In this document: positions 1 through 32,000 of the stretch, piece by piece | Numbering within the stretch: position 1 is the first letter of the stretch | Layout: each line of letters opens with the position of its first letter | DNA from: Promethearchaeota archaeon | GTDB taxonomy: Archaea; Asgardarchaeota; Lokiarchaeia; Sigyniarchaeales; SOKP01 | DNA: 32,000 bases | Direction: 5' to 3' | NCBI GenBank assembly: GCA_030606485.1 | Contig: JAUWGH010000002.1 | Location: forward strand, 90,001 to 122,000 | The notes under the pieces: generated by a model | Told to the model about the DNA's origin: nothing | Databases searched by the model: none | What the model saw: the letters and a program-made list of their open reading frames with translations, nothing else | Made by a program: the position numbers and the translations under genes

Positions 1-1
1 T

Positions 2-979
2 CCTTTTTTGAATGATGAAACTAAGTTATTTAAACTATTAGAAAATGTAGAAATTTCGGGTCAGGGAAATTTAGTTGAAGGGATTAAATTTGCGATACAA
101 ATCCTTGTTCAAGAAATGAGGAAAATCGGTGGTAAAGTTCAAAGAATATATATCATAACTGATGGAAATGTTGAAGATGTTAAACCTGATCTTGACAAAA
201 TGGTTGATATTGCACAAGGGTTAGGGATTTTTATTGATATATGTCAAATTGGTAAGAGTCTGCATTATCAAGAAAATTATCTTAAAACAATAGCTCAAAA
301 GACAAATGGTGAATTTGGTTATTTTAATAATTCGAAGGCATTAATGAGTGCAGGTAAAGCATTTGCATCAAAGAAAAATTTAAAGAAAACATCAGATTAT
401 TTTTCTTCCAATAAATCTGAAGACCACCATCCACCGTTAGTGAATGATATTGCAGTAGAATTAAGACGTCCTACGGTATCCGAAATTAAAGCAATGATGG
501 GAGGAAAAGGTCAGGAAAAATGTCAAATTTGCCATTCAATTAAAAACCCTCTCAATGGCGCTGATTTTTTTGCCAGTGGTCGCTATTGCCCTTCTTGTGG
601 CCGACCATACCATCTACATTGCGCTGCTCTTTGGGCAAAGAAGTCAGAATATTCAATTTCCATTTTTCGATGCCCCTTCTGTTATTTTTTATTGAGAGTA
701 CCTCAATCAATTATGAAAATGGTTAGTTCTATTTCAACAGAAAAAATTGGTATTAAAATTATTGATCAATCAGATAAAAAATCAACACGAATGATTAAAA
801 TACTTCCAAATAAAATCACTGAGATAGATGAGTCCTGTTCGCAATGCAGAAATATTTTTTTAGGACAATATGATGTTTACCGTTGCGAGAATTGTGGTGC
901 ATATTATCACGAACCATGCTTAAAGAAGATGTATAATGAAACTAAATCATGTAGAAACTGTGGTTCAATAATAATGTAA
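2..979 (+). CDS. vWA-domain protein with two C-terminal C4HC3 (PHD/RING-like) zinc fingers; 5' partial
   Basis: The frame is open to the window edge (CCT TTT TTG...). vWA C-terminal half: GNLVEGIKFAIQIL ... RIYIITDG ... IFIDICQIG ... LKTIAQKTNGEF. Two fingers follow: C-x2-C-x18-C-x2-C-x4-H-x2-C-x16-C-x2-C and C-x2-C-x12-C-x2-C-x4-H-x2-C-x10-C-x2-C. Confidence 0.75.
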   Translation, partial: PFLNDETKLFKLLENVEISGQGNLVEGIKFAIQILVQEMRKIGGKVQRIYIITDGNVEDVKPDLDKMVDIAQGLGIFIDICQIGKSLHYQENYLKTIAQKTNGEFGYFNNSKALMSAGKAFASKKNLKKTSDYFSSNKSEDHHPPLVNDIAVELRRPTVSEIKAMMGGKGQEKCQICHSIKNPLNGADFFASGRYCPSCGRPYHLHCAALWAKKSEYSISIFRCPFCYFLLRVPQSIMKMVSSISTEKIGIKIIDQSDKKSTRMIKILPNKITEIDESCSQCRNIFLGQYDVYRCENCGAYYHEPCLKKMYNETKSCRNCGSIIM

Positions 980-1082
980 AGCATCATATAAATTCGAATA
1001 AATTTAACTGCAAATTTCTTTTTTAATTATATTTAATGTTAAGATGAGTAAGATTAAATTATAACATTTATTTAGATTAATA

Positions 1083-2546
1083 ATGACTGGGAAATTAATT
1101 GGCCGAAAAGATGGGAAAATTGCGATTTCACCGACAGTAAGAGGATTGTGGCCAATTTTTTTATCATATAGTATTATTGCCCTTACAATGGCTGCTTTTG
1201 TTTTAAATATGATAAATTTCTCCAAAATTATGTGGCCTAATGATGAATTCCATGCATTTGAAATGGGTTTAATCATATCAGTAAAATTTTTATCAATGGC
1301 TTTTTCAGGTATGATTATTGGACATCTCACAGACCTTTTTTCGAGAAAGAATTTATTTCTTTTTATCTTAAGTCTAATTGGATTCGCTTATCTCTTAAAT
1401 GGTTTTGCACCAGAAGCTGAAGGAATAATTTCTTGGGCATGGTTTCTCATATGTAATATGATAGCGGGGTTTGGACTTGGAGGTATCCGTCCGATATTAT
1501 TGAGCTACACTAACGATAATTTAGAAAAAGAGAATCGCTCCCAATTTTTTGGAATTTTTCATTCAATAGCCCAGATTTCATTAGTTATTGGTATGATTAT
1601 TTCATCATCCTTAATTTACGCAGGATACTGGAAAATTTATTATTGGAGTGTAGGTATAATGGTCATTTTAAGCACATTCATAATTGGTTTAAAAATCAAA
1701 GAACCCAAAAGAGCATTTCGATCTTTAGGTGTATTAACAGAAGTACTTGAAGATAAGAGCATTACATATAATTACCGTTTAACAAAAAAAACAGTTAAAT
1801 CAACGATTTTAAGGACAACTAATATTGTTGCCTTTATTGAAGGTATATTTACCTGTGTCTTATTAGGTACACTAAATTTTTTAATATTACCATATCTACA
1901 AACACCTCCATTAAATATTAGTTCAGTTTCTACTGCATTCATTGTAGTATTGTTTGGTATGCCTGGCGCATTCCTAGGTTCATTAGGTTTTGCAAAAAAA
2001 TCAGATAAATGGGGTAAAAAAAATATCCAAATCCGCCTTGATCTGATTGCTTTTTCAATAATATGGCTTGCTATTGCTCAATTATTTATTTTTTTAGTAC
2101 CTTTTGGGGATTCAGGATTTACTGAAGATCAAGGCAATAATTTCATTTTTTTATTATCGTTCCCTCAATTTTGGCTTACTGGGGTTCTCTGGTTTTCCAT
2201 CAGCTCAGTTCGAGCAATATATCAAATTAATCAACCACCAATTCTACAAGCAATTAATCTACCAGAGGCTCAAGGGAGAGTTTCTTCTTGGAATCAATTT
2301 TTAGAAACATTAGGACAAGGAACTGGACCTTTAATTGCAGGAGCTGTGCTTTCAGCAAGCGGACAGAATTATATTTTAGCATCCTTAGTTATTACTTTTA
2401 TTGGTATTCCAGGAGCAATTTTATGGATTTACGCTAAGCGAAAAATAAATGGAGATATTGAAAATATAGAAAATATCCTCGCAAAAAGAGCTGTAGAACT
2501 AAAAAATAATAATAAAATAAAAGTTGCTCCCAACGAAAAAGTTTAA
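1083..2546 (+). CDS. Major facilitator superfamily transporter
   Basis: About 12 hydrophobic segments in 487 aa. MFS motif A-like GHLTDLFSRK, its second-half counterpart AKKSDKWGKK, and a central hydrophilic loop. Confidence 0.85.
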   Translation: MTGKLIGRKDGKIAISPTVRGLWPIFLSYSIIALTMAAFVLNMINFSKIMWPNDEFHAFEMGLIISVKFLSMAFSGMIIGHLTDLFSRKNLFLFILSLIGFAYLLNGFAPEAEGIISWAWFLICNMIAGFGLGGIRPILLSYTNDNLEKENRSQFFGIFHSIAQISLVIGMIISSSLIYAGYWKIYYWSVGIMVILSTFIIGLKIKEPKRAFRSLGVLTEVLEDKSITYNYRLTKKTVKSTILRTTNIVAFIEGIFTCVLLGTLNFLILPYLQTPPLNISSVSTAFIVVLFGMPGAFLGSLGFAKKSDKWGKKNIQIRLDLIAFSIIWLAIAQLFIFLVPFGDSGFTEDQGNNFIFLLSFPQFWLTGVLWFSISSVRAIYQINQPPILQAINLPEAQGRVSSWNQFLETLGQGTGPLIAGAVLSASGQNYILASLVITFIGIPGAILWIYAKRKINGDIENIENILAKRAVELKNNNKIKVAPNEKV

Positions 2547-2719
2547 GAAAGAAAAAGAGATCGATAATCAATTTATTTTTAAAAAAAAAATAATGACTTT
2601 CTGAATTTATTTAATTTTGAATATTCTATTATTAAATAAATCATAAACTTCATATTTTTATTAATTTTATTTATCTTGTTGTTATTCTTACTGCTAATTA
2701 ATTGAAGGTGATCGCTAAA

Positions 2720-4810
2720 TTGAAAAACACTGATAAAAAAGAAAAATGGGTCTGTACTGCCGCATGGCCATACGTTAATGCTATTCCGCATTTAGGAAAT
2801 ATGATTGGAAGTGTTCTCTCTGCTGACATTTTTGCAAGATATTTAAGATTAAAGGGTGCAGAAGTTGTATTTGTATCTGGTAGTGATATGCATGGAAGTC
2901 CTGCTATTGTGGCAGCAAAAAAAATAAACACAACTCCTGAAAAATTAGCAATAAAAAATCACAATTTAATTAAAGATCTTCTTGAAAAATGGCAAATCTC
3001 TTTTGACAATTATACAGACACACATAACCCAATACATATGAAATTCGTTCAAGATTTTTACCTTGAAATTCAAAAAAATGGGTATATCTTTGAGAAAGAA
3101 ACAGATGAATTTTATTGTGAAAATGATAATTTGTTCTTACCCGACCGATTTATTGTTGGAACATGTCCTCATTGCGGATTTGATGCTGCCCGAGGCGATC
3201 AGTGTGATTCACCGGATTGTGGGAAACTTTTAACACCTATAGAATTGATAGAACCTCGATGTAATATATGTGGACAAAAACCAATAATAAAAAAAACAAA
3301 ACATTGGTATTTGGATCTTCCAAAATTAGAGAAAGAATTGGAGAAATTTATTATTGAAAATAAAATAATACCTGCAAATGCCCGAACATCATGCCTTAAT
3401 TCAATTAAGAGAGGTATACCACAGAGAGCAATTACTCGTGATTTAGAATGGGGAATTCCCGCGCCATTTAAAGGAGCAGAAGAAAAAACGATATATGTCT
3501 GGTTCGAAGCTGTATTAGGATATATCTCTGCAGTCAAAGAATGGGCAGAAAAAATAGTTGGAGATAAATCAAAATTTGAATATTTTTGGAATGATAAAAA
3601 CACTCGTTCTGTTTATTTCATCGCGAAAGATAATATTATTTTTCATTTATTGATATTTCCCGGTTTAATTATGGCATATAATAAAAATAAACCCGAAAAT
3701 GAGAAATTTGAACTTCCTTATAATGTTTCATCAACTGAATTTTTAATGTTTGAGAATGATAAATTTTCAAAATCTAGAAACATAGGAATTTGGATTGATG
3801 AGGCTTTAGAACTAGCACCTGTAGATTATTGGCGATTTAATTTAATTTTTAATCGTCCAGAGAAGAGCGATACTTCATTTTTATGGTCAGAATTTCAAAA
3901 TAATATTAATATTTTAAATGATAATTTAGGTAATTTTATACATCGGACGTTTACCTTCATTTATAGATATTTTGAGGGAATAGTTCCTCCACGAATGAAA
4001 ACAGATAACTTAGATAAAGAATTTCTTTCAAAAATCGAAAACATTGGTAAAGTTGTTGGAAATTTAATTGATCAGTTTGAGTTAAAAAAGGCATTAAAAG
4101 AAATAATATCGTGTTCTAGAGAAGCAAATATTTATTTAAGTGAAAAGGAACCTTGGCATTTAATTAAAGAAGAAAAAAATAAAGCAGGACACGTTTTAAA
4201 TATATGTATTCAATTTGTTCATAGCTTATCTATTTTATTAGAACCATTTATTCCTCTATCATCTAAAAAAATTGAAGTTTTCTTAAATTTTGAGGAAGAA
4301 AGAGAACTTACTAGATGGTCTCAAATTTCCTCTAATGCTATTAATGCCGGCCATAAAATTAAAAAACCAGAACCAATATTTCAAAAACTTGAAATAAAAG
4401 AATTACAAAATAAATTTAAAGAAATTCTTGGTCAAAAAGGAGGAAGAAAGGAATTGGTAAAAGAATCTAAAAAAACCTCCCTAATCACTTATGAAGATTT
4501 TAAAAAATTAAAGATACACACCGCCAAGATAATTGAAGCAGAATCAATTAAAAATGCGGAAAAATTATTAAAATTAAAAATCGATTTGGGATTTGAACAA
4601 AGAACGCTAGTTGCTGGAATAGCTCAGATCTACAAACCAGAAGAACTTATCGGAAAAAAAATTATTGTATTAACTAATTTACAAGCTAAAAAAATGAAAG
4701 GAATTTTATCTCAAGGAATGCTTTTAGCCGCTGTTGATGAAGACGATAATATATCTCTCTTAACTATTGACGAAAAAAAAGATATAAAATTGGGAGCAAA
4801 AATTGAATGA
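2720..4810 (+). CDS. metG: Methionyl-tRNA synthetase with C-terminal tRNA-binding (Trbp111/EMAPII-like) domain
   Basis: AWPYVNAIPHLGN (HIGH), SGSDMHG, zinc knuckles CPHC...DQCDSPDCG, YVWFEA, KFSKS (KMSKS) and a C-terminal OB domain (LVAGIAQIYKPEELIGKKIIVLTNL...SQGMLLAA). The start is moved from 2702 to the in-frame TTG at 2720 because AGGTGA (2706-2711) lies 8 nt upstream of it. Confidence 0.97.
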   Translation: MKNTDKKEKWVCTAAWPYVNAIPHLGNMIGSVLSADIFARYLRLKGAEVVFVSGSDMHGSPAIVAAKKINTTPEKLAIKNHNLIKDLLEKWQISFDNYTDTHNPIHMKFVQDFYLEIQKNGYIFEKETDEFYCENDNLFLPDRFIVGTCPHCGFDAARGDQCDSPDCGKLLTPIELIEPRCNICGQKPIIKKTKHWYLDLPKLEKELEKFIIENKIIPANARTSCLNSIKRGIPQRAITRDLEWGIPAPFKGAEEKTIYVWFEAVLGYISAVKEWAEKIVGDKSKFEYFWNDKNTRSVYFIAKDNIIFHLLIFPGLIMAYNKNKPENEKFELPYNVSSTEFLMFENDKFSKSRNIGIWIDEALELAPVDYWRFNLIFNRPEKSDTSFLWSEFQNNINILNDNLGNFIHRTFTFIYRYFEGIVPPRMKTDNLDKEFLSKIENIGKVVGNLIDQFELKKALKEIISCSREANIYLSEKEPWHLIKEEKNKAGHVLNICIQFVHSLSILLEPFIPLSSKKIEVFLNFEEERELTRWSQISSNAINAGHKIKKPEPIFQKLEIKELQNKFKEILGQKGGRKELVKESKKTSLITYEDFKKLKIHTAKIIEAESIKNAEKLLKLKIDLGFEQRTLVAGIAQIYKPEELIGKKIIVLTNLQAKKMKGILSQGMLLAAVDEDDNISLLTIDEKKDIKLGAKIE

Positions 4811-4823
4811 CTTCTATTTTAAT

Positions 4824-6068
4824 CTAAATTTTTAATATAAAATCAGGATCCAATCTTGCAACAATATGTCCCAAATCCAGTTGTAAAGTTTTAAGTATCA
4901 CACTTCGATCCCGATAAATGAATTGCATTTCGCGAGGATTTCTGAAAATCTTTTTGGCTCCAACTTTAGATTTTAGACTGCACAGAAAATATCTATTAGT
5001 TCCAATTTCTATTACCTTTTCCACATTTTCGATATCAGGGAATGCATATCCTGCACCATGAGGTAATATATTTGCATCTAATAAAATATCTATTAAATCA
5101 AATTTCTGTGCTCGTTCTAGAAAATTAAGATTTTTAATAACTGTATAAGATAAATTTGGTTTTCCTTCGAAAATATATGCTGGCATATCTGCCCTAATAC
5201 AAATTGGAAATAAATTTGACTGGGTATTTATATTCTTTGAAAGATCTGTACAATGACAACCTAAATAGATATTATTATAATCAGCTAAGAATTGATGGGA
5301 TTTATTAGATATGATTTCGAACTCATCAAATATTTTACTTCCAAAATATTCCCTTTTTTTTTCAGCAAAATGAATTGCGTAATTATGAAAATCTAAATAT
5401 TCCTTTGCTAAATTATCTTGTATTATATACTGATTCCCAAATGGTGTTTCAACAAGAGTTGCCTGTTGTTTTAATGTCTTAGATTTATCAATATATAATC
5501 CTAAACCATAGTGATCATCGCGAAATTCAGATACAGAACCATGAATAACAAACATAAACGGAGGAAAGTCAACATCTGATAAATTTTTTGTTTGATAAAT
5601 ATCAATAAAATGATTTCCTACAGAATAATCCCACTTGAGTTTAACATCTTCTAAATATAATTCCTCATTTTGAATATCTTCAATTCTTTTAATTATTTCA
5701 GAGGGGTTTGGTCTTTCATATAAACCTCCAACTAATAATCCACAACCATTGGGTTTTGTATTTAAAAAAATAAATCTATCTTGACCATTTCCCCAACTAA
5801 GTCGTCCTCCATAACTAACTCCAGAATTCCATCGAAATATATTTCTTGAAATTGTTTCGTCTGGAGTTGAAATAAATAATGCTTTTGGGTTTAAACCAAA
5901 TTTTTGTTGTATATAGTGAAACTGAGCAAGACCATATGCCATATTTTTTTTACTTAGCTGACTTGTTCCATCATTTAGTCCGGTAGAAAAAATAAATTTT
6001 TTCGCTCTTTCGAGAATATCCTTTTTACTCAAATTGGAAAAATTTTCAGATAAATCCAGCATATTCAT
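4824..6068 (-). CDS. Divergent RtcB-family RNA ligase (tRNA-splicing/repair ligase-like)
   Basis: RtcB motifs in the expected order: PD (D70), YGG, NGCG (C109), GNHF (N152/H153), IHGS (H176), EYL..A..FA..KR helix, SHQ (H258), PHGAG (H337, the guanylylated His position), and C-terminal VARL.P....K. Confidence 0.8.
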   Translation of the reverse strand: MNMLDLSENFSNLSKKDILERAKKFIFSTGLNDGTSQLSKKNMAYGLAQFHYIQQKFGLNPKALFISTPDETISRNIFRWNSGVSYGGRLSWGNGQDRFIFLNTKPNGCGLLVGGLYERPNPSEIIKRIEDIQNEELYLEDVKLKWDYSVGNHFIDIYQTKNLSDVDFPPFMFVIHGSVSEFRDDHYGLGLYIDKSKTLKQQATLVETPFGNQYIIQDNLAKEYLDFHNYAIHFAEKKREYFGSKIFDEFEIISNKSHQFLADYNNIYLGCHCTDLSKNINTQSNLFPICIRADMPAYIFEGKPNLSYTVIKNLNFLERAQKFDLIDILLDANILPHGAGYAFPDIENVEKVIEIGTNRYFLCSLKSKVGAKKIFRNPREMQFIYRDRSVILKTLQLDLGHIVARLDPDFILKI

Positions 6069-6319
6069 AAGTCAGACAAAAACAAGATAAAAATATGACT
6101 ATATAAAAATTTTGATAAATCTATTTCCAAAAAATTAAATCTTCCTTATTTAATTCTCTCAATTTCCGATTAAAAATTCATTTCTTTAGAAAGTATTTAA
6201 GGAAATAAATACATTTCATAAATTCATTTAAATGTTCGCAATATAATTAAATGTAAAAAAATAAATAAGTGTAGAATACTTCTTTTTTAGAAGAACATTT
6301 AGAATTTGTTTGACATTTA

Positions 6320-6925
6320 ATGAAGTTTATAGAACCCTCCTTTGAAATTGATAATAAAGGTAGAACAATGTGTAAAAATCATTCATATTATCAATTTTTT
6401 AAAATTCCACATAAAACTATATATGAAGAAAAGCAGCTTGAGAAGATATTAACTTGTAAGGCTTGTGAACATTATTACAATAATGATTGTTATTTTCCAA
6501 GTAGAGAAATTGATTTAATTGAAAGAGATCGGCAGAGAGAAAGAATTAAATGTGTATTATGTGGGAATAGAATTCATAGACTCTTAACAATCGTTCAAAG
6601 CCTTTATTATGAAGCAAAATTTAATGTTAAAGTACCTCTTATTTGCTGTGATTGTCATTTAAGTTTGAATGATCAATCATTTATGCAGAGAACAAAGTTG
6701 CGCCTGGTGGGGTTTGTAATAAGTTTTTTAATATCTCTTTATCTCATTTTCTATTTTTTTCTCGCGATTTTAGCAGTAAAAGTGTTTATCATAATTGGTT
6801 TAATTTTTCTGATATTCTGGTTTTCAATGAGCATGAAAGATATTAAGAAAATACTTTATCTCAGAGAAGGGAGAAAATATTATCAGAAATTCATTTCTCA
6901 AAGTAATGTTGATGAAGACTCCTAA
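6320..6925 (+). CDS. Hypothetical membrane protein with Cys/His-rich N-terminal domain and two C-terminal TM helices
   Basis: CKNH, CKACEH..C, CVLCG and CCDC clusters followed by two long hydrophobic segments. ATG start and normal codon usage. Confidence 0.7.
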   Translation: MKFIEPSFEIDNKGRTMCKNHSYYQFFKIPHKTIYEEKQLEKILTCKACEHYYNNDCYFPSREIDLIERDRQRERIKCVLCGNRIHRLLTIVQSLYYEAKFNVKVPLICCDCHLSLNDQSFMQRTKLRLVGFVISFLISLYLIFYFFLAILAVKVFIIIGLIFLIFWFSMSMKDIKKILYLREGRKYYQKFISQSNVDEDS

Positions 6926-7054
6926 TTTGAAACCATTAAAAAATATGAATAAAAGAAAACATTCCAAATGATTTCATATTTATAAATACATGGTATAATA
7001 TTTGAAGTAAAAGAAATCAAATTTTAATTTGATAGAAGGATTTTTTTAATTGAA

Positions 7055-8209
7055 GTGAATCTAATGATTGAAGAAGAAAATGTTTATAGGCAATTACAAC
7101 AGCGTTTAGATGATTTACCAGTAGGTTTTCCATCAACTAAAACTGGTGTTGAAATCAATTTATTAAAGATATTATTCACACCAGAAGAGGCTAAAATTGC
7201 GATTAAACTAAACTTTATGCCAGAACCCCTTAAAAAAATTCATCGTCGCATTAAAAAAATGGGAATGTCTATTAATGAACTGGAAAAAATTTTGGATAGT
7301 ATGGTAAAAAAAGGAATAATTTTAGGAGGAGATATTTTCAAGAGTAAAAGAAAAGGAATGACTTATGGTAATTCGATATATGCTCCTGGAATTTTTGACT
7401 TTCAATTAAAAAAACTCACTAAGGAGTTAGTAGAAAACCATTATAAGTATATAGATGAAGTTCTTTCACATGAACTCATTGATAAAAATGTTCCTTCCAT
7501 GTTAAGAACTATCCCTGTAGAAGAAAGCTTAACTCCTGAACATCACGTTGGTTCTTATGATAACATTAGAAATATAATAGAAAACTCAGATGGGCCATTT
7601 GCAGTTATGGATTGTATCTGTAGAAAAAGTGCGGCTATTATGGGAAATCCATGTAAGAAAACTAATCTCCTTGAAACCTGTATTTCAATGGAAGAGGGTG
7701 CTATAAAGACGCTCTATTTTGGTAACTCTCGAGAAATTGATAAACAAGAAGCAAAAGAAATTTTAAATAAAGCACAAGAGGAAGGATTAATTCTCCAACC
7801 GACTAACTGTCAAAAACCATTATCCATCTGCGCTTGCTGTGGCGATTGTTGCCATTTCCTAACAGCTGTAAAAAAACTTCCGCGACCTCTAGACTATTTT
7901 GCTACTAACTATTATTCAGAAGTTGACGAAAAGTTATGTGTAGGGTGTGGGACTTGCGTCGAGAATTGCCAAATGGAGGCTCTTACGCTGGTGGACAATG
8001 TTTCTCACGTGAATTTGGATTTTTGCATTGGATGTGGTAACTGTGTATCGAGATGCACTTCTAATGCGATTCATCTTGTTAAGAAATCCAAAGAACTCGT
8101 ACCTCCAAAAGACTTTAAAAAATTATTTATAAAAATCCTAATAAAGAAAAAAGGATTCATAGGAACCTTGAAAATGCTCGGACGAATGATAGTGGGTATG
8201 CGAATTTAA
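7055..8209 (+). CDS. 4Fe-4S dicluster (ferredoxin-like) domain protein with N-terminal helical/winged-HTH-like region
   Basis: CVGCGTCVENC and CIGCGNCVSRC (two 4Fe-4S motifs), plus CICR, C..C and ICACCGDCC clusters. N-terminal LFTPEEAKIAIKL motif typical of this family. The true start may be the ATG at 7064. Confidence 0.85.
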   Translation: MNLMIEEENVYRQLQQRLDDLPVGFPSTKTGVEINLLKILFTPEEAKIAIKLNFMPEPLKKIHRRIKKMGMSINELEKILDSMVKKGIILGGDIFKSKRKGMTYGNSIYAPGIFDFQLKKLTKELVENHYKYIDEVLSHELIDKNVPSMLRTIPVEESLTPEHHVGSYDNIRNIIENSDGPFAVMDCICRKSAAIMGNPCKKTNLLETCISMEEGAIKTLYFGNSREIDKQEAKEILNKAQEEGLILQPTNCQKPLSICACCGDCCHFLTAVKKLPRPLDYFATNYYSEVDEKLCVGCGTCVENCQMEALTLVDNVSHVNLDFCIGCGNCVSRCTSNAIHLVKKSKELVPPKDFKKLFIKILIKKKGFIGTLKMLGRMIVGMRI

Positions 8210-8270
8210 ATAAAATTATCTTAGTTTACTTAACCTTTTTTTTAAAATAATCAGTTTTTCTGATCGGTTT

Positions 8271-8624
8271 TTAATCTCTATCAAGCAAAACGAATTCAGA
8301 AACTCTATTCACATAATATGGCTCCTGTGATTTGTCAATCATTCCTTTTACACTAACCTTACTGCCAATAAACCGTCTAGGATTAACGATTCCTGTTTTT
8401 ACCATTTCACCTGTATTTTTATTTATAAAATAAATAACGGATTTTTTGAAATCTTGTATCCCCATTGCTAGATCAGATAGATATATTTTAATTTTTATTC
8501 CATTTTTCTGTTGTAGCATAATATGATGATAACCAGATTTTGGAGATCTCTTGAAATCCCTATATAATTGACTTTCACTAACATTAACAATAATTCCAAT
8601 TATTTCTTCTTCTTTTTTACTCAT
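8271..8624 (-). CDS. Hypothetical protein, possible OB-fold
   Basis: 117 aa, 21 bp downstream of purD on the same strand. The beta-strand pattern IIGIIVNV...HIMLQQKNG.IKIY...IGSKVSVKG resembles OB-fold nucleic-acid-binding domains. Confidence 0.6.
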   Translation of the reverse strand: MSKKEEEIIGIIVNVSESQLYRDFKRSPKSGYHHIMLQQKNGIKIKIYLSDLAMGIQDFKKSVIYFINKNTGEMVKTGIVNPRRFIGSKVSVKGMIDKSQEPYYVNRVSEFVLLDRD

Positions 8625-8645
8625 TTTAATCGCTATCTATAATTA

Positions 8646-9968
8646 CTATTGATTTTGAATGAACTTCATATGATCGATTCTCTTTTGCAAAATCTTTTTA
8701 GTCCCAACGTCGCTCCTATGAAATAATTTTCCTTCTATAAAACTTACTCCTTTTTCAGCAATTTTTTCTGCTTCTTCAAGTGTATCAGAAATTCCTAACA
8801 TTCCAATCGCTCTCGAAGTAGTGGTATAAACTGAATTATCTTTTTTATAGACAGAAGCATAATAAAACTTTGCCCCAATCTCTTCAATTTTCTCTTTATG
8901 AATAATAATTCTCTGGTCTCTTAATGGATTTACTGGATACCCTTCTGGGGCTAAATATTTACACACAGTTGCTTTTTTTTCAAAATTAAGTTTAACGGGT
9001 AAATTGCCATCTAAAATCTTATAACACAAATCAACAAAATTATCTTTTAAAATTGGCAGAACATTCATTGCTTCTGGATCTCCCAATCTAACATTAAATT
9101 CTACTAATTTTATTCCTTTTTTAACTTTCATAAATTGACCATATAAAAACCCCTTGTATTCTGTTCCAGTCTCTTTCTTTACAGCACTAACAACTTTATT
9201 CATTTCTGAAATTGCTTCATTTATATCAAACACATCAATAAATGGTAATGAATGGTCCTCAATAGAATAAGAACCCATTCCACCTGTGTTAGGTCCTTTA
9301 TCGTCATTATATGCTCTTTTAAAATCCTGAACTAAAAGATTTCCCACAACTCTATTCCCATCAACAAGTGCTTGTAAAGTAAATTCTTCCCCCTCCAATT
9401 TTTCTTCAATAATGAAATACATTCCATTTTTAACTAATTTTTGACAATAATCAATAATCTCTTGTTTTGAAAAAAGATGATCTCCATAAACCTTTACACC
9501 TTTACCACCTGTTAATCCATCTGGTTTCACAACCACATTCTCAACTCCGAGCTCCTTGATAAATGCTTCTACGCCATCCATAGAAACGAAGATTTCATAA
9601 ATTATATTTGATTTAATATTATTTTTATCTAGTAACTGCCGTGTAAATATTTTAGAACCTTCTAACTGAGCAGCTTCAATCTTTGGACCTATGCATGGAA
9701 TTTGAGCTTTTTCTAACGCATCTGCAATTCCTACAACTAACGGAGCCTCTGGTCCAACTACAGCAAAATCAATACCATTTTGCTTGATGAAATCTATTAG
9801 TACCTTGAAATTATCTTCCTTTTCTATTTTAACACGCCCTTTACTCAATTCATCTAAACCAGCATTTCTAAAACTCATAAAAGCATATAATTCAGCTCCA
9901 CCCTTTACTAAAGCTTCAGCAATTGTATGTTCACGAGCTCCATGACCAATTATAATAACCTTCGGCAT
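8646..9968 (-). CDS. purD: Phosphoribosylamine--glycine ligase
   Basis: IIGHGAREH, VVGPEAPL, AAQLEGSKIF, VVKPDGLTGGKGV, EEKLEGEEFT, QDFKRAYNDDKGPNTGGMG, EFNVRLGDPE and C-terminal HRSDVG. Confidence 0.97.
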   Translation of the reverse strand: MPKVIIIGHGAREHTIAEALVKGGAELYAFMSFRNAGLDELSKGRVKIEKEDNFKVLIDFIKQNGIDFAVVGPEAPLVVGIADALEKAQIPCIGPKIEAAQLEGSKIFTRQLLDKNNIKSNIIYEIFVSMDGVEAFIKELGVENVVVKPDGLTGGKGVKVYGDHLFSKQEIIDYCQKLVKNGMYFIIEEKLEGEEFTLQALVDGNRVVGNLLVQDFKRAYNDDKGPNTGGMGSYSIEDHSLPFIDVFDINEAISEMNKVVSAVKKETGTEYKGFLYGQFMKVKKGIKLVEFNVRLGDPEAMNVLPILKDNFVDLCYKILDGNLPVKLNFEKKATVCKYLAPEGYPVNPLRDQRIIIHKEKIEEIGAKFYYASVYKKDNSVYTTTSRAIGMLGISDTLEEAEKIAEKGVSFIEGKLFHRSDVGTKKILQKRIDHMKFIQNQ

Positions 9969-10133
9969 AATTTTTCTCTTTAATATATAATAATTTTAAA
10001 TGTTTTAATATAAGTTAAATAAAGGTTTAAAAAAAATTTTTATTAAACAATTGTTAATATAGAATTAAATAGAAATACCATAAATTAGTGATATTTTATA
10101 GAATATACTGCAGAATTTTCGGATTTATTTATT

Positions 10134-10457
10134 ATGCTTTTATCAATTTTTGGAATTGTGTTATTAATTATAATTATAATATCATATAAAATTTCAAAGA
10201 AGGAAGATAAAAGTCTCATCACCTCCCTCATTATTTTAATAGGGTTCATAGGAATCGAGATCTTTATAGAAAATACAACAATTCAATTATTATTTTTTGT
10301 ATGTATTATTACTTTAATTATATATATTGTATTCTTTTGTTTCATTCCCAGGCTATTTTATATTAAAGGAAAATTCTTATTTACAGAAACAAAATCAGAA
10401 GTCTGGAAAGATTTAAAAATAGATTCTACAATTGTAGAAAAACAAGAAAAAAATTAA
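10134..10457 (+). CDS. Small 3-TM membrane protein, possibly a degenerate MnhC/NuoK-like subunit
   Basis: 107 aa with three hydrophobic helices. TM3 begins with Q and ends in RLFY.KG, as in NuoK/MnhC. It lies 15 bp upstream of an MnhD-like gene. Confidence 0.55.
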   Translation: MLLSIFGIVLLIIIIISYKISKKEDKSLITSLIILIGFIGIEIFIENTTIQLLFFVCIITLIIYIVFFCFIPRLFYIKGKFLFTETKSEVWKDLKIDSTIVEKQEKN

Positions 10458-10472
10458 ATTTTTGATAAAACA

Positions 10473-11978
10473 ATGATTGGCATTCTACTTGCTTTTATTC
10501 CGCTTTATTGTCTCTTAATTGGATTACTCTGGTCTATTTCTTGCTCCAAATCAATTTATAGGAAGAGATTTTTAACTATTTTAATTCTAATAATTTTACT
10601 TATCAATACATCAAATATTGTTATTTTTTCATTATTTGATTTGCAATATTATGATTTTAACCTTAATTTAAATGTTGGAACCTTCGTATTATGGGAAATT
10701 ATATTTGCTTTAAGTTGTATCATATTTTATTTTTCAAAAGATGAAATGACAGGCATTTTAAATGAAAGTTTATATGATTCCTTAATAATTCTAATCATAT
10801 TTAGTCTAGTTGGAGCATCGCTTACTTCAAATGTTCTAATAACTGTAATTTTTGTTATAATTGTTTATATATCTTTAGGGTTAATTTTCTATTTTGGAAA
10901 ATATTCAAAACCTTTTAAATTATTAAGAATTTTCTTTATTTCAATAATTTTAAGTATCATTTTTCTAATTCTCGGACTATTGTTAATTTATTTTGAATTT
11001 GATTCTTTTATATTAACTGAAATTAGAAATTCTGAGTTAAATCCTGGCTTAAATCTAATAATCTCCTTATTATTTTTGTTTGGATTTGGTATCCCATGTG
11101 GAATTATTCCCTTTTCTATATATCATCTTAAGGTTTATTATCACGATTCAACATATACAACTTTATTTACAATTTCCAATTTAACATTTCCAATAATTAG
11201 TTTTATCTTATTCAAATTACTCATAGCCTTCACTTATGATTTAGTAATAAATTCATTTATAATTTTAATCATTGCAGCTGTAGGGTTAATTATATCAATA
11301 ACTTACTCTTTGACTGAGACTTTTACTGCAATTGATGGAAGATCCTTTTCAATTAAAAAGATTTTAGGATTATCTTCAAATTCTGATTTCAATATGATTT
11401 TACTAATTTCAGCTTTTATCGGATTTTTACCAACTGAATCAATAAAAATTGAATATGGGAATTTTGTTTTTTTCTTTATTTTTTGTATGATTTTAATAAA
11501 AATATTATTATTTTATAGTTTAAAACCAGTAATGCTTGAGACTTTAGATGATAATATTAAAATTTTAGGTGGATTTTGGAAAAAATATAAGATTTTTGGG
11601 ATCTTTTATTTAATCGGGGGTATTTTTCTTACAATTCCGTTTGCTTTGGGAAATATCTTAATAAATTTAATCTCAAATATTTTTACAGAATCTCTAATCG
11701 ATTTACCGCATATTTCATTTATTGGTTTTACAATTTGGGCTATTTTAATTTTTTATTTCATAATTATATTAATTTGGGTTTCTATCACGTTTAATGATAT
11801 ATTCATTGGGACTCCAAAATATTTAAAAAATAAAGATATTAGACCGATAACTAAATTAGACTACCTTCCTCTAATCTTAATTTTTATATTTTCAATATTT
11901 TTATGTATCTTTTATTTTTTCAACAATATTTTATTTATGGAAATAATAAATTTTTCTACTGAACAATTTACGCATTAA
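10473..11978 (+). CDS. Degenerate antiporter-like subunit (MnhD/MrpD/NuoN, proton-conducting membrane transporter family)
   Basis: About 14 TMs. Family landmarks are recognisable: LVGASLTSN, LLGLLLIY, GFGIPCGIIPF, IKKILGLSSNS, IKILLFY, IKILGGFWKKY and DIFIG. Confidence 0.7.
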   Translation: MIGILLAFIPLYCLLIGLLWSISCSKSIYRKRFLTILILIILLINTSNIVIFSLFDLQYYDFNLNLNVGTFVLWEIIFALSCIIFYFSKDEMTGILNESLYDSLIILIIFSLVGASLTSNVLITVIFVIIVYISLGLIFYFGKYSKPFKLLRIFFISIILSIIFLILGLLLIYFEFDSFILTEIRNSELNPGLNLIISLLFLFGFGIPCGIIPFSIYHLKVYYHDSTYTTLFTISNLTFPIISFILFKLLIAFTYDLVINSFIILIIAAVGLIISITYSLTETFTAIDGRSFSIKKILGLSSNSDFNMILLISAFIGFLPTESIKIEYGNFVFFFIFCMILIKILLFYSLKPVMLETLDDNIKILGGFWKKYKIFGIFYLIGGIFLTIPFALGNILINLISNIFTESLIDLPHISFIGFTIWAILIFYFIIILIWVSITFNDIFIGTPKYLKNKDIRPITKLDYLPLILIFIFSIFLCIFYFFNNILFMEIINFSTEQFTH

Positions 11979-13392
11979 TTTTTTTTCTCTTTAAATATAT
12001 TTCTGTAGCTTTATTAAGATCAACTGAAGTTAATGACCGTTTTAATTTATTCTGTAGTTTCTCAACATAAGTTTTACATAATTTTAAACTTAAATTTCCT
12101 TGTTTTTCTTTTATTAAATAAAATAATTCGCTCTCTAACGTATCAAATGAAGTTTTTATAATTGAATCTTCTTTAACCGTATCCAGACTAACTTTAATAT
12201 CCTGAGGTTTTAAAAATTGTTTTTCTGGCTTTTTCTCAATTTCCTTAATTGGCTTTTCTTCTGGAGTTTTTATTTTTGTTGTTTTAACTTGAGGAGGAAG
12301 AGGTTTTACTAAGACTTTTTGAGAAAATAAAATTTTTTCGGGAGCTTTAACCTTATGTTTCTCAACTTTTTTTTCTTTTTTTTCTTTTTCGATTAATTTT
12401 TCGATTTCATTAATTTTTTGCTCGATGGCTGATAAATGTATAAATTCTTGAAACTTATTGCAAATATCTTTTAAATGATTAAAATGATTAATTGCATCTA
12501 AGTATCTTTTGTTAATAACTTCATTTTCTGCAATTTTTAGTAAATCATTAAATTCTGATGGAAATTCTTTTTTTATCTTTAATTCATTTGAGATAATATT
12601 TATTAATTTGTTCTTAATTTCAGGATCTTTAAGCGAAATACCAAATGCTGGAAAATTATATTCCTTTTCTATTTGTTTTACTTCTATTGCTTCCGATAAA
12701 TCTTGTTTATTTGCAAATATTATAAGTTTTGAAAATTTTCCATCGGTTTTTTGAAGATTAATAAAATGTGTCAATGTTTTGGTTTTATAATTTGTAGAGT
12801 CAAAAACCAGCAAAATTAAATCAGCTCCACTTAAAAATTTATTCCATAAGGGAGAAAAATTATCTTCTAATTGGAAATCCCATAAATCAAAATATAAGTT
12901 ATCAATATCTATTTTATAAGATTTTGCAAAATTCATAAATATTTTGGGTTCAAAATTTAATTTTAAAAGATTTGCAATTGTGGTTTTTCCTGAACCATAA
13001 GGTCCTATTAGTGCGATTTTTGAATGAAGTTCATAATGAATTTTTTTCAAAAACTCAGTAAATTCATTTCTTTCTTTATTTTTTTCTTTAATCTCCAAAG
13101 AATTGGGAAATGAATTTTGAAATCTTTTAATAATTTTATTTAAAACTTCATTAACATAATCGCTTTTATCAACAAGATCGGCAATAATTAAATAGAAAAC
13201 ATTATTTCTTATAATGTAAAACAATTGATAATTTCCAAAAGGACGATTAAAAAACTGATTTGGTATTGGTAAATCAATAAATTCATTTAATAGGTCTTGA
13301 ACATTTTTAAATTGCTCATTATTAAAAGCTAATGCATAAGAATAACTAAAAATTATATTTTTATTGAAAATAATGTAAATTTGCCGTAGCAA
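11968..13392 (-). CDS. Longin-domain plus Arf-like small GTPase fusion with helical and Lys/Pro-rich C-terminal region
   Basis: The N-terminal ~120 aa have a longin pattern (IYII..NIIFS...FGNYQLFYII.NNVFYLIIAD). G1 GPYGSGKT, WD, the PLW switch-II motif, LVFDS and G4 NKQDL. The 3' end overlaps the convergent MnhD-like gene by 11 bp. Confidence 0.8.
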   Translation of the reverse strand: MLRQIYIIFNKNIIFSYSYALAFNNEQFKNVQDLLNEFIDLPIPNQFFNRPFGNYQLFYIIRNNVFYLIIADLVDKSDYVNEVLNKIIKRFQNSFPNSLEIKEKNKERNEFTEFLKKIHYELHSKIALIGPYGSGKTTIANLLKLNFEPKIFMNFAKSYKIDIDNLYFDLWDFQLEDNFSPLWNKFLSGADLILLVFDSTNYKTKTLTHFINLQKTDGKFSKLIIFANKQDLSEAIEVKQIEKEYNFPAFGISLKDPEIKNKLINIISNELKIKKEFPSEFNDLLKIAENEVINKRYLDAINHFNHLKDICNKFQEFIHLSAIEQKINEIEKLIEKEKKEKKVEKHKVKAPEKILFSQKVLVKPLPPQVKTTKIKTPEEKPIKEIEKKPEKQFLKPQDIKVSLDTVKEDSIIKTSFDTLESELFYLIKEKQGNLSLKLCKTYVEKLQNKLKRSLTSVDLNKATEIYLKRKKINA

Positions 13393-13548
13393 TTCTCAAA
13401 ATCATCTATTCACAGCTTTTTATATTATCTATAATAAAAAATAACTCTTATAAGTGTTCCTTATTTCAGAAAAATCAAAATTAAATAGATTAAAATTTTA
13501 CTATAACTTAATAAACTGATTAGAAAAATTTTGGCTTGAAAAAATAGG

Positions 13549-14484
13549 ATGAATACCGACCCCCACTCAATCATTGATTTCCTTTTAAGACATGGATTTA
13601 AAAAACAAAATACAGAACTATTAAAAAAAATTGCTAAAGATATAGATGCATTATGCATTAGATGCCAACGAGATAGAATTCAATGTACTTTATCCCCCTT
13701 ATGTTCAAGAAGATTTTTATTGAAATTGCGTATAAAATCAGGGGCGAAATTAGATGATGTTCCCAAATTCTGTTATCGGCAATTGGTGAATCTTATTGCT
13801 CGAGATAAAGAAAAGAAGAGAACATTATATAGACCGGTTGATTCCTATATCTATTTATTAGATTTCTTCGCTATTTTTTTCCCAAAAAATTACCGCTCTC
13901 TTTTTAAAAATTTATCATTCAGAAAATATGAAGAAGCCATAGATGTGTTAGAATCTTTCAAGAGAAAAATGAAAGATGATTTTAGATATTTTTTGACGGA
14001 AAATTATTTAATTATCAAATTTTATGAAAAAATTTATCTATCTTATTTAAAAGAGCAATATGTTTGCTGTAATTTAAGAAGAGATGAAATTTCTGATATA
14101 AATTTACTGGAAAATCTTATTTTATTTTTAGCCACAAATTATTCTCATATAATAATTGAAAGAACACCCGAAGATTCAATTTTAATTTCTTTAAAAGTAT
14201 TTAAAAAGAAACAAACGGATTTACATAAATATTTTAATGAAGATATCGATGAAAATAAGTCATTATTTTTAAAAGATATTGATATAATAAGTGATATCTC
14301 TAATGAAATTAAAATCTATTTTGATGAGTCAGACAATATTGATGTTAGATTAAATGTAAAACTAAAAACAAACATAAATCATGAATTTCTTGGAAAACGG
14401 CAAATAAATTATGAGAATATTCAGAATATATTTGATTTTTTTAACCATTTATATAAAAAAGAACTAAAGGAGCAGAAAAAATGA
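13549..14484 (+). CDS. Hypothetical protein with N-terminal C-x2-C-x6-C-x5-C cluster
   Basis: 311-aa ORF with an ATG start. CIRCQRDRIQCTLSPLC and a later PKFC. Confidence 0.7.
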   Translation: MNTDPHSIIDFLLRHGFKKQNTELLKKIAKDIDALCIRCQRDRIQCTLSPLCSRRFLLKLRIKSGAKLDDVPKFCYRQLVNLIARDKEKKRTLYRPVDSYIYLLDFFAIFFPKNYRSLFKNLSFRKYEEAIDVLESFKRKMKDDFRYFLTENYLIIKFYEKIYLSYLKEQYVCCNLRRDEISDINLLENLILFLATNYSHIIIERTPEDSILISLKVFKKKQTDLHKYFNEDIDENKSLFLKDIDIISDISNEIKIYFDESDNIDVRLNVKLKTNINHEFLGKRQINYENIQNIFDFFNHLYKKELKEQKK

Positions 14485-14529
14485 AAAAAATATATATAAA
14501 TTTAATTCATCTAAATAAAATAAGGAGTG
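14483..14529 (+). promoter_or_regulatory. Putative archaeal promoter (BRE + TATA) and Shine-Dalgarno site for the 14539 gene
   Basis: A purine run (gaaaaaaa) is followed by TATATATAAA at 14491-14500. AGGAGTG at 14523-14529 lies 9 nt before the ATG at 14539. Confidence 0.45.
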
Positions 14530-14538
14530 TAGTGATTA

Positions 14539-15609
14539 ATGTCTAACGAAATATCTGGAGCACCAACAGCAATGGAAAAAATTTTGGAACTAATTGAAGA
14601 AGAAAAGTTCCAGAGTGCTGTAGAAGCGATATATGAATATTTAAGCATAGAACATGAGGATTATATTAATCGTCTGGAGATTTTAATTAAAAAACTTTCC
14701 CATATTGCAAAGAAAGGAGCTGTTGTTATAAGAACATTAATCCCTAAGTTGCTTAAAAACTTAGCGATAAAAGACGATGTTCTAAGATATGCTTTTGTGT
14801 TAGCCTTAAAACCAATATGTGAAATGGAATATGAAATTATTTTACCCTTCTCTAAGGAATTATTAAAATCTGAAGATCCAAATGTAAAGGAAGGAATGCT
14901 TCAATTAATAAACTTCATTGCTAATGTATATAAAATCGAAAATAAAGATTTAATTAAACTAATTCTTGAAAAACTTTCTGATGAGCAAGAATTTGTTCAG
15001 ACCAAAGCTATTCAAGCACTAAAATCTATTGGAAAAAATAACCCGATTATTTTAGAAGAAGTAATTTTAGAATCTTGTAAACACGCAGAAGATAATTTTA
15101 AGGAAAAATGTGATAATGTCCTAAAAACTCTTACTTCTGTTAAAGATTTAGAGGAAAAAGATATAGAAAAAAGAGAGCTGGCTGTAAAGGAAAAGGAATT
15201 AGAAGAACGGGAAATTGAGATAAAGAAAGAAGAACTTGAATTTAAAGAAAAAGAATTAGAAGATAAAGAGAAAGCTTTAAAGGACAAAGTAGTAGATGAG
15301 GAATTAGAACAAAAAGAAAAAATTCTCGCAGATAAAGAACGGGAATTAAAAGAAAAAGAACTTGAATTAAAAGAAAAAGAATTAGAAGTAGAAGAAAAAG
15401 AAAAACAATTAGAAGAAAAGAGTTTAGAAGTAAAGGAAGAATTATTAGAAAAGAAAAAAGAATTAGTTGAAAAAGAAAAGGAACTATCCCATGCAGAGTT
15501 GGAATTAAAAGAAAAAGAACTTAAAGAGAAAGAACTTGATATAAGAGAAAAAGAAAAACAAAGAATTAAAAAAACACTGAAGAAAGTAGAAAAAAAACAA
15601 AAAAAATAA
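14539..15609 (+). CDS. HEAT/ARM-repeat protein with long C-terminal Glu/Lys coiled coil
   Basis: HEAT-like units (LLKSEDPNVKEGMLQLI; LEKLSDEQEFVQTKAIQALKSIG) followed by about 140 aa of KEKELEL-type heptads. Confidence 0.8.
   Translation: MSNEISGAPTAMEKILELIEEEKFQSAVEAIYEYLSIEHEDYINRLEILIKKLSHIAKKGAVVIRTLIPKLLKNLAIKDDVLRYAFVLALKPICEMEYEIILPFSKELLKSEDPNVKEGMLQLINFIANVYKIENKDLIKLILEKLSDEQEFVQTKAIQALKSIGKNNPIILEEVILESCKHAEDNFKEKCDNVLKTLTSVKDLEEKDIEKRELAVKEKELEEREIEIKKEELEFKEKELEDKEKALKDKVVDEELEQKEKILADKERELKEKELELKEKELEVEEKEKQLEEKSLEVKEELLEKKKELVEKEKELSHAELELKEKELKEKELDIREKEKQRIKKTLKKVEKKQKK
15165..15560 (+). repeat. Degenerate 21-nt tandem coding repeat (KEKELE[L/V] heptads)
   Basis: Recurrent aaagaaaaagaa(c/t)t(t/a)gaa units, e.g. 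15349-15390. The repeat also explains the Ser/Phe-rich shadow ORF on the minus strand. Confidence 0.7.
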
Positions 15610-15633
15610 TACTCCAATAATATTTCAAAAATT

Positions 15634-16638
15634 TTAAACAATCGGTTTTTTATGTAATCGTTTTACAATTTCTCTCAGAAGTTCTACTCTATGTGACTCT
15701 GGAGGTAAATTCATTGATATTTCCTTAGCAATATTATATGCAGTTTCAATAAATTTAAGATTCTCTAACATCTCAATTATTTGTATTTTATAATCAACAT
15801 CTTCAATCTCTTTTAGATAAATCAATAACTTTTCTTTAATTAGTTCAAATATTTGTGGATAGGAACGATCTTTATAAACTATTTTTACTAAATTCTCAAA
15901 TGAATTCAAAATGTTATATAACTCGTTTTTTGAATAACTATCAATATTATTTAAGATTTTATTCACAAATATTTCGCTTTTCTCATACTTTTGCATTTTA
16001 TTTGACGTTGAGATTAAACTCAATAACGATTGTTCGTAAAGGAATTTACTTTTTATATTATCAATAATCTTATCATTAATCCATTCTATCAAATTCGGTA
16101 TGTTGAATTTCTCAATTACATCACATAAGAAATTTATAACCGAAAAATATAATCTCGCATTTTCAATGCTGTTTGAACCAAGATAAGAAACTAACCCATA
16201 CTTAATTCGTCCCATAGCATCTTCAAAATTAATAGGTGTCTCAGCAAATTTATAAAATATAGATTCTAATATTGGTCTAAGTTTTTGCTGAGCTTTAAAA
16301 TCATAAACAAAATAACGACCAAAGTCAGGTTGAGGCCCTAAAACCTTTTCTTTTTTTTTCCGTCCTCCAACTTCTTTAGATTTCGGTTTCATTTTTTGCT
16401 GAGTTGCTTTCTTTAATTTTAATTCTTCAGAAAGCTTTTTGGCCTCTTCTTCAGGCAAAATTTCTAAAATTATCTTATCTTTTTCTTTGACATATATTTT
16501 GAAAAAAATATTCTCTATTGATTCAGGAAATAATTGATCTCGAATATTTTTAGGTATAGTTATCCCACCACTCTTCTTTAGATTAACGATGTCCTCAAAA
16601 TAGATTTTTTCAGGGTCATCCTTATCTTGATTTTCCAT
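15634..16638 (-). CDS. AbrB/SpoVT-like N-terminal DNA-binding domain fused to a basic linker and an alpha-helical repeat domain
   Basis: EDIVNLKKSGGITIPKNIRDQL...IFFKIYV...KIILEIL matches the AbrB swapped-hairpin pattern (V...G.I.IP..IR..L). A Lys-rich linker and about 220 aa of amphipathic helices follow. Confidence 0.6.
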   Translation of the reverse strand: MENQDKDDPEKIYFEDIVNLKKSGGITIPKNIRDQLFPESIENIFFKIYVKEKDKIILEILPEEEAKKLSEELKLKKATQQKMKPKSKEVGGRKKKEKVLGPQPDFGRYFVYDFKAQQKLRPILESIFYKFAETPINFEDAMGRIKYGLVSYLGSNSIENARLYFSVINFLCDVIEKFNIPNLIEWINDKIIDNIKSKFLYEQSLLSLISTSNKMQKYEKSEIFVNKILNNIDSYSKNELYNILNSFENLVKIVYKDRSYPQIFELIKEKLLIYLKEIEDVDYKIQIIEMLENLKFIETAYNIAKEISMNLPPESHRVELLREIVKRLHKKPIV

Positions 16639-16742
16639 TATAGAATTAAACCCATAAAATTTTTTATTTCTAAAATTAATATTATCTAAGGTCTTTTACA
16701 AATTTAATTGATTTAAAATAGAATATATATTTATATTCTTGC

Positions 16743-17678
16743 TTAATATCCTAGATTTTTTTTAAAAAATTTATACCACTTGATAGGTAAATTTTTTTTA
16801 ATAATTTTTGGAAATTCTTGAATTTTTAATACACCTAAATCAGAAATTATCCCTGTAATGTATTTTGAAGGAGTAATATCAAAATAATAATTTTGGATTT
16901 CTAACAATTTATTTTGTATCATCTTATTATAAATCTCTTGTGTTGGTTTTCTTTCTATGAGAATCTCTTCACCATAATGACTTCTAAGATTATATTTAAA
17001 CGAGTCACCAACAGCATATACATCAATATCTTTTCCCTTAGCTAAATTTGCTAAAGGATACGTTCCTATCTTGTTTATTATTGACCCATTTTTTAAGATG
17101 CTATCAATACCAACTAAGACCAAATCAATTTGATCAATGAATTTTCCCATGGCTGCGTCGATTATGAGATTTGTTTTAAAATGAGATGACAAAATTTCAG
17201 CAACGTTATGTCCCTCAAGAAGCGGTCTTGATTCTAAGACAAAAAATTCTAAATTATAATCTTTAAGTTTAATTAGAAGATTGATAATAGTTGAACTATA
17301 AGAGATCAACATAATTTTCATATCTTTTTTATTAAAATTTTTTAAAAATGTAAGGAATTCTTGTTCAAGGGCTTTTTTTCTCTTATTTTTTTCTTTTTTA
17401 TAATTATTTAATCTTTGGAAAAGGGATTTTTTAGTAAAAGTTTCTAAATCGTGAATCAAATATCCAATAAAATTGATAAGTGTTGCCATGCTAGGGCGAG
17501 ATTCAATAATTTTTTTTGAGAGTTCAATCATAAGTTCTTTAATATCTCTATTTGGATCTGATATCAGTTCCAATTGTTTTTTTATTATTTCATAAGCATC
17601 ATCTATTAGTTCATTAGCACCAGAAGTGTTATTTTTTTTTAAATCTTGTATCAGTTTTTGAATTTTAATTTCAATCAA
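16743..17678 (-). CDS. eIF2B alpha/beta/delta-family (IF-2B) protein
   Basis: TSGANEL, ESRPSMATL, ISYSST, VLESRPLLEG, VLVGIDSI..NGSIINKIGTYPLA and YFDITP..YITGIISDLG. TTG start. Confidence 0.88.
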   Translation of the reverse strand: MIEIKIQKLIQDLKKNNTSGANELIDDAYEIIKKQLELISDPNRDIKELMIELSKKIIESRPSMATLINFIGYLIHDLETFTKKSLFQRLNNYKKEKNKRKKALEQEFLTFLKNFNKKDMKIMLISYSSTIINLLIKLKDYNLEFFVLESRPLLEGHNVAEILSSHFKTNLIIDAAMGKFIDQIDLVLVGIDSILKNGSIINKIGTYPLANLAKGKDIDVYAVGDSFKYNLRSHYGEEILIERKPTQEIYNKMIQNKLLEIQNYYFDITPSKYITGIISDLGVLKIQEFPKIIKKNLPIKWYKFFKKNLGY

Positions 17679-17831
17679 AATATTTACATCTCAATAATCG
17701 ATTATTTTATTTTTTCTATTTTTATTTCTTTTTCAGACATATACAACATTAAATATATGTCTTAAATGAAATTTAATTAGCAAAAAAAGAAAAAAATTTT
17801 ATAGATTAACGTTTAAATATTATTTAACTAT

Positions 17832-19295
17832 TTATTCTCCAATTTTAGTGCCACAAACTCCACAAAATTTGGCTTTTGCTGGAATTTTACTACCACAATA
17901 AGCACAAATCTTGGATTTTGCTGGTGTAGTTATTGAAGAACCACCGACTGCTCTTCCTTCTCTTTTACCTCCACAATTCCGACAAAATTGGTCATTCGGT
18001 TTAAGTTCTGAACCACAACGAACACAAGTAACTGATGGTGTAGGTTTTACCTTTACATATGGCGATTTAGCTGATGGTTTAGAAGGTGCTTTTGCTTTCA
18101 GTTTCTTTTGGCTTCTTCTAGCTAATACTGCTGCAATAATGACTATACAGACGATTATTCCGATTATTATCAATATTGGTCGAAAGTCAATCCATCTATC
18201 AATAGAATTAACCCCTGTATCGTAACTCACATCAAAAGTAACTGATGTGGATTCTTCTGGTGAATTCATTGGGTCGAAATAAACGAAAAAGTACCAATTA
18301 CCATCATTAGGAGCAGTGATTGAGGTTTCAGAAATCATATCGACTGCTTCCACATAATATTCTGCCTCTGTTAGGTCTATTACGTCAGTAGCAGTATAAT
18401 TAACAATAAATTCAACATCAACTGCAGTAATTTCTTTATTATACCATACGAGATAATAATCCTTAGCTCCCATAGATGCAGTAATTAATAACGATCCGCT
18501 ATCTGCCATTGTACTATTTATTTCTAATTCGAATGAATAACTATCATACGAGTTCCATTCATTTAAATTATATCCATCAGCAATGAAGAAATCTATAGGA
18601 TTACTCGCATTAAAATCATAATCAATTGTCGATCCTGGTTTTAAATATAGTGAATAGTACTCATAGCCATCAGAATGGACAAGAAATTGATCACTAAAAG
18701 ATCCAGACTTAGTTGTTAAAGGGAATGATTCAAATGGTTGATCCCAAATGGCAAAACTGATTTTACTGGGCGATGATTGGACAGAAAAAGTGATTTCATT
18801 TCCTTGATTTATATTTTCATATTCATACCAATATTCATTATAATATAATGTCTCCGTTGAACGATAATTTACAACACCAGATGTATCTGCATTACCAAAA
18901 GGAAATGCCATAGCAATACCGAGTAATGGAAGTGCTATCAATGCAAATATAATAATAAAAATTATACCTCCACCAACGTATACAGGAGAATAATACCAAG
19001 GGCGATAATAATACCCTGACCACCAGGGATGATACCACCATCTTCGGTACCAAGGTCGGTAATAAGGGTAATACCAATGTCTGTAATGTCTACCATAACG
19101 TCTATAAGATCTGTGTCTATAAGGTCCTTGTGTGCTTCTAGTTACTGTTCGTCTAGCACCTGTTCGACCAAAAGGTCTTCCACTCGTACGTCCACGACTA
19201 CTTCGAAAACTGGCACCACCCCCACGAAATCCACCACCTCTAAAACCACCGCCACCACGACTACCACCACCACGACCACCGCCACCACGCGGCAT
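17832..19295 (-). CDS. Two-TM membrane protein: N-terminal RGG/aromatic-rich tail, beta-rich extracytoplasmic domain, C-terminal double zinc ribbon
   Basis: The start is reassigned to the ATG at 19295 (MPRGGGGRGG...), which follows the upstream stop as TAA-A-ATG. TM1 is IIFIIIFALIALPLLGIAMAF and TM2 is ILIIIGIIVCIVIIAAVLA. Zinc ribbons: CVRCG..L.PNDQFCRNCG and CAYCGSKIPAKAKFCGVCG. Confidence 0.85.
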   Translation of the reverse strand: MPRGGGGRGGGSRGGGGFRGGGFRGGGASFRSSRGRTSGRPFGRTGARRTVTRSTQGPYRHRSYRRYGRHYRHWYYPYYRPWYRRWWYHPWWSGYYYRPWYYSPVYVGGGIIFIIIFALIALPLLGIAMAFPFGNADTSGVVNYRSTETLYYNEYWYEYENINQGNEITFSVQSSPSKISFAIWDQPFESFPLTTKSGSFSDQFLVHSDGYEYYSLYLKPGSTIDYDFNASNPIDFFIADGYNLNEWNSYDSYSFELEINSTMADSGSLLITASMGAKDYYLVWYNKEITAVDVEFIVNYTATDVIDLTEAEYYVEAVDMISETSITAPNDGNWYFFVYFDPMNSPEESTSVTFDVSYDTGVNSIDRWIDFRPILIIIGIIVCIVIIAAVLARRSQKKLKAKAPSKPSAKSPYVKVKPTPSVTCVRCGSELKPNDQFCRNCGGKREGRAVGGSSITTPAKSKICAYCGSKIPAKAKFCGVCGTKIGE

Positions 19296-19296
19296 T

Positions 19297-20310
19297 TTAC
19301 ACCGACACCTCAACTGTGGAAGACTTAGAAATTCCTTTTTGACGGAACAAATAGTTACGATTGATAGCCAGAAGAAATAGTAATATAGAAGTAATTGACA
19401 TAAATAATCCTATACCATCAATCAATACATTAACAGGAGGTGCTGCAGTCATAAATCCAATAATGAAAAATACCCATTCAAGAATCATAAAAACAATAAT
19501 TAACCATGGAATCACTGTTCGCACAATTCGCCCTGTTTTAATATTCCTAGCATCAGAAAAACTTGTATAAATTAAAGAGAATAAACCTATAATACCTATA
19601 ATTAGTATTGAGAAACTACAAGTAACTAATATTGCCCATATAAAACCATTCCTAGCTATTAAATTACTTAATGGAAAAAAGAAATCCGTACCACGCGCTT
19701 CAAATAGATAAAAAGTAATTTCTCCTCCTCTAATTTCAGCCATGCCAAAGAAATTCATGAGATCTGTTTGATTTGCAGAAAAGTATCCAAAAACTCCAAC
19801 AAGAGGTAAAAGGATACCTAAAACAAATGCCAATATTGAACATACACTAGTAAACCAAAATTCTGCGTTTTTGGGATCGGCAACTGGAATAAGGCCTATA
19901 TCATCTTCACTTACATCAGGAATATAATCCCAACAGTCTTGAATTGTACATACACCAATAAGCTTTTCTTTTTCAACCACTGGAACTACATTAACTTGTA
20001 AATCGCGCATTCTTGTAAATGCTTCGAAAACGGGAGTATCTAACGACACAGAAGTAATTGTATACATTGCTGAAATTACCTTTGCAGATTTTGGGTCAAT
20101 ACCTTCTGCAACTACATTCTGGACAATATCAAAATCAGCTACAACCCCAAGGATCTTATTTGACTCCTTTTCAACTACTACTAAATCCGGCACTCCCAGC
20201 TCTTTCATTTTCTTGGCAGCATCTTGAATTGAGGCGTTAGAATCAATTATACCATATTCATCATCGATAATTAAATCCCGGACAAAATATTCTTTTTTAG
20301 ATTTGCTCAT
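19297..20310 (-). CDS. CBS-pair (Bateman) domain protein with C-terminal multi-pass membrane domain
   Basis: Two CBS repeats (IDSNASIQDAAKKMKE..VPDLVVVE...ILGVVADFDIV; VSLDTPVFEAFTRMRD..VNVVPVVEKEKLIGVCTIQD) followed by about 4 TM helices. The ATG at 20310 is preferred over the TTG at 20322. Confidence 0.85.
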   Translation of the reverse strand: MSKSKKEYFVRDLIIDDEYGIIDSNASIQDAAKKMKELGVPDLVVVEKESNKILGVVADFDIVQNVVAEGIDPKSAKVISAMYTITSVSLDTPVFEAFTRMRDLQVNVVPVVEKEKLIGVCTIQDCWDYIPDVSEDDIGLIPVADPKNAEFWFTSVCSILAFVLGILLPLVGVFGYFSANQTDLMNFFGMAEIRGGEITFYLFEARGTDFFFPLSNLIARNGFIWAILVTCSFSILIIGIIGLFSLIYTSFSDARNIKTGRIVRTVIPWLIIVFMILEWVFFIIGFMTAAPPVNVLIDGIGLFMSITSILLFLLAINRNYLFRQKGISKSSTVEVSV

Positions 20311-20417
20311 AAAATACACCAATTCATTATTATTGGTTGTAAATTATACTTAAACTTAGATATATAAATGTTATTTTCATAAAATATTAAAAAACTTCCA
20401 AAAAAAAGAAAAAAAAG

Positions 20418-21044
20418 TTAAATAAAAACTTCCTTTTGTATTTTTACGTAATTATTATACTCCTTTAACTCACTTGATATAAGTTCATAAATAATCTCAT
20501 AAATCTGCCGAAATAATTCATCATGAAAAATCTGCATTTCAAAAATTGTCATAGTAGTTAGTTTTTCACTTAAAAGCTGTGCATCTATAGGAATACTACA
20601 GTAAAAAAATTGCATCAATGCCTCCTGACACTCCTTTTCAACAATATTTTTAATAATTTTCAAACCCAAATCGAGTGGGTCCAAAAAATATGGATAATTT
20701 CTATCATCTAAAATTTTCCTGAAACCTAACTTCTTGATTATTTCATTAACACAATAATCAAGAGAACCCTCCTCAATCATATATAAACCACAAAACTTCG
20801 ATTTTTTCTTGTGCATTGGGAAAGATAAGGGATGACGCTGGGCAATATATAAAGCAGCAACAAAATAATTTAAAATATTCTGAGGAATTTTTCCTTCCTG
20901 TAAATATCGAAACATAATTGAAGATGTATAAACTGAGATTTTTTTCGGAACTCCAAGATCTTCAAGATGCGATTGTCCTTTATTAATTATCTCAACAATT
21001 ACTCTCTCTTTTGTATTAATTAATTCCAACATCCAACCACACAA
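20418..21044 (-). CDS. Hypothetical protein with a single cyclin/TFIIB-like helical repeat
   Basis: YFVAALYIAQRHP...KFCGLYMIEEGSLDYCVNEIIKKLGF resembles the TFB core repeat (AAALYIA..R...EIA....V.E.TI...Y..L...L). The start may be the ATG at 21032. Confidence 0.55.
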   Translation of the reverse strand: MCGWMLELINTKERVIVEIINKGQSHLEDLGVPKKISVYTSSIMFRYLQEGKIPQNILNYFVAALYIAQRHPLSFPMHKKKSKFCGLYMIEEGSLDYCVNEIIKKLGFRKILDDRNYPYFLDPLDLGLKIIKNIVEKECQEALMQFFYCSIPIDAQLLSEKLTTMTIFEMQIFHDELFRQIYEIIYELISSELKEYNNYVKIQKEVFI

Positions 21045-21128
21045 CCTCTAACAAAAATTTATTTCTGATATAAATATTTTTGTACGATCCATATATCACA
21101 CTTTTAATATTTAAATATGATCATAAAA

Positions 21129-21172
21129 GTGACATTTAGGTGACATTTTAGAAACATTTAAATAGACATTCT
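21129..21172. repeat. Four phased direct repeats (core ACATT; 11/11/12-bp spacing) in a divergent promoter region, putative operator array
   Basis: GTGACATTTAG GTGACATTTTAG AAACATTTAAA TAGACATTCT. ACATT starts at 21132, 21143, 21154 and 21166. The array overlaps TTTAAATA (21157-21164). Confidence 0.6.
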
Positions 21173-21243
21173 TTTTTTATAATTTTGTCGGAGAAAAAAA
21201 AATATATAAAAAAAAATAAAAAAAAGTATTAGGTTTAAAAAAA

Positions 21244-21663
21244 ATGCCAGAACCAATAAAAACTGAAACCATACGAATTTATGCCACATTAGAGTCCTTT
21301 TATGCAAAGATAGTTGAAAATTTAGTTGGTGTTTTTGGTAAGAGTCATTCAGGCGTTATTAATGATATCGTTAAAGATTGGATCAATGAACATATGGAAG
21401 AGTTAAAAAATGTTTATGGAATAGATGTAGTTGGGATACGACATGAATTACAGTGGGCACTCGTAGAGAAAAAAGCGGATGATATATTAAAGATTTTAAA
21501 TGAAGTCAAGGAAGTTATAAAGGGAATAAAACGGATGAAGATTGATGATTTGGGCGAGCTTGTAGGCTTAAATAGATCAAATTTATTGAAGTTGATTATT
21601 AAAAATAATGATAAGTTAAATGTTGTAATAGATGGAGATTATATTTCTCCTAAAAAGGATTAA
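21244..21663 (+). CDS. Ribbon-helix-helix protein with C-terminal winged-helix-like domain
   Basis: IRIYATL (ribbon) - ESFYAKIVENLV (helix A) - GKSHSGVINDIVKDWI (helix B; G.S.S..I pattern). C-terminal MKIDDLGELVGLNRSNLLKLI...VVIDGDYI. Confidence 0.65.
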   Translation: MPEPIKTETIRIYATLESFYAKIVENLVGVFGKSHSGVINDIVKDWINEHMEELKNVYGIDVVGIRHELQWALVEKKADDILKILNEVKEVIKGIKRMKIDDLGELVGLNRSNLLKLIIKNNDKLNVVIDGDYISPKKD

Positions 21664-21706
21664 AAAAAGAAGAATTTAATATAAAAGGTGAAAAAAAATT
21701 AAAGTC

Positions 21707-21937
21707 GTGAGATTAAGGTATGATAGGAATGAAATACAGAAAGAAAATGTTCGAGATTTGGTGCGAAATACAGATTTTATAGAGCAATCTTATGTTTGGG
21801 AAAACTTTTTTGTCATACAATTCTCTAAACAATATTTAGAAAAATACGGAGAAGTTATGAAAGATGTTCCGGTATGGAATGATGCTTTTAGTATATCTGA
21901 ATTAAAATCTGAATTAAAAGACTATCTCTTTTTATAA
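21707..21937 (+). CDS. Small hypothetical protein
   Basis: 76-aa ORF with a GTG start and AGGTGA upstream (21686-21691). Coding-like composition; no recognisable motif. Confidence 0.45.
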   Translation: MRLRYDRNEIQKENVRDLVRNTDFIEQSYVWENFFVIQFSKQYLEKYGEVMKDVPVWNDAFSISELKSELKDYLFL

Positions 21938-22098
21938 AAATAAATATTTTATATTTAATGAATAAGCTGCAATAATTAATCTAATTCTTCTAAAATTAAA
22001 ATCAAGGATAGATTAATTTTTCTTTCCAATAATTTTTTTTAAAACATTTAAATAATCAAAAGTATTAAATATTATTTATTAAACAAAGGGGCGTGTTT

Positions 22099-22926
22099 AT
22101 GAAACAAGATAAAACAACTAAAAATATTGATAATATTGGTAATGCTTTTCTTAAAATTGGTAATTTTATAATAATTGGACTTATAATTTTTGCAATTGGG
22201 TTTGCAATAAGTTTTTTTTAGATTTGGATAGGATGGGTCATTGGAAATTTTGTTAGTTTTTTTGTTTTTGGCTTTGTTTTTTTAGTTTGGGTTGTTGTGT
22301 TGTTTATTTTTTTTCTAATGGTTATTAGAATTTTAATTGCAGCGATAGCAATTCGAGAGAAGAATATTATTATATTTTCTATTCTTTACTTCTGTTCATA
22401 TTTAGCATTCTTAATTACTATAATTTTTTCGTCTAAAATAATTGTGGATTGGATAATTGATCTTTTTGCAAGCAGTAAATTATATTGGCCATGGGATATG
22501 ACAACAAGATTGTTTACAACCTTCTTAAACCCATTTTGGACAATTTATATTGGACTTAATGTTAATTTTTTATTTCAATTTGTTTCTTGGCTCTTTTTTA
22601 AAAATTACTTTGAAAATTTTCCTGGAACTTATAATTGGAAAAAAAAAGCAATTAAAAAGAGCAATTTAAATATGGTTTTTTCAGTAATTGGTATAGTTCC
22701 ATTTTTAAATCTCATTGCTTTCGTAATAATAGCCATAAATTTGTTTGGATTAGGAACCTCAATAAGTCTTATTTATATAAAAGATTCAACTCAACAAGAA
22801 CTAATCAAAACCACAACGGAAATGGCTACTGAGATCTCTACTAAACAAATTAAAAAATGTCCGAATTGTGGGAAATATAATAAATTTACTGCTGACTTTT
22901 GCATAGAATGTGGTAAAGAAATTTAG
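22099..22926 (+). pseudogene. Multi-pass membrane protein with C-terminal zinc ribbon, interrupted by an in-frame TAG at codon 41 (nonsense mutation, read-through, or consensus error)
   Basis: The ATG at 22099 has an SD-like GGGGCGTG and a TTTAAATA box at 22047-22054. It is in frame with ORF 22297..22926. The only interruption is TAG at 22219-22221. C-terminal CPNCGKYNKFTADFCIECG. Confidence 0.7.
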
Positions 22927-23150
22927 AATCTTTAAATTAAATACTAATGAAGAAATAAAAGTTATTAGATATCAAGGCAAAACGTGTTATTATAAATAAA
23001 TTGATGCAGATGATTTAAAGCTATTCCACTTGTATTGCTACATAATTTATTGGAAATTTTACAAAGAAGTATCTTGAAAAGATTACCACCTTTAATTTAT
23101 AAAATATCTAGAACCATCTATTTACAAAAGAAAAATGATTAATTAGATAT

Positions 23151-24182
23151 TTAAATGGATATTTCTCGTTTCTTTAGACTCCATATACCAAAGAACAAAA
23201 GTAGTGCAGCGATTAAAACCCAAATCAATAGTGAAAAAATGGGCAAATAATAATTTGTCTTTTCTAAACCGCCGAGGTTTATTCCTTGATCAGGGTCTAT
23301 AGTTGATGTTAGACTATACACTCCAGTCAATTGTCCAAAAAGCATTTGCCAAGCTGCTGAAGGTGGGATAGCATTCAATGTTTCAATAAATAATACAAAA
23401 ACATTTCCTAAATGGTAGCCAAGGTCGAAGTGATAAATTTGGTATATTCCATAAAATTGTCCTATAAATATTCTAATTAGGAAAAATGCAATGAATGAAA
23501 AAATAACTAAAATAAATACGGTTATCGATACAGTTCTTGGTTTTTTGAATATTGAAGATAAGGCCATTGTAATACTAGTAAATAGAAATAGGATAAATAA
23601 GCTGTAAAAATATAAAGCAGTTAAGAATGGCAATAAACTGATAAAATGGTCAATATTTGCAGACTTCATTAATACACCAATCCATCCAAGAGTAAAGATG
23701 GAAATAAAGCTAATTAACATTCCATAAAAAATGACCGCTATATATTTACCTAAGAAAATTTTAATTCTACTTATCGGTTTACTCACTAAAATCAACATTG
23801 TTCCTGATTTAACTTCTTCAGCAATAAGGGACGAGCCAGAAAAACCTATCATCAACGCAAAAAAAATTCCTAGCGTGAAAAAGAATGCGGGAAAAAGTAT
23901 CGCAATACTAATTATTGTTGCAGCATGATGTGTTGAGATTAAACCGAAATCGACACCTGTTGGAAGAAATATAAAAATAGTTGGAACAAAAAGCAAAAAT
24001 ATAATTGTAATTATTAATTTTTTCAGCGAGTAAATGTCAAAAAACGTTTTCTTGATTACAATAAATATTTTTTTTGAAATATATTTACTAAACCACGATT
24101 TAATTGGTTGTAATACTTTATTGTTAAATCCATCGACTTTGGGCTTAATCTCATCAGTTAAGTTTAATTTATTGCTTTTCAT
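23151..24182 (-). CDS. ABC-2 type transporter permease
   Basis: IAEEVKSGTMLILVSKPISRIKIFLGKY (ABC-2 permease signature) and about 6 TMs. ATGA overlap with the upstream ATPase gene. Confidence 0.9.
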   Translation of the reverse strand: MKSNKLNLTDEIKPKVDGFNNKVLQPIKSWFSKYISKKIFIVIKKTFFDIYSLKKLIITIIFLLFVPTIFIFLPTGVDFGLISTHHAATIISIAILFPAFFFTLGIFFALMIGFSGSSLIAEEVKSGTMLILVSKPISRIKIFLGKYIAVIFYGMLISFISIFTLGWIGVLMKSANIDHFISLLPFLTALYFYSLFILFLFTSITMALSSIFKKPRTVSITVFILVIFSFIAFFLIRIFIGQFYGIYQIYHFDLGYHLGNVFVLFIETLNAIPPSAAWQMLFGQLTGVYSLTSTIDPDQGINLGGLEKTNYYLPIFSLLIWVLIAALLLFFGIWSLKKREISI

Positions 24183-25144
24183 TTTTTAATATCCTCCTTC
24201 TTTGCCATAATTTCCATAAAAATATCCTGTAATGATAATTCAGGCTGATGGAAGCTATATAAAGTTGCCTTATTTTTGATTAGCATTTGGGGTATTAGTT
24301 CTCTGAGTTTATCTTGATCTTTTGGTATAATATGAATTTTTCCATCGATTTCTTCAATTCTAACTTTCGAAATAAAATCTATATTTTTTAACATTTCTAA
24401 GAATTTTTCATTCATATCAGTGTCTAAAATATATAAATTACTAACATAACTTTTCTTAATATTCTTAATTGAATCAGATATGACAATTTTACCATGGTTT
24501 ATCATTGTAACATCCTCACACATCTGTTCAATTTCAGATAAAATATGACTTGAAACAAATACGCTTACTTTATCAGATAAGTCCCTAATTTTTTTAATAA
24601 CATCTGCTCTCCCAAGTGGATCTAAATTAGCCGTGGGCTCATCTAAGATTAAAACTTTAGGATCATGTATTAAGGCTGCTGCAATACCAATTTTTTGCTT
24701 CATTCCACTAGAATATTTGCTAATTTCCCGGTTTCGTGCGTCAAACAAATCAAAATAATCTAATAATTCTTGAGCCTTTCTTTTTGCTTCTTTTGATTTT
24801 AAGCCACCCAATTGCCCCATGTATATTAAATAATCTTCACCAGTCATATCTTCATAAAAAACAGGATCTTGGGGGAGAAAGCCGATTACTTGTTTAGCTG
24901 CAACAGACCCGGCTTTTTTTCCTCTTATTTTTGCCTTTCCTTCCGAAATTGAAATAGCACCTACCAACATATTATAAGTAGTTGTCTTTCCTGCTCCATT
25001 AGGTCCAAGAAATCCATGAACCCCGGGTTTTACACGGAGATCAATTTTTGATACCGCTTCTAACGCTTCTTTACCCTTTCCATAAATTTTTGTTAATCTT
25101 TCACTCCATACTTCATAATTGATTTTCAAATTTTTTTGTATCAT
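24179..25144 (-). CDS. ABC-2 type transporter ATP-binding protein
   Basis: Walker A GPNGAGKTT, Q-loop LPQD, signature YSSGMKQK, Walker B LILDEPT, H-loop SSH and C-terminal SLQDIFM. Confidence 0.95.
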   Translation of the reverse strand: MIQKNLKINYEVWSERLTKIYGKGKEALEAVSKIDLRVKPGVHGFLGPNGAGKTTTYNMLVGAISISEGKAKIRGKKAGSVAAKQVIGFLPQDPVFYEDMTGEDYLIYMGQLGGLKSKEAKRKAQELLDYFDLFDARNREISKYSSGMKQKIGIAAALIHDPKVLILDEPTANLDPLGRADVIKKIRDLSDKVSVFVSSHILSEIEQMCEDVTMINHGKIVISDSIKNIKKSYVSNLYILDTDMNEKFLEMLKNIDFISKVRIEEIDGKIHIIPKDQDKLRELIPQMLIKNKATLYSFHQPELSLQDIFMEIMAKKEDIKK

Positions 25145-28100
25145 CTACTTTTTCCCTCCTTTATCGATTTTTTTATCAATTAAAACCATTTCTTTCTCTT
25201 TTTTCCTGAATCGCTTATAAACAATATAAAGTCCAACGGCAACACCAATTATAACGAATGTCATAATAAGTTGGATGTAATTGGGAGAAACTAAGACATT
25301 CATTGTGTTTATCGCAATTATTAAGCCACTTTTATCATGCATAACAACATCTATTTTTTTCCACCCTTCACTTAGAGAAACAGAAACAATTTTAGATGTA
25401 GTAATTCCTTGACTCATACCATTTACGAAAACTTCAAAATAGTCATAATTTGAATCTGTGTCCCATTCAATGTTGAAATTATGAGAAGTTATAATTTGTT
25501 CATTAATCGGATTTAAGATATCAATTTTAAATTTAGAATTAATACAGAATATTAACTCTTCCCTGCTAATTAAAAGTTCATTTCTTCCATCTTCGTTTAA
25601 ATCAATAATTGGATATACTGAATCTACGTCTATATTAATTCTATAAAGCGTGGTACGGTTGATTACATCCAAAATTTCAGTTATTTTAACTCCCATATAT
25701 ACTTGACCACCCCATTCTGTAGTCGTTAAAGTATATGAATTACGTTCAATAAGAATCTCACTTTTGTTATCTCCGTTAACATCTCCAATATTTTCGATAG
25801 AATAGACAAATTCATATTCTTCCCAGGGATAAGGAATAGTACAACTATAAGAATCAAATTCCCAATAATATCCAGTTAATTCAATTGCATTATTTTCATC
25901 ACTGTTATAAATATCATAAAAATTCGCTGATGATCCTTTACAGTAATCCCCCCATGAACCCCCCCAGCTTTGTACTTGTAAACCAACCATTGCATCTGAT
26001 ATTCCATCATTGTTACAATCTCCAATTGATACAAATGGCATTTTGAGTTTATTTTGATCCGAAGAACTACCACTTGGCAAATATGTATTTTGTAATAGTT
26101 TCCGGAACAAAATATTAGGATTTGAATCACTAGAATTTCTACCATATATAATGATTTCCGTACCCCAAGTATAAATTTCTTGTGTTAACCCAATAGAAGA
26201 ATATAAACCTACATGATCAAGGTAATTATCTCCATCAAAATCTTCATAAGAAATTAATAGTCTATATCCAGCACCATCTGAACTAAAATCTATACTTCCC
26301 ACAGTCATAGAACCGCCATATGAAATTAAATTATTCACAGGTATTTTACTGACTATGGATCGACTATTAACGTCAATAATTTGAATATAAGTAAGCCCAA
26401 GCACTTCGTATTCAGGATCCCATTCATACGGATGAACCCATCCGTATTCCCCTATAATGATTCCAATTTTTCCATCTTTTGATATGGCTGTTTTTCCAGG
26501 AAATTCATAAAGATAATCACCAGAACCCGAAAGGAATGATGGGGTTATTTCCCATGTATAATCCATTTTAACTTTAGATTCGATATAATTATCAAAATGT
26601 GTTATTTGAGAATCCCAATGAGGATCGCTTATTAATTTATGAGAGCAATTATAATTTTCCCCAAATTGAAATTTTCCACTTATTAGCCAACTATTCAAAC
26701 TGTTATTCAACGGTATAATTTGAACATAATAATTGGGAATATATTTCGGATTAATACTCCATTTAGTGAAAACCTCTTTATTTTTAATATCAAAAAGACG
26801 TATTCTAGTGCTCCAATTTGTATATCCAAGTAAAGATAAACTTTCAACTCCAATTACTGCAACTACATCTAAATATTCATCGTCGGTACCATTAATTACT
26901 TCAAAATCTTGAATTTCTAAATTCAAAAGATTCTCACATGTGAACGAGTCTTCAGCATATTTCAATATATAACGCATATCATATTGATGTCCAAATAAAC
27001 CCCAATAGAACGCCCCAATTCCAAAATAATCAATTGTTAAATTAAAGGGTTCATTGCCATTAGTTACATTGATACGAATTCGAATGTTATGATTTGAATC
27101 TAGGAAATTTGTCAACCGTGTTTTACTTTTATAATCAAATTCTACGAAAGGATCAGCGTTTTCAGTTCCACGCGTAATGAGATACATATGATCATATTTA
27201 TAACTATTTGTTAAGTTAAAATATGTATAATTGGTTCTATCAGTAGTATTAAAACCTCCATAAAGATCAGGATAAGTATGATTATTCCAAGTGTGATTTA
27301 GATAACTCCAGTTGCATAAAACCCATTTATCACTCAATACATCATAAATTTCATATGTAAAATTATACCAATTAGAACTTGATGTATTTACAGCTACTCT
27401 AGTTTGCATTTTGAAAGCAGAAAATCTTTCAATTTGGGAAAGAGTATATTCCATAACGCCTAATGATCTATCATCGCTAAAATCTACAGGTATTGTTAGA
27501 TTAAATAAGACTTTCCATAAATTTCCAGATTGATTAGCTTTAATACTATAATTTCCTCCTTGTTTATCCCATAAATCAACTTTATTTCCTGAAGATTCAC
27601 CCCATTCGATTTGTATATCATCTACATGTAATAATGTTGAAATCTCCCATTCATTTTCCCACGAAATATCACTCCCAGAAATCCAACTACTAGGAATTTT
27701 ATTACTTATTCTATTATAAATATGAAATTCTCCAGAATCAATTTCAGTAGGATTATAATATGGTCCAGTATATTCATAGTGTCGATAAAATTTATATGGG
27801 AAACCCAATAATGAAGTGTCCCATAATATTACACCATTTGAACCATTAATTGCCAAAATTCTTGTATACTCAGATAATAAGGCTCTATAGATATTATCTG
27901 AGGTAGAACCTGAAGGAAGCGTATTTTCGCCTGATAGGGTTTTTATAATACTAGTAATTTCAGATGGAATTTTGGAGGGTATAATCCATGCGGCATAATC
28001 ATCAATATCATCATCATTTATATCTCCTATATTTAATAGATAATGTCCTTCCTTTTTTTCTGGAATATAATTCCCAGAGATGCTATAATCGACCTCATCA

Positions 28101-29533
28101 TTATCTATATAAACAATTGTTGGATTTTCTGATTCTTTATCATTAATATCATATCGATTAATTACTGATGTCTTAGGTTCCCAACCATCTTTTGCAAGTG
28201 AATACATATAAATTTGGATACTAGATGTTAAGTTAATTATTTCCGGATAAGAACCAAAATAGAATTGGTCACTTGACCAATTTAAACTAGCTGTAATATT
28301 AATTTTATCAAATCCAGATTCTGGGTTAATGTTGAATATCTTACCGTAAATTAGATATTTTTCTGGTGTTGTATAATCAAGGTCGCAAGCAATTGATATA
28401 TATTCAGTTATATTATCTTTGTTAATGTCTGGAATTTCGTATATTTTTACGCCTGATTTCATAAATATTCTTTTTACTGATGTATAAGGAGATGTTGAGA
28501 TACTGGACCAAAGTGGTATTGTGATATATGTCATATTAAAACACATAACGTTATCAAGCTCATTTCCAGATAATCCTGAAATTATTCTTAAATATCCATC
28601 ATCAGCAGCAATTAAGACATCATCTATGCCGTCATAGTCTGCGTCGCTTATAATTTTAATATCATCAATAGAATTTTGTACTTTTTCTGTGTCATAACCA
28701 AATATTGTTCTAATTGGTATGCTTGCAACATCGATAAGATGACTCCATAAATTTGTTCCATCTTTTGAATCAAATGCTCCCAATTTTCCCTCCTCTGAAC
28801 CTGCGATAATGGTATCAAATCCATTTCCATTTATATCTTCTAATACTTCTAATTTCCAAACATCGTTAGTGAAATCATTGCTATTTATCCATAATTCGTT
28901 ACCATCTTTTCCGCTTACAACAATCAGCCTAAACCATGAGGTTATAGCGATATCTGGTATAGAATCATCATTAATATCATTTATTACTTTAATATCCCAA
29001 GCATGAGTAATAAAATCATGTGTAGCATATGTTGTCGGGTCAATTCCTTCTATTGCTGGTTTAAATTTCCATATTTCCGAGCCATTGTTTGAAGTTATTG
29101 CAATTAAATTTGGATAATCTTGATCATAAGTGATAAGAACAAGATCGTAAGCAGAATCACCCGAGATGTCCTTGATTATATCAAAATTAATAACAGGTCC
29201 AAATGTTCTATAACTTATATTAATAAAACCATCTAATGAGATTGTAGCAATGCCCTCATTTGTTCCAACAACTATATATTTTTCTCCACTATCGGTAAAA
29301 TTAACTAATCTGGGTTGCATTGTAGCACCAGTACCAGGTAATCCTTTACCTAATTTCCACAGTATTGGATCGATCCCTGAATCAACCGTTTGGGTTTTAA
29401 TGCAGTTGTTATTTAAATCATTTTTAACATGATTAAATGGAAATATATTAATAAACGGCACTAACGTAATAAAAATCACAATATATGCTGCAACAATTTT
29501 TTTAGTAATTTTTGAATTCAGTTTGACCTTCAT
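25145..29533 (-). CDS. Large membrane-anchored surface protein with FG-GAP/PQQ-like beta-propeller repeats and a membrane-proximal Ig-like domain
   Basis: N-terminal hydrophobic signal/anchor. About 10 DxNxDG-type Ca2+-binding loops (DISGDSAYD, DINDDSIPD, DINGNGFDT, DADYDGIDD, DINKDNITE, GDINDDDIDD, DFDGDNYLD, GDCNNDGISD, GDVNGDNKSE, DLNEDGRNE), alternating with S.KDG..LW PQQ-like motifs. C-terminal TM followed by KRFRKK. Confidence 0.85.
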   Translation of the reverse strand: MKVKLNSKITKKIVAAYIVIFITLVPFINIFPFNHVKNDLNNNCIKTQTVDSGIDPILWKLGKGLPGTGATMQPRLVNFTDSGEKYIVVGTNEGIATISLDGFINISYRTFGPVINFDIIKDISGDSAYDLVLITYDQDYPNLIAITSNNGSEIWKFKPAIEGIDPTTYATHDFITHAWDIKVINDINDDSIPDIAITSWFRLIVVSGKDGNELWINSNDFTNDVWKLEVLEDINGNGFDTIIAGSEEGKLGAFDSKDGTNLWSHLIDVASIPIRTIFGYDTEKVQNSIDDIKIISDADYDGIDDVLIAADDGYLRIISGLSGNELDNVMCFNMTYITIPLWSSISTSPYTSVKRIFMKSGVKIYEIPDINKDNITEYISIACDLDYTTPEKYLIYGKIFNINPESGFDKINITASLNWSSDQFYFGSYPEIINLTSSIQIYMYSLAKDGWEPKTSVINRYDINDKESENPTIVYIDNDEVDYSISGNYIPEKKEGHYLLNIGDINDDDIDDYAAWIIPSKIPSEITSIIKTLSGENTLPSGSTSDNIYRALLSEYTRILAINGSNGVILWDTSLLGFPYKFYRHYEYTGPYYNPTEIDSGEFHIYNRISNKIPSSWISGSDISWENEWEISTLLHVDDIQIEWGESSGNKVDLWDKQGGNYSIKANQSGNLWKVLFNLTIPVDFSDDRSLGVMEYTLSQIERFSAFKMQTRVAVNTSSSNWYNFTYEIYDVLSDKWVLCNWSYLNHTWNNHTYPDLYGGFNTTDRTNYTYFNLTNSYKYDHMYLITRGTENADPFVEFDYKSKTRLTNFLDSNHNIRIRINVTNGNEPFNLTIDYFGIGAFYWGLFGHQYDMRYILKYAEDSFTCENLLNLEIQDFEVINGTDDEYLDVVAVIGVESLSLLGYTNWSTRIRLFDIKNKEVFTKWSINPKYIPNYYVQIIPLNNSLNSWLISGKFQFGENYNCSHKLISDPHWDSQITHFDNYIESKVKMDYTWEITPSFLSGSGDYLYEFPGKTAISKDGKIGIIIGEYGWVHPYEWDPEYEVLGLTYIQIIDVNSRSIVSKIPVNNLISYGGSMTVGSIDFSSDGAGYRLLISYEDFDGDNYLDHVGLYSSIGLTQEIYTWGTEIIIYGRNSSDSNPNILFRKLLQNTYLPSGSSSDQNKLKMPFVSIGDCNNDGISDAMVGLQVQSWGGSWGDYCKGSSANFYDIYNSDENNAIELTGYYWEFDSYSCTIPYPWEEYEFVYSIENIGDVNGDNKSEILIERNSYTLTTTEWGGQVYMGVKITEILDVINRTTLYRINIDVDSVYPIIDLNEDGRNELLISREELIFCINSKFKIDILNPINEQIITSHNFNIEWDTDSNYDYFEVFVNGMSQGITTSKIVSVSLSEGWKKIDVVMHDKSGLIIAINTMNVLVSPNYIQLIMTFVIIGVAVGLYIVYKRFRKKEKEMVLIDKKIDKGGKK

Positions 29534-29676
29534 TTTTAAATCTCATTAAATCTTGTTAATAAATTTATTATTACATAGAATTAAGGTTTAAAAGTAATCT
29601 AAGGATATTATTATTCGCTTCTATTATTTAATATTTTGTATTTTGTTAAAAAATTTAATTAATAATCGGATCTGAT

Positions 29677-30426
29677 ATGAAAGAAATTGATAAAATAGTT
29701 GAACTTTTAAAATATAAAACAAATTTCGATGATCTTAATGATGAATTTATTGATGAACTAAATAATCGAATTCTTAATTTTGCTAAAAATCCAAGTTCTA
29801 ACGATTTAAAAACACTTTTGTCTGTAATAAAAACAAAACCACAAGATTTAATTGCAAAAATCATATTAAATCTTGTTTATACAATCGGAGAAATCGGAAA
29901 AAAGGTTGAAATTCCATCAGATATAATCAATTTTTTAATTAATTTTTATTTTAAATCTGATCAATGGGTAAGAAAAGAAATTGTTGAATCATTAGGAAAA
30001 ATTGGAACCAATCAAAATCTAGATGAGAAATCGCTTAGATTATTATACAACTCTTTAAATGATGATTACGCTGATTTGAGGTTAAAAGCTTTAGAAATCT
30101 TAGCCGCAAATGAAAAACATCATTCAATTAAATATGTTTACATACTTATATCTTTATTAGATAATCAAAATCCTGTCATAAAAGAGAATGCATCAAAAAT
30201 TTTGAAGATGCTTATAAAAGAAGAAAGCATTTTAATTGAAATTTTAACTAATTCAAAATTAAAATTAAATAAATTTCACATAAGGAATTTGATAGTTCTG
30301 TTTTCAGATTCTGTTTTCAAATTGCACAAATTGAAAGAAGCAATAGGTAAATCGGATTTGTCAGACGAAATTAAGGTGATGTTTTTTTCGGAGATTGATA
30401 CTATAATTAAAATAATAAGTAAATAA
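29677..30426 (+). CDS. HEAT-repeat protein
   Basis: DQWVRKEIVESLGKIG, LNDDYADLRLKALEIL and LLDNQNPVIKENASKIL. Confidence 0.8.
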   Translation: MKEIDKIVELLKYKTNFDDLNDEFIDELNNRILNFAKNPSSNDLKTLLSVIKTKPQDLIAKIILNLVYTIGEIGKKVEIPSDIINFLINFYFKSDQWVRKEIVESLGKIGTNQNLDEKSLRLLYNSLNDDYADLRLKALEILAANEKHHSIKYVYILISLLDNQNPVIKENASKILKMLIKEESILIEILTNSKLKLNKFHIRNLIVLFSDSVFKLHKLKEAIGKSDLSDEIKVMFFSEIDTIIKIISK

Positions 30427-30436
30427 GAAATATTTT

Positions 30437-31999
30437 CTACTTTTGTTTTTTTGTGATATCTACAGTGAAGGTTGTAATTCCTCCTTCAATTTGCGTTCCA
30501 ATCAATGGATATCCTGAATTGTGAATTATATGAAGCATTGGTTTATTCTCCAAGAGTATTGACCCAGAAAATGAATTATATCGCAATTCACGTGCAATAG
30601 TTGCTAAATAATGTAATAAAAATTTCGAAATGCCCAATCCTCGCCATTCTTTACGCACAGTAAAAGCTAATTCACTATTTGAGGGCATATTCGTCTTGAA
30701 AAACCCACCAATTCCCACGATTTTTGTATTTCCATTATTTTCATATATTGCAACCATGATCATATCCGTTGAATAGTCAATATTAACAAATGGTTGAATT
30801 TTCTTATGTCGAAAATCTACTATAGGCGAAAAGAAACGATAATATCGATCTTGTTTATCTAAGGAATAGTAAAGGTCTTGTAACATTCTTTCATCAGTTG
30901 GCTTTATAGGCCGAATTTCTAATGAAACGTTATTTGATAAGATTAATCGAGTCTCATATTTTTCAGGATATAGACTAATTCTCCCATCAACAGAAATAGG
31001 TAATATTTGATCTGAATACACATAATGCCAATTTTTAGCATGTTCTAATAATTCTTCTCGGAAATCCGGATGCGCTATATTAATCATCTGAAGAACTCTT
31101 TCTCTTATACTTTTTCCATATAAATATGCTATTCCCCATTCAGTTATAACGTAATGAACATCTCCACGTGTAATAACAACTCCTGTCCCTGTTGCTAAAT
31201 AAGGAACTATTCTTGAAACTACTTTTCCATCTGATAGAACAGCTATTGAAGGCAAGACTATAATTGGTTTTCCTTCTTTACATCTTCCCGCTCCTCTAAT
31301 AAAATCTACTTGCCCTCCTATGCCACTATAAAAATTATGTCCAAGAGAATCGGCATTAACTTGCCCTGTTAAATCAACAGTGAGTGCTGCATTTATTGCA
31401 ACTTGCTTCCTATTTTGGGCAATAATGAATGGATCATTAACATAATCAGATGGGTAAAATTCAACACTTGGGTTATCATCAACAAAGTCATAAAGTCTGC
31501 GTGAACCCATTACAAAAGAAACTATAATTTTATCTTTATGAATTGTTTTCTTTTTACAAGTAACAATACCTTTTTCAACTAAATCAACCATACCATCTGA
31601 GAAAACCTCACTATGAACTCCAAGATCTTTTTTATCATCTAAATATCTCGTAAATGCATTAGGAATCTGACCAATACCCATTTGTAGAGTTGACTCATTT
31701 TCAATTAATGAAGCTACAAATTTACCAATCTTATTCGCAACCTCATTTGGAGGTTCATAATTGAATTCAATTATATTATGATCAGATAAAATAAATGCAT
31801 CAATATCATCCATATGAATAAATGAATTACCCAATGTTCTCGGCATATTGGGATTGATTTCGGCTACGACAAAATTAGCTTCTTCCGTGATTGGTTTTAC
31901 AATATCGACATTAATTCCGTAACTACAGAATCCAAATTTGTCTGGAGTGCTAATTTGGATAAGAGAAGTATCCAAATGCATGCGTCCTTGCTTAAAAAG
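30437..31999 (-). CDS. Acetyl-CoA hydrolase/CoA-transferase (4-hydroxybutyrate CoA-transferase-like) fused to a C-terminal GNAT acetyltransferase; 5' partial
   Basis: The frame is open to the window edge (LFKQGRMHLD...). TLQMGIGQIP, LGVHSEVFSDG (catalytic Glu), YSGIGGQVDF and TRGDVHYVITEWG. The GNAT part shows IRPIKPTDE....Y..L....RYYRFF and ELAFTVRKEWRGLGIS. Confidence 0.9.
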   Translation of the reverse strand, partial: LFKQGRMHLDTSLIQISTPDKFGFCSYGINVDIVKPITEEANFVVAEINPNMPRTLGNSFIHMDDIDAFILSDHNIIEFNYEPPNEVANKIGKFVASLIENESTLQMGIGQIPNAFTRYLDDKKDLGVHSEVFSDGMVDLVEKGIVTCKKKTIHKDKIIVSFVMGSRRLYDFVDDNPSVEFYPSDYVNDPFIIAQNRKQVAINAALTVDLTGQVNADSLGHNFYSGIGGQVDFIRGAGRCKEGKPIIVLPSIAVLSDGKVVSRIVPYLATGTGVVITRGDVHYVITEWGIAYLYGKSIRERVLQMINIAHPDFREELLEHAKNWHYVYSDQILPISVDGRISLYPEKYETRLILSNNVSLEIRPIKPTDERMLQDLYYSLDKQDRYYRFFSPIVDFRHKKIQPFVNIDYSTDMIMVAIYENNGNTKIVGIGGFFKTNMPSNSELAFTVRKEWRGLGISKFLLHYLATIARELRYNSFSGSILLENKPMLHIIHNSGYPLIGTQIEGGITTFTVDITKKQK

Positions 32000-32000
32000 A

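Follow-up and report, generated by a model that had tools for sequence, protein, structure and literature searches.

A compact and very remote RtcB-superfamily paralogue with a putatively remodelled metal site in an Asgard archaeon

The gene P0001, located in a 32,000-nucleotide stretch of the genome of a Promethearchaeota archaeon (contig JAUWGH010000002.1, positions 90,001 to 122,000; hereafter, the window), encodes a true, although very distantly related, RtcB-superfamily member that lies outside the Pfam family PF01139. P0001 is a second, non-canonical paralogue and is not the tRNA-splicing ligase of the cell. Together with its homologues it constitutes a compact family (approximately 400 aa), which forms a second branch of the RtcB superfamily at family level, has diverged deeply and is represented in no curated database model.

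P0001 is a real gene under purifying selection. Its open reading frame (ORF) stayed in register from Met1 to the last residue in an alignment of 28 of 28 close orthologues, and the dN/dS ratio was 0.12–0.25 when the gene was compared with three orthologues from the same genus. At 90% clustering, 539 homologues were obtained, the lengths of which are nearly identical. The host genome (3.75 Mb in 13 contigs) is 100% complete. Table 1 lists the gene, its landmark codons and the two flanking genes. An earlier note on this DNA had described the gene as lying tail-to-tail with metG, with no archease, RtcA or RtcR gene adjacent; the two genes are indeed convergent, and none of the three RtcB-associated genes was found within the window.

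Table 1. Coordinates in the window of the P0001 gene, its landmark codons and the neighboring genes
Feature	Position	Strand	Remarks
Compact RtcB-fold protein gene P0001	4824..6068	-	414 aa, ATG start, stop codon included
D70 codon (PDET, within STPDET)	5859..5861	-	Probable counterpart of the Asp of the canonical P-D-x-H motif; corresponds to D74 in the RtcB of the same genome
P106-N107-G108-C109 codons	5742..5753	-	Predicted bridging metal Cys; position of the Mn2 Asp occupied by Pro/Asn
N152-H153 codons (GNHF)	5610..5615	-	Correspond to PhoRtcB Asn202/His203; sNHF aligned on GSGNHF (profile-PDB, hhalign)
H176 codon	5541..5543	-	Corresponds to PhoRtcB His234, Mn1 ligand; placed by confident alignment
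H258 codon	5295..5297	-	Probable PhoRtcB His329 (Mn1 ligand); low-confidence global alignment to D-V-A-H-N
H337-G-A-G-Y341 codons	5046..5060	-	Predicted nucleotidylated His (PhoRtcB His404, EcoRtcB His337)
K413 codon	4830..4832	-	Corresponds to PhoRtcB Lys480, guanine O6 contact; C-terminal alignment VARL-P....K
metG (methionyl-tRNA synthetase)	2702..4810	+	PF09334, E 2e-141; convergent with the P0001 gene, 13-nt gap
orf201, 201-aa Cys-rich protein with hydrophobic C-terminal half	6320..6925	+	Divergently transcribed relative to the P0001 gene

The relationship to RtcB emerged from family profiles and from structure. When P0001 was used as a single sequence, no match was obtained in Pfam or NCBIfam at E ≤ 10, PADLOC was likewise empty, and phmmer against the PDB sequences returned noise only. 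A PF01139 search of the whole genome missed P0001, which did not reach the Pfam gathering threshold (27 bits), and hhalign of a close-orthologue profile against one RtcB sequence gave a probability of 1.9%. We ascribe the empty sequence-only searches to the limits of such methods and not to an absence of homology. Among 60 diverse family members, PF01139 matched five weakly (best E 0.007), and no other Pfam family recurred. When the profile of these 60 members was compared with the PDB, RtcB chains occupied the top four places (E 7e-4, 0.014, 0.014 and 0.015). The aligned blocks were collinear: NHF fell on G-N202-H203-F, H176 on His234, and an A..Y....A..F...R helix on its RtcB equivalent, followed by the His404 motif, which was matched by H-G-x-G, and the Lys480 segment, which was matched by the C-terminal VARL-P....K. 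An hhalign comparison of the family profile with 31 Asgard RtcBs matched the central block (E 7e-5, probability 62%). In the N-terminal part, the register was given by a single short profile match, GVSYGG to GFCIGG (G-x-x-x-G-G; E 0.06). The structural model of P0001 adopts the RtcB fold, and its structural alignment to RtcB spans residues 15–414; failure to adopt this fold had been named in the earlier note as grounds for abandoning the assignment.

The same genome carries a canonical RtcB on contig C6, which is its sole PF01139 match (E 4e-174). The only archease gene (PF01951, E 1e-41; C6:118531-118947) abuts this canonical RtcB gene tail-to-tail, and not the P0001 gene; archease, the partner of archaeal RtcB, is commonly encoded next to it (PMC3973293). 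An RtcA gene is present on contig C2. P0001 is thus not the only RtcB of the genome, and the earlier proposal that it represents a distinct RtcB subfamily separate from tRNA splicing is supported by the separate pair of canonical RtcB and archease. Neither the RtcB profile nor the compact-family profile detected the other protein in this genome, where the latter profile matched P0001 itself with an E value of 6e-152. The two proteins also differ in charge: P0001, with a net charge of −1 and a pI of 6.8, is near neutral, and the canonical RtcB, with +13 and a pI of 9.1, is basic.

Direct indexing of the translation showed that the landmarks listed in the earlier note (D70, C109, N152/H153, H176, H258, H337 and K413) occur in that order, that P106-N107-G108-C109 stands in place of the canonical D-x-x-C, and that the HGAGR motif reads HGAGY, with H337 as its His. 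C109 and H153 are 44 residues apart, compared with 105 residues (C107 to H212) in the canonical RtcB of the genome, in good agreement with the short Cys-to-GNH stretch (about 44 versus about 100 residues) that had been claimed. As for the reported replacement of HRKGA by LGCHCT and of PGSMG by IRADMP, the strings LGCHCT and IRADMP are present, at residues 269 and 291, respectively, and their equivalence to the RtcB motifs depends on a low-confidence global profile alignment.

Conservation was counted over 60 diverse family sequences, with a mean column identity of 30%. G87, H153, F154, H176, H258, G270 and H337 were found in 60/60 sequences, P336 in 59, N152, D33, G338 and G340 in 58 each, R239 and R386 in 57, and C109 and D70 in 56. 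The resulting family signature comprises D33, P-D70, G87, P-N-x-C109-G, D147, N-H-F, H176, E181, T-P-x-G211, R239, H258, G270, P-H337-G-x-G and Y-R386, and all of these elements are present in P0001. Landmarks invariant in 60 relatives of such diversity are not a product of chance. In the known enzymes, Mn1 is bound by Cys98, His234 and His329, Mn2 by Asp95, Cys98 and His203, and His404 acts as the nucleophile (PMC8051266, PMC9745838). The Mn1 set appears to be matched by C109, H176 and H258. In the putative Mn2 set, His203 would correspond to H153 and the Asp is missing: all 31 of the canonical Asgard RtcBs compared have the Mn2 Asp, and the compact family has N107 in 53/60 sequences (Asp in three) and P106 in 45/60. 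The placement of C109, D70 and H258 is probable and was deduced from spacing and low-confidence alignment; the distance from the GG motif to the Cys, for example, is 21 residues in P0001 and 22 in canonical RtcB. The His of the canonical P-D-x-H motif is Thr72 in P0001. The profile aligned HGgGy to the HGAGR of Thermus thermophilus RtcB.

The residues that contact the substrates are retained unevenly. Guanine-specific contacts in RtcB are made by Lys480 and Glu206 (PMC9745838), and Asn202 contacts the 5′-OH and a GTP phosphate, while the other contacts with the 5′-OH strand are Arg238, Arg190 and Gln194 (PMC8051266). K413, the counterpart of Lys480, is invariant in 28 close orthologues; across the family, this position is Lys in 35/60 and Arg in 8/60 sequences (Lys or Arg in 43/60). 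The Glu206 position, which contacts guanine N1/N2, is Asp156 in P0001 and varies among Asn, Glu and Asp in the family. Gln259 replaces Asn330 (Gln in 42/60). The Arg238 counterpart at position 180, four residues past H176, is a mixture of Ser, Pro, Arg and Lys, and P0001 has Glu140 and Leu144 where Arg190 and Gln194 would be expected, 12 and 8 residues ahead of N152. The counterparts of these three strand contacts are either unconserved or fall within a deletion of approximately 60 residues. In canonical Asgard RtcBs, by comparison, Arg238, Arg190, Gln194, Glu206, Asn330 and the Mn2 Asp are each present in 31/31 sequences. Judging from the residues, the nucleotidyl-transfer core is probably intact, the second metal site appears to have been remodelled, and the substrate or substrates are likely to be held differently, in a spatial arrangement that we infer from RtcB.

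Relative to canonical RtcB (PF01139; PH1602, PDB 1uc2/4dwq/4dwr; TTHA1785, 2epg; human RTCB, 7p3b/8odo), P0001 is thus approximately 75 residues shorter, lacking approximately 60 residues between the Cys and NHF; the Mn2 Asp is changed to Pro/Asn, Glu206 to Asp/Asn/Glu and Asn330 to Gln, and Arg238, Arg190 and Gln194 are not conserved. Furthermore, the compact family is patchily distributed, and P0001 is near neutral and is not encoded beside archease.

On balance, we favor the interpretation that P0001 is an active His-nucleotidylating enzyme of the RtcB superfamily, which would activate a phosphomonoester at a predicted two-metal site. In the proposed mechanism, a binuclear Mn2+ site would be formed by C109, H153, H176 and H258, and the place of the canonical Asp would be taken by N107 or a different residue. 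An NTP would be bound there, and the retention of K413 and F154 favors GTP in the P0001 clade. His337 would then attack the α-phosphate to form a covalent enzyme-His-NMP, and the NMP would be passed to a phosphomonoester to yield an activated, pyrophosphate-linked intermediate. A hydroxyl nucleophile might then resolve this intermediate, or it might persist as a cap. As to the substrate, our leading guess, offered tentatively and with rather less than even confidence, is a polynucleotide 3′-phosphate or 2′,3′-cyclic phosphate end, because every characterized relative uses such ends; the enzyme might then serve in repair or capping separate from tRNA splicing. A second strand would have to be bound in a manner unlike that of RtcB. 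Points that weigh against the mechanism are the absence of the Mn2 Asp, the loss of 5′-OH-strand contacts, the altered Glu206 position, the near-neutral charge, the lack of RNA-repair neighbors, the chemosensory and biosynthetic-looking settings of some relatives, and the low confidence with which C109, D70 and H258 are placed.

An exhaustive search recovered 246 clusters at 50% identity (E ≤ 1e-3), 81 of them at E ≤ 1e-30, down to approximately 25% identity, and none of these clusters had been named or had a precomputed Pfam assignment. Standard annotation of P0001-type genes gives “hypothetical” only. The members come from Asgard metagenome-assembled genomes (MAGs) and from bacterial MAGs that bear the NCBI labels Anaerolineae/Chloroflexota, Aerophobetes and Armatimonadetes. 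In addition, ESM-Atlas gave as a lead a structurally neighboring archaeal cluster of 366 members (TM 0.88), the commonest label of which was Altiarchaeota. The compact family was detected in 142/301 Asgard genomes and in 55/90 high-quality ones; within the family to which the window belongs (f1), 63/68 genomes have it, its occurrence elsewhere is patchy, and some Asgard genomes contain two or three paralogues. Of 121 Asgard genomes with a completeness of at least 90%, 119 contained canonical RtcB, with or without the compact family. In a maximum-likelihood tree, one of the follow-ups suggested in the earlier note, P0001 fell in a fully supported clade of f1 orthologues, which in turn lay inside a main Asgard clade with 97% support; the sister group contained bacterial sequences. 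Our literature search returned no divergent Asgard RtcB-like family and no RtcB-HD module; Burroughs and Aravind 2016 (NAR) lay outside this search.

The neighborhood survey, which had been suggested along with the phylogeny, showed that the genes adjoining the compact RtcB-like gene depend on the lineage. The tail-to-tail arrangement with metG recurs in genomes of the same genus and at other loci of the f1 clade at 55–56% identity, and it is kept only in this family-level clade (loci L013, L015, L017, L021, L054–L056 and L085); none of 15 loci examined in other Asgard families (40–46% identity) shows it. Because the adjacency is limited to one clade, we take it as inherited synteny and not as a functional link, and metG, which is moreover convergent, was rejected as a functional partner. 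We also rejected orf201, the conservation of which next to the P0001 gene does not extend beyond the genus: other f1 genomes have an unrelated gene for a 211–216-aa protein in its position, and the upstream neighbor varies within the clade. No RNA-repair partner (PrfH, RtcA, RtcR and others) was adjacent in any locus examined.

Outside f1, an HD phosphohydrolase of approximately 215 aa (PF01966, E 6.5e-15) is encoded immediately upstream in 8 of the 15 Asgard loci. At L061, which carries an RtcB-like gene of the bacterial sister group, the HD protein encoded next to it shares 46% identity with the Asgard HD protein (E 4e-71), and L065 has a tandemly duplicated version of this HD protein as the neighbor. 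The closest solved relatives are HD phosphohydrolases of the YedJ/YpgQ type (PDB 3gw7, 2pq7 and 5dqv; E 5e-10 to 4e-6), from which the HD partner is separated as a distinct orthologous group. An HD orthologue was present in 36/301 Asgard genomes, and by family, at E ≤ 1e-25, in 6/7 genomes of f2, 16/76 of f9 and 13/21 of f24. In f9, all 16 genomes with the HD gene are among the 17 that have the RtcB-like gene, and the other 59 have neither, although these related genomes are not independent observations. At the same threshold, no HD orthologue was found in the 68 genomes of f1, that of the window included; the best HD match in this genome is a YedJ-like protein with 28% identity, encoded 285 kb away.

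More distant branches show other contexts. In one bacterial clade, the compact RtcB-like gene is located in chemosensory clusters and adjoins a gene for a 458-aa membrane protein. Another branch combines the RtcB-like protein and an APH-type kinase domain (PF01636, E 3e-20) in one polypeptide, of 743 aa in one assembly and 748 aa in a second, independent one. The fusion gene lies in a biosynthetic-looking cluster of genes that all run in the same direction and that also encode two radical-SAM enzymes, an aminotransferase, a short-chain dehydrogenase and HAD hydrolases. ESM-Atlas provided as further leads a 936-aa cluster with a Metallophos domain in 80% of members and an 843-aa fusion cluster. 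A length-restricted search for fused long forms of 810–2310 aa found none, which is weak evidence.

These contexts raise the question of whether the substrate is a nucleic acid at all. The same His-NMP and two-metal chemistry might act on a non-polynucleotide phosphomonoester, such as a phosphorylated small molecule, a nucleotide or a cofactor precursor, and P0001 would then be a GTP-driven phosphomonoester-alcohol ligase or a nucleotidyltransferase. Extended to the compact family as a whole, the proposal is that its members are not RNA ligases but apply RtcB chemistry to non-polynucleotides in association with dedicated phosphoesterases or kinases (the HD protein, the APH fusion and possibly metallophosphoesterase fusions). 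We regard this explanation as less likely than a polynucleotide end, although a serious contender, both for P0001 and for the family. The recurrence of a YedJ/YpgQ-like HD phosphohydrolase as partner, the fusion to a small-molecule kinase of the APH type within a radical-SAM/aminotransferase cluster, the Metallophos lead from ESM-Atlas, the loss of all known 5′-OH-strand contacts and the near-neutral pI are all in its favor. However, the informative contexts come from distant branches (25–35% identity), and the P0001 clade itself has no informative neighbors; an identity of 40–47% across Asgard archaea and bacteria fits a universal substrate (RNA) at least equally well, and all characterized members of the superfamily act on nucleic acid ends.

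The remaining explanations concern how much of the RtcB reaction P0001 performs, and for which purpose. It is improbable that P0001 carries out a partial reaction without sealing and is a hydrolase instead of a ligase, for example a 2′,3′-cyclic phosphodiesterase or an enzyme that removes the NppG cap. The equivalent of Arg238, which speeds sealing approximately 200-fold, is missing, and EcoRtcB mutants without strand-joining residues (N167A) still hydrolyze or de-guanylylate intermediates (PMC8051266); nevertheless, the P-H-G-x-G motif with its His nucleophile is invariant (59–60/60), and such a nucleophile would be needless for simple hydrolysis. Still more improbable is a catalytically dead pseudoenzyme that uses the RtcB fold as a scaffold or binding protein. 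Pseudoenzymes normally lose exactly the metal-ligand and nucleophile residues, and, although the Mn2 Asp, the HRKGA/PGSMG-type motifs and any Pfam-level similarity have been lost, the four metal-ligand positions and the nucleophile His show little or no variation in a family with a mean column identity of 30%, and the low dN/dS ratio also speaks against inactivity. The invariance of the nucleophile and ligands thus makes both of these explanations less likely than an active nucleotidylating enzyme. The idea that P0001 is an ordinary, highly diverged tRNA-splicing RtcB, for which the RtcB fold and the adjoining tRNA synthetase gene could be cited, is very improbable indeed: it is refuted by the canonical RtcB encoded with archease in the same genome and by the near-universal Asgard distribution of that enzyme, and metG adjoins the gene in a single family-level clade only.

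The preferred interpretation, an active enzyme that would nucleotidylate its own His, has relatives with which it may be compared. Myxococcus xanthus RtcB1–3 and the RtcB2-PrfH ribosome-repair module of Escherichia coli are likewise extra copies that occur beside a housekeeping RtcB. We take M. xanthus RtcB1–3 and E. coli RtcB2 to be ordinary PF01139 members with full sets of metal- and strand-binding residues, whereas PF01139 does not detect the compact family, in which several of those residues are missing. These paralogues set a precedent for a change of substrate or reaction outcome: ligation and capping activities are variable among RtcB paralogues (PMC10630183; PMC13166195), and the outcomes obtained with the M. 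xanthus proteins vary within the superfamily (PMC10630183).

As far as we know, RtcB has so far been confined to one Pfam family. To our knowledge, moreover, no other class of enzymes joins a 3′-phosphate to a 5′-OH via histidine-GMP. If it is active, the compact family would widen the chemistry or the substrate range of the RtcB superfamily, and the predicted self-nucleotidylation of H337 is a defined, testable target. The co-inheritance with the HD phosphohydrolase in other lineages, which we describe as tight, offers a handle on the function of the family. Should the non-polynucleotide explanation prove true, the range of the RtcB superfamily would extend to the metabolism of small molecules or nucleotides, in Asgard archaea as well as in several bacterial phyla. 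For Asgard biology, the finding brings to light a highly conserved gene that is present in approximately 60% of the high-quality Asgard genomes sampled.

The RtcB-like gene of the window shares a 251-nt intergenic region with the gene of a divergently oriented 201-aa protein. Several Cys pairs, arranged in a zinc-ribbon-like manner, were observed in the N-terminal half of this protein, the C-terminal half is strongly hydrophobic, and its conservation is confined to the genus; no match was obtained in Pfam or PADLOC. Among the other genes of the window (see table), the longin-like/small GTPase protein is a signature protein of the eukaryote-like kind typical of Asgard archaea, and the 1462-aa ORF is located directly upstream of, and co-directional with, the ABC-2 transporter pair. 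The G+C content was 0.22–0.24 in the 10001–16000 region, where most ORFs were not assigned to a Pfam family, compared with approximately 0.30 in the remainder of the window.

Coordinates of features in the window and in other loci examined (L numbers), which mostly carry relatives of the RtcB-like gene
Feature	Location	Strand	Remarks
Zinc-finger-rich protein	window 8-979	+	Prok-RING, C1 and PHD-like matches slightly below cut-offs
201-aa protein	window 6320-6925	+	divergent from RtcB-like gene
Longin-like domain + Arf/Roc/Ras-type small GTPase domain, 474 aa	window 11968-13392	-	PF13774 match (longin-like) weak
Zinc-finger-rich protein, 493 aa	window 17832-19313	-	double zinc ribbons at its end
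ABC-2 transporter permease	window 23151-24182		
ABC-2 transporter ATPase	window 24179-25144		
1462-aa ORF	window 25145-29533	-	faint beta-propeller match, nothing else
HD phosphohydrolase	L016:623-1282	+	beside RtcB-like gene
HD phosphohydrolase	L061:3338-3988	+	beside RtcB-like gene
HD phosphohydrolase, tandem HD-HD	L065:5249-6637	+	beside RtcB-like gene
TIGR00375-family protein, 410 aa	L061:5194-6426	+	E 2.6e-58, below curated cut-off
Chemosensory context of RtcB-like gene	L062:4001-6598		
Chemosensory context of RtcB-like gene	L063:4001-6700		
Chemosensory context of RtcB-like gene	L064:1415-8712		
APH-type kinase domain (PF01636) + RtcB-like domain fusion, 743 aa	L086:5001-7232	+	

In the window's own genome, the canonical RtcB and archease genes are convergent with abutting 3′ ends, and do not form a co-directional operon (contig C6:118531-120419; loci L001 and L022). 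Canonical RtcB ORFs of 973–1015 aa were observed in other Asgard genomes (G053, G035, G026, G074, G157 and G003). Since the PF01139 match in these proteins is split into two pieces (1–50(57) and approximately 45–426) within a single open frame, an intein-sized insertion of approximately 500 aa near the N-terminus is suggested.

On both Asgard and bacterial-type contigs, the RtcB-like gene is adjoined by one specific HD-domain phosphohydrolase orthologue (approximately 215 aa), whose L061 copy shares 46% identity with an Asgard copy. The orthologue was present in 36 of the 301 Asgard genomes, and in 35 of these (all except G162) a match to the RtcB-like profile was obtained as well. The family to which the window belongs (68 genomes) yielded no copy of the orthologue. 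At L061, the HD phosphohydrolase and RtcB-like genes form an operon in which the co-directional third gene encodes the TIGR00375-family protein (precomputed Pfam label, MJ0043_C), an arrangement found in this single locus.

In a bacterial clade of the family, the RtcB-like gene lies within or adjoins chemosensory genes encoding CheB, CheW, MCP, CheR and response regulators. A conserved multi-pass membrane protein of approximately 458 aa, which shares 31–46% identity between loci and matched no Pfam family, is encoded immediately beside it or, in L064, approximately 2 kb downstream. Fusion to an APH-type kinase domain recurs in a second assembly as a 748-aa protein. The L086 fusion belongs to a co-directional cluster that has the appearance of a small-molecule biosynthesis locus; the other genes there encode an aminotransferase, a short-chain dehydrogenase, HAD hydrolases and two radical-SAM enzymes.

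Follow-up and report, generated by a model that had tools for sequence, protein, structure and literature searches.

The 474-aa protein encoded at 11968..13392 (-) of the window (the whole 32,000-nt stretch of DNA analysed) is part of a pseudo-enzyme lineage of the known Asgard longin-ArfL architecture, a real, well-conserved and modest variant of it. The G2 Thr, the G3 Gly/Gln and the G5 Ala are lost throughout this lineage, which is under purifying selection and has a single origin. Going by the sequences, we lean with some reserve towards an always-on scaffold: its head and its tethered tail would each bind a different partner, with proteins encoded in its own gene cluster as the likeliest candidates.

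Domain architecture of the pseudo-GTPase

Read from its N-terminus, the protein comprises a longin domain, a pseudo-ArfL G domain, a three-helix bundle, a linear motif with a linker and a C-terminal helical domain. The N-terminal part (residues 1-122, 13027..13392 (-)), on whose longin nature the initial annotation had staked its reading, indeed shows the beta-beta-alpha-beta-beta-beta-alpha-alpha fold over ~120 residues and is of the AP sigma/mu and VAMP7 type; its Pfam Longin score is 25.8 bits (E 1e-5) against a gathering cut-off of 26.2. Residues 123-273 (12574..13026 (-)) adopt an ArfL-type small GTPase fold, as indicated by Pfam Arf (E 5.5e-13), by small GTPase matches in Foldseek and VIA searches of the model and by the tree described below. 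The predicted full-length model has a pTM of 0.66, and the matches listed in the whole-model fold searches were all taken up by the G domain. Close matches in an Atlas shape search were archaeal longin-GTPase clusters only.

Residues 278-348 (12349..12561 (-)) form a bundle common to the pseudo-GTPase and its canonical paralogue. Its three helices, proposed earlier, are present in the predicted model, whereas the MIT/TPR-like character ascribed to them appeared in few profile matches (Pfam MIT in 1/40 members, TPR_11 in 5/40), and a profile search against PDB chains returned a weak mixture of TPR and MIT (E 0.001-0.04). A connection to ESCRT-III via the MIT reading found no support in this analysis. 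The conserved linear motif that follows, PxxIxFxxxxxVxxL (residues 351-365, 12298..12342 (-)), is specific to the pseudo lineage, occurring in 48/72 orthologues vs 0/22 canonical paralogues. The linker, first described as Lys/Pro-rich, is a Lys-rich, disordered, length-variable stretch (12151..12297 (-)), recognised by composition and by pLDDT (<50 at residues 367-392 and 400-413). The C-terminal three-helix domain (residues 415-474, 11971..12150 (-)) is limited to the pseudo lineage and matches no known family: Pfam and PDB profile searches with it gave nothing significant, and ESM Atlas feature searches with it and with the bundle gave no usable match. SapB_1 was considered as its family and dropped, as 8/57 members matched at E 0.0035 or worse.

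Losses among the G motifs

Switching in the Ras family depends on the G2 Thr and the G3 Gly, which hold Mg2+ and the gamma-phosphate; the next residue, a Gln, is catalytic. Our counts compare 72 species-level orthologues with 42 canonical relatives, which have PT, DxAGQ, NKQD and the G5 Ala in 42/42 cases. Held against a canonical Ras-superfamily switch, the pseudo-GTPase has G1 and G4 and lacks the G2 Thr, the G3 DxxG(Q) and the G5 Ala. Both motifs first described as intact are so: the P-loop GPYGSGKT (12982..13005 (-); GxxxxGK[ST] in 71/72 orthologues) and, in the query branch, the G4 NKQD (12700..12711 (-); 68/72).

Switch I (PKIFMNFA, 12925..12948 (-)) is without Thr, its loop is 2-3 residues shorter than that of the canonical paralogue, and a new conserved motif, IM[ND]FA, is found there in the pseudo lineage. 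Its register differs by aligner, BLAST pairing K150 with the Thr and phmmer and MAFFT pairing N154. Since position 150 is K/R in 71/72 orthologues and position 154 mostly N/D (the query has M153), the G2 Thr is absent in either register. At G3/switch II (WDFQLED, 12862..12882 (-)) the Asp is kept (D172 in 72/72) and the Gly has become Leu, DxxG being present in 0/72 orthologues; the catalytic Gln position (176) holds K in most orthologues (K176 in 49/72) and E in the query protein. A further loss, beyond the earlier reading, is that of G5 (S253-L254, 12631..12636 (-)), where the invariant Ala of the canonical paralogues is replaced by Leu (Leu254 in 70/72). The degenerate G2 and G3 motifs reported initially are thus confirmed as lineage-wide across the 72 orthologues, and a strain-specific mutation, a pseudogene and a wrong start codon were all rejected.

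The losses extend further in an MK-D1-like sister branch, to which the MK-D1 protein is assigned by its motifs. There G4 is lost in 15/16 representatives (intact in 1/16), Q174 (present in 53/72 orthologues) and K176 are likewise missing, the P-loop Lys is gone from some members, and everything else is kept. Of the nucleotide-binding, non-switching pseudo-GTPase proposed in the initial annotation, the non-switching core stands, and nucleotide binding is probably limited to part of the family.

The motifs that remain invite a different reading, that of an atypical live GTPase like RGK (Gem/Rad; class iii), hydrolysing slowly or sensing nucleotide by another route: Asn/Asp154 could stand in for Thr at Mg2+, Gln174 could be catalytic, or Lys/Arg 150/176 could serve as an internal finger. 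RGK proteins are themselves without the G2 Thr and the G3 Gly, and the retention of G1, D172 and G4 and the residues prevalent at 150, 154, 174 and 176 agree with such a route. However, the MK-D1-like branch has dispensed with Q174, K176 and G4, and in some members with the P-loop Lys, the query protein has E and not K at 176, and the G5 Ala to Leu change is expected, by inference from Ras A146 mutants, to weaken base binding. Even though RGK proteins are listed among pseudoGTPases with retained activity (PMC5593906), we regard this alternative as rather improbable.

Conservation and distribution

Switch II (residues 171-185) is 91% conserved in the pseudo lineage vs 79% in canonical proteins, the G domain average being 0.71. 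As the altered switch II is more conserved than the canonical one, it is best described as a rebuilt surface under selection and not as decay. The dN/dS is ~0.3 overall and 0.16-0.22 in the G domain, rough values obtained from few substitutions relative to three close orthologues; 43 positions are at least 95% conserved, and the reading frame is open throughout the order.

In 88/94 genomes of the same order a strong match was found, with no more than one in a genome except where the assembly is split; the genomes sampled are incomplete and, being kin, not independent. Related loci are mostly from Promethearchaeota (Lokiarchaeota). A search of 151 genomes sampled phylum-wide yielded, in other families, no more than weaker matches over residues 1-270, of the kind that short longin-GTPases give; the C-terminal domain did not turn up outside the same order. 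The gene was not found in 4/94 genomes, is truncated in 2 and broken in 1, as might be expected of a decaying duplicate with no current function. Yet in three of these four genomes the neighbours are missing too, consistent with gaps in the assembly or loss of the whole block, and the open frame, the G-domain dN/dS and the conserved positions largely refute decay, which we find hardly credible. A gene split by frameshift or stop was seen at G099:C10:25001-26499 and L104:6001-7505, from either sequencing error or true loss.

In two genomes of one genus, the usual locus holds a gene of 126 or 174 aa (L123:883-1263 (-) in G144 and L120:490-1014 (+) in G138) with a shared new start and no trace of the head; other members of the genus have the full-length gene. 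They count as a single event and demonstrate that loss of the longin and G domain is possible. Because the truncated genes keep just the linear motif (351-365) and the C-terminal domain, the "linker" and tail carry a function of their own.

Origin and phylogenetic placement

The same genome encodes a canonical paralogue of 638 aa (G000:C10:420452-422368) with longin, G domain, bundle and intact motifs, 27% identical to the pseudo-GTPase over about 400 residues, besides two short canonical longin-GTPases. In quick trees with SH-aLRT support, built without bootstraps or the published reference set, the degenerate proteins are one clade nested among canonical long forms (SH-aLRT 95 for the enclosing 105-row clade). 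The pseudo clade itself has SH-aLRT 99-100 in a longin-only tree, in a tree without the G1-G4 columns and in their concatenation; since it holds in the longin-only and motif-masked trees, it does not stem from the very columns that define the trait. The pseudo-GTPase would go back to one duplication of an active longin-ArfL-helical-bundle gene, in the common ancestor of a single lokiarchaeal order. Altered G2 and G3 motifs are also seen in another, separate group of long longin-ArfL proteins (P0135, P0137, P0172), with DYTG or DFTG and no PT, so degeneration recurs.

A duplicate of this kind could be the inactive half of a pair, forming a longin-mediated dimer with the canonical paralogue and acting as GEF, GAP platform or dominant-negative regulator, on the model of Rag heterodimers or longin-dimer regulators. 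The shared architecture and the identity given above agree with this, as does a second, longer match of canonical type in nearly all carrier genomes, and longin dimers are established GTPase platforms, modelled also for MK-D1 fusions (PMC10933270). The canonical gene, however, also occurs where the pseudo copy is absent, in lineages as well as in individual genomes, so co-occurrence is uninformative; it was never a neighbour of the pseudo-GTPase in any of the 80 loci examined, and the two genomes with truncated genes lost the longin and G domain while keeping the tail. A complex prediction for residues 1-348 with the canonical paralogue scored 0.00 and, having been run without controls, was counted neither way. 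Overall, we deem the pair unlikely.

Regarding its family, the protein had been called an Arf-like GTPase. The small GTPase fold holds up, but it is not Arf proper and is placed in ArfL instead, nested among canonical longin-ArfL proteins of a motif type labelled ArfL by tree in Table S3 of Vargova et al. (10.1101/2024.02.28.582541). It departs from Arf/ArfR/SR-beta in G1 (GPYGSGKT vs GLDxAGKT) and G3 (WDFQL vs WDxGG), and eukaryotic Arf domains formed a separate clade in a quick tree, outside the group holding the pseudo-GTPase. The same table lists as ArfL by BLAST four proteins, Lokiarch_11040/KKK45286.1, WP_162306730.1 (MK-D1), OLS14325.1 (CR_4) and TKJ18572.1 (Loki_b32), that we read, from motifs and architecture, as probable direct orthologues. 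As two studies place ArfL outside the Arf/SR-beta clade, "Arf-like" denotes resemblance here and a comparison with SRX-SR-beta is an analogy.

A single-chain equivalent of SR-alpha SRX/SR-beta, or an Arf-adaptor precursor in protein targeting or vesicle coating, would account for longin and Arf-like domains sharing one chain and for the top PDB sequence matches, which were Arf/Arl proteins and AP-2 sigma. Against it stand the ArfL classification of the orthologues, the position of the eukaryotic Arf domains in the tree, the rank of SRX among structural matches (25-27), the restriction of the lineage to one order and the protein's lack of both a membrane anchor and an N-terminal amphipathic helix. 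We give this reading very little credence.

A conserved gene cluster

Divergent from the pseudo-GTPase lies the gene for a 311-aa protein with an N-terminal Cys cluster and no Pfam family (13549..14484 (+), 78/81 loci). It is followed by one for a 356-aa protein with HEAT repeats (Pfam HEAT_2) and a long coiled coil (14539..15609 (+), 76/81 loci), and then by one for a 334-aa protein with a helical C-terminal part and a weak AbrB/MazE-like N-terminus (15634..16638 (-), 68/81 loci; MazE match at E 0.004, below cut-off), the order seen in the 81-locus set. The Cys pattern of the 311-aa protein (CxxC, C, C, C) is possibly a metal site. In a sister family, the AbrB-like gene is directly upstream of the pseudo-GTPase on the same strand at 5/6 loci, two of which have the Cys and HEAT genes alongside, and at the sixth the pseudo-GTPase, Cys and HEAT genes are one co-directional run. 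The cluster is thereby kept through three gene orders across two families. Among the 151 genomes searched, the AbrB-like gene occurs only in the same order, which is the range of the pseudo-GTPase.

Synteny overstates the linkage because gene order is generally conserved in the family and the genomes are kin; housekeeping genes, the M32 peptidase among them, often lie nearby as well. The sister family's rearranged cluster is more telling than the conserved order in the query's own family.

Other genes were observed nearby. A stand-alone protein of ~198 aa, part of which is longin-like (HMM E 7e-7), and which is a candidate longin partner, is encoded upstream of the AbrB-like gene in 53/81 loci (for instance L121:2521-3102 (-) and L122:808-1410 (+)), the query genome's copy lying elsewhere (G000:C2:23690-24277). 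A Rab-like canonical GTPase of about 320 aa is often found a few genes downstream of the pseudo-GTPase, the L128/L129 flanks included. In one sister-family genome (L124:695-4188 and 11623-12702) the cluster adjoins an actin-like ORF start and two uDENN/longin-like ORF starts, calls made by eye on the first 30 residues only. Membrane proteins of 107 and 501 aa, without Pfam match, are encoded at 10134-11978 (+), and the convergent 501-aa gene (10473-11978) overlaps the 3' end of the pseudo-GTPase by 11 bases; a functional link to it was rejected, as it is a neighbour in only 17/81 loci and the M32 peptidase usually takes its place. A sigma-70 promoter scan was below chance, with a model not suited to archaea.

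A putative scaffold derived from a switch

For the always-on scaffold that we lean towards, a fixed conformation is most likely. Without the Thr and Gly contacts to the gamma-phosphate, such a protein would neither tell GTP from GDP nor hydrolyse efficiently. In the query branch it is probably nucleotide-loaded, guanine nucleotide being held as a structural cofactor (class ii pseudoGTPase); fold matches and orthologue motif counts agree with the class ii definition (PMC5593906) on one point, and the retained G1, G3 Asp and G4 also fit residual turnover. The MK-D1-like branch may have dropped guanine recognition (class i) and be nucleotide-free. The rebuilt switch I and II sequences could provide a fixed binding surface, with one partner docked to the longin/pseudo-G head and another bound by the flexibly tethered tail, made up of the linear motif and the C-terminal helical domain. 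The likeliest candidates would be the Cys-cluster protein, the HEAT-coiled-coil protein and the AbrB-like helical protein.

A bolder possibility, which we think doubtful, is an archaeal signalling pair born of duplication in which the dead-switch copy builds a dedicated complex with the three cluster proteins, one of them bearing an AbrB-like DNA-binding domain, and couples it to the active longin-ArfL paralogue. If true, an Asgard small-GTPase cycle would be linked to a defined effector or transcriptional output, and prokaryotes would offer a pseudoGTPase/longin adaptor, open to testing, that parallels AAGAB-AP sigma.

The small GTPases of Asgard archaea are as a rule taken for functional switches; in this case an entry catalogued as "ArfL" is an order-wide pseudo-enzyme lineage. 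They are seldom in operons with regulators, so partners are hard to assign (PMC10933270). The lineage offers a tractable test of how a scaffold originates from a switch: the matched active paralogue provides an internal control, the losses proceed in steps from G2/G3/G5 to G4 and on to the entire head, candidate partners can be named, and MK-D1, which is in culture, has an orthologue. Because the lineage does not extend beyond one lokiarchaeal order, little can be learned directly from it about the eukaryotic ancestor.

Comparison with known systems

Longin/GTPase proteins are known in Asgard archaea, as the initial annotation stated: longin domains fused to Arf-like GTPases were reported for Lokiarchaeum in 2016 (Klinger et al. 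as cited in PMC4917890), and 26 MK-D1 GTPases have roadblock or longin domains (Tran et al. 2024, PMC10933270). The pseudo lineage shares the longin and ArfL architecture of these fusions, but they have the canonical PT[IM] and DxAGQ where it is without the G2 Thr, G3 Gly/Gln and G5 Ala, and it adds the linear motif and the C-terminal domain. The degenerate motifs go unremarked in the available portions of the published accounts of such fusions, and a partial literature search found no account of the lineage as pseudoGTPases, an earlier mention being possible.

SR-alpha SRX/SR-beta and the Rag-Gtr heterodimers likewise pair a longin or roadblock domain with a small GTPase. They differ in that SR-beta and the Rags keep the G2 Thr and DxxG and depend on nucleotide state, and ArfL forms a clade of its own. 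Among pseudoGTPases, RGK GTPases (Gem, Rad) are class iii and Rnd proteins class ii (PMC5593906), the latter being the class suggested for the query branch. AAGAB, a pseudoGTPase, binds AP sigma longins without nucleotide (PMC12490416). The likeness to AAGAB/Irc6 is that a GTPase fold serves for binding independently of nucleotide, with an AP-sigma-type longin as partner; AAGAB, however, is eukaryotic, class i, without all G motifs and bound to its longin in trans, so that we draw an analogy only and claim no homology.

Follow-up and report, generated by a model that had tools for sequence, protein, structure and literature searches.

On the minus strand of the window, by which we mean the whole analysed stretch of 32,000 nucleotides from a Promethearchaeota archaeon, two genes for membrane proteins lie directly next to each other (Table 1). 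The downstream gene, here termed the tail gene, encodes a protein in which an N-terminal tail is followed by a first transmembrane segment (TM1), an ectodomain, a second transmembrane segment (TM2), a Lys-rich linker and a double zinc ribbon. The C-terminus is matched by Pfam DZR (PF12773) with 38.3 bits at a cut-off of 27.3 and also by Zn_Ribbon_1 above its cut-off. The double zinc ribbon is composed of four CxxC pairs, the eight Cys residues of which are invariant in 30 sequences, and DZR is matched in 30/30 members. The database annotation of the family reads only "zinc ribbon domain-containing protein".

Table 1. Coordinates of the tail gene, the parts of its product and the upstream gene, in positions of the window.
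Feature	Position	Strand	Remarks
Tail gene, 487-aa two-pass membrane protein	17832..19295	-	Translation, Pfam, >300 homologues of 480-510 aa
GAR-like block, aa 1-30	19206..19295	-	Five RGG/FRGGG units; invariant MPRGGG N-terminus
Ser/Arg/Thr-rich linker, aa 31-56	19128..19205	-	Near-invariant (S)G-x-PFGRTG-x-x-R
Tyr/Trp/Arg/His/Pro block, aa 57-106	18978..19127	-	GPY-x-H and repeated RPWY / SPWW units; abuts TM1
TM1, aa 107-131 (about)	18903..18977	-	Signal anchor; GGG, then hydrophobic helix
Ectodomain, aa 136-366	18198..18890	-	Acidic, all-beta; pLDDT about 90
GOLD-like beta-sandwich, aa 196-305	18381..18710	-	Within the ectodomain
TM2, aa 373-392 (about)	18120..18179	-	
Lys-rich linker and double zinc ribbon, aa 393-487	17835..18119	-	Linker RRSQKK...; two CxxC...CxxC units; cytoplasmic
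Shine-Dalgarno-like motif GAGGTG	19306..19311	-	Inside 3' end of upstream gene; kept before ATG in other genomes
Upstream partner gene, 337 aa	19297..20310	-	Acidic CBS pair and 4 TM helices; stop 1 nt before tail-gene ATG

The minus-strand open reading frame (ORF) spans 17832-19313 and holds an ATG at 19295, one base past the TAA of the upstream gene. At 14 other loci an ATG-CCN-CGN-GGN start, with a GAGGTG or GGAGG motif ahead of it, follows the upstream stop at a distance of 0-4 nt, and a third taxonomic family has the same arrangement, in part with GTG or TTG as start codon. The true start of the tail gene is the ATG at 19295. The TTG at 19313 was rejected as a start, as it lies within the upstream gene and the ATG with its Shine-Dalgarno motif is the conserved feature. 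Two plus-strand ORFs, 19029-19328 and 19132-19380, were rejected as genes, as their Thr/Pro-rich products arise from the complement of the GGT/CGT-rich codons of the tail and the conservation tracks the minus-strand frame.

Composition and membrane topology of the tail

Retranslation of 17832-19295 reproduced exactly the five RGG positions (R3, R8, R13, R19 and R24) and the Tyr and Trp counts that were given in the earlier note. Residues 1-110 comprise G27, R23, Y16, S9, P8, W7 and H4; the same note had described the region before TM1 as free of Asp and Glu, which is correct, and Lys is absent as well. The block of aa 57-106 contains 16 Y, 7 W, 10 R, 6 P and 4 H, and its aromatic fraction of 46% rises to 55% in aa 76-106, the aromatic residues being clustered with few polar spacers. 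The 3.75-Mb genome has 14,745 six-frame ORFs with a length of 50 aa or more; none but the tail gene contains more than three RGG, and the tail gene also holds the most extreme Y/W window. The composition of the tail is far beyond chance. Genome-wide, Lys and Arg are used in a ratio of 72:28, whereas the 23 basic residues of the tail are Arg without exception (P about 2e-13); the remainder of the 487-aa protein has 21 K and 9 R. The exclusive use of Arg in a genome that prefers Lys points to a role specific for the guanidinium group, which might be contacts to phosphate or RNA, or cation-pi contacts.

Tri-RGG regions are defined by at least three RGG units spaced by 0-4 residues. With five RGG at gaps of 2-3 residues, the tail has the pattern of an RGG box or Gly/Arg-rich (GAR) region. 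AlphaFold2, run on an alignment of 30 sequences, gave a pLDDT below 50 for residues 1-81 and 86-104 and no confident fold, so that the tail is predicted to be an intrinsically disordered region of RGG-box type. For aa 57-106 a Wimley-White interfacial dG of about -16 kcal/mol was calculated, on a scale that takes no account of archaeal ether lipids; on the same scale this is the most favourable interfacial energy among the hydrophilic 50-aa windows of the genome.

Family-wide, the charges are distributed very unevenly along the protein, with 18.5 K+R versus 0 D+E in the tail, 5.3 K+R versus 34.6 D+E in the ectodomain, and 10.7 K+R versus 2.7 D+E in the stretch after TM2. Furthermore, 89% of the ectodomains share one N-x-S/T sequon at N229. 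The earlier note had proposed that both ends face the cytoplasm, and it named cleavage as a signal-like peptide as a finding that would speak against its reading of the tail. The tail is not a cleavable signal peptide: the n-region has 106 aa, the alignment of the homologues contains no conserved signal-peptidase site after TM1, and the residue equivalent to position -1 is F, L, I or W in the homologues rather than a small residue of an AxA motif. Charge pattern and missing site together place the tail and the double zinc ribbon in the cytoplasm (N-in/C-in). Both cytoplasmic ends carry motifs that are often nucleic-acid-binding in other proteins, i.e., RGG repeats and a double zinc ribbon.

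Conservation and distribution of the family

A word-indexed search identified over 300 homologues with lengths of 480-510 aa, of which 121 were retrieved; the source labels are Lokiarchaeota/Promethearchaeota, Hodarchaeota, Hermodarchaeota or Heimdallarchaeota. Each of the 121 has two TM segments, and the tail, about 111 aa long, contains on average 18.3 R, 0.02 K, 0.01 D+E, 29 G, 14.6 Y, 7.8 W and 4.5 RGG. Per called protein the RGG count ranges from 0 to 8, the low values originating from truncated gene calls, and the few homologues that do not begin with MPRGG have GTG/TTG starts or are truncated gene calls. According to the earlier note, a tail that was not conserved among orthologues would speak against its proposal of an RNA-binding region; the survey found the tail in all orthologues identified.

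This conservation goes beyond composition, as the tail is kept mostly position by position across about 120 homologues. Invariant or nearly so are the elements MPRGGG, G-x-PFGRTG-x-x-R, GPY-x-H and, directly ahead of TM1, RPW..RWWY-x-PWW-x-G-x-YYRPWYYSP. The mean frequency of the top residue, calculated over 116 sequences, is 0.84, 0.76 and 0.78 in the three tail blocks, compared to 0.66 in the ectodomain, 0.53 in the linker and about 0.70 in the zinc ribbons; the tail is the best-conserved part of the protein. Across the 116 sequences, which overall share 50-60% identity, 24 of the 50 columns of the aromatic block reach an identity of 90% or more. At all 31 invariant tail columns other than Met and Trp more than one synonymous codon is used (14 genomes; mean 3.4), which shows that the protein is what is constrained, rather than a repeat in the DNA or RNA. 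The RGG part varies in repeat number, while the aromatic part has fewer indels and these only in its middle, which is consistent with different constraints acting on the two parts.

In a sample of 251 genomes across the phylum, the gene is present in three families, namely f1 (41/54 genomes), f2 (4/5) and f25 (14/16), the latter belonging to another class, and it was not found in about 170 genomes of some 25 other families of this sample. Outside small contigs nearly all matches cover query residues 1-485, the tail included. A profile of the tail only, run against 1.84 billion representative proteins, gave ten matches, all of them members of the tail-protein family. The tail is hence a module specific to this family, and the search revealed no relationship in sequence to the RGG proteins of eukaryotes. 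An ESM Atlas feature search with residues 1-135 returned no usable match, and a literature search on Asgard RGG regions and on Asgard phase separation or low-complexity proteins returned nothing relevant. Taken as a whole, the cytoplasmic tail of 106 residues is a module under strong selection, carried by a membrane protein that is specific to its lineage.

A search for longer fused forms returned one singleton, P0130 (875 aa), a single sequence on a 3.4-kb contig that is also one of the ten matches of the tail profile. In P0130 a zinc ribbon and TPR repeats take the place of the RGG part and the linker; roughly the last 30 aromatic residues, TM1, the ectodomain and TM2 are retained, and the C-terminal ribbons are missing. 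It could be misassembled; if it is genuine, its architecture suggests an exchangeable distal arm and a proximal block that goes with the membrane core. The retained aromatic residues are relevant for the idea that the tail is structural or topogenic only, in which the Arg-rich tail would set the N-in orientation and the aromatic belt would anchor or tilt TM1, cluster the protein and possibly shape curvature, a soluble ligand not being involved. Retention in P0130, the extreme positive-inside bias, and the position of the aromatic block against TM1 with its strongly favourable interfacial energy agree with such a role. However, topology needs few basic residues and not 106 residues with fixed motifs, GAR-like repeats and zero Lys, and we consider it quite unlikely that this role accounts for the tail.

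External domain and upstream CBS protein

Residues 196-305 of the structural model superpose on the GOLD domains of p24beta1, p24gamma2 and TMED1 with VIA Z of 13.3, 12.8 and 12.6, an rmsd of 1.4-2.1 over 87-94 residues and a Foldseek probability of 1.0. In the model this part of the ectodomain thus adopts the GOLD beta-sandwich, an assignment that holds for the fold only, as no GOLD sequence-family match to the ectodomain was found. The nearest ESM Atlas clusters outside the family are plant APD1-4 RING ligases, with TM-scores of 0.31-0.44. Pfam APD1-4_N matches the tail protein with an E-value of 5.6e-4 and 20 bits, below the cut-off of 27, and it matches 11/30 members at E <= 0.01 (best 5.3e-6, likewise below cut-off); APD1-4_M is not among the matches listed. 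The order of TM segment, beta-rich luminal or external domain, TM segment and C-terminal zinc finger resembles plant APD1-4 RING E3 ligases and the GOLD-domain cargo receptors of the p24/TMED type. In contrast to the APD1-4 ligases, the finger of the tail protein is a double zinc ribbon and not a RING, for which only zf-C3HC4_3 with an E-value of 0.4 was obtained. An additional finger with eight ligands is present at the C-terminus of the f25 proteins only, where it gives a weak, RING-like match to zf-RING_4 (E 0.0097). The ectodomain may act as a sensor.

The CBS-TM gene lies directly upstream of the tail gene in 21/21 loci examined, which represent three families, and no further neighbour is conserved; judged from this gene order, the two genes are co-operonic. 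The N-terminal CBS pair of the partner is recognised by Pfam (2.5e-14) and by Foldseek matches to many CBS pairs, while the 4-TM part matches nothing beyond its own family in the fold search. In 13 orthologues the CBS pair is acidic, with 22-31 D+E versus 12-18 K+R.

These features bear on the possibility that the tail is a docking array, in which the MPRGGG end, PFGRTG, GPY-x-H and the RPWY repeats would serve as short linear motifs and fold upon binding to a specific protein, be it the acidic CBS pair of the co-operonic protein, the zinc ribbons of the same chain or a cytoplasmic factor. In addition to the acidity of the CBS pair and the adjacency of the two genes, which are translationally coupled in 21/21 loci of three taxonomic families, the invariance of the extreme N-terminus and a position-specific conservation above that of the folded domains argue for such an array. 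Residue-by-residue conservation is unusual for RGG regions that bind RNA in a degenerate manner and is explained no less well by a specific protein partner, for which reason the docking array is the strongest rival to RNA binding. On the other hand, the Arg-only, acid-free composition and the variable number of RGG repeats look more like a polyanion binder. A complex prediction for the CBS-TM protein and the tail protein scored 0.28/0.19 versus a mark of 0.32, a result that weighs neither for nor against binding. All in all, docking on a specific protein seems rather unlikely to be the function of the tail.

Possible roles of the tail

The RGG-box pattern, the exclusive use of Arg and the variable repeats of the distal part, together with the interfacial energy of the proximal part, lead us to favour a two-part cytoplasmic module, a reading to which we give somewhat less than an even chance: a distal GAR-like arm binding a polyanion, probably RNA, and a proximal block on the membrane interface. 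Residues 1-56, with FRGGG repeats and an RS-like stretch containing the fixed PFGRTG, would form a flexible arm at the membrane, with Arg as its only basic residue, and would bind a polyanion there, most likely RNA. The Tyr/Trp/Arg/Pro block of aa 57-106 would sit in the cytoplasmic membrane interface beside TM1 and may pack there on neighbouring copies or on the partner protein via Arg-aromatic contacts. The tail may furthermore be coupled to the ectodomain or to the CBS partner.

For the distal arm, the closest likeness is to the eukaryotic GAR or RGG-box regions of fibrillarin, GAR1, nucleolin and FUS, with which it shares closely spaced (F)RGGG repeats, predicted disorder, Arg as the only basic residue and a variable repeat number. 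RNA binding of RGG/RG regions is of degenerate specificity (PMC5570134). Unlike the eukaryotic GAR regions, the tail is N-terminal on an archaeal integral membrane protein and it continues into fixed motifs and the aromatic block. Pfam PRMT5 has no match in the genome, which is 100% complete, although control genomes were matched; PRMT_C has no match either, but it matched none of the control genomes. That no canonical PRMT domain was found is a point against the two-part module, although Arg might be methylated by another methyltransferase.

A prokaryotic precedent for a disordered region that is held at the membrane and carries Arg-rich RNA-binding segments is the C-terminal half of E. coli RNase E (PMC6954427). 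RNase E differs in having a catalytic domain, an amphipathic helix in place of TM segments, and neither such RGG repeats nor an aromatic block, and it shows no homology to the tail protein. The proximal block is reminiscent of membrane-active peptides with dense Trp/Arg(/Pro) such as the lactoferricin core RRWQWR, the combinatorial peptide RRWWRF and indolicidin, with which it shares this composition, as in its RRWW and PWW stretches, and the expected preference for the bilayer interface; in Trp/Arg peptides the aromatic residues are embedded in this interface while Arg touches the lipid head-groups (PMC2937036). In contrast to these secreted peptides, the tail block has about 50 residues, contains more Tyr than Trp, is joined to a TM helix and faces the cytoplasmic leaflet of the cell's own membrane.

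Two further proposals assign RNA a more extensive role. It is very unlikely that the tail, as the GAR-like tail of a membrane receptor of Lokiarchaeia-type Asgard archaea, captures RNA or ribosomes at the cell membrane or clusters into a membrane-bound RNP assembly under the control of a nucleotide-sensing CBS partner and the GOLD/APD-like external domain; if true, the RGG-based RNA organisation of eukaryotes would have a counterpart in archaea, built on a membrane-protein scaffold of eukaryote-like type. Least probable of all is that the tail is a FET- or fibrillarin-like sticker-and-spacer region that nucleates RNA-protein condensates at the membrane. Anchoring in the membrane would lower the concentration needed for condensation, and the tail is rich in Tyr and Arg as are the prion-like domains of FET proteins and hnRNPA1. 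However, an aromatic density as found in the proximal block favours membrane adsorption or solid aggregation over liquid droplets. The tail profile also revealed no relationship to eukaryotic RGG proteins. RGG repeats with Tyr and Arg are main drivers in the grammar of phase separation (PMC10888811), which agrees with a condensate. Prion-like domains are 60-70% polar and 15-20% aromatic, their aromatic residues are evenly spread and their sequences vary widely in evolution (PMC9748015). The tail block is 46-55% aromatic, clustered and almost devoid of polar spacers, and it is conserved by position and not only in composition, so that the analogy to FET-type stickers drawn in the earlier note is not supported.

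A genome scan revealed a second ORF of similar flavour on a minus strand (G000 C10:657522-659408; L016:2020-3909), which encodes a membrane protein of 629 aa. Its predicted cytoplasmic C-terminal region contains a Tyr/His/Trp/Arg/Pro block (PYWYPRYYWY...), the stretch GGRGGRGGRGG and the invariant end GGCACACACAGCACACAGGGR. Full-length orthologues of this L016 protein are found in a dozen genomes with 39-92% identity; the Cys-Ala end is kept in all but one, the aromatic PYWY-type block is kept, being much weaker in family f4, and the RGG stretch is variable. An assignment to DUF2207 was rejected, as there is no Pfam match. The aromatic block of L016 lies about 170 residues past the last TM segment, and proximity to the membrane is hence not obligatory for such blocks. 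With two unrelated families in one genome, aromatic/Arg/Pro blocks recur on cytoplasmic tails of membrane proteins in this lineage.

RGG/GAR regions are usually regarded as a eukaryotic feature, and archaeal fibrillarin is not known to contain one. The tail is an RGG/GAR-type region in a new setting, and the aromatic block joined to it is without described counterpart. The protein that carries the tail occurs only in a few lineages of those archaea that are closest to eukaryotes, and the external domain of this protein resembles the eukaryotic GOLD/APD modules. If the tail only acts as an interfacial anchor, it would still be a new kind of juxtamembrane element. Should it bind RNA or associate with itself at the membrane, the tail would offer a tractable archaeal model for membrane-coupled RNA organisation, and also a case of a "disordered" region that is constrained at the level of single residues.

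Ectodomain of the tail protein and its variants

The ectodomain of the tail protein, the membrane protein with an RGG/aromatic tail ahead of its first transmembrane segment (TM1), contains a GOLD-like beta-sandwich that is nested inside a second beta-sandwich and that matches the GOLD domains of p24/TMED proteins with VIA Z-scores of 12.6-13.3. Outside the tail-protein family, the nearest Atlas clusters to the ectodomain are the plant APD1-4 RING E3 ligases, and sub-threshold matches to Pfam APD1-4_N were found in 11 of 30 family members. The orthologues from another class (family f25, 550-557 aa) carry an extra finger C-terminal to the double zinc ribbon (C-x6-H-x9-C-x2-C-x4-C-x2-C-x12-C-x2-C), with a weak match to zf-RING_4 in the homologue P0124, and this added finger brings their layout closer to the APD-like order of TM, domain, TM and RING. 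The homologue P0130 (875 aa), encoded on one ENA contig of 3419 nt, has a zinc ribbon and TPR repeats in place of the RGG and linker parts, retains just the last ~30 aromatic residues of the tail ahead of TM1, and lacks the C-terminal zinc ribbons; it is a single sequence, possibly the product of a misassembly.

Features of the window and of related loci
Feature	Location	Strand	Remarks
GOLD-like beta-sandwich, tail protein	window 18381-18710, aa 196-305	-	VIA comparison
CBS-pair partner gene	window 19300-20310	-	
208-aa ORF	window 20418-21044	-	upstream of the CBS/tail-protein gene pair
Multi-TM protein ending in single zinc ribbon	window 22297-22926	+	sub-threshold Pfam matches
f25 orthologues of tail protein	L032-L035 (genomes G132, G166, G159, G231)		another class
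Second-family gene	source genome G000, C10:657522-659408 = L016:2020-3909	-	orthologues in L017-L031
Small membrane zinc-ribbon protein, 128 aa	L016:3918-4304	-	directly upstream of second-family gene, overlapping

Neighbouring genes

Outside its own Promethearchaeota family, neither solved structures nor named Atlas clusters matched the 4-TM domain that belongs to the CBS-pair partner. The 208-aa ORF is without Pfam match and is conserved beside the CBS gene within the genus only (loci L001 and L004).

A second family and membrane zinc ribbons

The second family, an unrelated membrane protein of the same genome without Pfam match, has a C-terminal region that carries a Tyr/His/Trp/Arg/Pro block, a G/S/R-rich stretch, which reads GGRGGRGGRGG within the genus of the source genome, and an invariant C-terminus GGCACACACAGCACACAGGGR, retained by all full-length orthologues except one (identity 39-92%). 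For this Cys-Ala repeat end, lipidation or a metal site may be considered as candidate readings. As the adjoining 128-aa protein combines two TM segments with a zinc ribbon, an aromatic/RGG tail and a zinc ribbon at the membrane occur together at this locus too, here on separate proteins. The numerous weak zinc-ribbon matches among related genomes suggest that in these archaea membrane-anchored zinc ribbons form a class that is both large and promiscuous.
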